Source: an uncultured virus (IMG/VR IMGVR_UViG_3300045996_002278)
Lineage: Duplodnaviria; Heunggongvirae; Uroviricota; Caudoviricetes
Length of the DNA stretch: 64,000 bases
IMG/VR virus record: IMGVR_UViG_3300045996_002278
Direction: 5' to 3' (one strand)
The number at the start of each line of letters is the position of its first letter. Position 1 is the first letter of the stretch. Under the pieces are notes generated by a model that saw only the letters and a list, made by a program, of their open reading frames with translations, searched no databases and was not told the DNA's origin. The translations under genes were made by a program, and so were the position numbers. Below, one piece after another: positions 1-64,000 of the stretch.

Positions 1-159
1 AAGGATACGGCCTGGGGTCTCCTGAACGGGGTCACCCAGTTCGTAGATCACGAGTACGGGAGAACACCCTCCAGGCGGCTCGAGCGGGCCTGGTTCGGTC
101 AGGGCGATTACGTGAAGCGCCGGGCCAAGCGGGTGTTGCTGGAACATGCCAACCGATAG
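1..159 (+). CDS. DUF932 (TIGR03299-like) phage/plasmid protein, C-terminal fragment
   Basis: Frame 1 reads KDTAWGLLNGVTQFVDHEYGRTPSRRLERAWFGQGDYVKRRA, matching the typical DUF932 C-terminus (TAWG.LN.VT..VDH...AWFG.G). Truncated by the window edge. Confidence 0.75.
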   Translation, partial: KDTAWGLLNGVTQFVDHEYGRTPSRRLERAWFGQGDYVKRRAKRVLLEHANR

Positions 160-463
160 GTGGTGGGACGTCAAGCTCCCGAACGGGACGGACGTCAAGG
201 TGAAGGCGGAGACCCAGGATCGTGCCTACTATCTGGTAGGCATGACTCCTCCGCCGGAGTCCGAGGACATGCCCATAGATCTACGGGCGTTGCACCGGCT
301 CGATCTCCTGGGGATCGAGCTGCTTCGGGTCAGCAACCTGATCAAGCAGGGTCGGGTAGAGAAAGCCTCAGAGGCGTTGCAGGACATCGAGGCGAACGAG
401 CTCCAAGACCTGGACGAGATCCTCAACGAGTGGATCATGAATCGGGAGGGCTCGCTCCCGTGA
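146..463 (+). CDS. hypothetical protein
   Basis: 105-aa ORF packed between neighbouring genes. Confidence 0.65.
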   Translation: MPTDRWWDVKLPNGTDVKVKAETQDRAYYLVGMTPPPESEDMPIDLRALHRLDLLGIELLRVSNLIKQGRVEKASEALQDIEANELQDLDEILNEWIMNREGSLP

Positions 464-633
464 AGGTCCATCCCAAAGACCTTAACCAGATGGTTGACGC
501 GTACATCAAGAAGCTCTACACCCAGGAGACGTTGGCCGAGATGTACGAGGACGATTACGACAAGCTTCGGATACGAGTGCGGGTAGGTCTTCAGGCCGCC
601 CTCGACGTGCTGGAACCTTTGTCACCTTACTAA
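460..633 (+). CDS. hypothetical protein
   Basis: GTGA overlap with the upstream stop, GGAGG upstream; reads MKVHPKDLNQMVDAY... Confidence 0.55.
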   Translation: MKVHPKDLNQMVDAYIKKLYTQETLAEMYEDDYDKLRIRVRVGLQAALDVLEPLSPY

Positions 634-641
634 GGAGGTAG

Positions 642-935
642 GTGATGCCCTTGGATCGCAAGACCGAGCAGCTCTTCGAGGGGATTGCGGATGAGCTGAT
701 CACTCGGGTATCCAACATGGAGATGCTACCGGACGATCTCTATCTGGCCCTGAATATCCTCATCGACAAGCTCCAGGTTTATCAGGAGTCTATCGAGGAC
801 GAGGACATCTTCGGGGATGACGACGACCTGGAGGCCGACCTCGAGGAGGCGGCCGGCGACCTCGAGCGGGAGCTAGGAGAGAAGGAGAGCTGGAAGCCGC
901 GGGGTACGGACATGGAGGGGAGGCCGCCCTACTGA
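642..935 (+). CDS. acidic hypothetical protein
   Basis: Strong RBS TAAGGAGGT; D/E-rich C-terminal half. Confidence 0.7.
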   Translation: MMPLDRKTEQLFEGIADELITRVSNMEMLPDDLYLALNILIDKLQVYQESIEDEDIFGDDDDLEADLEEAAGDLERELGEKESWKPRGTDMEGRPPY

Positions 936-1291
936 TGTCGCGGCGCCGGATCGTTCAGACCCAGACGGACATCGAGAACCCTCAGCTCTCGGGGCTGCCG
1001 TACTATCTGCGGCAGCTCCACGCCCGGCGGTACCTCGATGTGCTGAAGATGGCCGCGGCCAGCCCCGGGTTCACCCAGAAGGAGCTGGCCGTAGAGATGG
1101 GACTGCACGCCTCGAACGTGGGCTACCTCTGCCGCCACCTCGAGGAGCACGGGTTGCTGGTCAAGCGGAAGTTTGGTAGCGGCTGGGGCAAGGGTCAACC
1201 CCCAGGGAGGTACTGGCTGCCTAACGATAAATATTTACCGTCAGAGGATCGCGGACATAATAACGCTCCGTCCACTGACCCATCAGAGTAG
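935..1291 (+). CDS. winged helix-turn-helix (MarR-like) DNA-binding protein
   Basis: PGFTQKELAVEMGLHASNVGYLCRHLEEHGLL wHTH pattern. Confidence 0.75.
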   Translation: MSRRRIVQTQTDIENPQLSGLPYYLRQLHARRYLDVLKMAAASPGFTQKELAVEMGLHASNVGYLCRHLEEHGLLVKRKFGSGWGKGQPPGRYWLPNDKYLPSEDRGHNNAPSTDPSE

Positions 1292-1742
1292 TCCCCGCCG
1301 CTCGCTTGGGCTCCGGAGGCAGGGAGTCCAGGCGGGCGCCTCCCATCATACCGCCCGCCTTCTGCTGGTACTCGAACAGCCGACACCTGGTAAATAGCTC
1401 GATCGGATGCTTCGCGCTGGGAGGACCGGGCGGACCATTCAGGGCGTGGTGCATCAGCTCATGCGCAACCACCCACCCCTCGTTCTCCAAGCCGACGGTG
1501 AGATAGACCGTATCCGGGGCAGCCCACTCTCCCTTCAGCAGCTGGTCCTGAAAGTAGGTGGAGTCCCGGACCAGGAAGACGACCTGCTCCAGGGTCTTCG
1601 TGGTATCCCGCTCCGATCCGGCGCAGGCCACCACGCGGTTCCACAGCTCACGGACAGATTCATCGGGGTAGAGGCGTTCTCGCACCTGGGCTGATGCGAC
1701 CTGAGGCAGGAACAACAGGAGTGCTACAAGAAGGCCGCGCAT
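1221..1742 (-). CDS. secreted HExxH zinc-metallopeptidase-like protein
   Basis: N-terminal signal peptide (MRGLLVALLLFLPQVASA) and VVAHELMHH motif. Confidence 0.65.
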   Translation of the reverse strand: MRGLLVALLLFLPQVASAQVRERLYPDESVRELWNRVVACAGSERDTTKTLEQVVFLVRDSTYFQDQLLKGEWAAPDTVYLTVGLENEGWVVAHELMHHALNGPPGPPSAKHPIELFTRCRLFEYQQKAGGMMGGARLDSLPPEPKRAAGTTLMGQWTERYYVRDPLTVNIYR

Positions 1743-1798
1743 GGTCTGCTCGAGTAAGGGTTACTACCAGACTAATATGCGGCCAAGCTCGGATGCCA

Positions 1799-1872
1799 TC
1801 AGGTGGACGGGACTCGAACCCGCATCTCCGGGGCCACAGCCCGGCGCTCTGACCATTTGAGCTACTCACCTA
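1799..1872 (-). tRNA. tRNA-His(GTG)-like gene with irregular acceptor stem
   Basis: D arm TAGCTCAAATGGTCAGAGC; anticodon arm CCGGG-CTGTGGC-CCCGG; T arm GCGGG-TTCGAGT-CCCGT. The acceptor pairs only with a bulged A. No encoded CCA. Confidence 0.8.
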
Positions 1873-1875
1873 GGG

Positions 1876-2307
1876 TTACAGCCCGGCGGTCTCCCCGTAC
1901 GGTGCCATAAGCAGGGGCCTGAGGCGGTACAGGTTCTTGAAGTTCCCCCAAGCCAGGGACCACTTAGTCAGGTCCGTCCGGAACAGCTCGTCGGGCACCG
2001 TGTGGGGCATCAGAAACCAGTCGTTGCACACCCCCAGGAGCACGTAGCAGCGACCTCGAGACAACACCCAATCCCGAAGCCGGTTCCGCTGGTTGGGGGT
2101 CACGTCAATCTTCAGGGTCGTGGTCTCTCGGGCCGGGTACGCCTTGATGTACTTCAGCTCCACCAGACCCTCCTGCCCGTCCTGGTTGTACAGGACATCT
2201 GGATGGCCGTGGTCCGAAATTATCTTCCAGGCTATGTGGGTTGGCGGCGTGTGCAGGACCGGCTTGATCTTCTGCGCCCAGAACGCCGCCTCGTTAGCGA
2301 CAGCCAT
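1876..2307 (-). CDS. PD-(D/E)xK nuclease (VRR-NUC / Holliday-junction-resolvase-like)
   Basis: Start re-called at MAVANEAAFW; motifs E...GHPDVL...LVELK...TPNQRNRL. Confidence 0.7.
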   Translation of the reverse strand: MAVANEAAFWAQKIKPVLHTPPTHIAWKIISDHGHPDVLYNQDGQEGLVELKYIKAYPARETTTLKIDVTPNQRNRLRDWVLSRGRCYVLLGVCNDWFLMPHTVPDELFRTDLTKWSLAWGNFKNLYRLRPLLMAPYGETAGL

Positions 2308-2413
2308 CAGCCGCTCAGCGCCACGACCGAGCAGGCCAGGAACAGCCAGCCACCCAGGGTGAGGTTCACCTCGATACCCTCGTCGGTCCACTTGATGATA
2401 AGAAACGGGAACA

Positions 2414-2767
2414 TCATGTGATCGGGTCTCCCATCTGCTTACGGTAGCGCTTGTACTTCTTCCACTGGCGACCTGAAAGCCCCTGGATCGTGTGAGAGTG
2501 ATGGAACACCTGGTCCTTGCCCAGCTTGTAGATCTGGGTATCCATCCCCCGGCGGATCGCCTTCTCGGTGATCGTGCGCAGGTTGATGCTGGAACCCAGG
2601 TTCCACTTGCCGGCCCGGACCCGGATGTGCTGGGTGGCCGGTACCTTACCCGTGAAACGAATGCCACGGGGCAGCGAGATGCTACGGACAACCTGGTTCG
2701 CCTTCTCCATCAGTTCCAGGGTGCGCGCTTCGCGATCCGTGTCGAGAATCAACGGTTGTTCGTTCAT
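2414..2767 (-). CDS. hypothetical basic protein
   Basis: 117-aa ORF in the operon with 4-nt overlaps. Confidence 0.6.
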   Translation of the reverse strand: MNEQPLILDTDREARTLELMEKANQVVRSISLPRGIRFTGKVPATQHIRVRAGKWNLGSSINLRTITEKAIRRGMDTQIYKLGKDQVFHHSHTIQGLSGRQWKKYKRYRKQMGDPIT

Positions 2768-3099
2768 TCGCAGATGTCGCCTCGGTGCTGGTACTGAACG
2801 ATCAGGTCAAGAACCTGGGCATAGCCAGCCAGGTCGAGACGGTTGTCGTACTTCGGCTTGTGGGCTTCCCGCTGGATCTTGAGGAGCTGCATGCACTGGA
2901 CCACATCCTCGGGCGTGATCTCTGCATCATCCCGGAGCTTTCCCTTGGCTGCCAGGAGGGTTGTCCAGAAGTCCGCGACCACCGAGAACGCGTAGTAGGG
3001 GTGTCCATAATCCTCCTGCCGACCGGTCCCGTCCTGGCTCGGACCACCCACCAGCATGTCGGCGTGGGCGCAAAGGTTCATACCCTCATGCGTTGCCAC
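2764..3099 (-). CDS. DUF6378-like phage protein
   Basis: RQEDYGHP...F...ADFW...M.LLKI.R......DNRLDLAGYA pattern. Confidence 0.7.
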   Translation of the reverse strand: MATHEGMNLCAHADMLVGGPSQDGTGRQEDYGHPYYAFSVVADFWTTLLAAKGKLRDDAEITPEDVVQCMQLLKIQREAHKPKYDNRLDLAGYAQVLDLIVQYQHRGDICE

Positions 3100-3466
3100 T
3101 GGTCACCTCCTGCACCACAACCTCTTCCCGGGCCAGGCGGGTATCCCCGCGATCGGCGTTGGGCCACAGGGTCTGCGCATCCATCTGCGTCTCGTCCCAG
3201 GGTGGGAACTGGAACCGCTCCGAGTTGGCGTAGATCGGGTAGTCGGTCCGGAGGTAGTGGAACTTCCACTGCTCCCAGGCGAACTCGATGATCTCGACCT
3301 GCTCGGGTGTCACGGTGTACCCGGATAGGGCGCGGTGGAAGACCTGGTAGTCGATCCGGGACATGCGAAGACGCCGCCAGGCGTTCTTCACGGTGCCGAA
3401 CAGAGCCAGGATGTCCTGCTGCTTATCGCGATGCAGGAGGGCCGTTCGGATCATGGGTCGTGCCAA
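3086..3466 (-). CDS. hypothetical protein
   Basis: 126-aa ORF in the operon. Confidence 0.55.
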   Translation of the reverse strand: MARPMIRTALLHRDKQQDILALFGTVKNAWRRLRMSRIDYQVFHRALSGYTVTPEQVEIIEFAWEQWKFHYLRTDYPIYANSERFQFPPWDETQMDAQTLWPNADRGDTRLAREEVVVQEVTSGNA

Positions 3467-3523
3467 GAGAAGCTCTCAGTTCAAGGGTTAGGAATAGAGT
3501 AAAACTTCTAATACCTCGGACGT

Positions 3524-3661
3524 TTAACTCTTGTGTTTTTGAGCATCGTGCTCAGGTAGGTCGAAGTCCGGACCCGCGTTCACCGGGCGCTTACAGACGT
3601 AACACAGCTTCATGATCGCCTGGTTCGTCGTGCCGCAGCGGGGACACTTCCAGATGTTCAT
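3524..3661 (-). CDS. RanBP2-type zinc-finger microprotein (45 aa)
   Basis: Not in the ORF track. MNIWKCPRCGTTNQAIMKLCYVCKRP... fits W-x-C-x2-C-x3-N-x6-C-x2-C. ATGA overlap with the upstream gene. Confidence 0.75.
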   Translation of the reverse strand: MNIWKCPRCGTTNQAIMKLCYVCKRPVNAGPDFDLPEHDAQKHKS

Positions 3662-4089
3662 ATCTGTCCCTCGTACTGGGGTGCCGTGCCCATGTGAAAG
3701 AGAGATACACCTGCTTTACGAAGCAGTGCAAGAGGTTCAGTAAGACGGTACGCTTCTCGATACACCACCAGATAGATCCCAGCGTTAATGATCAACGCAG
3801 CACAAGACTCACACGGAGAGTGAGTCGCGTAGAGGATTCGTCCCTGTGGATATGGGGACTTGATAAGAGCATTAGCCTCCGCGTGGACGCAGCCGCAGTT
3901 GCCGGGTTCATCAGCCCGACATTTGTGGGGCATCCCGGCAGGGGGTCCGTTATAGCCGATCCCCAGGATTCGAGTGTGCTGCTCATCGGTTACGACCGCG
4001 CCCACCTGGAGGAGACGCTCACAGACCGATCGCTGGGAGACTACCGCCGCGATCTGCAACATCATTTCCTGTTTCGTAATGCGGGGCAC
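3658..4089 (-). CDS. dCMP deaminase family protein
   Basis: VGAVV, GYNG, HAEANAL and SPCESC zinc motifs. Confidence 0.9.
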   Translation of the reverse strand: MPRITKQEMMLQIAAVVSQRSVCERLLQVGAVVTDEQHTRILGIGYNGPPAGMPHKCRADEPGNCGCVHAEANALIKSPYPQGRILYATHSPCESCAALIINAGIYLVVYREAYRLTEPLALLRKAGVSLFHMGTAPQYEGQI

Positions 4090-4375
4090 GCGGTGTTCCT
4101 TTCTGGTAGTCGTTCAGACAGCCGACCAGGTACTCCACCAAGGCCGGATCGTCGTGGTAGCCAAGGGTTGTCGAGTACCCCGGTTGGCGAAAGCGGATCG
4201 CGTAGTGGTACCGTTGGTTCGGCTGGGTGTCGCTCTTCAGGTCACGCTCTGCAAACCACGGCGGCAGACCCCGCATAGCTGCTGGCTCCTGGTAGGGTTG
4301 TTCGTTTAATTCCTGCTGCCTCTTCTTCGACCGATTCACGCGAACCGTACGAGAGGGCGGTTCGAAGTACGACAT
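4019..4375 (-). CDS. hypothetical protein
   Basis: 118-aa ORF with TAATG coupling to the upstream ORF. Confidence 0.5.
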   Translation of the reverse strand: MSYFEPPSRTVRVNRSKKRQQELNEQPYQEPAAMRGLPPWFAERDLKSDTQPNQRYHYAIRFRQPGYSTTLGYHDDPALVEYLVGCLNDYQKGTPRAPHYETGNDVADRGGSLPAIGL

Positions 4376-4540
4376 TATCTGGGCCTGCTTCTCCGGTTTT
4401 CAAGGATCTCCACCACGACCATCTCGCCCTTCTTGATGACGTTCCCCTCAGGCCTTCCCTGGGGCAAGGTCCATTCGGCCAAGCACCGCTGTCCCTCGAT
4501 GGTACCATCGTGGACCAAGAGGCGTACTACCACGGCCAAC

Positions 4541-5461
4541 TTATCCTGGACCAGGGGGTGTGAGGCTATACGCATTACTCTCTTCCTTCCGGTATCGGCG
4601 CCCCATCCGGCCACGAAGGTTGGTCGGGCGTGACTTGAGGAGCTGGTACTTATGGAACTCGCAGAGTGTGTGTTCAATATCGGCCAGGCTGCAGTGGGGT
4701 TTCTCCTTCCAGGCGACATCGTTCCAGTCCAATCCCTGGTTATTCAGCACCTTGTCTCGGAGCTGCTGCAGGGTCCGAATGTCGGTTCCCATCTGCTCGA
4801 GCATCGAGCCTGACCCTCCCCCGGTGTTTCCTCCCTTCGCCTTGAACTTCCCCCCGTTGTTGTGGGTGTAGACCCACTCGTCGTCGGTCAGGTTCCCGAA
4901 CAGGTACGTCATGTCCAGGGCGACCTGATAGGCGGTGAACTTCCCCATCAGGGGAAAGCGCTGAATCATGATCCACGCCTGCTCGAGCCCCGTGGCACGC
5001 CACAGGTCCTGGGCTAGCAGGTAGGTGGGTGACCACGTGGACACCGCGGCCTCCACCCGCGCGAGGTAGTCCTTCCCCGGGTAGTTGCTCAGGGGTGGTA
5101 CCGTCCAGGCCCGGGTGGCGATCGTGTCGCCTCGCTGCTGCCGTGCCCGCATCTTCTTCATCCCCAGAAGGAACTGGGCGCCCCGGGCGGTTGGGCCGCC
5201 AAACGCCTCCTTCCAGGCGTCCACGTTGTTGAACACTCGGTACAGAAGAACGCTGAAGACGGTGTCCTCCAAGATACTACTCTTACGCATGATGTTCTTG
5301 ATCAGAAACTGCGTCCCTGGATCTAGCTCCCGATGCACGTTCACAAACCAGTAGCTGTGAAGGGTCGGGTCCTTCGTCCAGGGCCGTGGAATCTGAAGCA
5401 CCTCCCTTCGGTGCCAGATCGCTTGTCGTTCGTACGCAAACCGCCAGAACTCCTCGATCAT
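4541..5461 (-). CDS. aGPT-Pplase1 / HMUDK_hel-like DNA base-hypermodification protein (helical, HhH-glycosylase-like)
   Basis: FAYERQAIWHRR...PWTKDPTL..YWFVNVHRELD.GT; LYRVFN; G.FTAYQVALDM; DIEHTLCEFHKY. Confidence 0.8.
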   Translation of the reverse strand: MIEEFWRFAYERQAIWHRREVLQIPRPWTKDPTLHSYWFVNVHRELDPGTQFLIKNIMRKSSILEDTVFSVLLYRVFNNVDAWKEAFGGPTARGAQFLLGMKKMRARQQRGDTIATRAWTVPPLSNYPGKDYLARVEAAVSTWSPTYLLAQDLWRATGLEQAWIMIQRFPLMGKFTAYQVALDMTYLFGNLTDDEWVYTHNNGGKFKAKGGNTGGGSGSMLEQMGTDIRTLQQLRDKVLNNQGLDWNDVAWKEKPHCSLADIEHTLCEFHKYQLLKSRPTNLRGRMGRRYRKEESNAYSLTPPGPG

Positions 5462-5581
5462 TCGCCCTTCCAGCCGTAGGTTCCCTCGGCCAGCTTAAAG
5501 TAGAACAGCTCAGGGTACGCCAGCCAGTAGTTATCCATCGTCACCAGCTGGCCTACGAATTGGACCGTCACATTCCTCTGC

Positions 5582-7432
5582 TTAAGCGGCAGCCGCATAG
5601 TCGATCTCTCCCACGTGTCCCCAGTCTGGTCCCTTCTCGGCCTCGGCGATGATCGGGACCGTGAGCTGGTAGTCCTCCATCATCTCCTTCAGCCGCTTGG
5701 CTTCCCGTACACCATCCGGACCCTTGGGGATGGACAGGTCCAGTTCGTCATGCACGGTCAGGTGGAGCTGGGTGGTCACCCAGTCAATCTCGTTCCCCAC
5801 CCGGACCATCGCCTTCTTGATCAGGTCGGCCGCGGAGCCCTGGAGGAGTCCGTTGAGCGCCTTGTGACCACCGATGTACGCGGACTTATCCCGCTTGAGG
5901 TTCCACCCACGGGCCAGGGCCTCCTCCCGGGGCATGAACCGCCGCTTGCGGCCACCCCAGGTCAGGATGTACCCACGCTTCTTGGCCCGCCGCATGGCCT
6001 TGTCGTACAGGGGTTGAATCTCCGGCAACCGGGTGTGGTACGTCTTCAGCTTCTCCTTGGCCTCCTCCATCGAGCATCCCAGCTGTTCCGCGGTAGCAGC
6101 CACCCCCTGGCCATAGATCACGGCAAAGTTGAAGGTCTTCGCGTCAGGTCTCTGAAGACCCGTAAGCAGCGAGGCCATTCGGTGGAAATCCTGATCAGGG
6201 TTCTCGTTGTAGGCCTTACGTAGAATGCCACCTGCGTAATGCGCCAGGAAGCGATACTCGATTTGGGAGTAGTCAATCTTGAGCCAGTCCTGATTATCCG
6301 GGTCCATTGGTATGAATAGACCACGGATAAGAGGCGCCATTTCCTCGTCTCGCGCCGGGACATTCTGTAGATTGAGACCACCCCCGGAGGAGAAACGACC
6401 CGATACCGTACCATATCGCTCGTTTCGCATCTGATGGAACTCGCCATGGATCACCCCGTCCGGGTCAACGTTCTTCAGGATGTAGTTCTCGAGGAACGTG
6501 CCGGTGTAATGCCCCAGCTTGCGCCGGGCCAGCACGAGCTTCGCTACTGGGTGAGGCAGCCGCTTCAGCCAATCCGCCGGGAAGGAGGGGTTGCCCCCAG
6601 ATTCCTTCCCCTTCTTGTTGATGAAGGTGTCGGTCTTCGGATACGCGATCCCTAGCTTGTCGAACAACGCCGCCATCTGCTTCGGGCTGTCGACGTTCAC
6701 GTCATACCCGATCAGGCTGTACCACTGCTCCATTACCCGTTCTTCTTCCTGCTGAAACCCTTGCTGGGTCTGGTACGTCTTGGCCACGTCCACCCGGACG
6801 CCCAGCAGGTGCATCTTCAACAGGATTGGCAGGAGCTGGGTCTCAACCTGGTAGATGTCGTCCAGCTCCTCAGTGTTGATCTGTGGACGCCGTTTATCGT
6901 AAAAGACCAGGGTGCCCCAGGCGTCATCCGAGGCGTAGGGCGCCACGATGTGTCCCGGCGCCCGGTGGTAGTTCTCGGCCTGCGCATCTCGGGTGGGAGC
7001 GCCACCAAAGTGGAGGGCACAGTACTTGTTCAGCTCCTCATCGTTCTTGCCCATCCCGCAGTACTTCTGGAGCTGGAACTCCAGGGACATGGACTCGTCC
7101 AACTCGTTGAGGAGGGGCGCCAAGATGCTCCCGTCCTCGATGTTGTACCGGACCGGGATGCCCTCGTACGCCATCATCCGCATGTCGAAGGGGCCATTGA
7201 AGAAGATCTTTCTCAGCCCCCGGCGGGTCAGATTATCCTTCGCCCACGCCCGGACCTGCTCAACGGTGCAGTTGTTCCCGGTGGGATGACCCCAGGACAG
7301 GTACTTCTTCGTCCCGTCGGGCAAGGCCCACGACAGCCCCACAGGTCGGTTATGGTAACGGAGACCATTGGTCTCCGTATCCAGGCCTACCCGATCAGCT
7401 AAGAACAGGTTCGGGAACAGATCAGCGGACAT
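5582..7432 (-). CDS. polA: family A DNA polymerase with 3'-5' exonuclease
   Basis: Exo I GLDTET; TVSGRFSS; NLQNVP; motif A DYSQIEYR; motif B AKTFNFAVIYG; motif C VHDEL. Confidence 0.95.
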   Translation of the reverse strand: MSADLFPNLFLADRVGLDTETNGLRYHNRPVGLSWALPDGTKKYLSWGHPTGNNCTVEQVRAWAKDNLTRRGLRKIFFNGPFDMRMMAYEGIPVRYNIEDGSILAPLLNELDESMSLEFQLQKYCGMGKNDEELNKYCALHFGGAPTRDAQAENYHRAPGHIVAPYASDDAWGTLVFYDKRRPQINTEELDDIYQVETQLLPILLKMHLLGVRVDVAKTYQTQQGFQQEEERVMEQWYSLIGYDVNVDSPKQMAALFDKLGIAYPKTDTFINKKGKESGGNPSFPADWLKRLPHPVAKLVLARRKLGHYTGTFLENYILKNVDPDGVIHGEFHQMRNERYGTVSGRFSSGGGLNLQNVPARDEEMAPLIRGLFIPMDPDNQDWLKIDYSQIEYRFLAHYAGGILRKAYNENPDQDFHRMASLLTGLQRPDAKTFNFAVIYGQGVAATAEQLGCSMEEAKEKLKTYHTRLPEIQPLYDKAMRRAKKRGYILTWGGRKRRFMPREEALARGWNLKRDKSAYIGGHKALNGLLQGSAADLIKKAMVRVGNEIDWVTTQLHLTVHDELDLSIPKGPDGVREAKRLKEMMEDYQLTVPIIAEAEKGPDWGHVGEIDYAAAA

Positions 7433-7640
7433 CCCGATACCTGAGCAGGTCCGTCTTGAACTGCGTCCACGCCTTGTCGATCGTCTCGATCGCCTTCTCG
7501 ACGTCGGGATCGTTCGCCAGGTTGGACTTCCCCTGGAGAAGCTGGGAACCCTGCTCGACCAGCTGCAGCATCATGTTCATCCCACCTTCCAGCTGGGCGC
7601 GCTGGTAGTCCGCCTCAGTCACATGAGGCATCTTTGTCAT
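7422..7640 (-). CDS. hypothetical protein
   Basis: 72-aa ORF with AGGA RBS. Confidence 0.6.
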   Translation of the reverse strand: MTKMPHVTEADYQRAQLEGGMNMMLQLVEQGSQLLQGKSNLANDPDVEKAIETIDKAWTQFKTDLLRYRDVR

Positions 7641-7800
7641 CTTGCTCTTTCCTTTCCAGTTGCGTATACTCCCAGTGGAGCATCACCAGGCGGTTGAAGA
7701 TATTGCCCACCCGGTGGGTGCGTGGATCGTTCTGTCCGTGGTCCTTGATAAAGGACCGAACGAGGTCAACATCGGCCTCGGACAATTCCACGTGGATCAC
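7615..7800 (-). CDS. hypothetical protein
   Basis: 61-aa ORF with AAGGAGG upstream. Confidence 0.55.
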   Translation of the reverse strand: MIHVELSEADVDLVRSFIKDHGQNDPRTHRVGNIFNRLVMLHWEYTQLERKEQDDKDASCD

Positions 7801-7802
7801 GG

Positions 7803-8213
7803 TTACTCTTCCTCCTTACGACGGTCCATAAAGGGACCATGCTTCGTATAGATACCCAGATTATGCCGCCGCCGAATCAACTGCTGGCGGAGTTGAATAA
7901 GATCGAATGCGAACCGACTCAGGGTAGCCTCGATCTCCCGGGCCATCTTCACCCCATCCCGGACGAACTGGACCTCCCCGATCCGAACCTTGTACTGGGC
8001 GGTCTTCTTCTCCATCGCCTGCGCGTGCCGTACCCCTTCAATCAGGGTGTCAATCAGATAGTCGTGCACGTCGTGCTCCGGATGGCCAGCCGGTTCCAAC
8101 ACCTGTGGTCCCCATATCTTTACCTGCCGGGCACGATCAGCGTCCCGCCTCTTCTCGTACTCGAGAATGGGCGGGTTCTTCTCTTGAAGCCGGTCCTCCC
8201 TGCGACGGTTCAT
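7803..8213 (-). CDS. hypothetical protein
   Basis: Start re-called at MNRRREDRLQ, ATGA overlap with the TS homolog stop. Confidence 0.6.
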   Translation of the reverse strand: MNRRREDRLQEKNPPILEYEKRRDADRARQVKIWGPQVLEPAGHPEHDVHDYLIDTLIEGVRHAQAMEKKTAQYKVRIGEVQFVRDGVKMAREIEATLSRFAFDLIQLRQQLIRRRHNLGIYTKHGPFMDRRKEEE

Positions 8214-9133
8214 TCGCTCCGCTGGCGTTCGTGATACAGCCCCCGGTACAAGGCGGGCAAGTCCTCCACCCGCTTGTGGAAGCGGAACGCCAGCACCTTC
8301 AGGTAGTCCAACCATACGTTGTAGTCGTGCTCCTTGTCACGTTCCCACGTATAGATAATGTCCTGCATGATTGCGGGGTCCTGGGAGGTGATGCCCAGGA
8401 AGAAGGTCTCCATCCAGGGTGGCATGGATGACAGGGGAGGCGAGGCGAAGCCCTCCGGGATCAGCCAGATGGGGTTGCATAGCTCCGCAACCGCCTGGGC
8501 CTTCTCGTAATGCTCCTCGTACAGGTGAAGGCTACCCACGTTGTGGGTGTAGCTGCCCAGACCCACGGCCAGCATCACCGCAAGGTACCGCTGGATCTGG
8601 GTGAAGGTGAACACGTCGTACGGGAATCCCAGCCACAGGTCGTTAGACCTCATCGTCACGACACAGTGGAGCAGGTCATGACGGATTAAAAACTGCATCG
8701 ACAGGGTACACGGGATGTCCCTGGTGCCCGCCGGTCTCTCCCGCCAGAGGTTGATCACGGCCTGGCGGCTGTCGCGGTCGTTCTGCAAGGTCCGAACCAC
8801 GTACTGGAGCTGCTCGACAACCTTGGGGCCATACGCCCCAAAGAAATGCATCCCATCGTCCGAGAACTGCCTGATGTTGCCATTGTACGGGGCGATGGTA
8901 CGCACGTCGTTCCGGCCGAACATGATCCATAGCCACTCCGCGACCTGGAACTGATAGTTGAGGTTCCGTTCCCGCAGGGTCACCACGTTGTACGCCGGGT
9001 TCTGGAGGACCAGGGTAGACCCGATCGTCTCCACCGTCTTCTTCCCTCGAGGGGAGACCCCGTGGCCCTCCCGGCACAGGCCATAGATCGCCCGACAGTA
9101 CAGGTCGTTAACTGTTGACGCGACGATTCGCAC
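8210..9133 (-). CDS. thymidylate-synthase-family enzyme, Asp-type (dCMP hydroxymethylase/methylase-like)
   Basis: GAYG, DSRQAVI, catalytic DIPC, MRSNDLWLGFPYD, GSLHLY. Asp replaces the dUMP-specifying Asn. Confidence 0.85.
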   Translation of the reverse strand: MRIVASTVNDLYCRAIYGLCREGHGVSPRGKKTVETIGSTLVLQNPAYNVVTLRERNLNYQFQVAEWLWIMFGRNDVRTIAPYNGNIRQFSDDGMHFFGAYGPKVVEQLQYVVRTLQNDRDSRQAVINLWRERPAGTRDIPCTLSMQFLIRHDLLHCVVTMRSNDLWLGFPYDVFTFTQIQRYLAVMLAVGLGSYTHNVGSLHLYEEHYEKAQAVAELCNPIWLIPEGFASPPLSSMPPWMETFFLGITSQDPAIMQDIIYTWERDKEHDYNVWLDYLKVLAFRFHKRVEDLPALYRGLYHERQRSE

Positions 9134-9437
9134 CGACTAACTCCTCTCCAAGCGCGAACATCTGGGCGCGCTGTCCCAGGTGCCGGGCCACTAACTCCAG
9201 GATTTTGAGTGACATCTCGAGAACCCGACGCCGCTGCTCGGTCCGGTGCCGGCGCTGATCCATCACCCGGAAATCCTGCTCGATCTCCCGACACAGCAGT
9301 TCCATGAGATGGACACTGTCCTGAGATCGGTGTTCCGCCAAAAGTACGAGGGCGTCCTGTTCTCCGTTCTCAAGAATGCGGTCCTCTAGCTGCATGCGCA
9401 GCTTGTCCGCACGTACCAACACCGATGCGACTGGCAT
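9108..9437 (-). CDS. hypothetical helical protein
   Basis: Start re-called at MPVASVLV after AGGAG. Confidence 0.55.
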   Translation of the reverse strand: MPVASVLVRADKLRMQLEDRILENGEQDALVLLAEHRSQDSVHLMELLCREIEQDFRVMDQRRHRTEQRRRVLEMSLKILELVARHLGQRAQMFALGEELVGANRRVNS

Positions 9438-9439
9438 AC

Positions 9440-10360
9440 CTACTCCTGCATGAAGGGTGCCTTCGTTGGCCCCTGAAGGGCCTGGGCCAGGGGGTATTCC
9501 TCCCCGGTCCGGAACCGGCGCCAATACGCCGGGTGCTCGAGGGCCGCGTAGGGAACTCGGGCCACCTTCTCGCACCACTCCGCCGCCACCTTGCCCAAGG
9601 CCACTACGTGGGCCGGGTCCAACAGGTCCATGAAGCCCGGGTGACACTCCGCGTCGGTCAGGTAGTCCCGGGCATTGATCCAGTACAGGGAGCGTTCGGG
9701 ATAGCCGACTCGCTCCAGCTCGTTGGTCAGCCACCAGCTCCCACCCTGCTCGAACTGCACGAATGGAAGCTTCGGCCCCTTGAGGTTGTCGTTGATCCGT
9801 TCCCCGACCATCAGGGTGACACCGCGGCGGAACGCGCCAATCCCTGGTCCCTCGTTCGGTGGCGGCCGGCGTACCTCGATCCGCTCCCGAACCTTTACCG
9901 CCTTCGATCCGACCGTGTAGTCCCAGTAGAGCTTGGGCAGGTCGGTCTGGAAGTGCCGGTAGCCGTCGTAGACCTGACGGTACCAGTCCTGATCCACCAC
10001 GTACTCACCACCCGCCAGGTTCCGCCGCGCCCAGTTCTCCTCTGCGATCTCATACCGAGCCAGGCAGATAAGAAGGACCGTGGACCGGGACAGGAGGTAA
10101 CGGTCCATCATCCGCTGGCGCGCCCGGTCGAACCAGGTTGGCCGTTGAAACAGGGGACCGTAGATCATCTCCGACGGGTAGAGCCGATCAAGCACCGCAT
10201 TCTCCGGCGTCTTTTGCAGACCTTCGAAGAACTTGAAGAACATGTTCTCCTGCGGGAAGTCCGGTGGACCCCACTTCACGTAGTGCAGATCCTGGAACGC
10301 CGGGGTCTGGCACAAGGTGGTCTTCCCACAGCCATCGGGTCCTTCAACCAGCGTAAGCAT
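9440..10360 (-). CDS. dNMP-kinase-like P-loop domain fused to a uracil-DNA-glycosylase-superfamily domain
   Basis: N-terminal VEGPDGCGKTT and LDR..PSE.IYG; C-terminal LMVGE, PF, WINA, VVALGKVA, HPAYWRRF. Confidence 0.8.
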   Translation of the reverse strand: MLTLVEGPDGCGKTTLCQTPAFQDLHYVKWGPPDFPQENMFFKFFEGLQKTPENAVLDRLYPSEMIYGPLFQRPTWFDRARQRMMDRYLLSRSTVLLICLARYEIAEENWARRNLAGGEYVVDQDWYRQVYDGYRHFQTDLPKLYWDYTVGSKAVKVRERIEVRRPPPNEGPGIGAFRRGVTLMVGERINDNLKGPKLPFVQFEQGGSWWLTNELERVGYPERSLYWINARDYLTDAECHPGFMDLLDPAHVVALGKVAAEWCEKVARVPYAALEHPAYWRRFRTGEEYPLAQALQGPTKAPFMQE

Positions 10361-10503
10361 GGTACTCCTTCTCCGTGGAAGGACTCGGTAATGCGACCAG
10401 CAATGCATGGAAACAGTCATTGAATCGACTGCCCTCGAGAATCATCATCCGGCCTTCAGGATCTACCGAACGGGGCCGAAAGCCGGTGTTCCGCTTCAGG
10501 TAC

Positions 10504-11247
10504 TCAGCGATCGCCGCCCGGGATGTTGGCGCCTGGATGCACGCCATCTTCCGGGGATACCCCTGGATCTCCAGCCACAGGTCCCACTTCTGTGGGGGTG
10601 TGACAGACCGCCACCTTGTGACCCTCGAACGAAGCCCGCTGAGCAGCAAATAGAATCCGGTGTAGGTCAGGAGGTTGCCAACCAGCCGGCTTAACCACGT
10701 CGAGCTTGTTCTTACGGATGGATTCCTCGTGCGACTGGACCCGAATCTTAGCCATGTTGGCATTCTGCACCTCATCCCATCCCAGTTGCCAGGGGAGTCC
10801 CATCATTGCCGCCGTACCGTGTGCGAAGTACACGAGGTCAATCAGGCTATCGAACACACCGGCCATATCACCGTTTCGTGCGTGGTCCACCATCTCGCGA
10901 AGCTCTTCCACCATCATCTGGATACGACCATAGAACTGATCATCCTGGTAGAAGGCACGCAGACCAAGGAGTTCGTCCTCAGCTCCCTTCAACAGGCTCC
11001 AGGCCGATAGTGCCTGGACCGCCTCGTGGGCGCCGGGCAGCAGCCGAGGAAACTCGGCGACCGGCAACCCGAACTTCTTCTGGAACGCCACCACGTCGTC
11101 AAAGTTAGACGGGGCGTGGGGCAGGTCATCCCCATTCCCGTACAACACGAACGCCGGCTCATGAATGACTTCGCCGGTCGCGTCCTCGACGGTCAGGTGT
11201 GGACGTGTCTCTTCCACCGGGTCTCTCCTTATGCTTGAGGTGTCCAA
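10504..11247 (-). CDS. MazG-like / PRA-PH all-alpha NTP pyrophosphohydrolase
   Basis: DVVAFQKKF, EELREM, DSLIDLVYFAHG, WDEVQNANMAK, KPAGWQPPD. Confidence 0.85.
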   Translation of the reverse strand: MDTSSIRRDPVEETRPHLTVEDATGEVIHEPAFVLYGNGDDLPHAPSNFDDVVAFQKKFGLPVAEFPRLLPGAHEAVQALSAWSLLKGAEDELLGLRAFYQDDQFYGRIQMMVEELREMVDHARNGDMAGVFDSLIDLVYFAHGTAAMMGLPWQLGWDEVQNANMAKIRVQSHEESIRKNKLDVVKPAGWQPPDLHRILFAAQRASFEGHKVAVCHTPTEVGPVAGDPGVSPEDGVHPGANIPGGDR

Positions 11248-11371
11248 GGCCGTGTCGCTCGATCATGTAAAACACCGTCCTGAGAGACAGCCCCAGCACC
11301 CGGGCCATCTCTCGCCGGCTATGGGTCTGCAGAATCACCTGGGACAGCAGCAGCTTTTCCACCTCCCACAT
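11159..11371 (-). CDS. Fis-like helix-turn-helix protein
   Basis: EKLLLSQVILQTHSRREMARVLGLSLRTVFYMIERHGL. Confidence 0.6.
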   Translation of the reverse strand: MWEVEKLLLSQVILQTHSRREMARVLGLSLRTVFYMIERHGLGHLKHKERPGGRDTSTPDRRGRDRRSHS

Positions 11372-11397
11372 GATCTCTCGGTAGCCGCCAAAGGCGG

Positions 11398-12366
11398 TCA
11401 GTCCGGCCGGCAGATCCATATGTTGTTGCGGCTGTGATCCGGGTACAACGGCGCGAGGAAGGTCGACATCACCTCGTTCCCGTAGTACGCCTGCAAAGCG
11501 GTGAATGTTGACAAATGCTCCGGCGTCAACTGCTTCTTGAGAACGTTGACGGAGGCGAAGGTTCCGAAACGCCGTTCGACGGCCCATCCGTTGCCCTCCA
11601 GGGTTGACTGCAACTCAGGGATCGTGTACTCGTGAATGTGGTTCCGGGCACGGAACCCATCGAACACCGGGGTAGACAGCATCAGGACCCCGGACGGCTG
11701 CCCCAACGCCCTGTTCGGCGCCATGTTGATCAGGGCACGCATCGCCTGAAGAAGCCGGATACCGTCTGCCACGCTCATGTGCTCGATCACCTCGAAGCAG
11801 GTAATCAGCTCGAACGGGTAGCCCTCATCCTTCATCAGCTCCTCGTACCGCGAGGTGAGGTCGAACTCCTCATACAGCCCCACCATCGCCCGGCGGTTCT
11901 TGGTCTTGATCCGGTTCATGTCCACGCCAACGTAACGACCGGGGTAGTTGGCGTTGATGCCACCGATTAGCGCCTTGTAGAGCGGAATCTCAGGACCGCA
12001 GCCCACATCAAGAACAGAAGTAACGTCCCTGTTAATGACGTGGCGCGTCGCAAAACCCCAACGAAAGAAGTGCGAAGCGTAATCGCGGTGGACGATCTCT
12101 CCATGGAAATCCTCCGTGAGGTAGGTCTGGTCGAACCGCCGCGGCTCCCGGTCTTCCTTCCGCTTAGATCGGGCCTTCTGTTCCGGGGGAAGCACCTGGA
12201 GGTTATGGCCGGCCGACACCACAAGCTCTGGCGCGGTAATCTGGCCGATCTCCTCAGCCGCTTTCTCCGGGCTCTTCTTCTTTTTCTTCTTCGACTTCTT
12301 TACGGGAGGGTTTTCCTCCAGACCCTCCGCGTACGTATCGGTGTGGTACTCGGCAGCTTCACCCAT
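11398..12366 (-). CDS. class I SAM-dependent methyltransferase
   Basis: VLDVGCG, YVGVD, ITCFEVIEHM, LMLSTP, HIHEYT; Lys-rich N-terminal extension. Confidence 0.85.
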   Translation of the reverse strand: MGEAAEYHTDTYAEGLEENPPVKKSKKKKKKSPEKAAEEIGQITAPELVVSAGHNLQVLPPEQKARSKRKEDREPRRFDQTYLTEDFHGEIVHRDYASHFFRWGFATRHVINRDVTSVLDVGCGPEIPLYKALIGGINANYPGRYVGVDMNRIKTKNRRAMVGLYEEFDLTSRYEELMKDEGYPFELITCFEVIEHMSVADGIRLLQAMRALINMAPNRALGQPSGVLMLSTPVFDGFRARNHIHEYTIPELQSTLEGNGWAVERRFGTFASVNVLKKQLTPEHLSTFTALQAYYGNEVMSTFLAPLYPDHSRNNIWICRPD

Positions 12367-13457
12367 TATGCGGTCTTCCTCCCGTAGACGCCCCCGAGAA
12401 GATTCACGACGTAGAGCCGGGGCTCGGGCTCAGGAACGTTCGCGTCCAGGGCGGCCCTTACCTGCGAGGCGAGCCACTTCCCGACAGGCGGTAACACAGC
12501 CCTGGCGATCTGGGCATAGCAGACAGTAACCTTCCCCTGGAACTCGTAATCGTACGGATAGCCACAGAGAAGCTGCTGTTCCTTGATCGACAGGTGGCGG
12601 ATCTCGGTCGGGTGGTATAGGTGCTGCCCTCCCGTCACGGTTGGACTGTGCTTGTCGAAGTGGACCCGGGCGTGAAGGAATCCGGGGCGGGTGAACCGAT
12701 ACCCCTGGACCGACAGCTTGACATTCTTCGCGTACTCGGACTCCTCCCACATCTCCATCAGCTTTCCACCACCCCGGGGCGCGGGGTTCTGCTCCAGGAG
12801 AGAGGCGATGACCTTGCTGATGTTTCCATGCGGGCCGATTGGCTTACCCTCCATGGGCTTCCAAGCATCTGAAACCGTCATGTAGGGCTCGTCGGGCGGG
12901 GTGATCGGCAGCGCCACCCGGTGGGCCAGGAAAAAGAACCGCTTCCGCGGCTGGGCAAGTCCGCACTTCTGACCGTTGAGAATCAGGTGGGTGACCGAGT
13001 ACCCGTTCGCCAGACAGAAGGCCGTCTTGTCGTCGACGAACTGCTTGCCGGCCGTGTAGGCACGAGCCACCGACTCCCAGGTGAACGCCTTCGGCTGCAG
13101 CTCGAGCAACAGCTCGAACAGCCGGTCCGTGCACTTGGTCCGTTCATCCGACAGGTACCGGCCCTTGTTGTGGTCTACCGTCGCGTCCTTGCCCAGGGTC
13201 GGCTTGTGGCCGGCCGTAGACCAGGGGGCGCACGGCGGGTTGCCATACAGCCAGTCCACCGAGCCAGCGGTCTGCTGGATCGGCCAGTTCTCCTGCCCCA
13301 CGAACACGGGGAGGTCCGGCATGTTGTGGCGTACGGTGGGAACCCCGAACGGGCCTTCCTCGAAATGCGCGAGCACCTGGAAATGCTCTCGCACTCCCAG
13401 GGTGAACCCTCCGGCGAAGATATATGCGCCGAGGGCGGTGGGTTGACTCTCCGTCAT
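12366..13457 (-). CDS. DNA cytosine-C5 methyltransferase homolog with atypical cofactor motifs
   Basis: Motif IV GNPPC and motif VIII QPRKR intact; motif I YIFAGG, motif VI ESV and motif X QIARAV diverged. Confidence 0.85.
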   Translation of the reverse strand: MTESQPTALGAYIFAGGFTLGVREHFQVLAHFEEGPFGVPTVRHNMPDLPVFVGQENWPIQQTAGSVDWLYGNPPCAPWSTAGHKPTLGKDATVDHNKGRYLSDERTKCTDRLFELLLELQPKAFTWESVARAYTAGKQFVDDKTAFCLANGYSVTHLILNGQKCGLAQPRKRFFFLAHRVALPITPPDEPYMTVSDAWKPMEGKPIGPHGNISKVIASLLEQNPAPRGGGKLMEMWEESEYAKNVKLSVQGYRFTRPGFLHARVHFDKHSPTVTGGQHLYHPTEIRHLSIKEQQLLCGYPYDYEFQGKVTVCYAQIARAVLPPVGKWLASQVRAALDANVPEPEPRLYVVNLLGGVYGRKTA

Positions 13458-13476
13458 CTGTCTCCTCAGGGTAGGC

Positions 13477-13696
13477 TTACTTGAACTTCTTCTTCAACTC
13501 TTCTTTCAACTCCTCCGGGTACGGCAAGTTCACAAGGATATAGTCACGTTCGTCCTTGCGGATAGCATCATCCAAGTTGCTGAGAATCTTGTCGACCTTG
13601 GCACACTCCTTACAGTCCTCGAGCGTACACCGGTGGTGTATCTGGAGGAAGGCGATCCTGGCGCTCCGGAGCTTGGCCTTGGTCTTCTTGCTCATT
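13477..13696 (-). CDS. hypothetical protein with H/C cluster
   Basis: MSKKTKAK...HHRCTLEDCKEC; the start may lie further upstream. Confidence 0.55.
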
Positions 13697-13767
13697 GCCT
13701 TCTTTCCACAGCCACAGTCTGTAGCCGTCCGCGATAGCGTTACGGTCAATACCCTTCTTGTATCGCC

Positions 13768-13956
13768 TCACGGCTTCTTGATCGGGGTCACGTTAATGCA
13801 GACCTGGCAGCGACCAGCCGTGGCATGTTCCTCACACACGAACCGGTGGCAGGTGTTACATTGCTGGGCCTGGTTGATGCATCCGTATACTAAGCAGCTG
13901 GTCATGTAGCGGCCGTCCCCTAAGGAAATTGGCTGTCTTGAACTATCGTCCTTCAA
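13768..13956 (-). CDS. small Cys-rich zinc-finger protein
   Basis: CLVYGC...CNTC...VCEEH...CQVC. Confidence 0.6.
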   Translation of the reverse strand: MKDDSSRQPISLGDGRYMTSCLVYGCINQAQQCNTCHRFVCEEHATAGRCQVCINVTPIKKP

Positions 13957-13989
13957 TTATCCCCCTACATCAACCCCATCGTTAAAGGG

Positions 13990-14480
13990 TGGGCGGGGAT
14001 GACCGCTACTGACCCGCAAACCCGGTAGACGCCTAGCAGGATAATAAGCGCAGCCAGCGCCTCTTTCTGAGGTTCCCTGATCACGTCCTTCCCCACTTCG
14101 CCGCGTTTGAATCCTGCATCATGGGCTGTGTCAGGCCTCGCATATCTGGAGCTGGGGTCTCGCAACCCTCTATTTCCCACGGAAGAGCCCAGGGTATGTA
14201 ATCCTGGGGTGCCTAACGCTGGCGATTCCGTGGCAAGCCGCCTGCACGCACCAAGTAGGCGTTAGTCTACTCGGCCCTTAACTATTCGCGGGCTCCATTT
14301 TAGTTTGGGGTAGTGGCGATCCCTGTTAGTTAGATCGCTCCTCGCTGGGCTATCCTAGGTCACCAGCGGACCGGCAGCACACACGGCCGGACACGTTTGG
14401 GCCAATTGGTGGACATAGGTAGTTAGCCACTAGTCGCTCACACCTACACCAACGCCTTTTACGGCGCCTCACTACCCCAA
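13990..14480 (-). ncRNA. candidate large structured ncRNA (three closed multi-hairpin domains)
   Basis: No credible ORF. Closing helices 14470-14480/14305-14315 (11 bp) and 14292-14297/14147-14152; many internal hairpins; a 7-bp pseudoknot. Confidence 0.6.
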
Positions 14481-14481
14481 G

Positions 14482-14606
14482 GGGCCAGAGCAGGAATCGA
14501 ACCTGCGACCTCCGCCTACTACTCCCGCGATCTTCTCGTCTGCAGCAAGAGCAAGAATGTACCCTGCGGTTTCGGGCGGTGCTCTCCCAGCTGAGCTATC
14601 TGACCC
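14482..14606 (-). tRNA. tRNA-like gene with a 58-nt insertion replacing the anticodon loop
   Basis: Acceptor GGTCAGA/TCTGGCC; D arm TAGCTCAGCTGGGAGAGC; anticodon stem CCGCC/GGCGG; variable AGGTC; T arm GCAGG-TTCGATT-CCTGC. Confidence 0.8.
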
Positions 14607-14680
14607 AAGACCTACGTACGCCAGAACCCGTCGAACTGACGTACGTAGGTAAACCTACCCACGGAGAAACGGGTAGGGTA

Positions 14681-15319
14681 TTACTCGGTCTCGGCCGCTT
14701 CCTCCTTCTTCACCTTCTTCTTACGGCCGCCCTCCTTGATCTCGCCGGCGTCGACGAGCTTCTTGCGGTAATACGCGATATGCCGCTCATCCGCGTTGGA
14801 GGTCGAGACCTTCTCCTTCACCTGCTTGAGGATGACTTCATCGGAGAACCCGCGCCGCAGGCCGTTCCGAATCACGTCAGCCGCGGTCACCCGCTGAGTC
14901 TTCTCCCCCTTCTCCTTCTTACCGCTGGTGCTCCGCTGCTTGCGAGTCGCGGTTCCGGACGCCATACCTTCCCCTCCTGAAGTTTGCGGATCGGCCTTGA
15001 GCATCGCGTCGTACGCGGCCAGGACCTTCTCCGGTGGTTCCTCGCCCTTCAGATCGCGATACCAGGCGAGTTGGACAGTGGCCTGGACGATCTTCTTCAT
15101 CGAAGACACGTCCCGGTCCACGGTGGACAGCGAGTTATACGCTTGGATGATGTCGGAGGTCGCCATCTTGCCGACCTCGTTGAACGTGGCCAGGATTCCA
15201 CGGCACAGGGTGAAGGTCACCCCTCCGATGGTCGTCGTGGCCAGGTGAGCCTTCGGGTCGTCGCCGTCCGTCGAGTTGTCTCGCGGCGCCTCCCCCTGCG
15301 GGCTTTCCTGCTCCGTCAT
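14681..15319 (-). CDS. hypothetical protein with basic C-terminal HTH-like domain
   Basis: Start MTEQESPQ after GGAG; TAADVIRNGLRRGFSDEVIL...AYYRKKL; Lys-rich. Confidence 0.7.
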   Translation of the reverse strand: MTEQESPQGEAPRDNSTDGDDPKAHLATTTIGGVTFTLCRGILATFNEVGKMATSDIIQAYNSLSTVDRDVSSMKKIVQATVQLAWYRDLKGEEPPEKVLAAYDAMLKADPQTSGGEGMASGTATRKQRSTSGKKEKGEKTQRVTAADVIRNGLRRGFSDEVILKQVKEKVSTSNADERHIAYYRKKLVDAGEIKEGGRKKKVKKEEAAETE

Positions 15320-15373
15320 GTGTGATTCTCCGTTCTTGTCGGTGATGGATGAAGATCCCATCTTGGTACCCCC

Positions 15374-15419
15374 AATATAGGTCTTTTCCTCTACATGTCC
15401 ATACTTTGGATTGTAACAA
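15374..15419 (-). promoter_or_regulatory. sigma70-like promoter with upstream TTGTWACAA palindrome
   Basis: TGGACA-16 nt-TATATT on the minus strand, preceded by ATTGTTACAATCCAAAGTA. Confidence 0.6.
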
Positions 15420-15467
15420 TCTGATTCTATCCAGCCTGCAGGAGTTAGGATTCTGCGCTGGAGAAGA

Positions 15468-16997
15468 TCAGAGACCCCAGAAGAGAGGGTTATGATACCC
15501 GACCAGCGTCAGGGACTCCTTCGCCCTGGTGACACCAACGTAGAACACGCGGCGTTCGACGTCAGGGAATCGGTCTAGCGACTCTCTGGTCTTTCGACTC
15601 ATGTCCGTGAGCAGGAGGACGTGATCTTCCTCCTCACCCTTGGCGCCGTGAATGGTAGACAGCCGGACCCGGGGTTGCTCGAACAGGGCCTTAGGTCCAT
15701 GGTACCGGATCACGTCTCGGAGGTACTGGATCTCCCGGTTGTCGATGCGGTCCAGGGCCATGTACCAGGGGACCTCGAGGCCGACCCCGATGACGTTCAG
15801 GAACTCATGCCCCGGGATCGTTCGGTGCTCCGCGGTCATCCCCTGGAGCTTTTGGCGAAGATTTCCCGGTACCCGGAGCATGGACAAACCTTTCAGCGCC
15901 GCCTTCAACTCCGTCCTGCCGAGGGGCTTGCCCGCCCTCGCTCGCTCCCACCACATAATGGCCTCGCCCCATTCGTGACCGGGACACGGCTTCTCGTGCA
16001 TCGAGTATGGTTGACCAATCGACTCGAGCCATCGTACCACCACCTTTGCCAGGTACCAGTTCCTGTAAAGGATCAACACCGTACCATCGGGAGGTAGGGT
16101 CGCGCGTTCGATCTCCATAATCTGGGTGAGTCTCCCAGCTACCTCCCTGGGCTGCCAGGATTTCGGCTGGCGCGTCTGGATCTTTGATGAGAGATAGTCG
16201 GCGACGTCGTACACGGCCCTGGACAACCGGTAGGAATGTCCCAAGACCTCCGACGTGCCCGTCAACTCTAAGAACGCCTCCGGGCTGGCGCCCGCCCACT
16301 CGTAGATGGCCTGGTCGTCGTCGCCCGCCACGTACAGTCGTTGCGCTGAGGTAGCGAAACGGTGCAAGGCTTGCCATTGTAAGCGGCTCAGGTCTTGGGC
16401 CTCGTCCACGATCACCACGTCCACCGGCAACTCCATCTGTCCCTGCTCGAGGAGGTCGGTGAAGTCCAACATCTCCTCTCCACTCCGCCAATCCTGGTAG
16501 GCTTGGCAGAATCTCTTCACCTCCCATTGGGTCAGGTCCTCCGGCCAGTGTTGGTAAGCCTCTTCCACGGTCATTAGATTATGGCGGCGGTAGTGGTCAA
16601 AGGCCAGAAGCTTATCGCCCTTTTCCGCTCCGCCACCAAGTATTAGCCCTGATTCTTCCTCCCTATCCGACGTGAAGCGCCCGGGACTGAACTGGTATCC
16701 CAACAGCTCCCCCAGGGGACGCAGGGTGTCCGCGCCCTTCAGGAGGGATTCCCCTGGTATTCGTAGGGTCTGGAACGCGATCGAATGCAGGGTCCTGAAA
16801 AACGGAAGTTGCTCGGGTGTCAGGTTGAACTTGGCTATCGCGCGGGACTTCGCTTCCCGGCGGGCTGCCACTGTAAACGTCAGGTAGGCGAGCCTCTCCG
16901 GGGCGACGCCGTTCTGAATCTCCTGCTCCATGATCTGAAGGAGGCGGCTCGTCTTTCCCGTGCCGGGTGGCCCAAAGATTTTGTGCGTCTGCATCAA
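15468..16997 (-). CDS. SF1 UvrD/Rep-like DNA helicase
   Basis: GPPGTGKT, RTLHS, VDEAQD, AGDDDQAIY, SYRL, STIHGAKGEE, YVGVTRAK. Confidence 0.93.
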   Translation of the reverse strand: MMQTHKIFGPPGTGKTSRLLQIMEQEIQNGVAPERLAYLTFTVAARREAKSRAIAKFNLTPEQLPFFRTLHSIAFQTLRIPGESLLKGADTLRPLGELLGYQFSPGRFTSDREEESGLILGGGAEKGDKLLAFDHYRRHNLMTVEEAYQHWPEDLTQWEVKRFCQAYQDWRSGEEMLDFTDLLEQGQMELPVDVVIVDEAQDLSRLQWQALHRFATSAQRLYVAGDDDQAIYEWAGASPEAFLELTGTSEVLGHSYRLSRAVYDVADYLSSKIQTRQPKSWQPREVAGRLTQIMEIERATLPPDGTVLILYRNWYLAKVVVRWLESIGQPYSMHEKPCPGHEWGEAIMWWERARAGKPLGRTELKAALKGLSMLRVPGNLRQKLQGMTAEHRTIPGHEFLNVIGVGLEVPWYMALDRIDNREIQYLRDVIRYHGPKALFEQPRVRLSTIHGAKGEEEDHVLLLTDMSRKTRESLDRFPDVERRVFYVGVTRAKESLTLVGYHNPLFWGL

Positions 16998-17137
16998 CTC
17001 GTATCCCTAAATCATAGAGAATGTGGGCGAACTCGCCAAGGTTCTCCTGAACCACCAGGCGAATGTTCTGGTGCTTGATCCGATAGATGTCACACCCGAG
17101 GCCGACCATAGCGGCTAGGGCGATCCGCTCCTGTTGT

Positions 17138-17449
17138 TCACGCGGGCTGCGGTTCATCGGGAATCTTACCTCGGAGCTCCTGTACGGCTCCAAGCTGGGC
17201 CTTGATTAGGTCGTAAGCATGGAGGGACTTCTGGATTTTGTCGATATGGGCTACGGCAGTAGCTCGAGCCGTCATCTCATTCTTGTCCACCTTAATCGTG
17301 CTCGCGGCAAGATCGAGTTCCGCCTGATAAACCAACATCTTCAGCGCCGTCTCTAGAACATCAAGGTCCAGACCATCCAGGGCCTTGAAGTCCGGTAGAG
17401 TATCGAGGTGGCCACCGGGAAAGCGAAGTATCTTCTTACGTTGACTCAT
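17138..17449 (-). CDS. hypothetical protein
   Basis: 103-aa ORF with 4-nt overlap. Confidence 0.6.
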   Translation of the reverse strand: MSQRKKILRFPGGHLDTLPDFKALDGLDLDVLETALKMLVYQAELDLAASTIKVDKNEMTARATAVAHIDKIQKSLHAYDLIKAQLGAVQELRGKIPDEPQPA

Positions 17450-17551
17450 GGTTCCCTTAGGGTTGCGATCTCCTGGTACAGAAGATCTGATCCACGTTGA
17501 TCTCCCTGCTCCTCCAACCAGACGGCGATAGCAAGCAGGGCACCAATGACG

Positions 17552-17875
17552 TCACGCCGTAGGCTGAAGTAACTCCCCAGGCGGAGGGTCAGTTTCAATG
17601 GTGGTTCGGGTCGTTGTTCCATCTGGCCGCCTGATTGACATGGTGAATCGTGGATGGATCTGTGCCCAGATACGTACCGAGATCGGCCGCCAGGAATCTT
17701 CTCCCTGCCACGTATGGAACGCGACCGATCCCTCAATCCCAATGTGATGAACCCGCCACTGCTTGATCAGCTTGTTCTCCTCATCCTTGTAGGAGACAAT
17801 GATCGCCGGGTCATCCTTGCAGTTTACCTCATTCCGGTCAAGGATAGACCGGCCAATGCTGACGTAGTACGGCAT
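17552..17875 (-). CDS. hypothetical protein
   Basis: Start re-called at MPYYVSIGR, TGATG coupling to thyX. Confidence 0.55.
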   Translation of the reverse strand: MPYYVSIGRSILDRNEVNCKDDPAIIVSYKDEENKLIKQWRVHHIGIEGSVAFHTWQGEDSWRPISVRIWAQIHPRFTMSIRRPDGTTTRTTIETDPPPGELLQPTA

Positions 17876-18600
17876 CAGAACTCTTCCGGGGGATTCCCCG
17901 TCTGACTCTCTTCCCATGCGGATACCGCGACCGGTACGATGGGGTGGATCAGATCCAGCATGGCAAAGGCGTACTGTTGAATCTCGTACTGGGCGTGGGG
18001 GTCAACCCTAAGCCCCAAGAAATGAAACAGGTTCCGCAGGTTCAGGGTCGTGAACATGTGGGTGTAGGTGTTCACGGGCAGCACCATCCGGGCCAGCTCC
18101 CGGGGCCAACCGGTGCTTAGCAGCTGACGGTACAACCCGAACGCCGCCTCGCAATGGGTATTGATGTACTCCAGTTCCTTAGCCCTTTGCTCGGCCCACT
18201 CCCCCGGACTCTGGGTATTTCTTCCCTGCTTGTTAGTCGCGGACTGCATGCCCACGACCATGGGTGAGGGCAGGTAGAACTCCTCTGACAGGGCACGGTA
18301 GCGACCAGACAGCTCGTTGTACGACTGGGTCCGGTGCCGATGCCACTGGCGCACGACGAAGATCGGTGCCTTCACCTCAAACGTAAAGGTCACCGCCTCG
18401 AACGGGGTAAAGTGCTGGTGCTTGTACAGGTAGTGGATCAGCTTCTCATCCGCGTGCTCGTCCTCCCCTGCCCGCCAGGCCGCGGCGTACGATACCCGCG
18501 CGGCCCGGACGATGCTGAGGTCACTACCCATGTGGTCCACGAGACGGACATACCCATGGTCCAACACGGGCTTAAACGGGTCAGAACTCGGGCTGGTCAT
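17875..18600 (-). CDS. thyX: flavin-dependent thymidylate synthase
   Basis: RAARVSY, HFTPFE, RQWHRHRTQSYNELSGRY, ELARMVLP, HAQYEI. Confidence 0.95.
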   Translation of the reverse strand: MTSPSSDPFKPVLDHGYVRLVDHMGSDLSIVRAARVSYAAAWRAGEDEHADEKLIHYLYKHQHFTPFEAVTFTFEVKAPIFVVRQWHRHRTQSYNELSGRYRALSEEFYLPSPMVVGMQSATNKQGRNTQSPGEWAEQRAKELEYINTHCEAAFGLYRQLLSTGWPRELARMVLPVNTYTHMFTTLNLRNLFHFLGLRVDPHAQYEIQQYAFAMLDLIHPIVPVAVSAWEESQTGNPPEEF

Positions 18601-20107
18601 TGGTCACCGGGTTGTCGAGGGATTCCTTCTGCTCTCCCTCTGGTTCTGGGATGTACCACACCTTGACGCAGGCGCCCTTGATGTTGAACTGGTGGTGGCC
18701 GGCGCCCATCCGACGCAAGGCCTTGAACACCTGGTGCTCCTCCAACGCTCGGAAGTTGCGGCGCTTGAGGTAGGTGATCAGGTCCTTGGCCTGGAAGTAG
18801 ATCTTGTTTCCTTCCTGGTACGGCTTGCCTGTCAGGAGATCGTCCTTCGAATTAGAACGGGTCCGATAGCTCATGAAGTCGAGCACGTGGACCCGGAACT
18901 GCCCCTCGGTGGAGGCATCATCTGGCATCTCGATCTTGGACAGGTTCTGGAGCAGGTCCTTCAGCTTGTCGTCCCAATCCACCGGCTTGATCGCCGGCAG
19001 GACAATCTGTAGCTTCTCGAAGCAGGCCTTCTTAAACTTACTGAGCTGCATGACCTCATCGGTCGACAGCTCAACCGTCGTTCCGGCCACGTTCAGGAGC
19101 CAGGTGGGGTCCTCCTTCCCGACCATCACCATCTGGCTTACCTCGGGAAATTCCTGGAGGTTCTTCTGACGGCTGAAGAATCCAATCCCATAGATCTGCT
19201 TCTTACACGCCCCCTTCTGACAATGGGGCTTGATGGGCAGCTGCTCACAGGTATAGACGTACTCATGATTCTCGACGGAGGTGAGCAACCCCTGGACCTC
19301 GCTATCTGGCAGGGGTGGCTGCACGTGCTCCTGGTTGTAGCCCGCTGTCCGCTGCTTCCAGTCCTCAGGATGCTTCGCCCGGAAGAAGATCGCGACGTTC
19401 AGGAGTCCGTTGTTTCGGCCACCCTGCGCCCATCCTTCCTTGTGAATAGCTTGAAGACAAGGGGGTCCATCCTCAAAAGGACCAGCGAGACTGTCACGCC
19501 AGGCGACGAGCTGGGCAGAGGACCGCTTGGCAACTTGGGCATAGGCGACGAACTCCTCAAGGGTAGCCTTCTGCCCATTAATGACCGCGTATCGTTGGGT
19601 TTCATTCTCTCCGAAGTATGGGAGGTTAATCCAGGACCCCGGCATCTGATCCGTAAGGGTCGTCTGCTTCGGGAAGATCTCAATGGGGCGTCCATCGGGA
19701 TTGATCAGTCCCAACGCCTTCACAAACTTGTTCAGCTGGTCCACCAACCGCCGGGCCGGGATCGGCTCGTTCAAGAAGAGATACAGGTGTGCGCCACCTG
19801 ACCTCGAGCGGCAGACGACCAGGGGAATCTGACGCAGTTTGATCTGCGCCTCAAGGTCTGCATGGACTACACTGGGGTCATCCCAGTCGACCGCACCCCA
19901 CCAGCAGGTGTTGTCGACCATGATCGGAGCCAGCCCCAGGCCATAACCGTCCCCGCCCTGGAAGTGTCGCTCCCAGGCCTCCGGGGGCGCCTGACCTTTC
20001 AGGGTCTTGGCGTCCTTATCGTCTTTGGAAGGTCCAGTGACCTTGTACTGGCCGTAACAGTTTTCGCGTCCGCGAAAGAGCTGTTGAAAGGTATCGTGAA
20101 CCGACAT
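18581..20107 (-). CDS. archaeo-eukaryotic-type primase with PriCT-like domain
   Basis: GAVDWD, RSRSGGAHLYLF, EIFPKQ, INLPYF, GPPCL, GGRNNGL. Confidence 0.8.
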   Translation of the reverse strand: MSVHDTFQQLFRGRENCYGQYKVTGPSKDDKDAKTLKGQAPPEAWERHFQGGDGYGLGLAPIMVDNTCWWGAVDWDDPSVVHADLEAQIKLRQIPLVVCRSRSGGAHLYLFLNEPIPARRLVDQLNKFVKALGLINPDGRPIEIFPKQTTLTDQMPGSWINLPYFGENETQRYAVINGQKATLEEFVAYAQVAKRSSAQLVAWRDSLAGPFEDGPPCLQAIHKEGWAQGGRNNGLLNVAIFFRAKHPEDWKQRTAGYNQEHVQPPLPDSEVQGLLTSVENHEYVYTCEQLPIKPHCQKGACKKQIYGIGFFSRQKNLQEFPEVSQMVMVGKEDPTWLLNVAGTTVELSTDEVMQLSKFKKACFEKLQIVLPAIKPVDWDDKLKDLLQNLSKIEMPDDASTEGQFRVHVLDFMSYRTRSNSKDDLLTGKPYQEGNKIYFQAKDLITYLKRRNFRALEEHQVFKALRRMGAGHHQFNIKGACVKVWYIPEPEGEQKESLDNPVTNDQPEF

Positions 20108-20127
20108 AGCCCCTCATTAGAGTGAAG

Positions 20128-20152
20128 GCCCCGCCAGGAAACCCTGGCGGGG
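20128..20152 (-). terminator. GC-rich hairpin after the SSB-like gene
   Basis: CCCCGCCAGG-GTTT-CCTGGCGGGG with only a weak pyrimidine tail. Confidence 0.5.
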
Positions 20153-20176
20153 GACGGGTTTCTACCTATGTCGGAG

Positions 20177-21013
20177 TTAGAACTTCGGCTCGTCGTCCAC
20201 GATCTCGGCGTCCAGAATCTCCTCGGCGTTGCTGTACGACGGGGAGGGTTCCTCTGCCGCCTGGTAATCCAGGGTGACCTTCTGCTCGGAGCAGTCGCCG
20301 TAGAACTTCTTGGCGGCAACGTACACCGACGGATCGTTGATGTAGGTCACGGCTGAGCCATCGGCCGCGGAGAACTTCACGTTGTAGAAGGTGTGCTGAT
20401 CCTTCTTGGCCTCGACCGTGGTCATCTTCCAGATGGTCGCGAACCGTGGCGGGGTGAGGACACCCTTGCCATCAGGGGAGGGAACCCGGAGCTCGGACAG
20501 CTTGGTGTTGAACTCACGGGAGACCTTGAGCTTGGTGCTGGTGCAGCTGATCACGGCACCGGACCAGGACTTCTTGGTGGGACTGAAGAAGATCACGTAG
20601 TGGTTCTGGGTATCCACGACCTGCCAGGTCGGGTCCTCGGCGGCACGGGCATCGGCTTCCTGCCGAGTCTTGAACGTACCCTTGAATCCCTGGCCCTTCT
20701 TCCGATCCACCCAGACGTTGTACACCATCTCGTAGTAAACCGGGATGAAGAGGACGCCATCCTTACCCTCGAACAGCTCCTGGGTGACCGAGTTGAAGAT
20801 CATGCCTTCCTCGGCACCCGTGATGTACTTGTCGCTGCTCTTGATTCGCTGCGGCGACAGCGACTGCACCACGTTCAGGAACGGCGTGGCCATGTCCTGC
20901 TTGCTCAAATTCTCGAGCCCGAGATTGGCATCCTGAGCAAACATGGAGGCCAGCTCCGTGCCCGCCGGAAGGGTATTGCCCTTCTCGGTCGTCTGGAGTT
21001 GATTCTTTGCCAT
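20177..21013 (-). CDS. putative single-stranded DNA-binding protein
   Basis: GLENL...DMATPFL.VVQ.LSPQ pattern common in phage replication modules; acidic tail ending in Phe. Confidence 0.6.
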   Translation of the reverse strand: MAKNQLQTTEKGNTLPAGTELASMFAQDANLGLENLSKQDMATPFLNVVQSLSPQRIKSSDKYITGAEEGMIFNSVTQELFEGKDGVLFIPVYYEMVYNVWVDRKKGQGFKGTFKTRQEADARAAEDPTWQVVDTQNHYVIFFSPTKKSWSGAVISCTSTKLKVSREFNTKLSELRVPSPDGKGVLTPPRFATIWKMTTVEAKKDQHTFYNVKFSAADGSAVTYINDPSVYVAAKKFYGDCSEQKVTLDYQAAEEPSPSYSNAEEILDAEIVDDEPKF

Positions 21014-21018
21014 CTGCT

Positions 21019-21519
21019 TTACCGCTCCTTCTTGGGTGAAAGAATAACTGCCGCCGACTCGGTGTACTTCGTCACGTAGGGTGGGACGTCGGCTGCCCGC
21101 CCTTCGTCAATGCACTCGTTCACCCAGCCCCGCAGGGTCTGGAAATGAACGTCTTCCTTGACCATGGCCGACATGCCATGGGACTTCAGGAACTCGATCA
21201 GCCGCGGCTTATCCTCAGCCTTGCAGCTGGCGTAGGTCTCATTCTTCAGGTAGATCTTGGTGCCATCGGCCAGGGTGAAGGACCCCTTGCCATCGGCGGA
21301 GACCATATTGGCATCCCGCATCAGCGCCGGGACGGTCTCTTTCCGGAGCTTGTCATACTCGGCCTGCGCTGCCTTCAGCTCTTCCTTGAGCCGATCCACC
21401 ATCGTACGGGCAGTGATCAGGGTCATCCCGTACTGGGATAAGGTCTTCTTTTCCTGGGGTGTCGGTTCACGGACCATCGCGGCGGCATCAGCCGCCAGCA
21501 TCGCTGGGTCGAGCATCAC
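21019..21519 (-). CDS. conserved phage replication-module protein
   Basis: Coiled N-terminus; VKEDVHFQTLRGWV motif; adjacent to the SSB-like gene. Confidence 0.6.
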   Translation of the reverse strand: MMLDPAMLAADAAAMVREPTPQEKKTLSQYGMTLITARTMVDRLKEELKAAQAEYDKLRKETVPALMRDANMVSADGKGSFTLADGTKIYLKNETYASCKAEDKPRLIEFLKSHGMSAMVKEDVHFQTLRGWVNECIDEGRAADVPPYVTKYTESAAVILSPKKER

Positions 21520-21761
21520 TCGTTCTCCTTACGGTTAACCCGCACATACTCCACATCATCGTCGTTGATCTTGTCCGAGCACCACGTCACCTGGGCCTCA
21601 TCTTCATTCCACTGCAGCCAGATGCGTCGGGGTGGTTCTACCCTTCTACGAGCCGCGGCTTCTGCTGCAGCAATAGATCGCGCCGCCTGATCTGCCGCCT
21701 CACGGGCGGACACCGGATCGCTTACCATGGCCACCACCAGAACAACACGGCAAACGTCCAC
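21516..21761 (-). CDS. hypothetical protein
   Basis: PRRIWLQ...VTWCSDKINDDDVEYVR. Confidence 0.55.
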   Translation of the reverse strand: MDVCRVVLVVAMVSDPVSAREAADQAARSIAAAEAAARRRVEPPRRIWLQWNEDEAQVTWCSDKINDDDVEYVRVNRKENE

Positions 21762-21786
21762 CGTCGAACTTCTCCTCTATTGGGAT

Positions 21787-22182
21787 TCACCCTCTCGTTC
21801 TCCTTTCTAAAAGATTACGTCGGGATGTCCTATAGTACTGATTCGCTTTCGGAAGATGAAATCCGAGCTGCTCGTTTACTACCCGCACGGGCTTTCCATA
21901 CTCACCCTCGGCGTCGTAGCTGATGGAGATCATGGGCATGGAGTTCGGCTCGCTCTTCACCTTATGCGTTACCATGAGGACGCCATGTTTCACGTCAACC
22001 ACGGCATAGTCTACGTCTCTCACCAGCAACACTCCCGCCGCCCGAACCTCAATATGACCCGGACCTAGGGGAAGAACCTTCGGCTCCAGGAAACGGTACC
22101 AGCGCTCGAACTTCGGCACAAAGATACCGCCTGCTATTACGATGCTACCGGTCTTAAGGAACTGCCGGCGGCTCCACGTCAT
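21787..22182 (-). CDS. protein with twin-arginine (Tat) signal-like N-terminus
   Basis: MTWSRRQFLK followed by a hydrophobic stretch. Confidence 0.6.
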   Translation of the reverse strand: MTWSRRQFLKTGSIVIAGGIFVPKFERWYRFLEPKVLPLGPGHIEVRAAGVLLVRDVDYAVVDVKHGVLMVTHKVKSEPNSMPMISISYDAEGEYGKPVRVVNEQLGFHLPKANQYYRTSRRNLLERRTRG

Positions 22183-22311
22183 CGGGCATGAGCTCCTTAA
22201 TCTTCTTAAAGGCCTGGATCAGCTTCGGGAGATGCTCATCCACCGTTCTCCCTTGCTTCGTATGAAGCCAGGTGGCGAGAATCACCATCAACTGCTGGTC
22301 CGTAAAGAACG

Positions 22312-22650
22312 TCACGCCGCCAGGTCGACTTGAACTGGGAAGTACCGCATCTCTTTGCGGCCATCCCAGACCAGGAGCTTGTACCGACCCTTGTTCTTCT
22401 GGGCGGCGTATGCTGCAACCGCGGTCATGATGGCTGGGTCACCAGAGGCGATGATGAAGTCATCATCCTCAAAGCCGTAGTGATCCAGCTTGTTCTTCAG
22501 CTCTTGCACTACCGCAGGGCTGTTCAGGACAACCCGACGGCCGGCTGGGAAGAGGGCGATCAATTCACCGTAGTCCATGGCCGGGATAACGTCGTGCCTG
22601 GGGTTCTCCTGCGTGATAAACACGCGAGGCATACTTTGACTCCTGTTCAT
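22312..22650 (-). CDS. conserved phage hypothetical protein
   Basis: RVFITQE...A.DYGEL...DDFII.SGDP...LVWD...Y pattern. Confidence 0.65.
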   Translation of the reverse strand: MNRSQSMPRVFITQENPRHDVIPAMDYGELIALFPAGRRVVLNSPAVVQELKNKLDHYGFEDDDFIIASGDPAIMTAVAAYAAQKNKGRYKLLVWDGRKEMRYFPVQVDLAA

Positions 22651-22949
22651 GGGGCGAGCAACTGACGCAGCTGCCCAACCAACATCGGAGGCAATGCCCT
22701 AGGATTCCGGAGGACAGTCCGGACTCCCTCCTCCAACCTCTGGACCCGCTCGCGCTGATCCGGGTACGTGGGTTCCACGGGTGGCATCGCCACCAGATCC
22801 GCGAACTCCTTCTTCTCCCGCTGGAGCTTCTGGATTTCCTGGTCGCGGTTGTTCACCTCGGCCAGCAGACCAGTGATGTAGTTGGCGGCCTCCTTGTCAT
22901 CCGTCTTCTTCGCCACCGCCTGTGCCTTCTTGAACCATTCCGCGTTCAT
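22647..22949 (-). CDS. hypothetical coiled-coil protein
   Basis: 100-aa ORF with ATGA overlaps. Confidence 0.6.
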   Translation of the reverse strand: MNAEWFKKAQAVAKKTDDKEAANYITGLLAEVNNRDQEIQKLQREKKEFADLVAMPPVEPTYPDQRERVQRLEEGVRTVLRNPRALPPMLVGQLRQLLAP

Positions 22950-24883
22950 AACCAGTCCCGGATGTTGTCTTGGGTGATCAGGTCAGCGAGCTGTCGCTTC
23001 GACCTGAGGACGTGAACCAGTTTCTCGTCCAGGGTGTCCTTGGCAACCATGTCAAGGTACGTCACGTGCTCGGTCTGCCCGATCCGGTGCGCCCGGTCCT
23101 CTGACTGAAGGCGGGATTCGAGGCTGAACGAGTTGCTAAAGTAGATCACGGTCTTCGCCTGGGTCAGGGTCAGACCGAGCCCTCCCGTCTCCGTCTGGCC
23201 GACAAACCAGCGGACAGGGCTTTGAGGGTCTTGGAAAGACTGTCGAGCGACAATGCGAGCGTCATCAGAGACGCCGCCGTGGAACTCGACAACCGACTCG
23301 TTTCCGTAAGCCTTTCGGAGAGCCGCAGCAATGATCCGGATCTCGGGTCGGAAGCGTGCCCAGATGATTGCTTTCCCTGATATTTGGTCCAGGGTGTCGA
23401 GGAGCGTATCCAGCTTGGGATTGGGGCCTGGGATGGCCTGCGCCTCACCGGTGACCTTCCCTTCATCATCCATCTGTGGTAGAAAGCCGCCCACGATCTG
23501 CTGCAGCCGGAGCAACTGGGTCAGGGCGATGGTGACCGAGACCTTGTTCGTTTCGCTCAGCTCAGCGATCATGTTCTTCTTCATCTGGTCATAGAGCTTT
23601 CGCTGTTCTGGCGCCAGCTCGATGATCAGCTTCTGGTAGATCTTCTCGGGCAGGTCCAGGCACTCGGCCTTGGTCACCCGGTAGGAGTATGGTTGGATCA
23701 GGCTCGAGAGCTTGTCCAAGTTCTGGTAGCCGATGATCTCCTTCCCGTTCCATCCCCCAATAACAGCAAACTCGTTCCTGAATGCGTAGTAGCTTCCATA
23801 GCCGAGGATGGTGGGATCGAGAAACTTGAACTGGGGAAAAAGGTCCAAAGGCCCCTGCGTAACCGGTGTCCCAGACAGGATCAGACGTCGTCTGGCCAGC
23901 CGCCCAAGAGCGATCACGTTCTTGGTACGTTTGGCCTGCGGGTTCTTGATCCGGCTGGACTCGTCTACCACCATCAGGGTCTCGAACATCTTCAGGAACT
24001 CGAGCGCCGTCTTCGTACCCTTCTCGCTGGACAGGGCTTCGACGTTGATCACCAGCCATACCAGCTGTCCTTTCGGCACCTCCCGGATCTCGGCGAGGAT
24101 GCGTTCCGCCCGCGATGATTCATAATAGAAGGCGCGGGGCTTTACCATGTCCGGGGTATGGGTGGTAATCTCCTCCGTCACCCAGTTGGTCTTGACCGAG
24201 TTAGGGCAGACGACCAGGACACCGTTGATCTCCCCCTGGAGGTAGTTGTAGGACGCGACGTCCACGACCACCCGGGACTTCCCGGTTCCCTGCTCCATCA
24301 GGAGCGCAAAGGCCTTCGCGTGCCGAGCCAGGGAGAAGGCGTTTTCCTGGTGCTTGAACGGCTGGAACTTCCCACCATAGGGATAGTCGTAGACCGCGGG
24401 AATGCTCGCCTTGGTCTGTTCCTTTAATAGCCGGTCCTTGTCCAGGTTTGCGATCGCGCCTTCCGCCTCAGGCGTCCACTCAGCCTGGGGGAAATTCTTC
24501 TTCAGATACTCTACCACGGGCCGGGATAGGATCGTGACCCACGCACGGCGTGAGCCATCCCATACCCGGCGGTCTGGAATCCTCGAGCAGATCTCCTTGT
24601 TCTCCGTGGAGAAGGGTGTCTTGATTACCAGCTTATCGCTGGTCCCTGCCCTAGCCGCGGGTAGGAAGGAGATGACGTAGCCCGAGCTTTGGGGTGGACG
24701 AATGTCACCCATCGGCCATTGGTTCTTCCGCAGATGATCGTAATTTTCCTGGGTGTATGGTACGAGCCACGCGTAGTTCTTACTGTCGTAAGAGCGGCTG
24801 GGCATCGTACGCATAACCGCGAGTCGCTCCTGCGTTGGAGCGAACCGTAGCACGAGGGTATCCCCTCGCAAGTCGATTTGCAT
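22946..24883 (-). CDS. SNF2-family (SF2) helicase with two N-terminal HARP-like repeats
   Basis: MEQGTGKS, VDESSRIK, LSGTP, GLGLTLT, QSEDRAHRIGQ; repeats PSRSYDSKNYAW and PDRRVWDGSRRAW. Confidence 0.92.
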   Translation of the reverse strand: MQIDLRGDTLVLRFAPTQERLAVMRTMPSRSYDSKNYAWLVPYTQENYDHLRKNQWPMGDIRPPQSSGYVISFLPAARAGTSDKLVIKTPFSTENKEICSRIPDRRVWDGSRRAWVTILSRPVVEYLKKNFPQAEWTPEAEGAIANLDKDRLLKEQTKASIPAVYDYPYGGKFQPFKHQENAFSLARHAKAFALLMEQGTGKSRVVVDVASYNYLQGEINGVLVVCPNSVKTNWVTEEITTHTPDMVKPRAFYYESSRAERILAEIREVPKGQLVWLVINVEALSSEKGTKTALEFLKMFETLMVVDESSRIKNPQAKRTKNVIALGRLARRRLILSGTPVTQGPLDLFPQFKFLDPTILGYGSYYAFRNEFAVIGGWNGKEIIGYQNLDKLSSLIQPYSYRVTKAECLDLPEKIYQKLIIELAPEQRKLYDQMKKNMIAELSETNKVSVTIALTQLLRLQQIVGGFLPQMDDEGKVTGEAQAIPGPNPKLDTLLDTLDQISGKAIIWARFRPEIRIIAAALRKAYGNESVVEFHGGVSDDARIVARQSFQDPQSPVRWFVGQTETGGLGLTLTQAKTVIYFSNSFSLESRLQSEDRAHRIGQTEHVTYLDMVAKDTLDEKLVHVLRSKRQLADLITQDNIRDWL

Positions 24884-24924
24884 TCCTTCTCCGTTCTCAG
24901 GCCCTACGTTGAGGACGTCCCCAT

Positions 24925-24953
24925 ATCATAACACCCCTGGATTCCTTTGTAAA
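24925..24953 (-). promoter_or_regulatory. sigma70-like promoter of the replication operon
   Basis: TTTACA-17 nt-TATGAT with extended -10 TG. Confidence 0.65.
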
Positions 24954-24986
24954 CCCCCGGCGGCGAACAACTTACGGGGGCATCCC

Positions 24987-25136
24987 CTATACGGGAAAAT
25001 GAATGAGATTGAAAATGCCAAGCTAAACCTGGGAGGCGACTACAATCCCGAAGGGTAAGGGATAAAAAATATCCGCATCCTGGATATCGGCATTTATTTT
25101 GAGAACATTTATCTAATTTTTTGCTTTCCCGTATAG
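24987..25136. repeat. cis element, copy 1 (candidate origin or packaging-related site)
   Basis: 12-bp inverted repeats CTATACGGGAAA/TTTCCCGTATAG enclose CAATCCCGAAGGGTA and ATATCC-N7-GGATAT. Confidence 0.65.
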
Positions 25137-25757
25137 ATACCCACCAAGTATTCCGGCCGGCAGGGTCCACCAGGGAATCTCTAGACTTTTTAGCAACCAG
25201 CTCTTCTTCACCTGGTAGCGCTCCGGGCACACGTTGGGAGTAGACCTAGTTTCCAAGGTCTGAATTTCTGCCCACGTAGGAACCTGAGCCGTTACCCTAG
25301 CTGTGGGGTCACAGTCCACCTGGAAGCTGATCGGCATCGGATCTAGGGAAGCCTGCCAGCTCCAGTGGCTCGCGCCCGGGTGCAGCTCGACCTCCGCATC
25401 TACATGGAAGGGGGTTCGGTCCAGCCGTCCCCGAGCCCTCGGATACCCCTCTGAAGTGGGCTCCGCGGCTCCCTCGGTGACCGTAGAATCTCGAACGGTA
25501 TCCACGGCCACAACGGTCTTGATTACCGTCTTCGGCTTCTTCGACAGCTCACCCTCGAGGTCTTTGACCTTCTTCTGTACCACGGCCAGGCGGGTCCAGG
25601 TGGAGTCGTTGACCTTCTGCAGGGCGTCGTTCTCAGCCGTGGTCGAGTCGATGGTGATCTTCTGATCCACCACCTGTTTCTCGAGCCGGTAGATCTGCCA
25701 GGCAAGCCCGCTGATCAACAGTGCGACAGCGGCGATGAGAATGAGTTTCAGTCTCAC
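25113..25757 (-). CDS. putative spanin-like membrane protein
   Basis: N-terminal TM, coiled coil, C-terminal hydrophobic segment; last gene of the lysis cassette. Confidence 0.5.
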   Translation of the reverse strand: MRLKLILIAAVALLISGLAWQIYRLEKQVVDQKITIDSTTAENDALQKVNDSTWTRLAVVQKKVKDLEGELSKKPKTVIKTVVAVDTVRDSTVTEGAAEPTSEGYPRARGRLDRTPFHVDAEVELHPGASHWSWQASLDPMPISFQVDCDPTARVTAQVPTWAEIQTLETRSTPNVCPERYQVKKSWLLKSLEIPWWTLPAGILGGYLYGKAKN

Positions 25758-26038
25758 TTGTCCACTCCCAGCCAGCGCTCGATCCGCTCACTTACCACTT
25801 GGCCCGTGACCGATCCGGCGACGGTGGCGATCGTGTAAGGGATCATGAGGGTCCAGGTCATCCCCTGGTCAATGACAAGGTACTTCATCGTCATGAACCA
25901 CACCCCGTTGGAGAGGACGGAGGCGAAGACGTGGTAGCCCTTGTGGTTGCGGTTACGGCTGCGGCTGCTCAGGGTGAAGCTCAGGTTCTGACAGTAGGCC
26001 ATCACCATCATGAGCAGGATCGCGAGAACGGCGTGCAC
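25754..26038 (-). CDS. small multi-TM membrane protein (possible holin)
   Basis: Three hydrophobic segments; located in the lysis cassette. Confidence 0.55.
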   Translation of the reverse strand: MHAVLAILLMMVMAYCQNLSFTLSSRSRNRNHKGYHVFASVLSNGVWFMTMKYLVIDQGMTWTLMIPYTIATVAGSVTGQVVSERIERWLGVDK

Positions 26039-26050
26039 GGGATACTCCGG

Positions 26051-26326
26051 TTAGGGTTGGAAGATCTGGACGTATTCATCACCGGCACCGCGACCTACCT
26101 CCAGAAAGTAGGACCGACCGGGGTAGTGGAACCTGATCATTTCTTCCACCGTCTTTCCGATCTGCATGTCGTTCTTGTCCACAATGTCCACCGGCCAGAC
26201 CGCTGCCCGAACCTCGGCGTACAGGATGCTGGGGTCTTCCCCCTCCCCGATCTCGACGCCGACCAGAACCTCGAGGTTCTCGGTAGCGCAGAGGGTCACC
26301 CGGACATAGGCCTCACGCTTCTTCAT
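26051..26326 (-). CDS. hypothetical protein
   Basis: 91-aa ORF with ATGA overlap. Confidence 0.6.
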   Translation of the reverse strand: MKKREAYVRVTLCATENLEVLVGVEIGEGEDPSILYAEVRAAVWPVDIVDKNDMQIGKTVEEMIRFHYPGRSYFLEVGRGAGDEYVQIFQP

Positions 26327-27663
26327 CGCATCGGCTCGGCTGAGAAGTGGTCCACGTTGAAGGACAGGTGGTCGGTGAACCCGGCCCGGCGGTGCCAGAG
26401 GAACGCGTCGCAGGCGCGGCGGTCGGTGTAGCCGTGGTTGGTGTGCCAGTAGTCATGGGCCGAGAGGCTCGAGAGGATACGGACCCGGACACCCTTGTCG
26501 GAATCCAGCTCCCGCCACCTCATTGCCTTGGCCTTGTGCAGGTGACCGATGTGCCACTCCCGCTGGGGACAGCGTGCCCAGGCCTCGGGTTGTTCCCGGG
26601 CCATCAAGAGAGGAAGCTCCTCCATCCGCTCGTGAACCCCGTGGGTGAAACCCAGGAGGGTCACCCCGTACTCGTGATACTTCCGCAGCCGTGCCGAGTT
26701 GTAGACCGAGACGTGGGGATCGGTATGGAAGTAGGCCTCGAGGTGATCCCCTAAGTGGAAGGCGGTTTCCTCGTCGTGGTTGCCCGGGACCACGATGATC
26801 TTCACCGGGGCAACCTCCCTGAGGAGGGAAACCGCGCGGCGGTGGACCTTGCAGAGGGTCCGGAACACCCGGACGTAGCGGCTATCAAACGCCTCCATGG
26901 GCGTGCCGCCGGTGGTCTGGTGACTCTTCCCGTCCACGTGGCTGGCGTCGTTGCCGATCGGGAACAGGATCTCCTCGATCTGGTTGGCCGTGTTCCGGAG
27001 CGCCTTCTCGAGGAGGTAGTCCAGGCTCGCGTTGAAGAGACCCTCGGCGATGTCGACGTCGTAGTCCGTGACCGTCTCCTCGGCCCAGGCATACTTCCCC
27101 ATGTGGAGGTCGAAGGGGTCGTACTCGAAGCAGTACTGATCGGTCTGGCAGAGCTTGTAGCTCACGGGATTGATCGCTCGATCGTAGGCCCGGATGTCCT
27201 CGAGGCAGCCCTTGGCAATCGCCTGGGCGACCAGGACCTCTTCCTTGTGAGGCTTAAGACGGGCGGAGATCTGGAAGAGGGGCGCGATCAGGATCGCCCC
27301 GGTCACCGGGTGCTTGGCCCCGGTCTCGTACTTGTTCGCCTTCCATTCGACGACCTGCCAGACGTTGGCATCCACCTGGTAGTGCTCGAGGAGCTCCTCC
27401 AGGGTGATCACCCGCTCGGCCACCAGGGTCAGGGGATCAGTCTCGGTAGCGATCGGACGGTCTGGATCGGTGGTGTCGACGAGGGCCGTACGTTGGCGGC
27501 GCTTTAGCCACTCATACCGCTGACGGCAGGAGTTCCGGTTCCGGTCCTTGAAGGCCTTGGACACCTTCACCCAAAGATCTCTTGTACCTTCGCGTTCTAG
27601 GATGCTGTCATGCGTTCGGACCAAGAGCTGGTCCTCGGTTTCCGACCAGAACGAGCCAGGCAT
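26323..27663 (-). CDS. calcineurin-like metallophosphoesterase with N-terminal Myb/SANT-like domain
   Basis: DLHMG, GND, VPGNHD, THG, GHLH; N-terminal WSETEDQLL...W.KVS..F..R..NSCRQRY. Confidence 0.85.
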   Translation of the reverse strand: MPGSFWSETEDQLLVRTHDSILEREGTRDLWVKVSKAFKDRNRNSCRQRYEWLKRRQRTALVDTTDPDRPIATETDPLTLVAERVITLEELLEHYQVDANVWQVVEWKANKYETGAKHPVTGAILIAPLFQISARLKPHKEEVLVAQAIAKGCLEDIRAYDRAINPVSYKLCQTDQYCFEYDPFDLHMGKYAWAEETVTDYDVDIAEGLFNASLDYLLEKALRNTANQIEEILFPIGNDASHVDGKSHQTTGGTPMEAFDSRYVRVFRTLCKVHRRAVSLLREVAPVKIIVVPGNHDEETAFHLGDHLEAYFHTDPHVSVYNSARLRKYHEYGVTLLGFTHGVHERMEELPLLMAREQPEAWARCPQREWHIGHLHKAKAMRWRELDSDKGVRVRILSSLSAHDYWHTNHGYTDRRACDAFLWHRRAGFTDHLSFNVDHFSAEPMR

Positions 27664-27666
27664 AGC

Positions 27667-28179
27667 TTACCTCCCTGGGAGGATCAACCGGTGCTCCGCA
27701 TCGCTCCACTCGGTAAGCTGGACGTGGGGTTTGTCCCACGGCGGTTTGCCGGGCTTGTGGAAGTGGCGGAGCCCGATGTGCTCGAAGCTCTGCACCACCT
27801 TAACCAGGTCGTCCCAGGGATCATCTTTGGTCCAGGGTTTCCCGTCCTTACCCAGGGGGACGATGTCCAGGGCGCAGGCAGCAGGCTTCCCGTTCTCCAT
27901 CCACCCGTGGGCGGAGTTCTTCGCTGACCAGCTGTTCGTAACGATCGGGTCCTTGGGTCGGGCGTAGTGCTTGGGTACGCCTTTCTTGGCGCACTGCTCC
28001 GGGGTTCGGCCGGCGCCGAAGAGCCACATCTGCCGCTCGTTGGGTCGGAACACCTCGTTCACCCAGAACTCGGTGCCCATGAGGTGACGAAGGCTGTTGT
28101 GAAGAACGGGCCACCGCCCCTGGAGGAGTAGGTGGCCCTTCGTCAGATCGCGATCCGGACGGCTCAGATCTATTGGCAT
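27667..28179 (-). CDS. endolysin, peptidase M15 family
   Basis: FR...RQ..LF..GRT, VTN, SAH...ALDI, WDKPHVQ. Confidence 0.85.
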   Translation of the reverse strand: MPIDLSRPDRDLTKGHLLLQGRWPVLHNSLRHLMGTEFWVNEVFRPNERQMWLFGAGRTPEQCAKKGVPKHYARPKDPIVTNSWSAKNSAHGWMENGKPAACALDIVPLGKDGKPWTKDDPWDDLVKVVQSFEHIGLRHFHKPGKPPWDKPHVQLTEWSDAEHRLILPGR

Positions 28180-28180
28180 A

Positions 28181-28543
28181 CTACTGACCAGTTACCTCGT
28201 TACAAGAGCGGGGAATGGCGGCTGGATCGCGACGCTTCATCTCGGTGCACTGGATGTAGGTCCAGATCTCTGTGATTCGCTCGATCCGCTGGAGGCGAGC
28301 GTCCATTGCCGTGATACGGGTCGCGTTGTCGGAGATACGACCTTCGACGTACGCGCTGTCTACCTTCATCTTGACGTGGATTGCCGCAAAGGCCTCGGGC
28401 GGACCGACCAGTGCCACGCCGACACGACCAGCGATAAGGACAACGATGGTTCCTAGGCTTCCACCGAGCGCAACCATACCGCTCAGTAAGGCCATTAGGC
28501 GGGGTCCAGACCAAGGTTCGGAAAGGGCCTGCTTGATGGTCAT
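28181..28543 (-). CDS. putative holin / membrane protein
   Basis: N-terminal hydrophobic segment plus coiled region, directly upstream of the endolysin. Confidence 0.5.
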   Translation of the reverse strand: MTIKQALSEPWSGPRLMALLSGMVALGGSLGTIVVLIAGRVGVALVGPPEAFAAIHVKMKVDSAYVEGRISDNATRITAMDARLQRIERITEIWTYIQCTEMKRRDPAAIPRSCNEVTGQ

Positions 28544-28656
28544 TGTCTTACCCTAGGACAGCCAGGTTGTGGTTATGCTGATAACCTAAGGGGCGGCCAG
28601 CCTAGGATGCCGCCACCCCTGAATTTTGAGGCTTTAAGTTCTTGTTATGCTTTTAC

Positions 28657-29736
28657 TTAAGCAATCGCGAGCCCATAGACTGTGACCCTGCCAACCGTAA
28701 AGGTTCCAGCCGAAGGGAATATCTTCAGCCCCGTGATAGCATCGGTCTGCTCGAGTGACGCGCCGCCACCGTGCATCACCATGTCACCCGCGGCGGAGGT
28801 AATGGCCGTGCCCTCAACGGTTGCCAGCTTCCAGATGCTGCCGCTTGCGAGGCAGGAAAGTTCAAGCCGACTGGCGAAAGATTTCCAGGCATCGTTCCCC
28901 GTCAGATAGGAAGAGGTACCACCGTGGATGATCGGGATGGAGGTACCGGAGGCCGGGGTATTCTGGGCCGGCTGACTGGTGCCACCATCATCACCGTAAG
29001 CATTGTGGCGCCAGCGATAACCCGTGGTCCGAAGCACGCTGTTGGTGTAGAGCTGGGCGAAGGTCGAGACGGCATTATCCGACACCTGAATCCCGTCCAT
29101 CAGCACAATGACCCGGCGGTAGGGGCTGAAGTCTAAGCTGGAGAAGTCGAAGATACCACCTACCGGCGCGGCCATGTGTTGGAGAACAACCCACACCGGG
29201 TCAGTGTCGGCCGATGACTTCACCCCATAGAGGGTCGCAGAACCTCCCGCCCAGCCGGTGGATGCCGCGATCCGGATACGATCAATCGCGCCGGTCTGGT
29301 CGAGGCTGCCACCCTGGTAGGAGTTGACGAGGGCTCCGCTGGGAGAGTTCCAACAGCCATAGCCATGGTGTAGCTTGTTACGGCCAGCCCCAGGATTACG
29401 GATGATCAGGTGCATCATCCCGCACTCACCCGCCGCGTTTCCCTGGCCCCAGGTGGTCGTGGTGTCGACGCCGATGATCCGGGCGGAGGGATCGCTCGAG
29501 TCCTCGCCATCATTGTTGGCGCCGCTGGAGCTTTCTCCTCGAGTACCGTACCGATAGAGGGCGGTGTGAAGCGAGCCACCGATCCCATACTCCAGGGTGC
29601 CGCGCACGCCATCCGCTCCCGCGATAAGACCATCGAGGTGCAGGTGCAACCGGCGATAGGACCCCAGGGATAGCCCGGTGAAGTCCCATGCTCCACTGGT
29701 CGGGGTGTTGATGTGTTGAATCAGCTCGTAGCTCAC
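28657..29736 (-). CDS. virion/tail-associated protein with two tandem beta-rich repeats
   Basis: Two ~175-aa paralogous domains, each starting xDF..L....YRR and ending G..T(L/V)YG. Confidence 0.7.
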   Translation of the reverse strand: MSYELIQHINTPTSGAWDFTGLSLGSYRRLHLHLDGLIAGADGVRGTLEYGIGGSLHTALYRYGTRGESSSGANNDGEDSSDPSARIIGVDTTTTWGQGNAAGECGMMHLIIRNPGAGRNKLHHGYGCWNSPSGALVNSYQGGSLDQTGAIDRIRIAASTGWAGGSATLYGVKSSADTDPVWVVLQHMAAPVGGIFDFSSLDFSPYRRVIVLMDGIQVSDNAVSTFAQLYTNSVLRTTGYRWRHNAYGDDGGTSQPAQNTPASGTSIPIIHGGTSSYLTGNDAWKSFASRLELSCLASGSIWKLATVEGTAITSAAGDMVMHGGGASLEQTDAITGLKIFPSAGTFTVGRVTVYGLAIA

Positions 29737-30932
29737 AGGTTCACCACCTTCTGATAGGTTACCAGGGTTACGCCGGTGTGACGCTTGCCGGTCCAGTCCA
29801 CGGTCAACTGGCTGGCGCCGGTCTTGGAGATGTCGATCACCCCGTACTGGTTGTTGTTGGTGTAGCGACCCGCGCCCTGGTCGTAGGTGGCGCCACCGTG
29901 GGTCTCCGCGCCCGTGCGATCCAGGGGAGCTACCTGGAAGGTAGGGATCGGATCTCCGCCACCCGTGCTGAAGTCGTGGTTGGCGCCGGAGTCGATGGCC
30001 AGGCTGTGCATGTCCGCCGAGACGACGAGGACCCGTCCGGGCGCCTCAGCCTTGAAGTGGTCGGCCAGCTCCGTCCTTTCGGTCGTGAAGCCACCCCAGT
30101 GGTCGGCGCTAGCCGTCGCGACACCACCCCAGGTACGAGAGCACACCCAGATGAAAAGCTTGTCATCGTTCGCGGCGTCGGAGAACAGACCCTTGAACCA
30201 AGTCTTCTGGGCGGTACCCAGTATGGTCTTGGAGCTGTTATCCGTAGCAGTTCTATTGCTTGCCATACTCCGCTGATCGGTCACGATGAAGATGACCCCA
30301 AGGCCACCCACCGAGACCTCGTACGCGAAGTACGGCGCGTCGGTATCACCACTCTCGACCAAGGTGGGGCTAGGTACCACCTTACGATAGGCGCGGCAGG
30401 CACCTGCCCTGGTACCGCTGGTCGAGAAGGAGTCGTTGGGACCGAAGTCGTGGTCGTCCCAGCAGTAGAGGTTTGACATCTCACGACGGAGTTGTCCCTG
30501 CTTCGGCAGCGCCATGATCCTATCGTACGGGGCGATGTGGCTGCTGATGGTTGCTTCAACCGGCTCCTCGTAGTGCTGATCACCCATGTGGATAAAGAAC
30601 TTGGCGTTCTCTCCCCGGATGGCATCGAACACCGCGTGGTCGCTGTCCGTATCCGCGTCGCCGCTGAGACAGACCTTCAGGGTGTTGGCCGAGGCGTCAA
30701 GCATTCGGGCCTGACCAACCTGACCCGCGGCGGTTTGGAGCACACCGTCAATTTCCACCGCCAGGTAGTACAGGCTGCCGGCGGTCAGGCCGGTGATCGA
30801 GGGCTTGGCCCTGTGATTCACCGTGTTGACCGCCGAGCCGTAGGTAGGGCTGGACATATCCGAGGATAGGGACGCGGCCAGCCGCACCTCCGCGTCCATG
30901 GTCAGGTTGACCGCTACGGTAACGCCAGCCAT
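29733..30932 (-). CDS. phoD: PhoD-family alkaline phosphatase/phosphodiesterase
   Basis: HMGDQHY, WDDHDF, DQRS, ILG.AQK.WF, DHWGGF..ER, SADMH; no signal peptide. Confidence 0.85.
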   Translation of the reverse strand: MAGVTVAVNLTMDAEVRLAASLSSDMSSPTYGSAVNTVNHRAKPSITGLTAGSLYYLAVEIDGVLQTAAGQVGQARMLDASANTLKVCLSGDADTDSDHAVFDAIRGENAKFFIHMGDQHYEEPVEATISSHIAPYDRIMALPKQGQLRREMSNLYCWDDHDFGPNDSFSTSGTRAGACRAYRKVVPSPTLVESGDTDAPYFAYEVSVGGLGVIFIVTDQRSMASNRTATDNSSKTILGTAQKTWFKGLFSDAANDDKLFIWVCSRTWGGVATASADHWGGFTTERTELADHFKAEAPGRVLVVSADMHSLAIDSGANHDFSTGGGDPIPTFQVAPLDRTGAETHGGATYDQGAGRYTNNNQYGVIDISKTGASQLTVDWTGKRHTGVTLVTYQKVVNL

Positions 30933-31600
30933 TAGGACAACGCTCCTACCCAGAGGCTGACCAGCTCGGGTGTTGGGGTGTCAGGGGTTCTATCGGCGGT
31001 CTGAATGCCGTAGACGGTAACGGTTCCGCTGGTGATGATCGCATTGTTGGTAACGATCAGCATCCCGGTCAAGGGCTCGGTGGTCTCAATCGCGGCAGCC
31101 CCGTACGCCGTAATGACGTGACCCGCGGTGCTGAGCCAGACGCACCGGTGATTGACCATCTTGTACAGGGTAGCGCTGTCGAAGTTATGGATCTCAAACT
31201 CAGCATTGAAGCTGGCGCCCGAGTCTTCATCCATACCAAAGGAAGCGGTACTGCCCCCCAAGATACGAATCTCTCGCTCTGTGGTACTGGCCGTGTTGGT
31301 GCTGGCCCCAGAGCTTGAGGTAGCGAGATGGCGCCAGGGGTAGTATCCCAAGCCCAGGAGGACACCCGCGGCATAGAAGGACAGGGTAAGGAATCCCTCG
31401 GTTGCCCCAGCGTCCAGGTCGAACCGAACCTCGTCTAGCTCCACGATGATCCGGGAGTAGCCCGCGAGGTCGAGCCCGGTGATGTCGAACACCCCGTCCA
31501 CCGGCGCGGAGTAGTGGGCGATGAACACCCAGTTATCTCCCGCCGGAACTACGGGGATGTCCGCTGCCCCGGACCCACTGGCCATAATTCCTGGGATCAT
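30932..31600 (-). CDS. virion/tail-associated protein, paralog of the 28657-29736 repeat domain
   Basis: MIPGIMAS start; FDITGLDLAGYSRI...GTVTVYG. Confidence 0.7.
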   Translation of the reverse strand: MIPGIMASGSGAADIPVVPAGDNWVFIAHYSAPVDGVFDITGLDLAGYSRIIVELDEVRFDLDAGATEGFLTLSFYAAGVLLGLGYYPWRHLATSSSGASTNTASTTEREIRILGGSTASFGMDEDSGASFNAEFEIHNFDSATLYKMVNHRCVWLSTAGHVITAYGAAAIETTEPLTGMLIVTNNAIITSGTVTVYGIQTADRTPDTPTPELVSLWVGALS

Positions 31601-32748
31601 GCAGCCTCCAGATTACCGAAGAGATCCCACTCGTTCGTTCCCACCTTCTTGGCGGTAAAGGCGGCGAAAGCGCCGGACGTGAGCAAGGTCTCAGGCGTGT
31701 TGATGGTCACCCCGGTATCGGCCACGAGGGTCACCTGGCCCTGGGTGCCGATCCCGTGAATCTCCGTCCCAACCGGATAGGCCACCGAGCCGTTGGCCGG
31801 GATGGTAAAGGCGCAGCCGGCCGCGTTGGTGAACCGGATGTAGGTATTCGCGTCCCCCAGGACCCCGGTGTAGGTTGCCCCCGACTGGGTGGCCACTGGG
31901 GCAGGTACCGGATTCGCCTCCAGGGCGTCAATTCTGGTGTCAAGGTTCTGACCTTCCAGGGTATCGAGCCGACCATCCAGCAGACCCAGCTCGGTGGCGA
32001 TCTCGGCCAGGGTATCGAAGGCCGCAGCCACGCCGTTCTTGAGAGCATCAATGGCCGCGGTCACGAAGGTCTGGGTCGCGATCAATGCACCCTCGACCGT
32101 GGGCGCACCCTGGAGGTCCACATCCTCCTTGATCGTGGGGTTGGGGTACGCTCCCTCGAGGTCACCACCCGCATCTCCCTCCGGTTCCGAGCCAGAACCC
32201 GGCCGAGCGAGAATCAGCCAGCGGTCATTGTCGCCGTCCGCCACGAAGATGGTTCCTTCGAACTCGGAGTCAAGGATGCGGCTCGCGGCACCACCAATTT
32301 CTTCAACACCATCCGGTTGAACGGTAACGGTATTCGCTGAACCATCCACCTTGAAGACGGCAAAGTGGACCCCATCTACATCTGCAGCCGGAGGCAGGGT
32401 GACGACTACCGGACCAGCCGTGGCGTCGACGGTGATGACCTCATCCCCCTCCACGATCGTGTAGTCCGTAGTCTTATCCTCGACCGGGGCGTGCTTGAGG
32501 CGGAAGGTACCTTCACCACCTTCGCCACCCTCACCGATCGCAGCCTGAACCCAGGCGTCATTGGCCTCGTTGCGCACGAAGATACCCAAGATCTCCGTCC
32601 AGCCAGTATCGGCGTCGGTCTTTATCCAGGGCATTCCGGCCACCACGATGGTCGGCCAGGTGGTGAACGGGTCGGTGTTCCGGATGAATGCGAAGCCTGG
32701 GAACACGTTGAACGGCTGATTCATTACCGCTTGGTAAAGGCCAGGCAT
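31597..32748 (-). CDS. tail fiber-like protein
   Basis: KTTDYT...VDATAG.V.VTLP, AGGDLEGAYPNP, AFDTLAEIA, and C-terminal KVGTNEWDLFGNL. Confidence 0.7.
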   Translation of the reverse strand: MPGLYQAVMNQPFNVFPGFAFIRNTDPFTTWPTIVVAGMPWIKTDADTGWTEILGIFVRNEANDAWVQAAIGEGGEGGEGTFRLKHAPVEDKTTDYTIVEGDEVITVDATAGPVVVTLPPAADVDGVHFAVFKVDGSANTVTVQPDGVEEIGGAASRILDSEFEGTIFVADGDNDRWLILARPGSGSEPEGDAGGDLEGAYPNPTIKEDVDLQGAPTVEGALIATQTFVTAAIDALKNGVAAAFDTLAEIATELGLLDGRLDTLEGQNLDTRIDALEANPVPAPVATQSGATYTGVLGDANTYIRFTNAAGCAFTIPANGSVAYPVGTEIHGIGTQGQVTLVADTGVTINTPETLLTSGAFAAFTAKKVGTNEWDLFGNLEAA

Positions 32749-32749
32749 G

Positions 32750-33007
32750 TTAGCTCTCCGGAATCCAAAGGATCATGAAGTGGGGACAGTCCAGCGCGTC
32801 CCAGGTGTAGACAGGCTGGGGATCGCTGGTGTCCCCGTTCGTAACGTTCTCGTAGTGACCCGTGGGGATGGACTCCTGCCACGTCACCTGCCTCGTCTCG
32901 GTGTCGATGGTCGCAACGAGCGTTCCAGGCGTCCCCAGGGCAGGCAAACCCTGGAGACCCTCGATGTCTGACCACCAACCTCCGCCAATCCTGGTATCTT
33001 CAGCCAT
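32750..33007 (-). CDS. hypothetical tail-region protein
   Basis: 85-aa ORF tightly packed in the tail operon. Confidence 0.55.
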   Translation of the reverse strand: MAEDTRIGGGWWSDIEGLQGLPALGTPGTLVATIDTETRQVTWQESIPTGHYENVTNGDTSDPQPVYTWDALDCPHFMILWIPES

Positions 33008-33009
33008 AG

Positions 33010-36000
33010 TTAGTCCTGACTCGCGTAGTAATCGCGAAGGCGACGGAGTGAATCCATGAATCCAGGTTGAGATACCAGACCCAGTTCCCAGCGCCAGCCA
33101 CCCATCATGATGGACTTCAGGCTGCCGAAGTTTGTCGCCAGAATCCGGCCATCAGTGTCCAGCTCCGCGGGAGTGACGTAGCGCGGGCTTGGGCCGGACG
33201 GTCCCAGGTAGTGCTTGTAGTGGATGCCGATAACCAGACCGTGCCCGAAGTCCGCGGCCGCCGTAAGCTCCGTGTTTCGGTACGTCGTGGGGTTGCCCCG
33301 TGGCTTGTGATACTCCGCCCACATGTGGTCCAAACCCGACATCTTTCGAACGTACCAGTCGTTCGTTGGATTGATCCGTAGCAAGGTCGGGATGCTGGGG
33401 AAGTAGGTCTTGCACGCGATCATCACCCGCTCGATCTCAGCGTAGGCGATAGATCCCCCGTACCGTTCGTCGGCCCGGTTCGGTTCATCCAGGACGTAGT
33501 GCGCGAACAGCCGTCGCTTGGTGAACGGTGCCTGAGCCAGGGCGGCCTTGTTCAGGATGTTCCGGGCGCTGACGTTGGAGTACATCTCCTCGATCAGATC
33601 AATGTGCAGGTCTGCCTTGTAGCGCCCCGAACCATCCTTCCACGAGTCCTGAGGACCGAAGAATCCAGTGAGGTAGGTATCCGCCGCCTCACACTCGAGC
33701 AAGAGGTTTTCAACGTTCTGGGGTGTCAGACCCATAATGGTCTGGTTCCAGTAGCCGTATCCCTCGTTGCTGATGTTGTGGATACCGAACGGCCGCGCCC
33801 CACCAGTAGGAGGCGGTGGGAACGGACCCACAGGAGGAACTGGCGGCACCTCATCCGGATCATCCGGGTCCTCTTCCTCCGGCAGACCCGTACCTTCGCA
33901 GTAGCCAAGGTTGCTGAAGGTGGCTGTCGCAGAACCGCCGCCAACGATCGTAAGTTCCCAGGTCGAGACGTAGAACTCTGGTTCGCTGCCGAAGAGGGAG
34001 GTTCCCGGATTGGTGAACATCACCCGGCACGTCGTCGTCTCGGCCGTCGCAATCCTCGAGGTGTTCTGCATGTGCTCGGTACCGTTCCACGCCTCGGCGT
34101 CGGACTCGGAACCGCAGGAGAGAACCTGGCTTGCCGGGTGCCACCAGGAGCCGTTGTGCATGCCCCAGGACTTCAGGATTAGCTCCGCCCCAACCGGGCA
34201 GGCAAAGTCCTTGTAGATTCGACAGTTACCGGCGCCCCCTCGCCGGTTGAACTCTACCGAGCTATCGGAGGGGCCAACATCTTGCCCGTGGTTCCAGGTG
34301 ATGAAGTTAGGCGAGTTGTTCTCGACCACCCAGCCGTCTGCCTCGGCCGCCGCCTGGTTGGCGTAGGTTCCCACGTTGCCGGACTGGCTGCTGCCGCTTC
34401 CCGCCGAGGTAACGTCCTCCAGACCGTAACGGATCGTGATGCTGCCGCCTCCATCAGAGATGCCCCGGGCGATCAGCAGCTCGGTGGTATTGATCTCTGT
34501 TACCTCGTCTCGATCACCGCCAACGACCTCAAGGAACGCACCAAGAGGAAGGAAGTCAACCTCCGCCTCGATATAGAAGGTGTGCTGCTTGTCAGGGGTC
34601 AGACCGGTCTTGACAAGGGTCCAGATGTTGTCCCCTGTGCCGCCACCAGTAACGGTGGCTTCTGCTGAGCTAGCCGTCCGTGACCACGACACCCCGGTCT
34701 CATCGCCGCCGGACCACCCGGTAGACATGTCAATAGCGATAGGTGTGTCACAGCTACCCGGATCAGGCGGGGTCGGATCTGTCGGAGGATCTACCGGGTC
34801 CGGGAGACCGGGGAGCAGCTGAAGTACGATACGAGGAGACACGATCGTCTTAAGCTCGTCGCCATCGCACCCGAATGTTACGCCTCGCAGACGAACGTCT
34901 CGCCGAGCATCGTCCGCGATCAAGACGTATTCCCCTGGAACAGCTAGATCGTAGTCCGGGGAGATGGAGTCCGGGTCCAGAGGATAGTTCGGCCCTTCGT
35001 CCAGATCCAGGAATCCCCACTGCAAGGAATCGGGGTCCTGGAACTGCACGGCCGTATACGCCCCCACGGGTAGGGTGCTGGATTCCGCCACCGCCACGAT
35101 CCGGGCGCGGCTGAAGCTGGTTAGGTCGAAATGGGTCTGGTTGCTACCCGTCCCCGTAATCTCCTGAATATCTTCGGGCAACCCCTTCCAGCGCTTGGTA
35201 ACGGTGGCGCCGAAGATAACGATCTCGATAGGACTCTGAACACCTCCACCACCGGGTGGCTCAGGTGGCTCGGTCGGGAAGTCGCCCGTCAGGGTCAGGA
35301 CACCCTCGGCTCGGCCATCGTCACCCGAGCAGCGGAGGTAGTCGACCTGCCACTCGAGGACCGCGCTCTGGCCTTCCGTGATCCCGGTGACGGTGATGTC
35401 GTAGGTGAAGGTATCCCCAACCGCCTCGACCTCATCCAGAACGGTCCAGTCGCTGAACGCGCCTCCCTCGAGCTGTACCCGGTACCGTACTTGGGTATGG
35501 CGGCGCTGCGGGTCGGACACCGTGATGGCCACCGCCCACTCGGTCGCATCCTCCTCGACCGGCGTGCCCGCGGCCGTGATGGTCGGCTCGACACAGGTCG
35601 GGTCGGTCGGTGGACCTTCCGGCTCGCACGTGATCCAGGGGGTGAGGTCACCATCCTCATACTGGGCGTCCACCAGCTGGGCCTGGTAGTACTTGCCGGT
35701 GGTCGCCGTGTCGTAGAAAGTGGTCGTGCCCGGGAAGTCATCCACCAGGACCCGGTTGGTGCCGGAGGCGTCATCCGCCTGCCAGAGCCGGATGGTGAAG
35801 TTCGTATCCGACGGGAAGAAGGCGATTCGAACGTTGTCACCGCCCAGACCGCAGGCGATGGCGATGTTGGGCGCCTTGGTCCGGCTCGAGGGGTCCTCGA
35901 TATTTCCGCCCGGGATACCGAACAGGTTGTCGGAGAAGACGTCCTCGATCACGTTCACCGTGATGGTATCCGAGACCAGATCATCCAGCTCGATGGACAC

Positions 36001-37704
36001 CACCCGGAACACCTTGTCGGCGTTCAATCCCTTCTCAGGGAAGTTGGGAAGGCACGGTGACCCGGGCAGGAGGGCGTGCCCCGTCCGGTTCATCTTGAAG
36101 GAACCGGTCTCGAGGGGAACCGCCTGCATCCGGAGCTGACGGGCAACACCCCACAGGGCCGTGAACTCCCGGGTGTAGAACGGGAAGTCCAGGGTGACCG
36201 AGCGGATCTCTCGGGTGAGCTGCTGATTGCCCAGATCCTGGTCCTGGACCGTCGACTCCTTGAAGCCGAAGTAGGGCGGGTTGCTGACGTAGCTGATGAT
36301 GATCCGGTCGCCCGCGTCGATGTTCGGGTTATCCCCGTAATCGAAGAAGAAGATGGTGCCGCGGTTGTTGCGGAACTCGTAGTCCGTGCCCTCGGTCAGG
36401 GTGATGGACTTGGTGGTGTTGGTGACCGTCACCTCCGTGGGGGCCGTTCCGTTGATCTGGTACATTGCCCACGGCGCGTCCCGGTAGCCGGTTACGAGGT
36501 CGAAGACCTTCCCCCAGACCAGAGACTCGGTGATCACCTCGTCGGTGACCGGGCCGGACACACCTTCCAGAAACTCGTTGTAGGTGAGCTTGACCTCGTT
36601 GTTCGTGGCCTGCGCCTCACCCTTCTTGAAGCTCTCGTCCCAGGCGTTGTCCTCGTTGATCTCGAGCAGGTCCTCGATCTCGTAGTCACCCCTGACCAAT
36701 TTCACCGTCAGGAGACCCGTGGTCGTGCTCCAGAACAGCACCCCGTTGATGTGACGGAGGACGTCGTCAATTACATCCTCGATCGCGTCCTGCTGGTCAA
36801 TGGTGACCGAGACGCCGAGCCCCTCGTCCTTACAGGTCTGGGCAGCCGTCTGGAACGACGCGAAGTCGATCAGGGTCGGCAGGATGTCGCCACCCTTGAG
36901 GTGGTTCGTGCAGAGGTCGTAGATGATCTCTAGGGGGTTAGCGTCCTCCCCGATCCGGCTGTCGTCGTAGCTGCCCAGGAGGTTGGTCGGGATACACTGG
37001 ACGATGAACACCCAGCCCGGCGGTGTGGGCGCGGCTCCCCAGTAGAACTGACCATCGGGCACGCCCGTCTCGTAGCCGGAGGGCAGGCCCACCACCGCGG
37101 GATCATCACCCCAGCATCCATAGCAAACGTTCGGCCGGCCGGGCGCCCGATCCTCACCATGGATGTAGCGGGAGAGCGGTAGAACCGCCTGGGACTCCAT
37201 GCCCCAGCTGAAGGTGAACCAGCCCTCGATGCCGCCACCCTGGGTCTGCCCGCCGAACAGGTCACGTGCCGCGATGTAGAAGGAGACCGACTCCCCAAGG
37301 GAAGGACGGGTAAGTGGCAGGGGTTCGGAGGTGATGTAGTCCAGCTGTCCCTGCCAGGAGCTGGTTCGCGTAACCTTCTTGCCCCGCAGGCTCTTCTCCT
37401 CGACGATGATGTCGATCAGCTTGTCGATGGGACCATGGCAGATACGCATGATGGCCCGGGCGTTGTACCGGGTCCACTCATCATCATCCCCGTCCTTCTG
37501 AATCACGGGGTCCTTGAAGGCCACCACGTTCGGCTTGACCGCCCCGATCCCGTACACGATGGTCAGGGGGCGTCCATCCTCAGCGGTAGGTATCTGCATC
37601 TCCGACGGCTTCTGACGGCTCTTCGACCGGCGGTTGAACAGCGCGCGATAGAGGAGCCCGACGCCAATCTGGATGGCGACCAGGGCAATCAGGTTAATGG
37701 CCAT
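33010..37704 (-). CDS. tail tip / host-specificity protein (Phage-tail_3-like) with accessory domains
   Basis: PTAEDGRP..IVYG, DANP...IYD, IDFASF..AA....DEGLG; Pro-rich linkers; C-terminal YVLDEPN domain. Confidence 0.85.
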   Translation of the reverse strand: MAINLIALVAIQIGVGLLYRALFNRRSKSRQKPSEMQIPTAEDGRPLTIVYGIGAVKPNVVAFKDPVIQKDGDDDEWTRYNARAIMRICHGPIDKLIDIIVEEKSLRGKKVTRTSSWQGQLDYITSEPLPLTRPSLGESVSFYIAARDLFGGQTQGGGIEGWFTFSWGMESQAVLPLSRYIHGEDRAPGRPNVCYGCWGDDPAVVGLPSGYETGVPDGQFYWGAAPTPPGWVFIVQCIPTNLLGSYDDSRIGEDANPLEIIYDLCTNHLKGGDILPTLIDFASFQTAAQTCKDEGLGVSVTIDQQDAIEDVIDDVLRHINGVLFWSTTTGLLTVKLVRGDYEIEDLLEINEDNAWDESFKKGEAQATNNEVKLTYNEFLEGVSGPVTDEVITESLVWGKVFDLVTGYRDAPWAMYQINGTAPTEVTVTNTTKSITLTEGTDYEFRNNRGTIFFFDYGDNPNIDAGDRIIISYVSNPPYFGFKESTVQDQDLGNQQLTREIRSVTLDFPFYTREFTALWGVARQLRMQAVPLETGSFKMNRTGHALLPGSPCLPNFPEKGLNADKVFRVVSIELDDLVSDTITVNVIEDVFSDNLFGIPGGNIEDPSSRTKAPNIAIACGLGGDNVRIAFFPSDTNFTIRLWQADDASGTNRVLVDDFPGTTTFYDTATTGKYYQAQLVDAQYEDGDLTPWITCEPEGPPTDPTCVEPTITAAGTPVEEDATEWAVAITVSDPQRRHTQVRYRVQLEGGAFSDWTVLDEVEAVGDTFTYDITVTGITEGQSAVLEWQVDYLRCSGDDGRAEGVLTLTGDFPTEPPEPPGGGGVQSPIEIVIFGATVTKRWKGLPEDIQEITGTGSNQTHFDLTSFSRARIVAVAESSTLPVGAYTAVQFQDPDSLQWGFLDLDEGPNYPLDPDSISPDYDLAVPGEYVLIADDARRDVRLRGVTFGCDGDELKTIVSPRIVLQLLPGLPDPVDPPTDPTPPDPGSCDTPIAIDMSTGWSGGDETGVSWSRTASSAEATVTGGGTGDNIWTLVKTGLTPDKQHTFYIEAEVDFLPLGAFLEVVGGDRDEVTEINTTELLIARGISDGGGSITIRYGLEDVTSAGSGSSQSGNVGTYANQAAAEADGWVVENNSPNFITWNHGQDVGPSDSSVEFNRRGGAGNCRIYKDFACPVGAELILKSWGMHNGSWWHPASQVLSCGSESDAEAWNGTEHMQNTSRIATAETTTCRVMFTNPGTSLFGSEPEFYVSTWELTIVGGGSATATFSNLGYCEGTGLPEEEDPDDPDEVPPVPPVGPFPPPPTGGARPFGIHNISNEGYGYWNQTIMGLTPQNVENLLLECEAADTYLTGFFGPQDSWKDGSGRYKADLHIDLIEEMYSNVSARNILNKAALAQAPFTKRRLFAHYVLDEPNRADERYGGSIAYAEIERVMIACKTYFPSIPTLLRINPTNDWYVRKMSGLDHMWAEYHKPRGNPTTYRNTELTAAADFGHGLVIGIHYKHYLGPSGPSPRYVTPAELDTDGRILATNFGSLKSIMMGGWRWELGLVSQPGFMDSLRRLRDYYASQD

Positions 37705-37705
37705 G

Positions 37706-39133
37706 CTACGCGTTCCCCGCCAGACCAGCGGTAAAGAAGTTACGGATCGGCATATCCGGCTCGCCGCCGTGGTTCACAACATTGTCGTACCGGTTGAGAC
37801 AAGTCTCCACCGTGTGGTCACACCCTGGAAGCACCGTGACGTCCATCCCCACGGCCGCATCCTCGAGACCGACCAGCATGGTGATGTCATCCCCGTTCCG
37901 GAAGCGGATGGACCCCCGCTGACCGGTGGACAGGATGACCACCCCACCATCGAAGTAGCTGGGGTCATCCACCAGGGCCGGGTGGTCCTGCAGGCTGTTG
38001 ATCGTCAGGGTGGTGTTCCCCACCGCCGCGATAGTGCTGTCGAAGCGAAGCGCCTCGAGGTCTACCTTGCAGGTCCGGGCGTCCCCGAGCATCCAGGGGC
38101 ACTTGATTCCATCCAGGGTGCGTGGGGTTTTGCGCTGGACCAGCTGGGAAGCGGTCTTCAGCTGCAGGATCATGTTGGCGCCGCGGGTCTGAACCTCTGC
38201 GATCTGGGCACGAATCAGGGTCAGGAAGTCGTTGTCCGCAGCTCCCGTGGCCGCCTCTGGGCGGTGAACCCGGTGGACCGTGACCGAGACCGGGGCGGTC
38301 GACACCCGATACTCGCGGAACAGATCAGCAATGACGTGATCGCGAGGAATCTGGAGCACCAGACCCTGGCCTTCTTGGGTCCGTTCCCCGATCTTGATAC
38401 CCTCCCGCAGGAACACCGCCGGTTCATACACCGTGTTCCGGAAGGTGATGGGCACGTCGGCCGAGGTGAAGTTGAACAGTCGGCCAAAGGGTGAGGGCAT
38501 CGTCTGATCGTAGCCAGGATCACCCGGGCAGTTCTGATAGACCGTGATCGGGCCGAACGTCAGGGTGAGATGCTCCGAGACGAACGCGCCCCACTCCATG
38601 TTCTTGACGCCGATGAAGATCGTGGCGGTCCCGTCTTCACGGGGCTTGAAGTTGATGATGACCTCGCCTGAGCCACCGTACCAGTGGCCGCCCGGTCGGG
38701 CCGAGACCCAGACGCCAGTGTGCATGAAACCGGTGTTGCGAGACTTTGTCAAGGACGTGGCCAAGGTGTAGATACAATCCACGTCCAGCCCCGTAAGCTC
38801 GTGCTTGTGGTAGGCCTGACCGTTCCCTGTTCCCAAGGCACCGATGTACCGCAGCTCGTCCATGATGAACACGCCCGAGGTTCCGTTGGCCGGGATGCCG
38901 CCGATCAGGTTATTCGGGTTGAACGCCGGCCAGGGCGCGGTGTCGTGTGGGCTGTACACCGACCCGGTACTCCCGTAGGTCCAGGGTTCCGAGAAGACGA
39001 CCACTCCGACTGGTGCTGGCGTCGGTGCCACCACGAAGTCGTCGGGATCTCCCTGCCACCCATGGAAGAACTCGTACAGTTCTACCGGCTGGCTGTCGGA
39101 GATTGAGGATTCACGCGTCGCTAGAAGTACCAT
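37706..39133 (-). CDS. DUF2163 / BR0599-family tail hub protein with inserted domain
   Basis: QPVELYEF, CPWMLGD..C, YFDGG, PGCDHT..TC..RYDN..NHGG.P. Confidence 0.85.
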   Translation of the reverse strand: MVLLATRESSISDSQPVELYEFFHGWQGDPDDFVVAPTPAPVGVVVFSEPWTYGSTGSVYSPHDTAPWPAFNPNNLIGGIPANGTSGVFIMDELRYIGALGTGNGQAYHKHELTGLDVDCIYTLATSLTKSRNTGFMHTGVWVSARPGGHWYGGSGEVIINFKPREDGTATIFIGVKNMEWGAFVSEHLTLTFGPITVYQNCPGDPGYDQTMPSPFGRLFNFTSADVPITFRNTVYEPAVFLREGIKIGERTQEGQGLVLQIPRDHVIADLFREYRVSTAPVSVTVHRVHRPEAATGAADNDFLTLIRAQIAEVQTRGANMILQLKTASQLVQRKTPRTLDGIKCPWMLGDARTCKVDLEALRFDSTIAAVGNTTLTINSLQDHPALVDDPSYFDGGVVILSTGQRGSIRFRNGDDITMLVGLEDAAVGMDVTVLPGCDHTVETCLNRYDNVVNHGGEPDMPIRNFFTAGLAGNA

Positions 39134-39135
39134 GG

Positions 39136-40320
39136 TCAGGTCGTGGTCGGGGTTTGGCGGGGCAGCTCAATGATCGGAAGAACCGCACGGGCATAGGTCG
39201 GGGTGTCCCAGATGATCTGAAAACTGTCCTGGGCGAGCCGACAGTACATCATGTAGGACACCAGGCCGGAACCCTGGCTGACGTGGATCGCACCACCCGA
39301 GGCGGTCGAAAGGGTCAGGGTCTCGGTGCCGTCCCCATTATCTACCGCAGCGGTCACCCGGCTGTGGGTGATGACGTTTCCATGGGTAACGAACGCCAGG
39401 TGCCGGAAGCGCTCGTGCGGGAAGAATCTGGTGGTGTAGTTGATGTGATGGATCGTCAGGCTCGAGACGTTCGTAATGATTGCGTCGACGGGCATCAGAT
39501 CCATCTGGTAGGTCGGAAGCCAGAAAGGCTTGCAGGCCCCACGCAGGCTAAAGTACCATTCCCGGAGCTCACGTACCTTTTCCCTAGTGTCAAGGAAGAG
39601 GGGGAGGGTAGTCTTCTGCCCTACCGGGAGGGTGCCAAGGTCGTAGTCCTGCCAGGTGTACGTCTTGTTGTCGATCCGTTCCTTGTTGTACTCGAGGTCG
39701 TCGGTGGCGTCCGTGTCCCGGTTGAACGCGGCCACCGTGAAGATGGGAACGGTCGAGACCTGATCAACCCCTGGATCTACCCCGTGCTCGTAGTCGAACG
39801 TGACCTGGACCTCGGAGGCGTTCGTGGTCAGGCGCCGAGTCTGGGGTCCAGAGGTCAGGCGCCCACGCCGGCTGGGAACGAGCTTCACCTTCGCCGCGTA
39901 GGTTCCCGCGACCGTGGTCAGGGTGACCGAGGTATCGGTCTTCGCCGCGATCAGACACTCCTCACAGGTGAACTCGTCCTGCCATAGGACGGCGTAGCCA
40001 CCTACCACGAAGTCCCGGTCCACCGTGTCCACGTTCACCACGACGTTGGACCCGGCCGAGACGGTGGCGTCCACCCGGCGGGCGTCCGGCCAGAAGGGAA
40101 CCGCGTAGGACTCGATCTGCCCGATCAGCAGGTTGTCGATCAAGCCCATGCGGCGGGCGTCCAGGGCGGCGACAAAGTACTGATCCTGCCGCTCCGGGAT
40201 CACCCGCTTCATGGACCGCTGCTCGGTCAGGTTCTTGGAGCGATGGATGGTGGTGAGGTAGTTCCACCGTTCACTCATCGCGTGGCCCCACTGGATCTGG
40301 GGACTAAAGACTCGGGCCAT
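39136..40320 (-). CDS. distal tail / baseplate protein
   Basis: ERWNYLT......EQR, LRG..KPFWLP; lies between the tape measure and DUF2163 genes. Confidence 0.7.
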   Translation of the reverse strand: MARVFSPQIQWGHAMSERWNYLTTIHRSKNLTEQRSMKRVIPERQDQYFVAALDARRMGLIDNLLIGQIESYAVPFWPDARRVDATVSAGSNVVVNVDTVDRDFVVGGYAVLWQDEFTCEECLIAAKTDTSVTLTTVAGTYAAKVKLVPSRRGRLTSGPQTRRLTTNASEVQVTFDYEHGVDPGVDQVSTVPIFTVAAFNRDTDATDDLEYNKERIDNKTYTWQDYDLGTLPVGQKTTLPLFLDTREKVRELREWYFSLRGACKPFWLPTYQMDLMPVDAIITNVSSLTIHHINYTTRFFPHERFRHLAFVTHGNVITHSRVTAAVDNGDGTETLTLSTASGGAIHVSQGSGLVSYMMYCRLAQDSFQIIWDTPTYARAVLPIIELPRQTPTTT

Positions 40321-40323
40321 GGG

Positions 40324-43300
40324 TTATCCCTTTACCATCTGACGCAGGTCTCGGATATGATTCTCCGATACCTTCAGGAAGCTCGCGTTCATCTTCTTGA
40401 TGATGAAGCCCTCGTCCAGACCCAGCTGAAGGAAGCCGTCCAGGGTGGCTGAGGCCGCCTGGTTCTGGACCGCCTTGGCAATCGTGCCGGCCGAGAAGGA
40501 CCCGGCTTCCACGGACCCGACATCCGGGGTCCGCATGGCCTTTGCCAAGCCCGTAAGCCCGTCCGCGGTAATGAGGCCACCCTCCGCGAACCGGGGCAGC
40601 CTGCCGTACCGGTTGATGTAGTCCAGCCGGTCCACCCCGAGCTTGCGGGTGGAGTCGGCGTTCACGATGTACTCGTCGCGGCTCACCTTGGCCAGGATGC
40701 TGTCGGTCTTGGGACCGCCCGGCCCAGAGATCAAGCCCTCCGGCGCGTCCTGGAACGAGCCGCCCGTTGCGAAGCCCATCGGTAGCGCCACACCAAGGAT
40801 GCCCTCAACGATCTTGATCGCCAGCATTCGGGTGATGATGCGGGTAATCTCTTCCAAGATCCCCTTGGCCATATCGCGGAATGCATCGGTCACCTTCTTC
40901 GTGCCAAGGATGATGTCGGACAGGGCGGTCTGGAGGTTGTCGGCAATCGACTCGGCGACCAGATCCCGGAACTTGTTCCAGGTGAGCTCCGTCTGCTTAA
41001 GGTTGTTCTCCAGCTGAAGGATCAGGTTGTTAAACTCCGCCAGGGCAAGCAGCTGCTCCGGAGTCACGGCGATAGCCTGGAGGGCCAGCGCCATCTGCTT
41101 CAGCTTGTCGATCAGTTCCTGGTAGGCAGCCTTCTGCAGCCGCAGCGCCTCGGCGGACCCGATGGCTCCCGACTCCTGGAGCAACCGGATCTGTTCCAGC
41201 TTGGCCTGGAGCTGACCCTGAAGAACTTGGGCCTGCTTGTCGATCGCGCTGAACGTGGCGTTCCGGGTATCCTCGTCAATCAGCTTCTGGATACGCTTCC
41301 GCAGCGCCTCGTCCCCGGCATCAATCGCCGCGGTCAGGGCGTCCATGTACTTCTCACCCGCCTCGAAGGCGGCAGCCGCCATGTCGTTCCCCTGGTTCTT
41401 CAGCTCCTGGACGACTAGGCTGCGGCTGGTCTTGTGCAGGTTCTGCGTCTCGTTCAGGAGTTTCTGCCCCGCGTCCAGGGCCGCCTGGCGACGCTCCGAC
41501 TCCAGTTGCCGAATGTCCGCAAGAATCTTTTCGCGATCTGACGGGTCAGTGGTCGCGGCCAGGAGCTTTTCCTTGAGCTTGATCTGCGCATCAATAGCCT
41601 GCTCCGTGAAGTCCCGGATGGATGTAATGAACTGCCGCTGGGTCAGGACACCGGCGTCGAGGTTGAACTTCTGGACGGCCACGATCTCCTTGAGCGACTC
41701 CTTGATGAAGTCGATCTCCCCCTGGACCTGTTCCTTGAGGGTGCTGAGACCTTCCTTCGCGCCGTTAGCCAGGAGGGACTGGCCGGTGTTCACCGTGGTC
41801 AGGAGGGCGTTGACCCGCTCCCGGCCGTTGATGACCTCACCGTTCAGCTCCCGCAGCTGAGCCCGGAGCCGGATGACGTTGGCCCGGGCCTGCTCCAGGG
41901 GAACCGTCGCCGTCTTCCGATTGAACAGTCCCTCGATGTCGCCCTTCTCCGCCTGCTCCCGGATGCTGGGCTGGCGGCGTGCCGCCTCGGCGGCCTTGAG
42001 GTCGGCCTCAGCCTTTGCCAGCTGGGAGGCGGTAGCGGCGATCCGGGACCGGGTGAGCTGATCCAGGTCCTCAGCCAGCTGGGCGCTGGACTTCCCTTCC
42101 TGGTTCATGACCTCCGCAAAGCCGGTGCCCGACTCCTTCAGCTTCTTCTCGACCTGGAGCCGTTCTTCCTGAAGGCGCTTGATCTCCTCTTCCTTGAGCT
42201 TCCGGTTCTCGAGCGCCTTGGTCAGGGCGATGTACTGGGCGGCCAGTCCCGCCGCCTCGTTATCCGCCTTCACGTTCGCGGCACCGGCCTCACGCATCCG
42301 GCGCTCGGCGTCCTCGGCGGCATCACCCAGGGCAATGATCGCGCCGGCCAGGGCGAGGATACCCGCGATGGCGGAGGTAAACGGCGCCGCGGCAATCGCC
42401 CCGATCAGGGCGGGGAAGCCGAACAGGACGGTCAGGCCGCCGAGGACCAGACCCGTGGCGACCAGGTGCTGGTTCATGAACTCCAGCAGGATGTTGATCG
42501 CCTTAAACGCACCCTCGATGATCTTCACCGTGGCGTACAGGGCACGCGACTCGAGGACGGCCTTGGTGAAGCCGCCCGCCAGCTTGAGGAGTTCCAGGAC
42601 GGTATCCGCCAGGGTGCTGGCCAGGTCGCCCACAGCATCCAGCACCAGGTCAATCTCTTCCTTATTACGCTCCCACATCGCGGCGAGGGATTCGGCGCCA
42701 TCCACGATGCCGGCCAGGGCGTTCCCGGCCAGGACACCGACCCTGCCCATGACGTCCTCGATCATCGCGACTACCGGCTGGAAGGCCCGGGTCACGTTGC
42801 CGGTCTCGAAGTCGAAGATCTTGGCGATGGCCTCGTTGCCGAGCTTCGTCAGGTTATCGAACAGCTGCTTGGTTCCGGCGCCCGCCAGCACTTGGACGGC
42901 TTCCGAGAGGTTGGACTTCATCGCCGTGAAGGTCTGCTGGATCTTGGGACCAGCAACCGTGAAGGCCTCGAACCGGTCGAACAGGGTCTCGAACAGCTTG
43001 CCTGAGGCCGCCGCCGACTTGATCTCCTGGTTCGTGATACGGAGCGCCTTGGCGACACGGCTGTTCCGGTCAATCGTGCCCTCGAGGATGGACCGGACTT
43101 CCTGGTTCAGCTGGTGCATCGGCACGCCCAGGGCACCGGCAGCCTGGACGATCTGGACCGTGAGCTGTCGGATCTGATCAAGGTTCAACCCCGCCGAGAG
43201 ACCGGCACCCACAGCCTGCTGGAAGGCATCCGCGAGCTGCTGGGTTGTGGCGGCGGTCTGGATGCCGGCGATCCGGAGCTTCTGGAGTTGCCCCTCGGAC

Positions 43301-44763
43301 AGGACCAGGGCACGGTTCAGGGCGTTGGTACCCTCGACCAGCTTCCCGTTCTCATCGGTCAGGGTGGTCTGGGCCGTGATCAGGGTGGCGATACCGATAC
43401 CCACCGTCTGCATCGTCTCGTTGAACTTGATACCGGCCGCGATGAAGTCCCGGATCTTATCCGCGATGGCCAGGGTGGCTGCCAGCTGGATCAGCCGGTT
43501 GGTCAGGGCTGAGGCGGTCGAGGCCCCGATCTGCTGGGCGTTCGACATCTGCTGCAGGGCACCGGTCGCGGTGGTTGCCGCTCGTACGAGACGACTAGCC
43601 GCCCCACCCGCCTGGGTCGCGGCCTGGGTGAAGATGCTGGCGGTGGTCCGTGCCGCCTGGGCGGCTTGCCGCGCCTGATTGACAAGGGGCTGCTGTGCCT
43701 GCTGGGCTGCCCGCACCTGGGCGGCGGCCGAGGCACGGGCGGCCTGGACCTGCTCCCGGTTGCTCGAGATGATCTGGGCGAGAACCCCACGGCTCGCCGA
43801 TACCTGCTGTTGCAGGGCAGCAACTACCTGGCGGCTCGATTCGATCCGGGCACGGGCGTTCTCTACGGCGGCACGGATGCCGTCACGTAGCCCCTGGATG
43901 GTGCTCCGGTACACCTCACGGTTGGCCTGAACCTGCTGCCGTCCAGCCTCGAGGACCGAGCGGGTATGGGCACGGGCGCCCTCGATCTGCTCCCGGCGGA
44001 GTGCCCGCTCAGAGGAGATCTGGTCACGAAGGTTGGTCAGGGACTCCCGAGCCAGCCGGACGTTGAACCGAGCGTTCCGTGAGTCGGGATTCCGGAGGGC
44101 GGTCGCCGCGGTCTCCCGGACCCGGCGCCGAGCGTCTTCCAGGGCACGACGCTCGATGGCCCGCTGCTCCCGGTCGTTCGTTCGCAGCGCCTCGATCTTG
44201 CGGCGTTCCCCGTCCAGTACGTTCCGGACGACCTGGTTGTTCGACTCGAGCTGTTGACGGGCGGATCGGGCAACCGCCTGGGCACGGTTCCGGATCGCCT
44301 CAACCTGCTGGATCGCCGTCCGGCGGGTCTCGAGGGCAGCCTGCTTCCCAGCCCTGAGGTCCTCCTGGTTCTGGCGGATGACCTGCTTCTGGGCCTCGGT
44401 GCGCTGGTTCGCGATATTCTTCGCCGCCTCAACCTGTTGGCGGGCGTTATCCTTGGCGGCGTCCACGACCTGCTTGGACCGAAGCTTCTGCTCGGTAGCA
44501 GCCTTCGTCGCGGCATCCGACGCCAGCCGAGCCATCCGCGCCTGTTCCTGGAGCTGGTTCGCATACTGCCGGGCGAACTGGCTGGCCTCGAGCATTGCGG
44601 CGTTGGCTTCCTTGGTCCCGGCGCCAAACTGCTGCATAGCCTGGCCGGCCTTTGCCTCCTTGTCGGCAAGATCGGCCAGCATCTTGTTGATCCGGGCGAT
44701 GAGAGCCTCGGCCCCCTGATCGGTTCCGTCGAACTGAATTGAGATGTTCAGGGGGTTCGCCAT
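40324..44763 (-). CDS. tape measure protein
   Basis: 1479 aa, Ala/Gln-rich and helical; C-terminal FATGG...GPGGPKTDSI...EYIVNA. Confidence 0.92.
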   Translation of the reverse strand: MANPLNISIQFDGTDQGAEALIARINKMLADLADKEAKAGQAMQQFGAGTKEANAAMLEASQFARQYANQLQEQARMARLASDAATKAATEQKLRSKQVVDAAKDNARQQVEAAKNIANQRTEAQKQVIRQNQEDLRAGKQAALETRRTAIQQVEAIRNRAQAVARSARQQLESNNQVVRNVLDGERRKIEALRTNDREQRAIERRALEDARRRVRETAATALRNPDSRNARFNVRLARESLTNLRDQISSERALRREQIEGARAHTRSVLEAGRQQVQANREVYRSTIQGLRDGIRAAVENARARIESSRQVVAALQQQVSASRGVLAQIISSNREQVQAARASAAAQVRAAQQAQQPLVNQARQAAQAARTTASIFTQAATQAGGAASRLVRAATTATGALQQMSNAQQIGASTASALTNRLIQLAATLAIADKIRDFIAAGIKFNETMQTVGIGIATLITAQTTLTDENGKLVEGTNALNRALVLSEGQLQKLRIAGIQTAATTQQLADAFQQAVGAGLSAGLNLDQIRQLTVQIVQAAGALGVPMHQLNQEVRSILEGTIDRNSRVAKALRITNQEIKSAAASGKLFETLFDRFEAFTVAGPKIQQTFTAMKSNLSEAVQVLAGAGTKQLFDNLTKLGNEAIAKIFDFETGNVTRAFQPVVAMIEDVMGRVGVLAGNALAGIVDGAESLAAMWERNKEEIDLVLDAVGDLASTLADTVLELLKLAGGFTKAVLESRALYATVKIIEGAFKAINILLEFMNQHLVATGLVLGGLTVLFGFPALIGAIAAAPFTSAIAGILALAGAIIALGDAAEDAERRMREAGAANVKADNEAAGLAAQYIALTKALENRKLKEEEIKRLQEERLQVEKKLKESGTGFAEVMNQEGKSSAQLAEDLDQLTRSRIAATASQLAKAEADLKAAEAARRQPSIREQAEKGDIEGLFNRKTATVPLEQARANVIRLRAQLRELNGEVINGRERVNALLTTVNTGQSLLANGAKEGLSTLKEQVQGEIDFIKESLKEIVAVQKFNLDAGVLTQRQFITSIRDFTEQAIDAQIKLKEKLLAATTDPSDREKILADIRQLESERRQAALDAGQKLLNETQNLHKTSRSLVVQELKNQGNDMAAAAFEAGEKYMDALTAAIDAGDEALRKRIQKLIDEDTRNATFSAIDKQAQVLQGQLQAKLEQIRLLQESGAIGSAEALRLQKAAYQELIDKLKQMALALQAIAVTPEQLLALAEFNNLILQLENNLKQTELTWNKFRDLVAESIADNLQTALSDIILGTKKVTDAFRDMAKGILEEITRIITRMLAIKIVEGILGVALPMGFATGGSFQDAPEGLISGPGGPKTDSILAKVSRDEYIVNADSTRKLGVDRLDYINRYGRLPRFAEGGLITADGLTGLAKAMRTPDVGSVEAGSFSAGTIAKAVQNQAASATLDGFLQLGLDEGFIIKKMNASFLKVSENHIRDLRQMVKG

Positions 44764-45503
44764 TTAGCCCTCCGGTGTCTGGACGAACAAGGGCAGTTGA
44801 GGCCCGTCGTCCATTGCGTCCTTCTTACGGTATGGTGCCAGGAATGCGTGAATCAGAAGCTGGAGCCTGAACATCTCCATCGCCTCAACCCGCTTGAGAT
44901 GGAGATACCGGAGAAGGAGGTCAGAGATCCGCCACTTGAGGACCCGGGCGATACGATCAGGGTCATACTCGGCCACCTCCCGCAGGGGCACCGTCCAGAT
45001 GCCGTACCGGCGCCCGCGGCGGGTTGGGTTTATTCGACCCGAAGGGATGGCTCGCTCGGGGCTGCTCCCGTCAAATCCAGGGTCTTCAGATCCGGAAAAG
45101 AGTTCAGGGAAAGCCCCGAGGATCGTATCGCGTTGATGAAAAAAGCCGACACCGACGGCGCCAGGTTCTCCATCAACTCCCCCTTCACGAGGGGGTTCTT
45201 CTCCTTCTTGAACAGCATCAGCACTTCCATCGCCTTCTTCTCATCCCAGTCCTCGTCACCCTCCTCGATCATCAGGGCTGCCAGCAGTGGCAGCGCCCGG
45301 CCTGAACTGATGATGCGAAGGGTGGCATTCTGGACGTGGGTACGAAGGGCGACTTCAGGGTCCAGGGTGTCTCCTGGCAGCAGAATCCCGGCGGCATTCA
45401 TCAGGTCCATCACCGCCAGATCTTGTTCGAGCGTGGGCTCTGCTGGGAGCCGAAACTTCCGGCCCCCAGTCAGAGTGACACTCTTCAGTGAATCAGGTGT
45501 CAT
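44764..45503 (-). CDS. tail assembly chaperone pair (G: 45030-45503; GT through -1 frameshift to the stop at 44764)
   Basis: Slippery T TTT TTC at 45144-45138; the -1 frame is open into ORF 44764-44991; position between tail tube and tape measure genes. Confidence 0.8.
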
Positions 45504-45507
45504 GGGG

Positions 45508-46314
45508 TTACGCCGCGATCTCCTGCTCGTAGAAGTAGGGCTCGAGGGCGGTTCCGCCGTAGGTGCCGTCGGAATCGTCGAGTGCCTCGAAGATGAGGCT
45601 CCAGGCGCCGAACTCGTTGGTGATGTACGGCGTCTCGCCGTCGGGGGACACGGAAGCGCGGTACACCAGCACTTCCTTGTTCTCGCCGGCCGTGTTGTCA
45701 GACACGAAGAGCAGCTGCCCCTCGATGACCGCCGTGTTGCCGCCGCGGATACGGGCCAGACCGTCGCCCGCGGTGATCGCCACCGGGGTGTAGTCGATCT
45801 CGATCTCGTCGCCGTCGGTCACGCCCGACGCATCGGCCTTGATGAAGATGATACCGACATCCGCATCGAAGATCGTGTAGTCGGTGTTCAGGACCAGCGC
45901 CATCATGGTGGTGTTGTTCGTCACCGTGACAGAACCGATCTGCCGCTTGGCGGTCTTGTAGTACCGACCCTTGACGGCATCGGTGGTGAGGACCTCACCC
46001 GTGACCGCGGTCGCGGCCTGGGTGTACTCCGTGGTGTCGCCCATGAGGGCGAGCGCCATGTTGAAGATGGCGAACTCGTGGCCGGTCACCTTAACCTGCA
46101 CGGTGCGGCCGCGCATCACCTTCTTCATGGTCTTCACGACGGCGTCCTGCGAGCCCTTGTGCTCGATGACATCGTCGGTCATGCTGATCGTCATGGACGA
46201 GCAATCGCCCAGACGCTCGAAGCCGGTCTTCGCACCGGCCGTGCTGAACCGGTCGAACCAGATCTTGCCCTTGCCCACCTTCAGTAGGGTGGCGCTAGAA
46301 GCCCGAGCTGCCAT
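45508..46314 (-). CDS. major tail (tube) protein
   Basis: GKGKIWF...LGD..., LLFVSDNTAG, SPDGE pattern and gene position. Confidence 0.8.
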   Translation of the reverse strand: MAARASSATLLKVGKGKIWFDRFSTAGAKTGFERLGDCSSMTISMTDDVIEHKGSQDAVVKTMKKVMRGRTVQVKVTGHEFAIFNMALALMGDTTEYTQAATAVTGEVLTTDAVKGRYYKTAKRQIGSVTVTNNTTMMALVLNTDYTIFDADVGIIFIKADASGVTDGDEIEIDYTPVAITAGDGLARIRGGNTAVIEGQLLFVSDNTAGENKEVLVYRASVSPDGETPYITNEFGAWSLIFEALDDSDGTYGGTALEPYFYEQEIAA

Positions 46315-46342
46315 GGTGAATATCCTCCGTCAGAATGCTGGG

Positions 46343-46894
46343 TTAATCCGCGAAGTCGCGGGCGCGGATGGTCAGAACGACGGCGGCGGTGACGGTCGCT
46401 GGGCCGTACTTCTCTTCCACCGGTCCGTACAACAGGCGTTGTGTATCGAACAGCTGAATCCCCTGAAGTCGCCTGTGGCTCCGGGGAGTGTCCTCGTGCA
46501 TCCATTCACGCAGGCACCAGACAGTGGCTCGGGTCAGAAAGTCGGCGTGACGGTTAGCCAACTCCCCATCCGCGTCGCCTGATACCAGTCGAATGGCGAG
46601 GGACATCGCATTAGACTGTCGCCAGACGCTATCCCAGTCAGGACGCTGCACCTGTTCCTGGTAGGGATCGTCAATGCTTACGATCGCATACGGCGTTTCC
46701 GCCAGTTCCATCCCGTCCGCGATGGACCGATCTTGGTACGCGTTCAGCGCGGTCACCAGATCACCGGGACGTTCCGGGTACGTGGGGCCAGCCCCGAAGT
46801 ACCCCTGGGCCTGCATCAGGTCCAACTGCTTGGTGACGCCGTAGGTGGCGTGCATCAAGGCGTCGGAACACAGAATCACGGCCTGCTGAAACAT
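46343..46894 (-). CDS. putative tail terminator
   Basis: Synteny between neck genes and tail tube. Confidence 0.5.
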   Translation of the reverse strand: MFQQAVILCSDALMHATYGVTKQLDLMQAQGYFGAGPTYPERPGDLVTALNAYQDRSIADGMELAETPYAIVSIDDPYQEQVQRPDWDSVWRQSNAMSLAIRLVSGDADGELANRHADFLTRATVWCLREWMHEDTPRSHRRLQGIQLFDTQRLLYGPVEEKYGPATVTAAVVLTIRARDFAD

Positions 46895-47448
46895 CAGCGC
46901 GTCCTTCGCTCGAGATGGCGGATCACGATGTCAACCCAGTCATTCTCCAAGAACTTCGGCAACGGGTCGGGCAATAGCACCCGGGGTGCGATCCTGACCG
47001 GAGTGGTGCGGCGAACGAAGAACAGCCGCTTGTCCGGGTTGATGATCGGCTTGAATTTGCTGGTGAAGCCTTCTTGGGCGGCGATCACCGTAGCAAATCC
47101 CTTCCTCCCGGTTGCCTTACTACCCCAGTGCAACGTCCGGCGGTTAATGACCCTGATCGCATCCTTGCTGGCTGAGGGGCTGGTGAGGCTTCGTTCCAGC
47201 GTCCCTCGCTCGTGCAGGATCTTGGTCTGGACCACGCCCTTCCGGTTCAGCAAGACCTGGGTGGCTGAGGTCCTGGGCGCCCAGGGTTGTCCACCCGCTC
47301 GGCCTTCGGTCTCGAACTGCAACTTGAAGAAGATGGTCAGCGCCTTATTGATCTCGCGCCACGCTGGCCGTAGGTCCTGGAGACGGGTTCGGACCCCCTT
47401 CAAGTAGTCCTGCGCGCCGGGCAGTCCCCGGAGGCGGACCGTATACAT
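46894..47448 (-). CDS. virion morphogenesis / tail completion protein
   Basis: FETEG...W.P, IL...GTL..SL, I.PR..L. Confidence 0.7.
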   Translation of the reverse strand: MYTVRLRGLPGAQDYLKGVRTRLQDLRPAWREINKALTIFFKLQFETEGRAGGQPWAPRTSATQVLLNRKGVVQTKILHERGTLERSLTSPSASKDAIRVINRRTLHWGSKATGRKGFATVIAAQEGFTSKFKPIINPDKRLFFVRRTTPVRIAPRVLLPDPLPKFLENDWVDIVIRHLERRTR

Positions 47449-47915
47449 CAGATCCTCAAGGTCGGCGGCCTGGTATCGAACAGGTCCAGGGGACGAGCCC
47501 AGTGGTTCGGGAACCGCTGCCGGCCATCGTGCGCGAACTTGTTCTTGTCATGCGACTCAAACAGCTTGTTCGTCTTCTGCTGCAGCACCCGCCAGGTGAT
47601 GACCTCAGCGATGACCTGCTTCAGGGTCGCCTTGAGGTTGGCATGCACCTCGGTGTCGTCCGCATCTTCCTTGTAGCCGCGCAGGAAGACGTAGTAGCCG
47701 TTACCGATCGAAGTCGCCTGGCTCGGAACCGACAGCAAGGGATCGCCAATGGGCGAGAGGCTGTAGATCTGCGAGGCGTCGACGTACCGCGTGAAGTGCT
47801 GAAGGACTTCCCGTTCCACGGCCGCGGCAATCGTGGCGAGGTCCGCTGCCGTGCGTACATCCTTCGGCAGGAGGGCCGTATCCGCTGCTTCAGCGACCTG
47901 GAAGTAGGTTGCCAT
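47448..47915 (-). CDS. putative head-tail connector
   Basis: First gene after the major capsid gene. Confidence 0.5.
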   Translation of the reverse strand: MATYFQVAEAADTALLPKDVRTAADLATIAAAVEREVLQHFTRYVDASQIYSLSPIGDPLLSVPSQATSIGNGYYVFLRGYKEDADDTEVHANLKATLKQVIAEVITWRVLQQKTNKLFESHDKNKFAHDGRQRFPNHWARPLDLFDTRPPTLRI

Positions 47916-47934
47916 CGTTGCACCTCATGTGAGT

Positions 47935-47969
47935 CACGGGACGGGCAGGGAGTCCCCACCCGCCCCGTG
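47935..47969 (-). terminator. strong hairpin after the capsid gene (attenuator or stabiliser)
   Basis: CACGGGGCGGGTGGGG-ACT-CCCTGCCCGTCCCGTG; no U tract. Confidence 0.5.
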
Positions 47970-47987
47970 TTACATCACTGGAGAGCC

Positions 47988-49148
47988 TTAGCTCTCGAGA
48001 CGAACCGCGAGGTTCTCGTTCAGCACCTTTACGCCCCAGAGGGCGTCAATGCGGACGTAGACGTTCGCGTTGATCGCGTCGTACCAGAGAGTGGCACGAA
48101 GCGCGAGCTGGGTGATGGGGTCAGAGACCGAGGAGATCCGGGCTCCCATCCCGTCGCCAAGCTCCGGCAGGGGCGCCATCGCCAGAGCGAAGGCATGCCG
48201 GTGGAAGGCCAGGTTCTGCGCCTTCCCGGTCGTCACGTCGAACGTCACGACCTGGTTGTCCACGACCGCCGCGACCAGCTTCGGCGCGAAGGTCACCGAG
48301 GCGAACTCGCCAGAACCGTTGGCGGTCTCGGCTTCGGTCACGACGTACTTCTGGGGAGTCCCATCGGGCGCCGTGTGCCCGGTGATGGTGAAGGTGTCAC
48401 CCACGGCGAGGGTGCCGGCGGCAGTGACGCCGTCAATCGCCATGGTGGTGGTACCGGCGGCGTAACCAGCGAGAAGGTTCACCGCGCCAGCCGCGTCGGC
48501 CAGGGAGCCGGCGGTGTGGGTCTGGACGTTCTGGTTCGCGAACACCTCGAACCCAACGACCGTACCCAGCTCACCGCGGAGACGACCAGCCTGGTCGCCA
48601 CGCTTGTCGGCCTCGTGGAAGAGGGACAGCGAGAGGTAGTCGTTCTCACGCTCGCCGTTGATCTCGAGGTGAAGGTCGTCCATCCGAGCCTTCATATCGA
48701 ACAGGATCTGGCGGACGCCAGTGAAGTCCGTGAAGGCGCCAGGGTTGGCGGCGGTGTAGCGCCAGGGGATGTACTTGTACAGCCCGTTGAGGGACAGGTC
48801 AATCTTGTCCGCGACCGCAACCACCGCCGGGCGGATGTGCTCGTCGATGATCTGCTCGGTGGTGTACGCCAGTTCCTTGTCGGTGACCTTGAACTGGACG
48901 CCGTGCCACTGGTCGAGCGTGATGGCCACCGCATCCGGGTTGATGTCGGACGTGTTGACCGCGGAGATCGGCATCGCCTGGGCGGTGAAGGTACCCGGCC
49001 GGCGGATGTTGATCGTGGAGCCCTTCTCCTGGGGCGACTTCTCGTAGCCCCGGTGAACCCGCGACGCCATACCCAGCGCCTTCTCAAGCTGGATCAGCGC
49101 TTCCTGGGCGTAGAAGAGGGGATCGTATAGCCCAAGGTTGTTCGCCAT
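47988..49148 (-). CDS. major capsid protein (P22 coat-like)
   Basis: KGSTINIRRP, IRPA...VADKID, QNLAFHRHAFALA, RIDALWGVK. Confidence 0.9.
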   Translation of the reverse strand: MANNLGLYDPLFYAQEALIQLEKALGMASRVHRGYEKSPQEKGSTINIRRPGTFTAQAMPISAVNTSDINPDAVAITLDQWHGVQFKVTDKELAYTTEQIIDEHIRPAVVAVADKIDLSLNGLYKYIPWRYTAANPGAFTDFTGVRQILFDMKARMDDLHLEINGERENDYLSLSLFHEADKRGDQAGRLRGELGTVVGFEVFANQNVQTHTAGSLADAAGAVNLLAGYAAGTTTMAIDGVTAAGTLAVGDTFTITGHTAPDGTPQKYVVTEAETANGSGEFASVTFAPKLVAAVVDNQVVTFDVTTGKAQNLAFHRHAFALAMAPLPELGDGMGARISSVSDPITQLALRATLWYDAINANVYVRIDALWGVKVLNENLAVRLES

Positions 49149-49206
49149 GTTTCAGTCTCCTTTGCGACGTTCCCGAGCCTACGACCCGTCGCGCGGTTTC
49201 GCAGGC

Positions 49207-49983
49207 CTAGTCGATGAACTCGATCCGGGCGCCGCTCTTCGCGGCCTTCTCCCGGGCGGCACGATACTTCTGGGGATCGCGGGCGTCGGCGCGGGGAATC
49301 CGCAGCACACCACCCTGAACATCGCTGCCCGTCCCGGCCGGCTTGGCGCCAGGGCCATCCTGCCTGGTCGGCTTCACGAAGTCCTTGTTGGCCGGGTCAT
49401 CCAGCCATTCGGTCATGAACTCCTCGACGGTCTTGTACGGCGCGGCGCCGGTAGTGGAGTACTGGAAGCCGTCACCCTTCCGCACGAACCACTTGTCGTG
49501 CTCCTCGCTGTACCCGAACACCCTGTCGAGCATGTTCACGATCGCCGGCGGTGCGTCACCCAGCTTCTTGAGCAGAACGTCCTGGGCGCGTCCACCGGTT
49601 GCAGCCAAGATCTCGGCGTGCAGTTCCTTCTGGTTTTTCTTCTCGATCAGCTTCGTCGCTGCGTCGAGCTTCGTCTTGATCGGATTGAGGTGCTTGACCT
49701 CGTACTCGTTCTTGACGCGCTCAACTTCCTTCTGAAGATCCTTCGCGGCCGCATCGGGGTTGAGCCCGTGCTTCTCCATAAAGGTCTTCTTGAACTCGGC
49801 ATCCTCCAGCAGTTCCTCAGGCTTCCGATAGCCCTGGTTCTTGATGATGGCGCCGGTTCGCTTGGTCAGCTCCGCCTCGAACGTGCCCTTCGGAATGTGG
49901 GTCTCCGCCAGCTTGTCGTTCGGGGTCCAACCGTCGAGCTTCTCTACCTCGTGTTCCTGATCACCGATCTTGACCTTCGGCAT
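49207..49983 (-). CDS. capsid scaffolding protein
   Basis: Charged helical protein directly upstream of the capsid gene; start MPKVKIG after GAGGAG. Confidence 0.7.
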   Translation of the reverse strand: MPKVKIGDQEHEVEKLDGWTPNDKLAETHIPKGTFEAELTKRTGAIIKNQGYRKPEELLEDAEFKKTFMEKHGLNPDAAAKDLQKEVERVKNEYEVKHLNPIKTKLDAATKLIEKKNQKELHAEILAATGGRAQDVLLKKLGDAPPAIVNMLDRVFGYSEEHDKWFVRKGDGFQYSTTGAAPYKTVEEFMTEWLDDPANKDFVKPTRQDGPGAKPAGTGSDVQGGVLRIPRADARDPQKYRAAREKAAKSGARIEFID

Positions 49984-50145
49984 AACCCGTGACTCCTCGT
50001 TGGTATGGGGCGGAAGAGGGAACCGCCTCCCTGCGACACCCGTTTGTTTCAAGACGGTCTCGGGGGCCGTCACGAAGGGCAAGCCTACCACAATCCGGAG
50101 CTCGGATGGGAATAGCCCTTAGTTAGGAGGCTTCTGCGACTCTTT

Positions 50146-51234
50146 TCACTTCATCAGATCGCGGGTACGGGCTGAGACGGGATGGACCGCCACGCCCCGC
50201 AAAGATTGCGCTAGCTGTTTTTTGATCAGCTCCGCGCGGGCGGGAGTGATGTTCTCAGGGAAGACCAAGGCAGATTCAGTGAACTGCAGGCCTGGTTCGG
50301 GCTTAGCCTCCCCTGCTCGGTATGCAGGGCGAACAATGGGGACGATCTCACACCGGTCGTGTGGATGTGGTGGAAGGGGTACAAGCGCGATCGGGTACAC
50401 ACCTGGACCAAGCCCGTAGTAATCTCCTCGCGCGAGATAGTCACAGACGTCGGGGATTCGAGTACTTCCACGAGAACCGGATGTTCGCCATCCCACTGCA
50501 GCGACAAGTGGGTCGGCAGCGTACCACTGTCGCTCGGCTTCGTGTCGGGCGTTGTGGATCTCGGAGTAGGCGATCCGGTCGGCTTGAAAGAGTAGACGCT
50601 TAGCCGCTTGTTCAAAACCCGGAGTACGGAGGATAGGATCAACCAGGTCGGTGCGCCCAAAAGCACGGTGAAAGTCCTCTGCCCCCTGGACATAGGGACG
50701 TAGACGGCGGGACAGCTCCTCGGGACGCATCCCCCGAAGCAGGGCCTCTCGAACGATGACATGTGTCTCGGCTACCGCGCTCCGGCCGTACCCGGTCAGA
50801 AGTGTACGCCAATGGCGGCTCGGTGCCCCGAGGGCTTCAAAGGCGCCAGCCAGGGTGAGTTCGGGTCGTGGTACCCCGGGCACTAAATCGCGTGGCAGCC
50901 GGACCCGTCTCGCGGCTTCTAGACCGGCGGCACGCCAGATCTCGAGAACCTCTTGGAAGCTAGCGGTACGGTGCTCCCCTACGATCCGGAACATCAGGGC
51001 TTGCAGCCGTGTCGCTAGGCGGTTAATCTCCTCCTGAGCCCGGCGGACCTGTCGGTACCGGACTAGCTCGGAGTCTGAGTGGGGAAGGTCAGCGAGGAAC
51101 CCCGCGAGTTCCTCGCCGTAGCTGCGGAGGGCTTGGGCCAAGGCCCGGAGGGCACGGTGGGAGAGGTCCGACTCCTGAGCCCGCGCCAGTTCCTGCGCGA
51201 CGCGGTACTCAGGGGGATTGGTGCGTGGGATCAC
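50146..51234 (-). CDS. minor head / MuF-like morphogenesis protein
   Basis: RIAYSEI..A, DVCD.LA..D.YGLG.GVYP, PHPHDRC. Confidence 0.75.
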   Translation of the reverse strand: MIPRTNPPEYRVAQELARAQESDLSHRALRALAQALRSYGEELAGFLADLPHSDSELVRYRQVRRAQEEINRLATRLQALMFRIVGEHRTASFQEVLEIWRAAGLEAARRVRLPRDLVPGVPRPELTLAGAFEALGAPSRHWRTLLTGYGRSAVAETHVIVREALLRGMRPEELSRRLRPYVQGAEDFHRAFGRTDLVDPILRTPGFEQAAKRLLFQADRIAYSEIHNARHEAERQWYAADPLVAAVGWRTSGSRGSTRIPDVCDYLARGDYYGLGPGVYPIALVPLPPHPHDRCEIVPIVRPAYRAGEAKPEPGLQFTESALVFPENITPARAELIKKQLAQSLRGVAVHPVSARTRDLMK

Positions 51235-51235
51235 G

Positions 51236-51946
51236 TTAAACCTGGGACTCCTGCAGCCAGGCCTGGTAGAGGGTTTCACACTCCGGAATGTTCCAGGAGT
51301 TATACATCTTCACCCGGCGTCCCGACTTCAGGACGGCGAACGAGCAGTACTGGGTCATGTTCCGGGCACGCGGCACCGAGTCCTGGTGGGTGGCGTAGAC
51401 GATACCCAGGGGATGCTCCGGGCGAGGTGCCTCCCGGAGGACCACCTTGACCACCGAGTCGATGACGGGTTCCACGGCCGGCCGGCTCCACTCCCAGGCC
51501 CAGCAGTTCGAACCGAGGACCAGTCCCTCGGGAATCGTCTTGCCGGAGGCAGATTTGACCTGGCCGCACTGCTTGAAGGTCGCGGTCTCGCCGTACCCCT
51601 GGGCCGCCACGTAAGCGGAGTCGGTGGGACGTGGGTCGTCGTTGGTGAAGGTCCGCTTCCGGGTCAGGGCCGACTGCACCGAGTCGTTCCGGTAGTAGGT
51701 CACGACCAGGGTGTCCCGGGTCGTCATGTTCCGGAGGTAGAACCGACCCTTGAGCTTGACCGTGGTGTCGGCGCCGAGGATGACCTCGGCGGTGGCCTCG
51801 CTCATCACCATGCCGGGCTTCGGCTTGGGGGCGGAAGCAACGGGCTCGGACGGCATGGCCAGACTGCCCATCCCGGTGCCGAACATCCCGGCCGCCGCCA
51901 CCATCGAGAAAGCCACCGTGTAAGAAGAGAGGCGAAGCAGCTTCAT
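51236..51946 (-). CDS. exported/membrane protein of unknown function
   Basis: N-terminal hydrophobic signal; four Cys in two putative pairs. Confidence 0.6.
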   Translation of the reverse strand: MKLLRLSSYTVAFSMVAAAGMFGTGMGSLAMPSEPVASAPKPKPGMVMSEATAEVILGADTTVKLKGRFYLRNMTTRDTLVVTYYRNDSVQSALTRKRTFTNDDPRPTDSAYVAAQGYGETATFKQCGQVKSASGKTIPEGLVLGSNCWAWEWSRPAVEPVIDSVVKVVLREAPRPEHPLGIVYATHQDSVPRARNMTQYCSFAVLKSGRRVKMYNSWNIPECETLYQAWLQESQV

Positions 51947-51950
51947 GGGA

Positions 51951-52160
51951 CTACTCCTTGGTTGGGGTTTCGGCCGTTGCCAGCCAGGCCAGGGCTGCAC
52001 CCGCAGCTCTGGAGACGATGCCCAGGATCAGGCCCACGGCGACGGTCCGGGTCAGGTTGAGAGAACCCGAGGTCAGCTGAATGCCGACGTCAGCCATCGA
52101 GCCGAACAGGGACACCAGGGTTGAGTGCAGCATCTTCTTCTGCAGGCTCGTCAGCTTCAT
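51951..52160 (-). CDS. small membrane protein (holin-like)
   Basis: Two hydrophobic segments in 69 aa. Confidence 0.5.
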   Translation of the reverse strand: MKLTSLQKKMLHSTLVSLFGSMADVGIQLTSGSLNLTRTVAVGLILGIVSRAAGAALAWLATAETPTKE

Positions 52161-52456
52161 TCCTCTTCCTCCTCGTCCTCGGGGTCAGGGTCATCGTCGT
52201 CGGCGTGCATGCCGGCGAATACTTCGAAGGCCATGGTGAGATCACTGACCTCGTTGATGAGGCAGTTCATCTGCCAGGACATCATGGCCTCCATCCTGGT
52301 GAAACCGCGCTTCTCGAACTCAGGCCAGATGACCTCGGTAAAGTTGTCCAGAAAGCTCTGCCACTCTGGACTCTTGATCTGGTGTTCCATGTCGGCGCGG
52401 TCCTCGATCCTACTCAGTAAGTCTTCCGTCGGCTGATGGAATGGGGTCTCGGGCAT
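52157..52456 (-). CDS. acidic hypothetical protein
   Basis: 99 aa with a poly-D/E tail. Confidence 0.6.
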   Translation of the reverse strand: MPETPFHQPTEDLLSRIEDRADMEHQIKSPEWQSFLDNFTEVIWPEFEKRGFTRMEAMMSWQMNCLINEVSDLTMAFEVFAGMHADDDDPDPEDEEEEE

Positions 52457-54161
52457 GCTCCGACCCTCCAGACTCAGGTTGCGTTCTGGGAGACGTAGTC
52501 GATGTCCGGAAGGTCTGGGCTTCCAGGCTGGCAGCCTCTTCCTTCGCGGTCACCAGCTCGATGACCTTTTTCCGTACGTCCTCTTCGCTCAGCTTGCTCC
52601 CATCCGTGAACATCCCCAGGGAGGTGAGAATACGGACGACGACTTCGGCCTGTGCCTCGGCCGGTACGGACAAGGTGGTCAGGTGGTCGAGCAGCGATTC
52701 CTGCGCTTCTGTCGTATCGAGTGCCGCCTTGATGTCGTTCTCTTCGACCGGCAGCCCTTCCCACTTGAGCATCTGCTTGATGATCGCGACCTTGGCGCCC
52801 CGGCCGGCCGGGATCGGCTCGGTTCCGAAGTACCGCTTCTGGGTCCGCTCCATCACCGAGTGGATGTCGAACGGCATGAAGTCCTCGGACCGTTCCACGG
52901 TAAAGCCACCCAGCTCCTTAAAGGCCCGGTCCTTGAACTCGGCCTGTTCGATCAGCAACCCGGCCTTGGCCTCGGCGCCCTCGAGGGAGGCCTTGAGCAG
53001 GGTAAGGTAGGCTCCGGCGCCAGCCGCCACGTCCTGCCGGACCTCGGTGGCGGTCACCCGCTCCCGGGCCGAGTCGCCGTACTCCCGGAAGCCCGAGATG
53101 AACAGATCTTTGGTCTTGCGATCGGTCTGCTCCGCCGCCTGCTTGGCGGGGGCCACGTCGGCCGTGATGTAGTGGTGGCCGGACTCCCCCTTCTCGTTCT
53201 GGAGGATGTTGTCACCCTTTAGCAGCGACTTCTCCACCGCCTGGAACGTCTCTTCACCGCCCATGATGTTGAGCTTCGGGAAGTTCGCCGTCCAGAGAAT
53301 CCAGTCGATGCTGGACTCGAGATTGAAGATGGCGCAAGCCTTCCGGGCCAGGCTGTAGCCTACCATCCGCTTCATCGTGATGTCGACCGGGAAGATCGGG
53401 AGGCAGGCCCGGCCCATGCTGTCCAGGTAGCTGTAGCTCCCGGACGCCCCTGGACCTTCCATCTTAATGGCGTTGCCTTCCTTGTCCCGCTTCCACCGGG
53501 TCCACCCGTCAAGGTCGAACTTGAGGAACTGTTCCTCGAGCAGCTCGGGGTCGTCCTGGATGGAACCCCGGATGTCGGTCTTTTCCCTCAGCAGCACCGT
53601 GGTCCCGTCATCCAGCCAGTTCGGGACGTCCAGCACGTTGACCACCCGGACGGTGGCCAGGCCCGGAACGTCCACCAGCACCCAGGACTTGTGATAGGCA
53701 GTCAGCTCGAGCGCCAGGTCCTTCCAGATGGTCAGCCAGCCGTGGCCGTTGCCGTCGGCGTCCTTGAGCAACCGGGAGGCGACCGAGTTGGGATCGGTCT
53801 CGTCGCCCAGCCCCTTCTTGTCCTTGACGCCGTTGTGCCACTTGCGGGTGGTGTTCGGCTCGGTCATGAAGAGGATGCCGGCCAGGCTGTCGACCAGCAT
53901 CCCGAAGTGGTTGGTGTAGTCCGCGATCCTCACCCGCTCGTTGTAACTGACCTCGGGCTCCCCCTGGCTTTTCTTGACCAGATAGCTCCGAATCCGATCC
54001 TCGAGTAGGAGGTCACCGGTGTAGAGGTCCCGGATGTACTGCCAGCGCTCCTTCTTCTCCTTGTACTCCTTGTGCTCGTAGTCCAGCCAGCTCTTCGGGG
54101 AAAGGTGGCCACCCGCCGCGTCGCTGGTGATGTCCTTCAGGCCGATCGTTGGTGTGGTCAT
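52410..54161 (-). CDS. portal protein (DUF4055-like)
   Basis: W..IRDLY.G, YL.K...E....Y..R...A.Y.N, TATE; follows TerL. Confidence 0.8.
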   Translation of the reverse strand: MTTPTIGLKDITSDAAGGHLSPKSWLDYEHKEYKEKKERWQYIRDLYTGDLLLEDRIRSYLVKKSQGEPEVSYNERVRIADYTNHFGMLVDSLAGILFMTEPNTTRKWHNGVKDKKGLGDETDPNSVASRLLKDADGNGHGWLTIWKDLALELTAYHKSWVLVDVPGLATVRVVNVLDVPNWLDDGTTVLLREKTDIRGSIQDDPELLEEQFLKFDLDGWTRWKRDKEGNAIKMEGPGASGSYSYLDSMGRACLPIFPVDITMKRMVGYSLARKACAIFNLESSIDWILWTANFPKLNIMGGEETFQAVEKSLLKGDNILQNEKGESGHHYITADVAPAKQAAEQTDRKTKDLFISGFREYGDSARERVTATEVRQDVAAGAGAYLTLLKASLEGAEAKAGLLIEQAEFKDRAFKELGGFTVERSEDFMPFDIHSVMERTQKRYFGTEPIPAGRGAKVAIIKQMLKWEGLPVEENDIKAALDTTEAQESLLDHLTTLSVPAEAQAEVVVRILTSLGMFTDGSKLSEEDVRKKVIELVTAKEEAASLEAQTFRTSTTSPRTQPESGGSEHARDPIPSADGRLTE

Positions 54162-54541
54162 TCGACTCTCCCACAGGCTCGGGACAGGGCGCGTGCCGCC
54201 CTCAGGGCTAAGATCTCATTCCGCCGCTGTTCCGCGGCCTCGTAGCTTGGCATCAGGCAGATCGGGAGCCCGTTCGTGGACTCCAGCTCGTAGCCCGTCC
54301 AAACGATCGCGCCCTCTTCACAGTCGTACGGGAGCGAGTAGCTGCCGTCCGGCCGCTGCAACCGAAACATGCAGGGCGCCAGAATGAGGTAGTAGTATCG
54401 GCCCTCAGGATCGGGTGCGGGGGACCTCGGATGCCACCCATCAAGTTCGAGCAGCTTGTGGAAATTAGAGCAAGGTAAAAGCTCGCTCATCTCCTTAGCC
54501 GTGAACTCCGGCATGTGGGGAGAGTTATTGACCGTGGTCAT
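54158..54541 (-). CDS. hypothetical protein
   Basis: 127-aa ORF between TerL and portal, with ATGA overlaps. Confidence 0.55.
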   Translation of the reverse strand: MTTVNNSPHMPEFTAKEMSELLPCSNFHKLLELDGWHPRSPAPDPEGRYYYLILAPCMFRLQRPDGSYSLPYDCEEGAIVWTGYELESTNGLPICLMPSYEAAEQRRNEILALRAARALSRACGRVE

Positions 54542-56085
54542 AGGGGAACGGACGCACCGCCGATGGTAGCCCCGAACGAGACTTGTCTAATAAAGTTCCA
54601 GTACACCGCCGAGTCGCCCTTGTCCGGCGACCGCTTGAGCTTTTTACGAATTTCTTCTTTATCCTCGATGTAGATCTTTCCTCCCCTTACACCCCACCTT
54701 ACTACCGTGAGGTCCTGGAGAAGCTCGTCATCGTCTGGTAGGGCGATCTTGCCTTCCTGGACATCGAGCCGCATGATCCAGTACATCTGGGCACGGAGGT
54801 TGAGGAACTTTTCAGACTTGGTACGCCGTAGCTCGAGGGGCTTGGCCCCGCCGTTGAGGCCCACGATGTGGATGCCCAACCGGGTCAGCTCATTGACCGC
54901 CGAGCCACCCACGCCGATCGGGTCACACCCGACCCGGCGGGCGCGAATGCCGCCCGACTGAATCCAGGGGTGAACATCCCGTCTGGCCCACGCCGCCGCA
55001 TCGGGACAGGGCTTGGGGATCAGCTCGAGGAGGACGGCGCCCTTGCCACGGGCTACGCAGCTCTTGTCGCCCTTGGGGCTGTTGGCGACGTCTAGCCCGA
55101 GCGCGGCCTCGCCCTTCTCCTGCAGGAGCTGCCGTTCCTCGACCGACTTGTTAACGCACTTCTGGAGCCAGTCCCGGCGGATCAGGGAGTCGGTCGCCTG
55201 CTGCGGCGACTGGCCGCGGACACGGGAGAGGTAGAGGTTGGACTCCTCACCGTACTCGACCTTCCGCTCCTCCACCTTCTGGAAGGACACGGCGCCCGGA
55301 ATCATCTGCTCCTTCGTCACCACGTTCGGGTGGTCCAGGGCGGAGATGACGACGTGGGTGACGTTGTCTCGCTCGCAGAACTGGTGAAGGGTGTCGAACT
55401 GGTTGTCCGGGTTGCCCAGCCCCAGGATCAGGTTGTGGGGGTCCACGCAGGTGTTCACCACGGCGGTGAGCACGGCGTTGTCGATACCCGGCATTTCCTC
55501 CATGATGAACAGCATGTGAGCCGCGTGGAAGCCCTGGGCCTTGGTGGCGGACTCTTCGTCCGCACCGACGCCCACCGGGAAGCCCAGCATGATCCATTCG
55601 TCTCGCATCGGGCGGACCCGGATGCGCATGGTGTCCAGGGTGGCGTTGGGTCGCCGTGCCTGGAACCGTGGCCAAAGGGACTGGATTTCCTTCCACAGGT
55701 TCAGCTTGAGCTGGTCAGCCTTCGGTGCGAGGGTGATGATGAGGCTGTTCTCGAAGGCGTCGAGGAACCACAGCCCGATGCCGGCGGCCAGGCGGGTCTT
55801 GCCCGTCCCGGTGCCGGACTCGACACCCACCCACTTGCCGTTGGACAGCTCGTCGCAGATAACCTTGAGGGGGTTGACCGACCCGTCCCACTCCCGGTTC
55901 TGGTACTCCGGGAGGAGGGTCCAGTCCAGGCTCCATGGGTCGAACTTCAGGACTTCGGTGAGGTAGAGGTAGGCGGACTTCTTGTGCCGGGCCGCGGTAA
56001 TGGTCCGGTTCTTCCGGCTCTCTCCACCTTCGAGGGAGACGCAGAAGTCATCCAACACCCGGTTGAACAGGGTATCGTCGCCCAC
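54538..56085 (-). CDS. terL: terminase large subunit
   Basis: SGTGTGKT, Walker B FIMEE, LGNP, GLDVA, D.IGVG, NLRAQMY, SPDKGDS. Confidence 0.92.
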   Translation of the reverse strand: MGDDTLFNRVLDDFCVSLEGGESRKNRTITAARHKKSAYLYLTEVLKFDPWSLDWTLLPEYQNREWDGSVNPLKVICDELSNGKWVGVESGTGTGKTRLAAGIGLWFLDAFENSLIITLAPKADQLKLNLWKEIQSLWPRFQARRPNATLDTMRIRVRPMRDEWIMLGFPVGVGADEESATKAQGFHAAHMLFIMEEMPGIDNAVLTAVVNTCVDPHNLILGLGNPDNQFDTLHQFCERDNVTHVVISALDHPNVVTKEQMIPGAVSFQKVEERKVEYGEESNLYLSRVRGQSPQQATDSLIRRDWLQKCVNKSVEERQLLQEKGEAALGLDVANSPKGDKSCVARGKGAVLLELIPKPCPDAAAWARRDVHPWIQSGGIRARRVGCDPIGVGGSAVNELTRLGIHIVGLNGGAKPLELRRTKSEKFLNLRAQMYWIMRLDVQEGKIALPDDDELLQDLTVVRWGVRGGKIYIEDKEEIRKKLKRSPDKGDSAVYWNFIRQVSFGATIGGASVPL

Positions 56086-56569
56086 TTAGGCGTCTCTCCA
56101 ACCCTGCCAGCGCCAGTTGACACCGTAGATACTGCAGCCGACGAGGATGCCTGCCCCGATGTTGGACCATTCGAAGCGTGACTGAAGCTCTGGGGGCGGT
56201 GGTCCGCCCCACGAGGCGAGCTTGCCGATGTAGAGGGAATGGAACCACCAGCCCCCGGGCGCGCGGGCGATCATTACTCCTCCGCCTTCAGGAACAGGTC
56301 GTTGAACTCGTCTTCCTTGAGGTGGGTGATCTTTCCATGGGGGTGGAAGATCAGCCACTCGTACAGCATGACCTTCTGGGACCAAAGGCCGGTGGGACCG
56401 GGATACTCGGCAAAGAGGATGGCCGCCGTCTCAAAGCTCGAGCCCAGCACGGCCGGGTCGAACCGGAGGCGGACCCCCTGGTGCATCAGCCACCGCCGGG
56501 TATCGGCCGGCAGGTAACGATCCAGCTCAACCGCCTTGTAGCGGATGGCCTTGGGGATAACGGTCTGGA

Positions 56570-56830
56570 TCATCGGCTCCTCCGATACCGGTGCTTGGTG
56601 TGCCACCACAGCTGAAAGAAGCCGAGCTGCCAGATGTACAGGCATGAGTCCAGCCTCGGCAGAATCCAGAGCTTGTAGAAGTATGGCAGCCGGACCACGT
56701 GGATGGTTGTCCGACCGGAGATGATGTCCTCGAGCCGGTAGATCAGGAGCCAGAGCCACCAGCACACCAACCCGGTGGCCACCCAGTACAAGGTCCAGAT
56801 AACGTCCGGGTTGATGTCGACGTGGATCAC
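56570..56830 (-). CDS. small membrane protein
   Basis: Trp-rich TM segment; 4-nt overlaps. Confidence 0.5.
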   Translation of the reverse strand: MIHVDINPDVIWTLYWVATGLVCWWLWLLIYRLEDIISGRTTIHVVRLPYFYKLWILPRLDSCLYIWQLGFFQLWWHTKHRYRRSR

Positions 56831-56999
56831 CCCAGCTCCTTGATCAGCTTCTCGATCCGGAGATAGTGGTTCAGCGCGGCCTTCAGCTCGGGGCTGGGAT
56901 TGCGCTGGTCCATGGCCGCGTCCACCAGCCGCAGCCGCGCCTGGGTCATCCGACCCTTGAGCGACTGGCGCTGGTGGTAGGTGGCGCGATCGCCGGGGG

Positions 57000-57269
57000 T
57001 CACTTGGCGTTGACCGTCTTGACCAGCTGCTCCCACTCGATGCGGGCAGCCTCGAGGTTCTTCTGGACCCGGGCCAGGAGCTCGATCACGTCAGTCGGCA
57101 CCCCGTTCACCGGGTACTTCAGCTTGATCCGATCCTCCGCCCACTTGTCCAGCTGGCCCAGGCTCTGGGTAAAGGAATCCGTCGCCCCCTGGCTCAGGGG
57201 GTCCGCCGGCGTCTGCTGCATCGGGTTCCCCTGGACCTGATTGATCGAGCCCGCTACCTTCCCCTCCAT
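57000..57269 (-). CDS. hypothetical protein
   Basis: GGAGG RBS; overlaps the TerS tail. Confidence 0.5.
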   Translation of the reverse strand: MEGKVAGSINQVQGNPMQQTPADPLSQGATDSFTQSLGQLDKWAEDRIKLKYPVNGVPTDVIELLARVQKNLEAARIEWEQLVKTVNAK

Positions 57270-58056
57270 CTTCGCCTCCCTCGTTAAGAATGATTTCGTC
57301 CAGCTGCCCGGTCAGTTGCTCCTGCGTCCGGCTGGGCAGCTCGGGCCGGTTGGCCAGGTGCCGGATGCGACGGGTTAGGGCCGACAGGATGTGGGGGTCG
57401 TGAACCTCCTCCACGATCGCCTGTTGGATCAGCCCCATGAAGGTGATCATCTGCTTGCTGTTGATGTACGTCTGGAGGGCTTCCTCGCGCCGGCGCTCCG
57501 TGTCCGCCAGTTTGCGGCGCAGCTCGATCCATTCCTGGATCTCGGCCCAGTGCTGGTGGTCGGTCTTCTTCAGCTCTAGGGCAGATTCGAGCAGGGCAGT
57601 GCTGAGAAGAATATCCCCTAGCTTATTATCATCTACCGCTTTTCTGAGCTTGCGGATACCGTCAACGATCAGCTGCCAGGCGTGGGGAATCTCACCCGAC
57701 TCCAGTCGCTCAAGGAGTTCACCCACCCGGGCGTCGGTGAGCCGCATCTCGGCGTTAAGGGAGAGGAGGTCGTGATCTCCCGCGAAAGTGTCCAGCATCT
57801 CCACCAGGCGGGCTGGTATCTTCCGAGCGTAGCCGCGGCCGTAGAAGTGCTCGGGGCCAAAGTCGAACCTCCGGTCTACTGGTGTGGCGCCCCCGTGATG
57901 CTTGCAACGATCCCGGCCGGTGACCGGGTAGTTGTGGCAATAAAGATCTTCTCCGGTAGTACCACGCCCCTGAAGAACGGCGTTGCACCTGCCCGCGGCA
58001 GGCTTACGCTTGTCCATCCGGTTCTCGTGGTTGGGAGCTGGGACGTTGGTCGGCAT
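57091..58056 (-). CDS. putative terminase small subunit (HGGx-type Zn/DNA-binding N-terminus)
   Basis: C...C......RCKHHGGATP followed by a helical domain; first gene of the late operon. Confidence 0.65.
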   Translation of the reverse strand: MPTNVPAPNHENRMDKRKPAAGRCNAVLQGRGTTGEDLYCHNYPVTGRDRCKHHGGATPVDRRFDFGPEHFYGRGYARKIPARLVEMLDTFAGDHDLLSLNAEMRLTDARVGELLERLESGEIPHAWQLIVDGIRKLRKAVDDNKLGDILLSTALLESALELKKTDHQHWAEIQEWIELRRKLADTERRREEALQTYINSKQMITFMGLIQQAIVEEVHDPHILSALTRRIRHLANRPELPSRTQEQLTGQLDEIILNEGGEDGGEGSGLDQSGPGEPDAADAGGPPEPGGDGFLYPEPGPAGQVGGGSDQAEVPGERGAD

Positions 58057-58201
58057 GGGTAAGACTCTATGAACTGGTGGAGCTCGGATGACACCCCCTA
58101 GTTCAGGGTTTAGAGATCTTACTACACACTAGAGGAGGAAAGCTACAGAAATTTCTAGAAAAATTTTGGAGGGTGCCCCCTGGACCTGGGGCTGTATCCC
58201 G

Positions 58202-58366
58202 TTATACGAGAACGCAATGCCTATTTGAGAAGCTTCCCCTACCAGGGTTTCGAAGGCAATCCCGAAGGGTATAGGTACGTCAGTGCACCTGCCTCCTAAT
58301 ATCCGTACCCTGGATATGAATGTTCTAAGTACAAAGCTTTTTCTAAAACTTTAGTTTCCCGTATAG
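58202..58366. repeat. cis element, copy 2
   Basis: TTATACGAGAA, CAATCCCGAAGGGTA, AATATCCGTACCCTGGATAT and TTTCCCGTATAG in the same order as at 24987-25136. Confidence 0.65.
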
Positions 58367-58399
58367 GATACGCGTGCCGATACAGTGGGGCGTCAACGT

Positions 58400-58800
58400 T
58401 TCATTATGAAAAATACCCCTCCCATACCTTATAAATATTCATCCATAATGTATAATTATAAATTGAAATGTATAAATGAACCTAAGTCCTTTAAAATCAA
58501 TAAGTTATAAATGATCCTGGAATGGCATTATGCATAATGTGAATAAAAAGTAAACGAAATGTATATTTATGAATAGGATTAATGGGTTATGAAAACAGCC
58601 TATCTTAATACAAAAAAGTTACTGGCATATACATATTGAATTTCTTATATTCATTTCAAGTTAAATGATTAATAAAAATTAGTTAGTCAATAGTAATTAA
58701 AATTGTTACAAAACAAAGTATTGACAAAAAGATAATAAACGATTAAATTATTCCTAAGTTAAATGAAAGGAAAATACAAATAAGAATAAAAAGTTTGAGA
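58400..58800. other. very AT-rich non-coding island with an IHF consensus site
   Basis: Abrupt composition shift; AATCAATAAGTTA at 58495-58507 fits WATCAANNNNTTR. Confidence 0.7.
58703..58749 (+). promoter_or_regulatory. strong early sigma70-like promoter
   Basis: TTGACA-17 nt-TAAATT, AT-rich upstream region, TTGTTACAA palindrome. Confidence 0.75.
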
Positions 58801-58867
58801 AATACCGGCCGGGCGGCTCCCGGATCAACCTGGGCACCTGGTGTGCCCCCAGAACGGAGAATGACAT

Positions 58868-59119
58868 ATGGCGAAGCGTGGATACCAGTTCATGGTCGAC
58901 AGCGCCGACCTGCAGGCGGGCGTGCGCAAGGTCCCCCTGGACTACAAGCCGGAGCAGACCCAACAGCTGTACGCAACGTACTCGGTCGCGCGCCTTAACC
59001 TGTTCGCGGAGCACCGCAAGGTTATCGTGGCCCACCAGCAGATGATCCAGGATTGGGTGACGATCAAGCTGGAGGACGTGCCGACCCTCGAGCTGGCCGA
59101 GGAGCAGGAGACCGCGTAA
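58868..59119 (+). CDS. early hypothetical protein
   Basis: 83 aa; AGAACGGAGAA RBS. Confidence 0.7.
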   Translation: MAKRGYQFMVDSADLQAGVRKVPLDYKPEQTQQLYATYSVARLNLFAEHRKVIVAHQQMIQDWVTIKLEDVPTLELAEEQETA

Positions 59120-59248
59120 GCGGGGCGGGGGACCGGGCAACCGGTCCCCCAGCTTTCCTCCGCGCTGTAGGGCGCGTACGGCCCGGTGCAACTCCGGGGC
59201 GGAGGGCTGGTAGTGCAGCATGGGTTCCATCCCCAACTGGAGGTCCAG

Positions 59249-59404
59249 ATGTACCAGGTTTTCTACGGCCAGCACTGGCTCCGCTCCCGGAGCAAGACGT
59301 TCCCCACGAAGGCACTGGCCCTCAAGTTCGCCCGCCAGCGCAAGACCCCGTACGTCCGCGTGATCCGAATCCAGCGCGACGTCGTGTGGTCCCGGGGGAG
59401 CTGA
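59249..59404 (+). CDS. early basic microprotein
   Basis: GGAGGT RBS; MYQVFYGQHW..., 51 aa. Confidence 0.65.
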   Translation: MYQVFYGQHWLRSRSKTFPTKALALKFARQRKTPYVRVIRIQRDVVWSRGS

Positions 59405-59507
59405 CCCCCCAGCAGAATCCCCTGGTTCCCGGCGCACTGGAGGTTCGATTCCTCCGCCAGGGCTGCAGGCCCCGCAGTAGAACGGAGAACTTTAACTGGA
59501 GGTACAG

Positions 59508-59654
59508 ATGAGACCCCTGCTTGCCGCGGTATGCGTGCTCGTGATGGTGGGTGCAGCGATGGCCCAGATCACGAAGGCGCTGCCCCTCGAGTTCGCCGCC
59601 GTGCTCTCGGTGACGGCGTTCCTGGTGCTGATTACCAAGTGCGGGGAGGCGTAA
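59508..59654 (+). CDS. early two-TM membrane microprotein
   Basis: GGAGGT RBS; MRPLLAAVCVLVMVGAAMA...FAAVLSVTAFLVLI, 48 aa. Confidence 0.6.
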   Translation: MRPLLAAVCVLVMVGAAMAQITKALPLEFAAVLSVTAFLVLITKCGEA

Positions 59655-59795
59655 TCCCCCATGCTCAGCCCTGAGCGGTACCAGCTGCTCCTCCACCTGC
59701 TTGGAAAGGCGTGGGAGCTGAAGTCCCAGCACCTGCACAACATGACGCTAGCGATGGCGCAGGTTCACCAGCAGTAGCAAGGGAGGCTACACCAG

Positions 59796-59978
59796 ATGTT
59801 CCACACGCTTGTGGAGGCGCACCACGCCCTGAACGCGTGGCTCAGCGCCCCGAACCGCGGGGGATGCTGCGGGTGGACCTTCGGCGTCCCCAGCACCAAG
59901 GGCAGCATGGTGTACAGCTACACGATCATCTCCGGGGTCGACAAGACCATGCACGCCCCGATCCCCTGGATGCAGTGA
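59796..59978 (+). CDS. early microprotein
   Basis: GGAGG RBS, 60 aa. Confidence 0.55.
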   Translation: MFHTLVEAHHALNAWLSAPNRGGCCGWTFGVPSTKGSMVYSYTIISGVDKTMHAPIPWMQ

Positions 59979-60057
59979 ACCTGGCCCAGGTGCAGCTGGG
60001 GGTTCGACTCCCCCACCAGGTTTGGCAGGTGCAGTTCCACTCCAACAGGAGGTCCAG

Positions 60058-60183
60058 ATGAACCGCGAGTATCTCGACAAGCTGTTTTCCTGGTTTACGG
60101 GCGCGCCCCAGCTGCCGACCCTGTTCATGCTTCGGCAGCGGCGCCAGGAGTACTACCGCTCGTTCGGGCTGCGCCGGAGGTAG
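60058..60183 (+). CDS. early basic microprotein
   Basis: AGGAGGT RBS; MNREYLDKLF..., 41 aa. Confidence 0.6.
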   Translation: MNREYLDKLFSWFTGAPQLPTLFMLRQRRQEYYRSFGLRRR

Positions 60184-60222
60184 CAGCAGCTGAGGTTCCA
60201 ATCCTCGTAGGAGGTACAGCAG

Positions 60223-60420
60223 ATGACGGAGCGTGAACAACTGCTCGCCCGCGTGGCTGCGAAAAAGTTCGCCAGCCGTCTAAAGACGGAGCGCTGGGCC
60301 GAGCCGATCCCCATGGAGTGGGAGAAGCTGTCCGACGAGCAGGTACGCTATGCGATCGAGGTGCTGCCACAGTTCGGCGTGCACCGACGCCCCGACCTGA
60401 AGTGGGAGGCATCCTGGTAG
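60223..60420 (+). CDS. early microprotein
   Basis: AGGAGGT RBS, 65 aa. Confidence 0.65.
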   Translation: MTEREQLLARVAAKKFASRLKTERWAEPIPMEWEKLSDEQVRYAIEVLPQFGVHRRPDLKWEASW

Positions 60421-60522
60421 CAGCATAACCGGCCGGCCACGGGCGCACTGGAGGTTCGACTCCTCCGCCGGCCCATGCAGGTACAGCAGCACGGGTTCCA
60501 CTCCCAACTGAAGGAGCAGCGC

Positions 60523-60765
60523 ATGGCCACGCAAGTCCGCACGTTCCGGCTCTCGATTCTGCTCGAGGCCCCACTGAAGCACCTCCGCGGGTACAAGTTC
60601 GAGGCCCGACTGGTCCGCGTGATCACGACCGCGCTGAACCCCGACAAAGTGAAGGACACGTTTTTCCAGCAGACGATCGAGCAGCTCAAGATCCCGCACG
60701 AATACATATCGGGCTACGAGTGGAGGGAGATGAAGCCCGGTGAACTGGTCCCTATGAGCAGCTAA
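60523..60765 (+). CDS. early hypothetical protein
   Basis: AAGGAG RBS; MATQVRTF..., 80 aa. Confidence 0.65.
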   Translation: MATQVRTFRLSILLEAPLKHLRGYKFEARLVRVITTALNPDKVKDTFFQQTIEQLKIPHEYISGYEWREMKPGELVPMSS

Positions 60766-60905
60766 CGACAGGAGGATCTATGCGTAGGGCCGCGTAAAAA
60801 GCCGCGGCAGCTGGGAGGACGACAGGCGTCCGTGCTGGTTCGAGTCCAGCCCCCAGTGTGCAGGACAAGCAGCATGGGTTCCAACCCCAACAGGAGGTAC
60901 AGCTT

Positions 60906-61034
60906 ATGCAGGTGCCCGACCAGCTTCTCGTGCGCTGTCCCGATTGCGGCCAGCTGCACCGTCCCCTGTACATCGGTAAGCTCGTGGATCAGCTGTTCAT
61001 CCAGTGGCTCGCCGACAACAGTTCGACCAACTGA
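60906..61034 (+). CDS. early CxxC microprotein
   Basis: AGGAGGT RBS; MQVPDQLLVRCPDCGQLH, 42 aa. Confidence 0.55.
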   Translation: MQVPDQLLVRCPDCGQLHRPLYIGKLVDQLFIQWLADNSSTN

Positions 61035-61045
61035 AGGAGCAGCAC

Positions 61046-61225
61046 ATGCAAGCGTACCACTGGAAGCTCCGGCTCCAGGTGCAGGGCCGGCTGGTCGAGG
61101 AGCTGGAGATCAAGCTCGTGGCGCACAGCGAGCAGGACTCCAAGCACCTGATCGAGATGTACCTGGCACCCCAGTTCCCCATCATGAAGTGGACCCTGCT
61201 CAACATCGAACCGGAGGATAAGTAA
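61046..61225 (+). CDS. early microprotein
   Basis: AAGGAG RBS, 59 aa. Confidence 0.6.
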   Translation: MQAYHWKLRLQVQGRLVEELEIKLVAHSEQDSKHLIEMYLAPQFPIMKWTLLNIEPEDK

Positions 61226-61399
61226 ATGCGCGTACAAATCGAGGGCCGCCAGCTGATCCTCACGATTGATCTGGACAACGTGGCGGGCCACACGTCGAAC
61301 GGGAACATCTCAATCGCCAGCACCCACGGCTGGCTGAAGATCGAGGAGGGCGTCAGCTTGTCCCTCAACTTGGTCAAGAAAGTGAAGGCCAACTCATGA
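61226..61399 (+). CDS. early beta-rich microprotein
   Basis: MRVQIEGRQLILTIDL...SNGNISIASTHG...LSLN; GGAGG RBS. Confidence 0.65.
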   Translation: MRVQIEGRQLILTIDLDNVAGHTSNGNISIASTHGWLKIEEGVSLSLNLVKKVKANS

Positions 61400-61626
61400 A
61401 ATGGCAGGAGCTGAACGACGAGCTGATCGGCTGGCACGTGGACGAGGTGATCGAGTGCCTGGACGTCAAGCCGACCACCGAGCGCGCCCTGATGCTTGCT
61501 GCTCCGACAGCATATATGGACGACCAGGTTGAGCTGGAGACCGTGTGGGAGCAGCTGGAATCGGAGGTCCAGCAGGACATCATCCTCGCGCAGCGGAAGC
61601 AGATCGCGGATCTGATGGGTAAGTAG
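61396..61626 (+). CDS. early acidic protein
   Basis: ATGA overlap, 76 aa. Confidence 0.6.
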   Translation: MKWQELNDELIGWHVDEVIECLDVKPTTERALMLAAPTAYMDDQVELETVWEQLESEVQQDIILAQRKQIADLMGK

Positions 61627-62026
61627 CAGGATGGTCTGTTAAATGCGGCACAGGTTGGCCGGCCGTTCCTGGGGCACGGGGTTCGACTCCCCACCGGCCA
61701 CTCCCCACAACTGGGTGGGGAGCACAACGGAGAACCTCAGCATCAGAGGTGTGCCATGCAATACTACGAGCATGAAGGCTTGCCGGCCGCTCCATCGGTG
61801 GAAGCGTCCATTACCCAGGCCCTGCTGATCATCCAGCGCAGGATCGTGGGCAGCAGGAGGACCACGTGATCCGTCGACAGAAGGGCAAGAAGCGGCGCAT
61901 GCACGGCCTGGGACTCCGCGAAGAGGTCGAGCGCGTGATGCGCTACCAGCAATTCCTGGACCGCACCGCCAAGGAGCGCGTCGGCCAGATGGTCCGCCTC
62001 AGCGTCCCCACCAGCAAGGAGGACAG

Positions 62027-62281
62027 GTGAAGGTCGAGGTGATGTGGCACTGGCAGGTCTGTCCGGCCTCCGATGACATCTGCCACCTGCTCTACGAGCA
62101 GGAAGTGGCCGGCAAGAAGTTCGGTCTGATGATCAACCACTCGCAGAACGACCAGCTCGTAGTATTCCTGGACGGTGACTTCGGTCTCCTGCTCATTGAC
62201 GGAGAGATTGTCCAGAACCCCAGCCAGGTATTCCAACTGGCCGGCCCCGCGCTGGACGCGGTACGTGGAAGGGACGACTGA
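62027..62281 (+). CDS. early hypothetical protein
   Basis: AAGGAGG RBS, 84 aa. Confidence 0.6.
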   Translation: MKVEVMWHWQVCPASDDICHLLYEQEVAGKKFGLMINHSQNDQLVVFLDGDFGLLLIDGEIVQNPSQVFQLAGPALDAVRGRDD

Positions 62282-62386
62282 TGCCCCATCCCATAAAGGC
62301 GCTGGTATTCGCTCTTCTATACCAGCCCAAATACGAGTGGTCCGCAGCGCTGGATCACTATCTGGCCATCGTGAAGGAGCGGTAGC

Positions 62387-62638
62387 ATGTATCCCAGGTT
62401 CACGCACGAGGACATGCACCTGTTCGAGTCAGACCAGGCGCGCATCGACTACGTGGTCGCCGAGGCGGAGGCCCAGTACAAGCAGTTGACGGCCGACGCC
62501 GGACCACACGAGATCGTGATCCCCGAGGAAGATTTCCTGGAGAACCTCTGGGAGCAGACGTTCACATGGACACAGACGCTCACGCTCCGGGGTGAGCGCA
62601 TCACCGTCTACTGCCTGGCCTGGATTCGGGAGGACTGA
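62387..62638 (+). CDS. early acidic protein
   Basis: AAGGAG RBS, 83 aa. Confidence 0.65.
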   Translation: MYPRFTHEDMHLFESDQARIDYVVAEAEAQYKQLTADAGPHEIVIPEEDFLENLWEQTFTWTQTLTLRGERITVYCLAWIRED

Positions 62639-62859
62639 TGAAGGAGCGCAAGTTCCTGCTCCGCCTGGTGGTGCTCGATGAGGAGATCAAGGAGCACCCC
62701 CGCACGGAGGAGCACATGTTCAACCTCAAGGGGCCGTCCGTGTGGGCGGCCCTGGAGGCCGTTCGCCAGGCCTGGGTGCGCAACCGGGATTACTATGGGA
62801 TACGCGCCCATGAGGTACTCGAGATGCACGTGGAGGAACAGTACGATGGCACTAACTGA
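62638..62859 (+). CDS. early hypothetical protein
   Basis: TGATG coupling, 73 aa. Confidence 0.6.
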   Translation: MKERKFLLRLVVLDEEIKEHPRTEEHMFNLKGPSVWAALEAVRQAWVRNRDYYGIRAHEVLEMHVEEQYDGTN

Positions 62860-63187
62860 CGCGCAGATCAAAAAGCACATCGACTGGCATAAGTACGTCA
62901 CCACGATGGGGCCACACATCGTCGACGCGCTGCGCAGGATAGACCCCAGTCTGAGGTGCTGGTGGGAGGAGTTTCAGAACAACATCGTGGTGCAAGTGGC
63001 CATCGACAGGGACGCCTGGTTCGGGATCGACAGCGACGAGGGCAAGTGGTACGCCAGCGTCCTGGACCACAGGGAGGGCGGCTACACGGGCGGCATCGAG
63101 ACCGAGGTGCTGGCCTCCGCGCTCGACCCGTGGCTGATCGCCCAGGGCATCCACCAGGCGGCGAAGAAGCTGCAGGGGAGGGTCTGA
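62846..63187 (+). CDS. early hypothetical protein
   Basis: Start re-called at MALTDAQIKKH after GGAGG. Confidence 0.6.
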   Translation: MALTDAQIKKHIDWHKYVTTMGPHIVDALRRIDPSLRCWWEEFQNNIVVQVAIDRDAWFGIDSDEGKWYASVLDHREGGYTGGIETEVLASALDPWLIAQGIHQAAKKLQGRV

Positions 63188-63381
63188 TGGACCAGCAGGA
63201 CGACAAGCCAATCACCCTCCAGGAGCTGGCCGAAGACATCCTGGACGAGGTTAAGCACCTGGAACAGATGAACCGACCGGAGTTCAAGCTGAACACCATC
63301 GGACGCATCTACCTGTTCTGGAGCATGATGGATCGCCGGCTTAAGGAGATGGATAGACAGATCAGGCAGGAGAACTTCTGA
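63187..63381 (+). CDS. early microprotein
   Basis: TGATG coupling; MDQQDDKP. Confidence 0.6.
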   Translation: MDQQDDKPITLQELAEDILDEVKHLEQMNRPEFKLNTIGRIYLFWSMMDRRLKEMDRQIRQENF

Positions 63382-63548
63382 TGCCGATCTTCCACAAGCC
63401 GGCCCGCGTGGTGATCGAAACGGTGAGCTCCCACCAGGCTGACCGACGCCTCGCGAAGTTCTACGAGGAGCTGCTCCAGCTGTGCATTGACCGGTTTCCC
63501 GACGTGCATTTCGAGTACACCGACGACCTGAAGAAAGGAGAACAGTAG
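63381..63548 (+). CDS. early microprotein
   Basis: TGATG coupling; MPIFHKPARVV, 55 aa. Confidence 0.55.
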   Translation: MPIFHKPARVVIETVSSHQADRRLAKFYEELLQLCIDRFPDVHFEYTDDLKKGEQ

Positions 63549-63551
63549 CCT

Positions 63552-63752
63552 ATGAACCCGAAATTCCCGGAGGTCGAGGTCCAGCTCACGGGCCAGGATG
63601 GCAACGCGTTCAACATCATCGGCCGGGTATCGCGCGCCCTCAAGCAGGCCGGCATGCCGGCCGAGGCGACGGAGTTCACGAACCGAGCGTTCTCCGCGGG
63701 GAGCTACGATGAGTTGCTTCAGCTGGCCATGGAGACCGTAACGGTCCACTAG
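63552..63752 (+). CDS. conserved small phage/plasmid protein
   Basis: VQLTGQDGNAFNIIGRV..AL..AG...SYDELL pattern. Confidence 0.75.
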   Translation: MNPKFPEVEVQLTGQDGNAFNIIGRVSRALKQAGMPAEATEFTNRAFSAGSYDELLQLAMETVTVH

Positions 63753-63805
63753 CAGAAGCAGGGACCGGGACCGGCCGGCATGCAGCCTCGAGAGCTGCCC
63801 CTGCT

Positions 63806-63846
63806 TTGTAACAAGTGTTGGACTTCTGGCCAGCAGATGGTATATT
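63806..63846 (+). promoter_or_regulatory. sigma70-like promoter with TTGTAACAA palindrome
   Basis: TGGACT-16 nt-TATATT with extended -10 TG; followed by a hairpin and AGAACGGAGA. Confidence 0.6.
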
Positions 63847-63889
63847 TATACATGGGGAAAGAGACCCCATAAGAACGGAGAGCTGAACT

Positions 63890-64000
63890 ATGAGCGAGAT
63901 CCCCAGCAGCCGACTCCATGCCTATGTGCAGGAGTTCGAGCGCCTGTGGCGGTCCCGCACGCCCTCCACCAGTATCTACGACGCCCTTCCTGGAACCCGC
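63890..64000 (+). CDS. hypothetical protein, truncated by the window end
   Basis: ATG after GGAG RBS, open to the end. Confidence 0.5.
   Translation, partial: MSEIPSSRLHAYVQEFERLWRSRTPSTSIYDALPGTR

Follow-up and report, generated by a model that had tools for sequence, protein, structure and literature searches.

How does a virus equipped with every gene needed to replace cytosine, likely with 5-hydroxymethylcytosine (5hmC), come to carry an aGPT-Pplase1 protein (Pplase1), usual in thymine-modifying phages, and what would this unusual combination do to its DNA? Replacement of cytosine by 5hmC is a known phage anti-restriction device. In the window, the 64,000-nucleotide stretch of uncultured-virus DNA analysed here, all cluster genes lie on the minus strand (Table 1). 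Our best explanation, to which we assign a probability of roughly 0.6, is a T4-style pre-replicative pathway that puts a 5-substituted dC, likeliest 5-hydroxymethyl-dC, in the place of dC in the phage DNA, with Pplase1, more tentatively, acting on 5hmC after replication. Domain identities, specificity residues, and strong genomic linkage are directly established; the substrates and the product are inferred.

An earlier sequence-only reading had described the cluster as one of mismatched parts. We find that MazG, the Asp-type thymidylate synthase (TS) homolog, kinase, deaminase, and ThyX fit together as a T4-like set; only Pplase1 is out of place, and this standalone protein is the unusual element of the cluster. 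The components named by that reading (a kinase-UDG fusion, a MazG-like pyrophosphatase, PolA, aGPT-Pplase1, a dCMP deaminase, and a separate ThyX) are all present. So is the DUF6378 protein, which lies outside the 3658..11247 span to which it had been assigned. The PHROG families matched by the DUF6378 protein are labelled "phosphofructokinase."

Table 1. Features of the cluster and its neighbours in the window
Feature	Coordinates	Strand	Evidence or remark
DUF6378 protein, 111 aa	2764..3099	-	PF19905 at 5.4e-16
dCMP deaminase, short form, 143 aa	3658..4089	-	PF00383 at 5.6e-17; phrog_174 at 1e-44
Standalone aGPT-Pplase1	4541..5461	-	PF18723 at 1.3e-45
PolA, family A DNA polymerase with 3'-5' exonuclease	5582..7432	-	PF00476 at 3.8e-66; PF01612 at 4.4e-9
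TS homolog, predicted dCMP hydroxymethylase	8210..9133	-	PF00303 at 1e-22
dNMP kinase fused to UDG-fold domain	9440..10420	-	AlphaFold model, Foldseek
MazG/HisE-like all-alpha NTP pyrophosphohydrolase	10504..11247	-	PF01503 at 2.6e-9; phrog_671
Class I SAM methyltransferase (Methyltransf_23, UbiG-like)	11398..12366	-	Neighbour recurring beside the module
Divergent C5-cytosine DNA methyltransferase-like protein	12366..13457	-	PF00145 at 1.4e-23
ThyX, flavin-dependent thymidylate synthase (dTMP supply)	17875..18600	-	PF02511 at 3.1e-56; phrog_85 at 3e-66

The translation of 8606-8629 in the TS homolog is GFPYDVFT, which places the Asp173 codon at 8617-8615 and bears out the claim of an Asp in FPYD at the specificity site. 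Asp173 (E. coli N177) lines up with the specificity Asn of Bacillus subtilis ThyA, the Asp of MilA, and the Asn of PaMx11 gp51, an alignment that upholds dCMP rather than dUMP as the substrate read from this residue. The other key residues are the catalytic Cys142, Asp139 (L143), and Asp165 (D169). All four are invariant in alignment A1; Asp173 is found in 121 of 121 TS sequences, the query included, and Asp165 is likewise kept in 121/121. Published residue rules, derived from a limited set of assayed enzymes, associate N177D with dCMP, L143D/E with a hydroxymethyl product, and D169N with 5-hydroxy-dCMP; the hydroxymethyl signature, Asp at the L143 position, is common to T4 gp42 and MilA, and Asn occupies the D169 position in all tested 5-hydroxy-dCMP synthases that are described (PMC13326640, in part). 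T4 gp42 resembles the window protein in having Asp at both the N177 and L143 positions (PMC13326640, in part), although it is not among the 60 PDB matches listed for the TS homolog. The best solved relative is the CMP hydroxymethylase MilA (3e-32 over residues 26-233, versus 5e-18 for ThyA), which also has Asp at both diagnostic positions (PDB 5b6d, 5jnh) but differs from the predicted phage dCMP enzyme in using a ribonucleotide and in serving antibiotic biosynthesis. By these diagnostic residues, the evidence points to 5-hydroxymethyl-dCMP as the predicted product and argues against dTMP, 5-methyl-dCMP, and 5-hydroxy-dCMP.

In the proposed pathway, the MazG-like enzyme, which we infer to be a dCTPase/dUTPase (its PDB matches are 3nl9 and DR2231; its start codon is uncertain), would return dCTP, and dUTP, to the monophosphate, the TS homolog would convert dCMP to 5hm-dCMP, and the kinase domain would raise 5hm-dCMP to the diphosphate, with the host's NDP kinase and phage-encoded PolA completing incorporation. 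The dCMP deaminase, whose CVHAE and PCESC zinc/catalytic motifs are intact, would furnish dUMP from which ThyX makes ordinary dTMP, and the UDG-fold domain fused to the kinase may keep uracil out of the DNA. The ORF of this fusion encodes 326 aa; the database form has 306 aa, and the probable start is therefore at 10360. With the AlphaFold model (pLDDT 93.4), Foldseek matches the N-domain to YorR, dNK, and TMPK and the C-domain to the family-4 UDGs 1ui1 and 1vk2. Literature searches not dedicated to such a fusion returned no paper describing one. The PolA-UDG fusions of T-modified phages (PMC13697223), a type observed here once (locus L096), similarly join a UDG fold to an enzyme of replication or nucleotide metabolism in the context of modified pyrimidines; there the partner is the polymerase, whereas in the window it is a nucleotide kinase.

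The pathway made up of MazG, Asp-type TS, kinase, dCMP deaminase, and ThyX is widespread among viruses. Among 80 viral Asp-type TS loci, a count of 80/80 Asp that is biased by the presence of PYD within one of the three seed patterns, the kinase family occurs in 68 (25 of these as fusions), and 57 of 69 kinase matches end no more than 400 nt from the TS start; tblastn found MazG in 35 and dCMP deaminase in 50 of the 80. Pplase1-seeded loci, mostly Asn-type, have the kinase family in 2 of 160. TS proteins of cytosine-modified contigs mostly carry Asp177, and dCMP deaminase and PF01503 domains accompany the TS domain, in many cases solely on modified contigs (PMC8670742, in part). DNA of Stenotrophomonas phage AXL3, which shares the five-gene module and also has ThyX, resisted 35 of 37 restriction enzymes, and TasI and Tru1I, which have A/T-only sites, alone cut it (PMC7504290). 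On these two bodies of data, the pathway is already linked by experiment to cytosine-modified phage DNA.

Beside the module lies a C5 DNA methyltransferase-like gene, which has no explanation where the genome is presumed to lack unmodified C and counts against our best explanation. The encoded protein has the PPC catalytic motif, with ESV replacing ENV, and homologs lie near 28 of the 80 Asp-type loci.

The Pplase1 step is the weakest part of the best explanation. The family, PF18723, is aGPT-Pplase1 and bears the current Pfam label "HMUDK_hel"; the window protein is 25% identical to PaMx11 gp50 and has no BLAST similarity to PaMx11 gp46. Its model (pLDDT 88.8) matches PUGT (8z2n) in VIA-align with Z 11.6 over 216 residues (rmsd 3.8); AlkA, OGG1, and MutY come next, at Z 4.4-7.6. 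Pplase1 is an HhH-glycosylase-like, base-flipping paralog of the amino-acid:DNA transferase. We suggest that it acts after replication on DNA containing a 5-hydroxymethyl-pyrimidine, either U or C, which here would therefore be 5hmC, in an accessory role or in a kinase-independent group-transfer step. In lysates, the first transfer step did not require M6 gp55 (PMC8989533), which we take from PaMx11 synteny and a 2018 table to be the Pplase1 ortholog; this counts against the best explanation. The window offers Pplase1 a single candidate partner, the UbiG-like SAM methyltransferase, which has strong homologs in AXL3, PW916, and 11 Asp-type loci, and weak ones directly upstream of Pplase1-TS(Asn) at seven loci. 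As the sequence-only reading had stated, no glycosyltransferase or 5hmU DNA kinase is recognisable: a Pfam search of 79 ORFs of the window, many of them family-less, gave no match to a glycosyltransferase, PF18748 (5-hmdU DNA kinase), or PF18724 (ADDT, the amino-acid:DNA transferase), and some 10 kb of the contig may fall outside the window (among contigs with the window's protein P0122, the longest measures 74,527 bp).

That reading had offered two routes, the first being that Pplase1 acts on hydroxymethylcytosine DNA, which is plausible and gains indirect support from related loci. Six other contigs combine an Asp-type TS with Pplase1 (L013, L081, L082/L111, L099, L105, and L133), in four of which a TAGT or AGT DNA glycosyltransferase adjoins Pplase1. 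Against this, no Pplase1 residue conserved across the family changes identity according to Asp or Asn context; K174, a residue of the HhH hairpin, discriminates best, with Lys in 6 of 7 proteins from Asp contexts versus 4% of 85 from Asn contexts. Published counts of aGPT-Pplase1 are 4 on selected and 34 on unselected contigs (raw p 6.7e-4, corrected p 1; PMC8670742 supplement).

It is also conceivable, if unlikely, that Pplase1 has nothing to do with modification of the virus's own bases and is instead a glycosylase-like enzyme serving repair or directed at host DNA, or else left over from a T-modifying ancestor, accompanying a plain 5hmC pathway. Clade 1 activity is undemonstrated in any phage, the gene is flanked by PolA and the deaminase, at a distance from the block of MazG, kinase, and TS, and by local iterated profiles both kinase and transferase are missing from 45 of 80 viral Pplase1 loci, as they are from RP13-type phages (PMC13697223). 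However, the gene is intact, keeps all family-invariant residues, and belongs to a clade whose members are 31-50% identical to it, and so is not a decaying relic; the pairing with an Asp-type TS has separate origins in four or more Pplase1 lineages, often beside a DNA glycosyltransferase; and SP10 encodes Pplase1 and the 5-hmdU DNA kinase as one fused protein (PMC5889632, Table 3).

The second route, in which the dCMP deaminase would convert 5hm-dCMP to 5hm-dUMP, 5hmU would partly replace T, and Pplase1 would act on 5hmU, is disfavoured, and we regard it as very unlikely. The linkage of Pplase1 fits it, with 94 Asn-type (dUMP) versus 4 Asp-type loci in two Pplase1-seeded scans that have certain contigs in common (viral, n = 80: 63 Asn, 4 Asp, 12 without TS in range, 1 truncated; metagenome, n = 80: 31 Asn, 0 Asp, 47 none, 2 fragments), as do the intact deaminase and a replication backbone resembling that of T-modifying M6/PaMx11-type phages. 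The predominance of Asn-type TS also counts against our best explanation, as does the finding of Pplase1 in only 3 of the 80 Asp-type loci. Against the deamination route, just 1 of the 50 Asp-type loci that have the deaminase also has Pplase1, and ThyX offers the deaminase ordinary work. In DNA of AXL3, a phage sharing the deaminase, TS, kinase, and MazG, AATT and TTAA were cut and all G/C-containing sites were blocked (PMC7504290). Locus L082 combines Asp-type TS, Pplase1, and TAGT with no deaminase within reach, and one CheckV-complete phage record has an Asp-type TS, PF18748, and PF18724 in the absence of a PF00383 deaminase; members of the wider Pplase superfamily can therefore follow a dCMP-type enzyme without phage-encoded deamination.

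Least probable of all is that the TS homolog makes 5-methyl-dCMP, like Xanthomonas phage XP12, or 5-hydroxy-dCMP, like RB69, products with no hydroxymethyl handle that would thus leave Pplase1 without a modification role: Asp at N177 alone also suits a dCMP methylase, according to mutant data to which PMC8670742 refers (in part), TS homologs with unexpected chemistry were reported in 2026 (PMC13326640, in part), and a glycosyltransferase to use the hydroxyl was not found in the window, but the clade-invariant Asp139, the retained Asp165, and a hydroxymethylase as nearest solved relative all speak against it.

In logic and in its predicted activities, the window resembles T4: both would remove dCTP, and both combine a TS-fold dCMP hydroxymethylase with a dNMP kinase dedicated to the pathway, a dCMP deaminase, and a further thymidylate synthase. 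The 5hmC pathway of T4 employs the gp56 dCTPase/dUTPase, gp42 dCMP hydroxymethylase, gp1 dNMP kinase, the cd deaminase, and td. The window differs in that its pyrophosphatase is MazG/HisE-like where that of T4 is dUTPase-like, its kinase is YorR/TMPK-like and joined to a UDG-fold domain, its dTMP would come from ThyX, and it has no recognisable glucosyltransferase. AXL3 and PW916 have the same genes in the same order (methyltransferase, NTP-PPase, "thymidylate kinase," TS, dCMP deaminase, plus ThyX), with identities to the window of 39% for the SAM methyltransferase, 40-48% for MazG, 27-30% for kinase-UDG, 40-45% for TS, and 32% for the deaminase. Neither has a Pplase1 match in the stretches compared; Pplase1 and the C5-methyltransferase-like gene are what the window has beyond them.

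The thymidine hypermodification clusters of M6, PaMx11, and ViI comprise 5-HMUDK, AADT (aGPT-Pplase2), aGPT-Pplase1, and a dUMP hydroxymethylase. With these the window shares a replication module that unites Pplase1, a TS-fold hydroxymethylase, PolA, and dCMP deaminase, as well as several families of the backbone, namely Pam3 gp32-34-like proteins, AEP primase, and UvrD. It departs from them in the Asp rather than Asn of its TS and in lacking the PF18748 kinase and PF18724 transferase, and it adds MazG and the dNMP kinase-UDG, whose kinase family is rare in Pplase1 loci.

We read this cluster as encoding a T4-like route that would lead to DNA containing 5-hydroxymethyl-dC (5hm-dC), a reading to which, taken as a whole, we give a probability of about 0.6. 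That some 5-substituted dC is made we hold more confidently than the hydroxymethyl identity of the substituent, and a role on 5hmC for Pplase1, the aGPT-Pplase clade 1 protein, is the weakest part of the explanation. Replication and nucleotide-metabolism genes form a co-directional minus-strand block at 2.7-25 kb of the window, siphophage-type structural genes (tape measure, tail, portal, terminase) occupy 28-58 kb, and the GC content is about 60%. All of the cluster genes listed by the sequence-only reading exist, DUF6378 alone falling outside the range that it gave. Megablast against 50,697 phage records found no close relatives of the region, and IMG/VR and the JGI metagenome collection do not contain the contig of the window, their best matches being 52% identical for the TS homolog (a thymidylate-synthase-family protein) and 36% for Pplase1. 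Many ORFs in the window carry no family assignment; the short reading frames that separate the enzyme genes (7803-8315, 9108-9440, and 4019-4375) belong to no family and have the appearance of short helical proteins. A promoter and terminator scan gave counts no higher than chance. Outside the block, a PhoD-like phosphatase/phosphodiesterase (29733-30932, minus strand; PF09423 at 5e-16) sits amid the tail genes, and the stretch at 58000-60000, with small family-less ORFs, has a GC fraction of 0.53 against about 0.62 in its flanks.

Genes of the predicted modification cluster and its surroundings in the window
Feature	Coordinates	Strand
C5-cytosine DNA methyltransferase-like, divergent	12366-13457	minus
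Class I SAM methyltransferase, UbiG-like	11398-12366	minus
MazG/HisE-like pyrophosphohydrolase	10504-11247	minus
P-loop kinase with C-terminal extension (UDG-fold)	9440-10420	minus
TS homolog	8210-9133	minus
PolA	5582-7432	minus
Pplase1, PF18723 protein	4541-5461	minus
dCMP deaminase	3658-4089	minus
DUF6378	2764-3099	minus
ThyX	17875-18600	minus

In the TS homolog, nucleotides 8606-8629 translate as GFPYDVFT, with the Asp173 codon at 8617-8615, and this translation agrees with alignment to ThyA, MilA (a CMP hydroxymethylase), and PaMx11 gp51 in placing Asp at the specificity site, as had been noticed from the sequence alone. The counterpart of Asp173 is the specificity Asn in B. subtilis ThyA, Asp in MilA, and Asn in the dUMP hydroxymethylase PaMx11 gp51. 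In PMC13326640 (2026), N177D goes with dCMP as substrate, L143D/E with a hydroxymethyl product in place of a methyl one, through water access (T4 and MilA share the acidic residue), and D169N marks newly found 5-hydroxy-dCMP synthases of the RB69 gp48 type. The catalytic Cys (E. coli C146) is present as Cys142, in IPCT; Asp139, which is invariant in the alignment of TS homologs, corresponds to Leu in B. subtilis ThyA and to Asp in MilA; and the E. coli D169 position is occupied by Asp165 (RSND), the Asn expected of a 5-hydroxy-dCMP synthase being absent. When the query is compared with its 120 best homologs, Asp173, Cys142, and Asp165 never vary (121 of 121). Because Asp173 and Asp139 occur together with a retained Asp165, we predict that the TS homolog is a 5hm-dCMP synthase, which would use dCMP and methylene-THF.

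Two other assignments do not fit the sequence: (i) a canonical ThyA, since Asp173 and Asp139 stand instead of Asn177 and a hydrophobic L143-type residue and all NCBIfam ThyA equivalog models score far under cut-off (e.g., 66 bits against 174-327); and (ii) an RB69 gp48-type 5-hydroxy-dCMP synthase, Asp rather than Asn standing at the D169 position throughout the 121 sequences. The best solved relative is MilA (3e-32), with ThyA at 5e-18. The family profile brought up 80 loci from IMG/VR, and in all 80 the N177 position is Asp, a count biased by the inclusion of PYD within one of the three seed patterns. Some Asn-type neighbours (MRSNDLFWGFPYN...) in the metagenome scan reach 200-215 bits on the Asp-clade profile, so close relatives differ by an Asp/Asn switch.

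Pplase1 matches PF18723 at 156.4 bits (cut-off 25) over profile positions 4-272 of 281. PF18723 is the former aGPT-Pplase clade 1, homologs are so annotated in phage records, and PaMx11 gp50 is a member; the family is now named HMUDK_hel because SP10 gp186 fuses it to a 5-hmdU DNA kinase (PMC5889632, Table 3). Our model (pLDDT 88.8) aligns with PUGT, the PaMx11 gp46 transferase (8z2n_B), at Z 11.6 and rmsd 3.8 over 216 residues, and with HhH DNA glycosylases at Z 4.4-7.6; the Foldseek E-value is weak (0.16). As modelled, Pplase1 shares the two-helical-bundle, HhH-glycosylase-like fold of PUGT and the amino acid:DNA transferases (AADT, PF18724). It was rejected as an AADT itself, there being no PF18724 match and a BLAST E-value of 1.5 against PaMx11 gp46. 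In work on phage M6, glycine was transferred in lysates without need of gp55 (PMC8989533), which is probably the clade-1 ortholog, to judge by synteny with PaMx11 and by the 2018 table.

The usual partners of Pplase1 are an Asn-type dUMP hydroxymethylase and often the 5-hmdU DNA kinase (HMUDK, PF18748) and AADT, whereas the sole TS homolog of the window is Asp-type. PF18748, PF18724, and glycosyltransferases are all missing among the 79 window ORFs scanned, which bears out the earlier remark that no glycosyltransferase or 5-hmdU DNA kinase was recognisable; the contig may run on for about 10 kb past the window. In our scan of 80 Asp-TS viral loci, Pplase1 lies within 10 kb in 3. Around Pplase1 itself, the TS neighbour in 80 viral loci is Asn-type in 63, Asp-type in 4, and truncated in 1, with 12 loci having none in range; for 80 metagenome loci, several of whose contigs are common to the viral set, the figures are 31 Asn, 0 Asp, 47 none, and 2 fragments. 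Beyond the window, six contigs pair an Asp-type TS with Pplase1 (L013, L081, L082/L111, L099, L105, and L133), and they represent at least four separate lineages on the Pplase1 tree, where the window stands alone on a long branch; its nearest homologs (P0168-P0176) are 31-50% identical. HMUDK and AADT are both absent from 45 of the 80 viral Pplase1 loci by local iterated profiles, and RP13-type phages likewise have Pplase1 without them (PMC13697223). By these neighbourhood counts Pplase1 follows the hydroxymethylase more closely than the kinase/transferase pair and, on gene context, is not strictly tied to uracil.

A DNA glycosyltransferase stands beside Pplase1 in four of the six contigs (TAGT in L081, L082, and L133; T4-type AGT in L105), and among 9 sampled Asn-type loci without kinase and transferase TAGT does so in 4, in a search of 104 of 126 ORFs with three loci left out. 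Pplase1 may belong to 5-hydroxymethyl-pyrimidine glycosylation pathways. Counted by family, PF20691 (TET-associated glycosyltransferase) or PF11440 (T4-type alpha-glucosyltransferase) adjoins Pplase1 in L118, L140, L100, L154, L081, L082, L133, and L105, an adjacency that spans uracil-type and cytosine-type contexts; no TET gene was noticed there. In L081, PF18723 is split into two stretches of the Pplase1 gene (10992-12338) with a weak PF13392 match between them, an HNH endonuclease-like insertion that suggests a homing-endonuclease or intein-like element.

It could be asked whether Pplase1 takes any part in modification. No conserved residue was found that separates Pplase1 in Asp-TS from Asn-TS contexts; the sole standout, K174 in the HhH hairpin, came from 7 non-independent sequences and was rejected as a specificity determinant. 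This lack of a discriminating residue fits an enzyme blind to the 4-position of the base, and just as well an enzyme that does not act on the base. A Pplase1 without part in modification is nonetheless unlikely in our view: purifying selection, its recurring pairing with Asp-TS, and the SP10 fusion all weaken the idea. In the MetaGPA supplement (PMC8670742), 4 cytosine-selected contigs carry aGPT-Pplase1 as against 34 unselected ones, with p at 6.7e-4 before correction and 1 after it; for aGPT-Pplase2 the counts are 0 and 10. Our literature search found no report of an AADT or Pplase acting on cytosine; Iyer et al. 2013, who defined the Pplase families, fell outside that search and may discuss hmC.

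The sequence-only reading had also allowed that the dCMP deaminase might provide an indirect path to 5hmU. We regard such a deamination route as improbable, for the distribution of deaminases, the presence of ThyX, and the digestion pattern of the Stenotrophomonas phage AXL3, which has a similar module, all count against it: in the published account, AXL3 DNA resisted 35 of 37 restriction enzymes, and TasI and Tru1I alone, with A/T-only sites, cut it (PMC7504290). A methyl or hydroxy rather than a hydroxymethyl product of the TS homolog is similarly improbable, Asp139 and Asp165 both counting against it.

The 5hm-dC route would also need a kinase, and the gene beside the TS homolog is a candidate. 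A model built from a 44-sequence alignment (pLDDT 93.4) finds YorR, deoxynucleoside kinases, and thymidylate kinases for the N-domain (Foldseek, 1e-6 to 1e-3) and the family-4 UDGs 1ui1 and 1vk2 for the C-domain (5e-5 to 1.5e-4). The kinase motifs GPDGxGKT (P-loop) and D58-R59 (DR) are invariant in the alignment of homologs, and VGE, WINA, and HPxYWxRF are conserved; we read these last three, in turn, as motif A (GE..), the Asn that contacts uracil, and motif B (HP..). Four Cys ligands of a 4Fe-4S cluster are typical of family-4 UDGs; read by eye, the C-terminal half of the alignment has no conserved four-Cys pattern. PF03167 is precomputed for 4 of 45 homologs. Since the GE, Asn, and HP motifs are kept, the domain may still work as a glycosylase on uracil (or 5hmU), coupled to the synthesis of modified dCTP. 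The kinase family occurs in 68 of the 80 Asp-TS viral loci, fused in 25 of these, and for 57 of 69 kinase matches the end lies no more than 400 nt from where TS begins. Among 160 Pplase1-seeded, mostly Asn-type, loci it is found in only 2. This distribution fits a dedicated modified-dCMP kinase, to which T4 gp1 is comparable. The protein was rejected as the missing 5-hmdU DNA kinase: its dNMP-kinase family is nearly exclusive to Asp-TS loci, PF18748 finds nothing in it with the E limit relaxed to 5, and BLAST with PaMx11 gp49 reaches the P-loop only (E 0.21). L067 and L069 carry both kinases side by side, so the two are distinct. Homologs in AXL3 (gp29) and phage PW916 are annotated simply as thymidylate kinase, and we found no description of a dNMP kinase-UDG fusion in the literature that our searches covered.

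Two methyltransferase genes adjoin the cluster. The UbiG-like protein recurs next to pyrimidine hydroxymethylases: strong homologs lie upstream of MazG or TS in AXL3, PW916, and 11 Asp-TS loci, and in 7 loci weak ones lie immediately upstream of Pplase1-TS(Asn). The modified base or nucleotide could be its methylation target. The C5-methyltransferase-like protein has the PPC catalytic motif with ESV where ENV is expected. The genome that encodes it would, on our prediction, contain no unmodified cytosine. Of the 80 Asp-TS loci, 28 have a homolog immediately upstream of MazG.

Five other loci (L059, L060, L067, L069, and L073) combine an Asp-type TS with PF18748 and PF18724, both Pfam-confirmed, and in L060 the TS is followed directly by PF18746/PF18724; each of the five whole records has one PF00303 gene. 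The CheckV-complete L069 record (92,321 bp) contains no PF00383 deaminase and no ThyX. We regard the combination as a candidate for a cytosine version of thymidine hypermodification, of which our literature search found no report. We speculate that the aGPT-Pplase superfamily extends beyond thymine, the orphan Pplase1 of this phage flipping 5hmC in a new, kinase-free cytosine hypermodification, possibly with the UbiG-like SAM methyltransferase, while phages such as those of L059, L067, L069, and L073 run the cytosine counterpart through Asp-TS, PF18748, and PF18724. Taken jointly, these proposals are tentative, and we would sooner doubt than assert them.

Modified bases govern phage survival against restriction enzymes, CRISPR, and glycosylase-based defences, and the systems that make them also supply DNA-labelling enzymes. 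The core pathway is already known in principle. The occurrence of Pplase1 next to dCMP-type hydroxymethylases, here and in the related loci, offers a direct test of whether a family defined in 2013 acts on 5hmU, 5hmC, or both; the kinase-UDG fusion, in 25 of 80 Asp-TS loci, is a second apparently undescribed part. Because a high-GC siphophage lineage akin to thymine modifiers carries a predicted cytosine pathway, it looks as though modification modules are exchanged among phages that share a replication backbone.

The likeness to known systems is close. AXL3 and PW916 share with the window the gene order methyltransferase, MazG, kinase-UDG, Asp-TS, dCMP deaminase, and AXL3 also has ThyX. The MetaGPA study links Asp177 TS proteins experimentally to cytosine-modified phage contigs; domains of PF01503 and of dCMP deaminase accompany the TS domain, often on modified contigs only (PMC8670742). 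Given this gene order, the AXL3 digests, and the MetaGPA link, MazG, Asp-TS, kinase, deaminase, and ThyX match each other, so the earlier description of a cluster with mismatched parts holds for Pplase1, the odd one, and not for the rest. Compared with T4, the parts in the window are non-orthologous and the logic is the same.

Follow-up and report, generated by a model that had tools for sequence, protein, structure and literature searches.

A C5-cytosine methyltransferase-fold enzyme and a class I methyltransferase as candidate tailoring enzymes of hydroxymethylcytosine DNA in an uncultured phage

In the 64,000-nt stretch of DNA analyzed here (the window), from the uncultured soil virus IMGVR_UViG_3300045996_002278, the gene of a C5-cytosine methyltransferase-fold enzyme (the C5 enzyme) overlaps that of a class I SAM methyltransferase (the partner). 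The window further holds genes resembling a set for replacing DNA cytosine with hydroxymethylcytosine (5hmC), as predicted from their sequences. With a probability of roughly one half, the C5 enzyme and the partner constitute a two-enzyme tailoring step on hydroxymethylcytosine DNA and not a CmoA-CmoX pathway, and together they probably make an undescribed modified cytosine. The window is part of a source contig of at least 74.5 kb, about 10 kb of which lies beyond it. The following features, all on the minus strand, are referred to below.

3748..4083, minus strand: dCMP deaminase homologue, identified in tblastn by its similarity to the deaminase from related cassettes, under a longer plus-strand ORF
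4541..5461, minus strand: protein resembling 5-hmdU DNA kinase (PF18723, E 1.3e-45), which does not generally accompany the clade
8210..9133, minus strand: thymidylate synthase (TS) homologue of the 5-hydroxymethyl-dCMP synthase type by its diagnostic residues, with MilA as best solved relative
9440..10420, minus strand: P-loop dNMP kinase-like protein with a YorR-like N-terminal half and a C-terminal extension of ~160 aa
10504..11247, minus strand: MazG/PRA-PH-type nucleoside triphosphate pyrophosphohydrolase, a candidate for clearing dCTP or dUTP
11398..12366, minus strand: partner, a class I SAM methyltransferase of 322 aa (Methyltransf_23; UbiG/Hen1/CmoM-like)
12364..12368, minus strand: TAATG stop/start overlap of the C5 enzyme and partner genes (TAA 12368-12366, ATG 12366-12364)
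12366..13457, minus strand: C5 enzyme, 363 aa (PF00145 and motifs), of a virus-only clade with K, R or Q at motif X
12501..12503, minus strand: AGG codon of Arg319 (plus strand cct), at the motif X Asn position (HhaI Asn304, SpCmoX Arg350)
15468..16997, minus strand: UvrD-type helicase; 56 of 79 related loci have it as the upstream anchor of cassette synteny
17875..18600, minus strand: ThyX flavin-dependent thymidylate synthase, a dTMP maker

The C5 enzyme matches PF00145 over residues 15-333 (E 1.4e-23, Pfam), and its predicted structure (pLDDT 93.3) has the standard DNA C5-MTase fold, with SpCmoX (8YF3), the CmoX of Synechococcus phage S-B43, as the best Foldseek match (E 1.4e-18). Its translation contains YIFAGG (residues 12-17), GNPPCAPWS (72-80), TWESV (126-130), QPRKR (169-173) and YAQIARAV. 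The sequence-only reading, which had described an intact catalytic PC and QxRxR next to an unusual motif I (YIFAGG) and motif VI (ESV), is thereby borne out, with Cys76, Glu128 and QPRKR all read in the translation. A canonical DNA (cytosine-5) methyltransferase this is not: it has motifs I, IV, VIII and IX, but motif VI is ESV and motif X has AR instead of GN, and the NCBIfam dcm model gives 59.3 bits, under its cut-off of 100.65. The residues expected to flip the cytosine and attack C6 are all kept (Cys76, Glu128, Arg171 and Arg173), as is the predicted nucleoside-cofactor site, i.e. the Gly-rich motif I and Glu33. Compared with ordinary enzymes, the pocket is rebuilt (Asn to Arg319, ENV to ESV, GPPCQ to NPPCA). 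This retention of the cofactor site and the alkyl-transfer residues is what ordinary transfer to an unsubstituted C5 needs, an observation running against the tailoring reading. An assembly artefact can be excluded for both the gene junction and the Arg codon, since a 3727-nt contig from another study's soil metagenome spans 11955-13560 with 0 differences.

Motif X had been read as YAQIARAV with an Arg codon at 12501-12503, and the AGG at 12503-12501 does encode Arg319. The phmmer alignment sets 'aqiaRav' opposite 'ervgRmv' of 8YF3 (E 7e-10) and 'qvgNav' of DNMT1, and the family profile has an equal register against 8YF3 and against M.HaeIII ('miGNAV'). By both alignments Arg319 coincides with the carboxylate-binding Arg350 of SpCmoX, in line with the motif X Asn position earlier proposed for it. 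The residue may be convergent and says little on the cofactor, as SpCmoX (98.1 bits) and M.HaeIII (96.8 bits) score nearly alike with the family profile. In the 120 closest homologues the motif X column holds K in 42, R in 39, Q in 39 and N in 0 sequences; among the 150 best cluster representatives (50% identity), the counts are R 81, K 38, Q 31 and N 0. Cys76, Glu128, Arg171 and Arg173 are invariant throughout both sets, and Asn73 (NPPC) occurs in 120/120 homologues and 147/147 aligned representatives. On sequence grounds, the replacement of Asn at motif X is not chance. Gln, which occupies the site in between one fifth and one third of clade members, is ill-suited to a charged ligand, which is a further observation against the tailoring reading.

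The plus strand at 12360-12373 is cacccattatgcgg, i.e. TAATG on the minus strand, and a Shine-Dalgarno-like GGGAGGAAG can be read directly upstream of it, within the 3' end of the C5 enzyme gene. The overlap behind the proposed translational coupling to a class I methyltransferase is thus confirmed in the sequence. Among 49 long homologues of the C5 enzyme, 31 are fused to a partner-type methyltransferase, ten to a 341-aa protein and one to MazG; the 341-aa protein has its nearest named Atlas clusters in T4 beta-glucosyltransferase (score 0.95), which is no more than a lead. As 31 of the 49 fuse both domains in the same order, the C5 enzyme and the partner appear to act jointly, which agrees with the sequence-only reading, even if joining two DNA-modifying domains in one protein is no proof that they act in sequence.

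The partner matches Methyltransf_23 in Pfam (E 9.6e-9). Its N-terminal ~60 residues are Lys-rich and predicted to be disordered, and together with the fusions to a DNA enzyme this points to DNA as its probable substrate. Both DVGCG and FEVIEH are present as first described, in the place of CmoA-type motifs, and the partner is clearly distinct from CmoA: hhalign against SpCmoA covers the Rossmann core alone (104 columns, 24% identity), with FEVIEHM opposite SLFTLQFM, the NCBIfam CmoA model TIGR00740 gives no match at E <= 1, and CmoA is not among the 50 Foldseek matches listed for the partner. The suggestion that it makes a different SAM analogue found no support. Profile matches are weak (UbiG 7.6e-9, HENMT1 4.4e-7, Hen1 8.8e-7) and reach no curated cut-off, the sole NCBIfam match being a sub-threshold one to UbiG (18.9 bits against a cut-off of 102.95); the CmoM structure 8JOZ ranks 19 among the Foldseek matches (E 1.3e-7). 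With UbiG, Hen1/HENMT1 and CmoM, which are among its best profile and fold matches, yet all weak (E 1e-9 to 1e-7), the partner has in common a Rossmann core and an S-T-P turn after strand 4. Its F-D/E-L-I-T-C-x-E-x-I-E-H motif is nearly identical in HENMT1, and a phmmer search with the segment from EVIEH to NHIHE alone gave HENMT1 at a non-significant E of 0.8. Residues invariant in 82 sequences include E192, E195 and H196 (FEVIEHM) and H243 and E246 (NHIHEYT); in Hen1, a Glu-Glu-His(-His) set binds metal. For the conserved N-terminal block RRFDQT...VHRDYAAHFFRWGF, no counterpart was found.

ThyX makes dTMP, and the ThyA-like gene is therefore free for another role. In E. coli ThyA numbering, the TS homologue has Asp for L143, keeps Cys146 and Asp169, and has Asp for N177. 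Asp or Glu at L143 with Cys146, Asp169 and Asp at N177 is reported to mark dCMP hydroxymethylation as opposed to 5-hydroxy-dCMP synthesis (PMC13326640). The product matches MilA CMP hydroxymethylase at E 3e-32 as against 5e-18 for a true TS, and it is predicted to be a 5-hydroxymethyl-dCMP synthase of the T4 gp42/MilA type. The closest solved relatives of the MazG-type protein are 3NL9 (a putative NTP pyrophosphohydrolase), followed by DR2231 (a MazG-like NTP pyrophosphohydrolase), matches that do not identify it as a dCTPase. Phage T4 uses the same enzyme roles to place 5hmC in its DNA. Complete replacement of cytosine in the window's phage is a prediction from the cassette genes. A route through the DNA kinase-like gene, with the phosphate of 5-phosphomethylcytosine as the ligand of Arg319, was rejected as a general model, PF18723 being found in 0/79 related loci and one of five whole relatives.

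The C5 enzyme is linked to the cassette well beyond the window. Out of 79 IMG/VR loci of its clade, 62 have a TS homologue within 8 kb of the C5 enzyme; in 15 of the remaining 17 the downstream sequence ends within 2.6 kb, and the other two carry a TS homologue elsewhere in the record. In these 62 linked loci, Asp or Glu at L143 and Cys146 are found in 62/62, and Asp169 and Asp at N177 in 61/62 each, the lone exceptions being alignment gaps. Wherever the sequence suffices, the clade sits in a cassette of TS homologue, dNMP kinase, MazG-type pyrophosphatase and dCMP deaminase. The linkage to the TS homologue persists in rearranged gene orders (L003, L046/47, L073 and L078), although most of the 79 loci represent one synteny and the co-occurrence counts are inflated by shared descent. 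In 80 loci of the partner family, TS was present in 63, MazG in 53 and deaminase in 54, and the C5 enzyme in just 11, leaving 69 without it. The partner was first taken for a simple finisher of the C5 enzyme's product, an idea that does not hold, as the partner occurs with the cassette also where there is no C5 enzyme. Judged by gene content, both enzymes are accessories of the 5-hydroxymethyl-dCMP cassette, through which the phage's cytosines should already be substituted at C5. Genes for an NAD-synthase-like protein and a UDP-glucose dehydrogenase in related loci were rejected as evidence of a carboxylate handle, since they are adjacent to each other and sugar-nucleotide (uronamide) synthesis is the simpler reading. 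In the MetaGPA supplement, Methyltransf_23 has counts of 27 versus 1436 (corrected p = 1), and DNA_methylase 6 versus 846, a non-significant depletion; these figures are uninformative.

T4 provides the classical counterpart, with the dCMP hydroxymethylase gp42, the dNMP kinase gp1, the dCTPase gp56, dCMP deaminase and glucosyltransferases. To these correspond, in the window, a TS homologue with Asp at L143 and N177, a nucleotide kinase, an all-alpha NTP pyrophosphatase and a deaminase. Both T4 and the metavirome modules have, beside this core, a variable slot for an enzyme decorating the 5-hydroxymethyl group; it is taken by a glycosyl- or carbamoyltransferase in the known systems, and by a C5-MTase-fold enzyme and a class I methyltransferase in the window. 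To our knowledge, neither of these two enzyme types has been described as tailoring 5hmC. The metavirome modules were reported from contigs selected for modified cytosine, where TS(Asp177), PRA-PH and dCMP deaminase co-occur, matching the core of the window cassette, and where a carbamoyltransferase tailors 5hmC (PMC8670742).

A cultured relative of the cassette is found in gp27-gp31 of Stenotrophomonas phage AXL3 (PMC7504290), which has the gene order of the window, i.e. methyltransferase, NTP pyrophosphatase, kinase-like protein (327 aa), TS and deaminase. The AXL3 TS homologue reads DVPC...RSSD...PYD, ThyX is present too, and gp31 is 39.7% identical to the window's partner; unlike the window, AXL3 gave no match to a C5-methyltransferase-like gene. 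Its DNA is reported to have resisted 35 of 37 restriction enzymes, being cut only by TasI and Tru1I at AT-only sites and thus resistant to every tested enzyme with G or C in its site (PMC7504290). Being cultured, with the partner gene only and restriction-resistant DNA, AXL3 offers an immediate experimental entry.

In the tailoring reading, the C5 enzyme would engage the (hydroxymethyl)cytosines of phage DNA after replication, and through covalent catalysis at C6 the C5 side chain would be exchanged or extended to give a polar, probably acidic group held by Arg319. In the most concrete version, the hydroxymethyl group would be lost as formaldehyde, and host carboxy-SAM would then donate a carboxymethyl group; an alternative route would be substitution at the exocyclic methylene. 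The partner would next methylate a side-chain oxygen (hydroxyl or carboxyl), which would yield a new cytosine derivative that shields the DNA from host nucleases. More specifically, and only tentatively, we propose that a C5-MTase fold has turned into a rewriter of 5hmC, one that attacks C6, expels the hydroxymethyl or hydroxyl group and installs a polar group held by Arg, Lys or Gln, which the partner then caps. A glucosyltransferase-like domain would take the place of the capping partner in other phages, and 5-methoxycarbonylmethyl- or 5-alkoxymethyl-cytosine would be example bases. The proposed chemistry on 5hmC builds on in vitro side reactions of M.HhaI and M.SssI, and we know of no natural C5-methyltransferase homologue with 5hmC as its substrate. 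A literature search, outside whose scope the predictions of Iyer et al. 2013 lay, found no published case in which a C5-methyltransferase homologue is linked with a dCMP hydroxymethylase. If the pair does act on 5hmC, it would be the first natural cytosine-C5 methyltransferase scaffold to rewrite an already modified base, and phage counter-defence would gain a new family of tailoring enzymes and probably also a new DNA base. Tailoring enzymes on a C5 scaffold would be directly useful for epigenome sequencing, in whose chemistry methyltransferases engineered from Asn to Lys already find use.

A CmoX-like activity, which we consider unlikely, would instead use host-made carboxy-SAM (Cx-SAM) to form 5cxmC at unmodified cytosines, these being either cytosines that escape replacement or a consequence of merely partial replacement, and the partner would methyl-esterify the carboxyl as CmoM does on tRNA. 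CmoX of S-B43 (Yang et al., Nat Commun 2025, PMC12783734) is phage-encoded like the C5 enzyme, has the same fold with Arg at the Asn position of motif X, and is its top solved match by both sequence and structure. Its Cys98 aligns with Cys76, and the catalytic Cys is followed by a small residue in both (PPCS versus PPCA). In SpCmoX, Arg350 is reported to contact the cofactor's carboxymethyl group; the enzyme took no cofactor other than Cx-SAM and could not use SAM, and the native CmoA of E. coli was sufficient for 5cxmC in vivo (PMC12783734). Such an activity would also be consistent with the full conservation of alkyl-transfer and cofactor-site residues, with CmoM (8JOZ) among the structural neighbours of the partner, and with the nearest cultured relatives by DNA polymerase being Proteobacteria-infecting phages. 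Proteobacteria usually have cmoA.

Against this, the sequence similarity to SpCmoX is only about 20-27% identity in alignments, with M.HaeIII scoring almost as high in the profile comparison, and the lead of SpCmoX over M.HaeIII, MET1 and DNMT1 is marginal. The authors' criteria for CmoX candidates were SPPC and R350 (PMC12783734); the C5 enzyme has the Arg350 equivalent, the fold and the Cys, but NPPC and ESV where CmoX has SPPC and ENV, with NPPC in all 120 closest homologues. At the Arg350 position the clade has R, K or Q, with Gln in 31/150 representatives, and the partner does without the C5 enzyme in 69/80 loci. CmoX is accompanied by CmoA and the CmoY ligase, neither of which was found in the window or its relatives. 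The sequence-only reading had proposed a candidate DNA carboxymethylation pathway, and it is here that it lacks support, no Cx-SAM source being found in the window (tblastn with SpCmoA, Pfam and PHROGs scans), in the clade loci (CmoA in 0/79), in the partner loci (0/80) or in five whole relatives, four of them at least 97% complete (TIGR00740 in 0/5 records). Some CmoX candidates may likewise lack CmoA on their own contig, given that 4257 CmoA were reported on the contigs of 5615 candidates (PMC12783734). Lastly, the clade is found only with the 5-hydroxymethyl-dCMP synthase cassette, which is expected to block C5 and is absent from the main text of the S-B43 paper, where neither thymidylate synthase, NPPC nor hydroxymethylase occurs. 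Were the enzyme nevertheless CmoX-like and supplied with host carboxy-SAM, the 2025 discovery would extend to a second, unrelated clade, with phages combining two cytosine modifications.

It appears quite improbable that the C5 enzyme is an ordinary sequence-specific 5mC methyltransferase whose unusual motif X is retained by descent, with the class I methyltransferase doing an unrelated or parallel job such as lone O-methylation of 5hmC. The canonical catalytic motifs and the confidently modelled standard fold would fit, and the partner seems to work without a C5 enzyme in AXL3-type phages. Phage fusions of two DNA methyltransferase domains without sequential chemistry are common. Lys at the motif X site permits methyl transfer, as engineered M.MedI-N377K is reported to give full methylation with SAM and M.MpeI-N374K a partial 28% (PMC12015181), but SpCmoX, which like the C5 enzyme has Arg, could not use SAM (PMC12783734). 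The loss of Asn in 150/150 representatives, with the correlated NPPC and ESV, indicates selection for a different pocket. Moreover, the clade is absent from cellular restriction-modification systems, and the hydroxymethylase cassette to which it is tied would leave a plain C5 methylase little or no substrate. Very improbable is an attack of the C5 enzyme on unmodified host cytosines (alkylation, or deamination and excision), helping to shut off or recycle the host chromosome while hydroxymethylated phage DNA is immune, which would account for the strict association with cytosine replacement and need no new 5hmC chemistry, and which is in keeping with the genuine uracil-DNA-glycosylase superfamily domain fused in some relatives (P0273, PF03167, E 8.4e-27) and a UDG-like gene adjoining the C5 enzyme in one related locus (L027), but it has no precedent, the window is without a nuclease partner, and the frequent O-methyltransferase-like or glucosyltransferase-like fusions are left unexplained.

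The clade is virus-only, and its motif X is always Arg, Lys or Gln, never Asn. An IMG/VR scan with the C5 enzyme as a single sequence gave no match, and the loci of the clade were found by an alignment-based scan. The clade is absent from the cultured phages of the searched collection, where the closest protein among 50,697 phage records has at most 27.8% identity. A cellular search covering genomes of 185,579 species returned three clade loci, all on MAG contigs, two of them with a TS homologue of the cassette type. The clade profile retrieves up to 905 representatives of 50%-identity clusters at E <= 1e-30, which is an upper bound, and if 5hmC is indeed rewritten, the system would be widespread to that extent.

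The window spans the greater part of the genome of an uncultured siphophage, about 10 kb of the source contig falling outside it; the GC fraction is about 0.6, and nearly all genes lie on the minus strand. The sequence-only reading had described two adjacent methyltransferase genes, their TAATG overlap, their motifs and an Arg codon at 12501-12503, all of which were confirmed by ORFs, translation, Pfam and an identical independent contig, namely a soil-metagenome contig from a separate study that matches 11955-13560 with 0 differences. The first gene encodes a C5-cytosine methyltransferase homolog (the C5 enzyme) with the motifs YIFAGG, GNPPCAPWS, TWESV, QPRKR and YAQIARAV, the last of which contains Arg319, and the second encodes a class I methyltransferase (the partner) with DVGCG and FEVIEH. 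Downstream of both lie several genes of a nucleotide-modifying cassette (thymidylate synthase homolog, kinase, MazG and dCMP deaminase).

12366-13457, minus strand: C5 enzyme, 363 aa (PF00145, E 1.4e-23)
11398-12366, minus strand: partner, 322 aa (Methyltransf_23, E 9.6e-9)
10504-11247, minus strand: MazG/PRA-PH pyrophosphatase, downstream of the two genes
9440-10420, minus strand: P-loop nucleotide kinase-like protein, only solved match the uncharacterized prophage protein YorR (E 0.007)
8210-9133, minus strand: thymidylate synthase (TS) homolog, downstream of the two genes
downstream of the two genes, minus strand: DNA polymerase A
4541-5461, minus strand: 5-hmdU-DNA-kinase-like protein (PF18723, E 1.3e-45)
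3748-4083, minus strand: dCMP deaminase homolog
17875-18600: ThyX

The deaminase homolog is missed by plain longest-ORF calling, since a longer, spurious plus-strand ORF (3694-4278) overlies it. The last 160 residues of the kinase-like protein (9440-9928, minus strand) recur in gp29 (327 aa) of Stenotrophomonas phage AXL3, but most related cassettes have a kinase of 191 aa that lacks them; the sole match of this extension, to UDG, is insignificant (E 0.044).

The TS homolog is far closer to the CMP hydroxymethylase MilA (E 3e-32) than to true thymidylate synthases (5e-18). In E. coli ThyA numbering, N177 to Asp marks dCMP specificity, L143 to Asp or Glu marks transfer of hydroxymethyl instead of methyl, and D169 to Asn marks 5-hydroxy-dCMP synthases (PMC13326640). 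The window protein has Asp at each of the three positions as well as the catalytic Cys, and is therefore, judging by these residues, predicted to be of the 5-hydroxymethyl-dCMP synthase type.

An Arg at the motif X Asn position had also been claimed, and three alignment approaches bear this out. By phmmer, the top match of the C5 enzyme among all solved chains was SpCmoX, the DNA cytosine carboxymethyltransferase of Synechococcus phage S-B43 (PDB 8YF3, E 7e-10), with 'qiaRav' aligned to 'rvgRmv' in SpCmoX and 'qvgNav' in DNMT1. A profile from 120 homologs gave the identical motif X register against 8YF3 and M.HaeIII, and an added-sequence alignment paired Arg350, Cys98 and Glu47 of SpCmoX with Arg319, Cys76 and Glu33. 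Arg319 is thus predicted to occupy the position of Arg350, which touches the carboxymethyl group of carboxy-SAM (Cx-SAM); wild-type SpCmoX takes Cx-SAM only, the R350N mutant is dead, and CmoX candidates were defined by its authors as SPPC plus R350 (PMC12783734). The alignment-based AlphaFold model of the C5 enzyme (pLDDT 93.3, pTM 0.92) had 8YF3 as its best Foldseek match (E 1.4e-18), with MET1, DNMT1 and M.HaeIII barely behind. With family-profile scores of 98.1 bits for SpCmoX and 96.8 for M.HaeIII, the clade shows no special closeness to CmoX, and its basic residue may have arisen by convergence.

A word-based search found 285 homologs of the C5 enzyme at E <= 1e-5. Among the best 120, the motif X site is K in 42, R in 39, Q in 39 and Asn in none; Asn73 (of NPPC), Cys76, Glu128, Arg171 and Arg173 do not vary, and ESV is kept in 116. 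In an exhaustive profile search, 905 cluster representatives (50% identity) matched at E <= 1e-30, and the best 150 of them have R (81), K (38), Q (31) or N (0) at this site, a signature that, like the anatomy of the two genes, is directly observed. The clade is virus-only; a search of 185,579 prokaryote species (one genome each) yielded three loci, all on MAG contigs, and the best match among 50,697 phage records had 27.8% identity.

The clade is strictly associated with the 5-hydroxymethyl-dCMP synthase cassette, lacks CmoA, which makes Cx-SAM, and has the two enzymes coupled. In its 79 IMG/VR loci, MazG was found in 64, a TS homolog in 62 and a UvrD helicase in 56, counts that are inflated by shared descent, while homologs of SpCmoA and SpCmoY were found in none. 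Each diagnostic TS residue agrees with the window in 61 or 62 of the 62 homologs, the exceptions being alignment gaps. A TS homolog is lacking in 17 loci, of which 15 extend no more than 2.6 kb downstream; for the remaining two, which are Gln-type, the same record contains an Asp-type TS at another place. One 8.7-kb fragment has no TS homolog. The linkage is maintained despite rearranged gene orders and recurs in two of the three MAG loci. CmoA was absent from all five whole viral records carrying the C5 enzyme, four of which are at least 97% complete.

The C5 enzyme and the partner work together. Among 49 long homologs of the C5 enzyme (637-2000 aa, E <= 1e-10), the C5 domain is followed by a partner-type domain in 31, in the order of the window genes; it is fused to a 341-aa protein in 10 (e.g. 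P0255, P0259 and P0262) and to MazG in one, and a genuine UDG-superfamily domain is additionally present in two. In IMG/VR, four contigs encode such fusions, which amount to three distinct proteins. The 341-aa protein, without a Pfam match, lies between MazG and kinase in 47 of the 79 loci (e.g. L033:9444-10469); among named Atlas clusters, those closest to it are T4 beta-glucosyltransferase (score 0.95), which serves only as a lead. The C5 enzyme is thus regularly joined to a hydroxyl-decorating kind of enzyme, given these partner-type and glucosyltransferase-like fusions. Genes for a UDP-glucose dehydrogenase, an epimerase and an NAD-synthase-like protein near the 341-aa protein gene suggest an unusual sugar. 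Several of the long homologs carry inteins at the catalytic motif; in the relatives P0247, P0252, P0261, P0266, P0273 and P0277, inteins with LAGLIDADG endonuclease domains split the C5 enzyme just past residue ~73-105, which places them in the catalytic NPPC motif or close to it.

The sequence-only reading had seen no CmoA-type motifs in the partner, and it is indeed no CmoA. It comes closest to UbiG and HENMT1/Hen1, to which fold comparison adds CmoM along with further O-/C-methyltransferases, all matches being weak; its N-terminal ~60 residues are Lys-rich and disordered. The partner family (583 matches at E <= 1e-5) occurs in 80 IMG/VR loci with a TS homolog in 63 (all Asp-type), MazG in 53, a deaminase in 54 and a C5 enzyme in only 11. 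Pseudoxanthomonas phage PW916, MW202621 and AXL3 carry the partner module without any C5 enzyme; AXL3 has cassette and partner as in the window but no C5 enzyme. Its DNA resisted 35 of 37 restriction enzymes, being cut by TasI and Tru1I only, whose sites lack G and C (PMC7504290). TS(Asp177), PRA-PH and dCMP deaminase also co-occur on metavirome contigs selected for modified cytosine, where the cassette logic is that of the window but the accessory differs, an adjoining carbamoyltransferase tailoring 5hmC (PMC8670742).

Most likely, the C5 enzyme acts on a hydroxymethylated base, as the C6-attack residues and the nucleoside-cofactor site are kept, the pocket is rebuilt and C5 would be filled, completely or in part, by the cassette. 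The enzyme would exchange or extend the C5 side chain of this base, and the partner would then methylate an oxygen of the product. Ordinary C5 methyltransferases show in vitro side reactions on which this proposed chemistry rests. The main rival, retained from the sequence-only reading, is that the enzyme uses host-made Cx-SAM on residual unmodified cytosine; the homology of Arg319 to Arg350 speaks for it, as does the sufficiency of E. coli's own CmoA for SpCmoX (PMC12783734), but it leaves the linkage to the cassette unexplained. Ordinary 5mC activity is a lesser but live possibility, because engineered Asn-to-Lys enzymes retain SAM use (PMC12015181). Literature searches found no description of a C5-methyltransferase homolog tied to a dCMP hydroxymethylase, and in a term search the main text of the CmoX paper proved to name neither thymidylate synthase nor hydroxymethylase nor NPPC (PMC12783734). 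There is a real chance of new chemistry in the system.

The 5-hmdU-DNA-kinase-like protein occurs in a phage that keeps ThyX and has a cytosine-type TS homolog, and may phosphorylate 5hmC in DNA instead of 5hmU; its gene is found in one of five whole relatives and none of 79 related loci. A 90-aa ORF separates the C5 enzyme from a small Cys-rich ORF further upstream (13768-13956, minus strand; 62 aa, CNTCHRFVCEEH...CQVC), which is probably a zinc ribbon. ARAGORN called a tRNA-His at 1799-1872 (minus strand) and a tRNA-Glu(ctc) at 32171-32250 (minus strand), the latter within a 383-aa ORF (31597-32748) and probably a false call. Lastly, among the tail genes, 29733-30932 (minus strand) encodes a PhoD-like phosphatase/phosphodiesterase (PF09423, E 5e-16).

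Follow-up and report, generated by a model that had tools for sequence, protein, structure and literature searches.

What occupies the gene-free gap of about 575 nt, 14481 to ~13906 on the minus strand, that a tailed phage from soil keeps directly behind a tRNA-like gene? Phage RNAs lying by tRNA genes are an old puzzle, and we know of none among them, be it T4 RNA C, T4 RNA D, GOLLD or ROOL, that has a known function; the present locus offers a small case of 176 nt, termed domain A, that is directly testable. The first-pass annotation had described the gap as some 500 nt of structured non-coding sequence in three domains (A to C), and had proposed either one large RNA or three tandem RNAs released by tRNA processing. 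Our analysis bears this out in part, in that the gap, domain A and the loop sequences were recovered, while the 502-nt stretch as a unit and domain C were not. We favour, with a probability of roughly 0.45, a reading in which distinct RNA modules follow one another along the minus strand, among them a tRNA-linked stable small RNA and a translational-control hairpin.

The window (the whole 64,000-nt stretch of DNA that was analysed) carries PHROG matches to a DNA polymerase, a primase, two helicases, a terminase, a portal and a tape measure protein, together with two thymidylate-synthase-like proteins of the same phage. Genes around the gap, and most genes across the window, are carried by the minus strand, and by PHROG annotation the gap sits inside the replication gene block, with a G+C content of ~58% that is like that of the genome. 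Minus-strand ORFs of at least 70 aa are absent from only two gaps in the 64 kb, the one at the tRNA-like gene and the one at 58095–58753. The best relative of the helicase, among helicase-neighbourhood loci of IMG/VR and JGI, is 46% identical, and the closest cultured-phage match of the DNA polymerase is only 36% identical, too distant to point to a host. The 226-aa protein encoded upstream of the gap found no relative in IMG/VR or the phage records, and among 5.8 billion proteins it matched itself only, on three contigs of which the longest has 74,527 bases.

The features that lead into the gap are the following.

15374–15401, minus strand: promoter-like site TGGACA-16-TATATT ahead of the 226-aa gene (10 of 12 positions agree in a consensus scan).
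14654–14677, minus strand: hairpin H1, 8 bp followed by UUU, directly 3' of the stop codon of the 226-aa gene (MFE fold of 14680–13900).
14610–14650, minus strand: hairpin H2, with 15-nt arms of 93% complementarity, 4 nt upstream of the tRNA-like gene (inverted repeat and MFE fold).
14482–14605, minus strand: tRNA-like gene (49.2 bits to Rfam RF00005, whose gathering score is 29).

Judged by its sequence, the promoter-like site at 15374–15401 is the likely source of a read-through transcript into the gap. The consensus scan found no promoter-like site between 14681 and 14606, and the terminator scan found no intrinsic terminator on the minus strand; H1, which that scan did not flag, may be a weak terminator or a stabiliser of the mRNA 3' end.

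The tRNA-like gene is unusual in its anticodon loop, where the Rfam alignment places 57 inserted nucleotides that replace six loop positions, so that the seven-base loop by which decoding ability was judged is lacking. ARAGORN misses the gene in default mode and, in intron mode, reads it as tRNA-Thr(agt) with a 53-nt intron, a reading that leaves CCGCC-UAGUA-GGCGG. The acceptor, D and T arms are intact and CCA is not encoded; given these intact arms, RNase P and RNase Z could act on the gene. Release through RNase P and RNase Z is the general mechanism of MALAT1/mascRNA. The likeness to that system is that a tRNA-shaped element would set the end of a neighbouring RNA, whereas MALAT1/mascRNA is eukaryotic and the cuts proposed here would follow from the intact tRNA arms only. 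A tRNA was found in none of the 32 related helicase-neighbourhood loci (of 160 loci), which indicates that the module is lineage-specific.

That the stretch is non-coding, as had been proposed, agrees with every coding test over its upstream part. No Pfam family was assigned to five small or flanking ORFs, no PHROG match was obtained for three small ORFs, and the coding scores from a three-periodic Markov model, for which 42 ORFs of the phage served as training set, were negative in all six frames over 14650–14140, against +7 to +19 bits per 120 nt for the real genes on either side. The sole positive score in the gap (+6.1 bits per 120 nt) lies at 14110–13991, in the frame of one doubtful ORF.

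13965–14180, minus strand: open frame of 71 codons from a GTG without SD, with a hydrophobic stretch; coding doubtful.

A shorter start of this frame is possible at GTG 14084, giving ~40 aa, and an SD-like GGGGAAGGA precedes it at a spacing of just 1–2 nt. The frame has no protein homologue and no Pfam or PHROG match, and it is absent from the records as a called protein.

Known RNA families gave no account of the gap. At the gathering score, Rfam returned two tRNA matches in the whole window, and a cmscan of 13700–14800 at E<=10 returned the tRNA and three chance-level matches, with GOLLD and ROOL absent even at that lenient level, so that the Rfam check put forward for the stretch matched no family. 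Among the candidates considered, group I and group II introns, ribozymes, riboswitches, tmRNA, RNase P, 6S and HEARO/omega RNA were rejected for want of an Rfam match, and a retron, a DGR and an IS110 bridge RNA for want of an adjacent reverse transcriptase or recombinase. Folded as a single unit, the 502 nt of the minus strand are unremarkable (z −1.01; 17 of 100 shuffles as good), and the plus strand gives z −1.69. The comparison with shuffled controls thus divided the stretch: domains A and B fold better than their shuffles, the whole 502 nt and domain C do not. As a yardstick, z was computed for 186 background windows of 180 nt, mostly coding, from this phage: the mean is −0.42, the 5% quantile −2.55 and the lowest value −3.59, and 3 of the 186 are at or below −3.2. 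Since comparable values occur in this coding background, and domains A and B were folded on boundaries that the first-pass annotation had already picked, fold energy alone is suggestive, not decisive, for these two domains.

Domain A and the linker behind it are placed as follows.

14305–14480, minus strand: domain A, a 176-nt multi-hairpin domain and candidate stable small RNA (inverted repeat and fold statistics).
14298–14304, minus strand: A/U-rich linker ACUAAAA between domains A and B, unpaired in the folds of the 502 nt and of domain A.

Of the three domains drawn originally, domain A is, in these predicted folds, the sole robust module. It begins 2 nt past the discriminator of the tRNA-like gene at 14482, as had been noted, directly behind a tRNA-shaped processing signal. 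Its closing helix TTGGGGTAGTG/CACTACCCCAA is a perfect inverted repeat (11 of 11 positions, 14305–14315 with 14470–14480), and the five hairpins ascribed to it appear in the MFE fold as five real hairpins and one mini-hairpin of 2 bp. The MFE is −75.0 kcal/mol (z −2.89), with 3 of 200 shuffles as good. In a 781-nt context the closing helix persists, ten of its eleven pairs having a probability of 0.91–1.0 and the outermost 0.51. Energy does not settle the strand, since the plus-strand fold of domain A, at −70.4 kcal/mol, comes close to the −74.8 kcal/mol obtained for the minus strand in that comparison.

The palindromic elements of domain A are the loop G-ACUAGU-G, a junction sequence CCAAUUGG and a loop with CCUAGG. 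Palindromic loops had been described for both hexamers, and ACTAGT indeed fills an 8-nt hairpin loop and lies wholly within it, while CCTAGG falls in or at the edge of its loop, being in the loop by the centroid and partly in a weak stem in the MFE fold; CCAAUUGG lies in the central junction. These hexamers are scarce in the genome. ACTAGT and CAATTG occur once each in 64 kb (8.7 expected each), both within domain A; CCTAGG was seen 7 times (20.9 expected), one copy being in domain A; and CTAG has 48 copies, where base composition predicts 227 and the Markov estimate 72. The 22 under-represented palindromes together have 72 sites in the genome, three of them in domain A where 0.2 are expected, and windows of 176 nt with at least three rare palindromes number 413 of 63,823, at five places. 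Six-base palindromes overall are not enriched over 14680–13900 (14 seen, 12 expected). Among 300 shuffles, one palindromic hairpin loop arose in 5.3% and two or more in none; the palindrome and loop tests were devised post hoc, with the data already seen. The occurrence of such rare palindromes suggests either that they are kept for a function, which fits self-pairing and gives the suggested role of the palindromic loops indirect support, or that the module was recently acquired from elsewhere.

The dimerisation hairpin (DIS) of HIV-1 forms a kissing-loop contact through a six-base self-complementary sequence in a purine-flanked 9-nt loop. The loop G-ACUAGU-G, a candidate dimerisation element, resembles it in having a six-base self-complement centred between purines, but is one nucleotide shorter, at 8 nt, and belongs to an unrelated biology. 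For the role of domain A, the most testable idea is that its copies pair through these palindromes, and mutation of the loops makes self-association easy to test.

Domain A also gives a first hint of expression in nature. Words of a 1101-nt stretch of the locus are present in thirteen public runs; two soil DNA runs contain all of them and may be where the stretch comes from, and six soil metatranscriptome runs (X8–X13) contain a fraction of 0.06 each. Contigs of four runs were aligned to the stretch, from DNA runs X3, X4 and X5 and, alone among the six metatranscriptomes, from X8.

14318–14471, strand-blind: 154-nt contig of soil metatranscriptome X8, at depth 13.8 and with four differences (contig alignment).

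This contig lies wholly inside domain A, its ends 9 and 13 nt short of the closing helix, and no other X8 contig aligns to the 1101 nt. The flanking genes, the tRNA-like gene, domain B and domain C are uncovered in this run, and such absence of cover proves nothing. A depth of 13.8 on one compact domain alone is, as a thin indication, the pattern that a stable small RNA would give; assembled contigs show neither strand, ends nor level, and an RNA library can contain DNA. The differences listed, on the plus strand, are 14420 T>C, 14440 A>T and 14441 C>T; these three changes keep the fold of domain A (54 of 56 pairs shared, ddG +0.8), and because 43% of random triple changes do equally well, they are uninformative on structure. 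From the DNA runs X3, X4 and X5 came short fragments that match the phage exactly, including one (14429–14579) that crosses from the tRNA-like gene into domain A, and also generic tRNA halves joined without the 57-nt insert.

Homologues of the stretch were sought in several collections. Distant-setting blastn against 50,697 phage records and blastn against plasmids gave no match; the helicase-neighbourhood loci of IMG/VR and JGI, first 80 and later 160 of them, yielded none to blastn or nhmmer; exact or gapped DNA patterns found nothing in viral and genome contigs, collections from which the window itself is absent, as it is from the metagenome collections scanned; and three related virus records, covered in full both at the DNA level and by covariance model, were likewise negative. 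A single-sequence covariance model of domain A, run on the window and 99 of 162 loci, recovered only domain A itself. No homologue emerged from any collection that could lend domain A the covariation and conservation by which a structured RNA is usually proven. The literature search returned no described relative, the T4 SegB paper being without small RNAs. Domain A stands as an orphan from an uncultured soil phage.

Downstream of the linker lies a possible second module.

14147–14297, minus strand: domain B, a possible second module (z −2.55 and loop-loop match).

Folded alone, domain B reaches z −2.55, and 3 of 200 shuffles fold as well. CTAACGC (14265–14259) and GCGTTAG (14219–14213), which the first-pass annotation had paired as a pseudoknot, lie in two hairpin loops of the isolated fold, in agreement with the loop sequences that it gave; between the loops ACUAACGC and AGCGUUA, 6 nt can pair, the closing base adding a seventh, and none of 300 shuffles showed a loop-loop match of at least 6 nt. 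On this model the two loops could form a kissing contact. The TGGAGC/GCTCCA closure at 14297 and 14152 is present as sequence, but as a helix it has a probability of 0.02 in the 781-nt context, where the first hairpin of domain B has 0.15. That longer fold also misses the tRNA cloverleaf, so it judges modular RNAs poorly and its low probability for the closing helix counts for little.

Domain C did not withstand the same tests. As drawn, it has z +0.53, and 135 of 200 shuffles fold as well; in the ensemble the 5' strand takes other partners and the 3' strand is joined to 13920–13906. The latter pairing belongs to a hairpin, here called D, which the first-pass annotation does not describe.

13897–14017, minus strand: hairpin D (MFE −52.8 kcal/mol, z −4.71, 0 of 200 shuffles as good; also detected as an inverted repeat).
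13956–13985, minus strand: promoter-like site TTAACG-18-GATAAT, apical in hairpin D (sigma-70-type consensus scan, 9 of 12 matches).
13768–13905, minus strand: 45-aa Cys-rich gene, the next called gene, its start masked by hairpin D (sequence).

The long helix of hairpin D pairs 14009–13995 with 13920–13906, 14 of its 15 pairs having a probability of at least 0.98, and past a one-base bulge it runs on across AUG 13905; the apical part measures 74 nt. In the predicted fold it buries the start codon of the 45-aa gene along with an SD-like AGGGGA, placing SD and AUG in a stable helix as in hairpins that sequester ribosome-binding sites. Other genes of the phage have GGAG-type sites 6–12 nt upstream of their starts, which implies that a ribosome-binding site matters here. 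The 45-aa protein has an identical protein on record and weak matches to long Cys-rich repeat proteins. If transcription were to start at the promoter-like site at 13985–13956, the transcript would be without the 5' arm of hairpin D. The doubtful ORF 13965–14180 crosses that same 5' arm and stops 58 nt ahead of AUG 13905.

On our reading the modules begin with H1 and H2, continue through the tRNA-like body into domain A and perhaps domain B, and end, after a spacer of little structure that holds the doubtful ORF, in hairpin D. The folds with their statistics, the absent coding signal, the RNA-library cover of domain A and the anomaly in palindromes are observations. The mechanism that we infer, which extends to cleavage sites, the mode of stabilisation, self-pairing, promoter use and any function in trans, would run as follows. 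Domain A would be transcribed within the read-through RNA from the 226-aa gene; its 5' side would be freed by RNase P at the 5' end of the tRNA-like element and by RNase Z, or an equivalent, past the discriminator, and its 3' side by a cut in the A/U-rich linker (14304–14298). The 11-bp terminal helix would then shield both ends, allowing accumulation as a stable small RNA, and through ACUAGU, CCUAGG and the junction CCAAUUGG, copies could pair mutually or bind a partner. Domain B would be a second module held by its loop-loop kissing contact. In the read-through RNA, hairpin D would hide the ribosome site and the AUG of the 45-aa gene, whereas a transcript from the promoter-like site within the hairpin, or ribosomes crossing the upstream frame, would leave that start free. 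That domain A is cut free by tRNA processing at its 5' end and within the linker at its 3' end, is protected by its terminal helix and accumulates, we hold as a tentative proposal with nearly even chances. Release of tandem RNAs by tRNA processing, as first suggested, therefore narrows to domain A alone, for which the closed fold, the RNA contig and the intact tRNA arms speak.

A structured intercistronic leader of a polycistronic mRNA could account for much of the same evidence, the tRNA-like body and hairpins setting processing and stability, no RNA acting in trans, and the X8 contig being a decay-resistant fragment. Such a leader is consistent with the lack of a promoter-like site between the 226-aa gene and the tRNA-like gene and of a minus-strand terminator thereafter, with H1 and H2 flanking the 3' end of the upstream gene, with a hairpin D that, in the predicted fold, clearly acts on the start of the next gene, and with homologue searches that found no conservation of domain A. 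We nevertheless judge it unlikely, while according it a real share of the probability, because a closed multi-hairpin domain of 176 nt exceeds the need of a 5' stabiliser, the palindromes are kept despite genome-wide avoidance, and the depth of 13.8 in X8 falls on domain A alone. One ornate, multimerising ncRNA of the GOLLD or ROOL kind, spanning ~500 nt in three domains, would have in its favour the adjoining tRNA-like gene in a phage, the non-coding character of the stretch, the palindromic loops and the loop-loop match. It is very improbable in the light of the lack of a GOLLD, ROOL or other such Rfam match at E<=10, the weak fold of the 502 nt (z −1.01) and a domain C (z +0.53) whose strands pair elsewhere; the 3' quarter fits better as the leader hairpin at the start of the next gene, and RNA cover is confined to domain A, although uncovered parts prove nothing. 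A bolder form of the small-RNA reading, in which domain A is a new class of phage small RNA, freed by host tRNA processing, self-assembling through ACUAGU, CCUAGG and CCAAUUGG into dimers or higher RNA-only assemblies as a miniature counterpart of the GOLLD and ROOL cages, and abundant enough to be assembled from soil metatranscriptomes, would be a long shot.

The 3' third of the stretch could instead be explained by a small membrane protein encoded by the frame 13965–14180, perhaps from GTG 14084 with ~40 aa, whose translation would open hairpin D and so link expression of the 45-aa gene to its own. In favour of this protein, no other coding score in the gap is positive, the frame has a hydrophobic stretch, it passes through the 5' arm of hairpin D to end 58 nt short of AUG 13905, and the SD-like GGGGAAGGA lies before GTG 14084. 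On the other side, the real genes score higher, the frame has no homologue, Pfam or PHROG match and is not a recorded called protein, GTG 14180 is without SD and the SD-like motif stands 1–2 nt from GTG 14084, and domains A and B would be left unexplained. We regard this protein as improbable. A feature acting at the level of DNA, be it a replication origin, a recombination site or a recently acquired module of tRNA and flank whose palindromes reflect its source, would suit the absence of a tRNA from all 32 related loci, the rare palindromes and the location in the replication gene block. Yet the G+C content of ~58% is like the genome, no copy of the tRNA 3' end bounds the stretch, and the RNA contig covers domain A; iterons and an A+T-rich stretch are absent, unlike the gap at 58350–58800, where G+C is 19–33% and repeats are present. 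For a replication origin in particular, composition and repeats misfit here and the A+T-rich gap at 58.4–58.8 kb fits better, and the DNA-level account as a whole appears distinctly improbable.

The chain of modules that we prefer can be set beside described systems. The literature confirms the frequent placement of GOLLD and ROOL by tRNA genes: they sit near phage tRNA islands, kissing loops hold their cages together, and GOLLD is often >800 nt with many stems (P1–P27). GOLLD (RF01998) and ROOL (RF03087) share with the present locus the phage context beside a tRNA, multi-stem domains, loop-loop contacts and loops able to bridge copies; the tRNA-like gene here ends 2 nt upstream. In contrast, neither covariance model, which for GOLLD takes in the conserved 3' domain, matches at E<=10, the robust unit measures 176 nt against ~580 nt or >800 nt, and the 502 nt (z −1.01) do not retain the three-domain layout and show one candidate loop-loop contact only.

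T4 RNAs C and D are, by analogy, the nearest functional counterparts of domain A, within what is a loose class and not a curated family. According to PMC3014915, these small RNAs come from the tRNA region and their roles are given as unknown; like domain A, they are phage-encoded structured non-coding RNAs of 100–200 nt by a tRNA gene on the same strand, and by that analogy domain A is probably cut from a shared precursor as well. Unlike them, domain A lies not in a tRNA cluster but beside one tRNA-like gene that carries a 57-nt insert in its anticodon loop, and its processing is proposed from the sequence.

For hairpin D the parallel lies with the T4 genes e, soc, 49 and I-TevI, for which long transcripts with SD or AUG sequestered and a late promoter upstream are described (PMC3014915). 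Here too the SD and AUG of a small phage gene are predicted to be buried, and a promoter-like site lies past the 5' arm; the differences are that this site is a sigma-70-type consensus match only, and that the apical part is long, at 74 nt. As modelled, hairpin D would clearly illustrate, beyond the phages of the T4 group, how a leader hairpin can mask the start of a gene.

In its present form the tRNA-like gene at 14482-14605 (minus strand) is unable to decode; its anticodon loop holds 57 nt. CCA is not encoded by the gene, and an extra -1:73 pair could be formed by G14606 with C14482. Similar tRNA halves, joined without the 57-nt insert, are present in soil DNA contigs.

Other features of the window are as follows.

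14610-14650, minus strand: 15-bp hairpin in which TACGTACG palindromes are abundant, its 3' end 4 nt from the tRNA-like gene
13768-13905, minus strand: 45-aa Cys-rich protein with matches to longer repeat proteins
32171-32250, minus strand: 80-nt tRNA-Glu(ctc) called by ARAGORN
8210-13457 and 17875-18600, minus strand: gene cluster for nucleotide metabolism and modification
58095-58753, core 58350-58800: ORF-free gap, the sole other long one in the window

The hairpin upstream of the tRNA-like gene could serve as an RNase III site or as a 3' stabiliser of the upstream mRNA, the transcript of the preceding 226-aa gene. The tRNA-Glu call falls within an ORF (31597-32748) that matches PHROGs for tail and virion proteins, and it is probably false because no tRNA is reported there by Rfam at gathering score.

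Long Cys-rich repeat proteins, 639-840 aa in length, contain 4-14 stretches that match the 45-aa protein, so that it is similar to one of their repeat units; the four weaker matches have E-values of 1.4e-11 to 4.4e-4. The gene cluster carries ThyX-like, second thymidylate-synthase-like and thymidylate-kinase-like genes, a nucleotide pyrophosphohydrolase and two methyltransferases, one a C5 cytosine methylase and the second a SAM methyltransferase, and it may constitute a DNA-modification module.

Certain 6-base palindromes are strongly avoided throughout the 64-kb window, in which GAATTC, GGATCC, GGGCCC, ATCGAT, TAGCTA and TATATA have zero occurrences and CTAG is under-represented five-fold; this shortage suggests restriction avoidance.

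The other ORF-free gap has a G+C content of 19-33%, against about 58% genome-wide, and its folding is very weak (about -17 kcal/mol per 180 nt). It contains inverted repeats as well as recurring motifs of the AATGTATA(A/T)TTAT type, and has the appearance of either an origin of replication or a cluster of promoter/regulatory elements.
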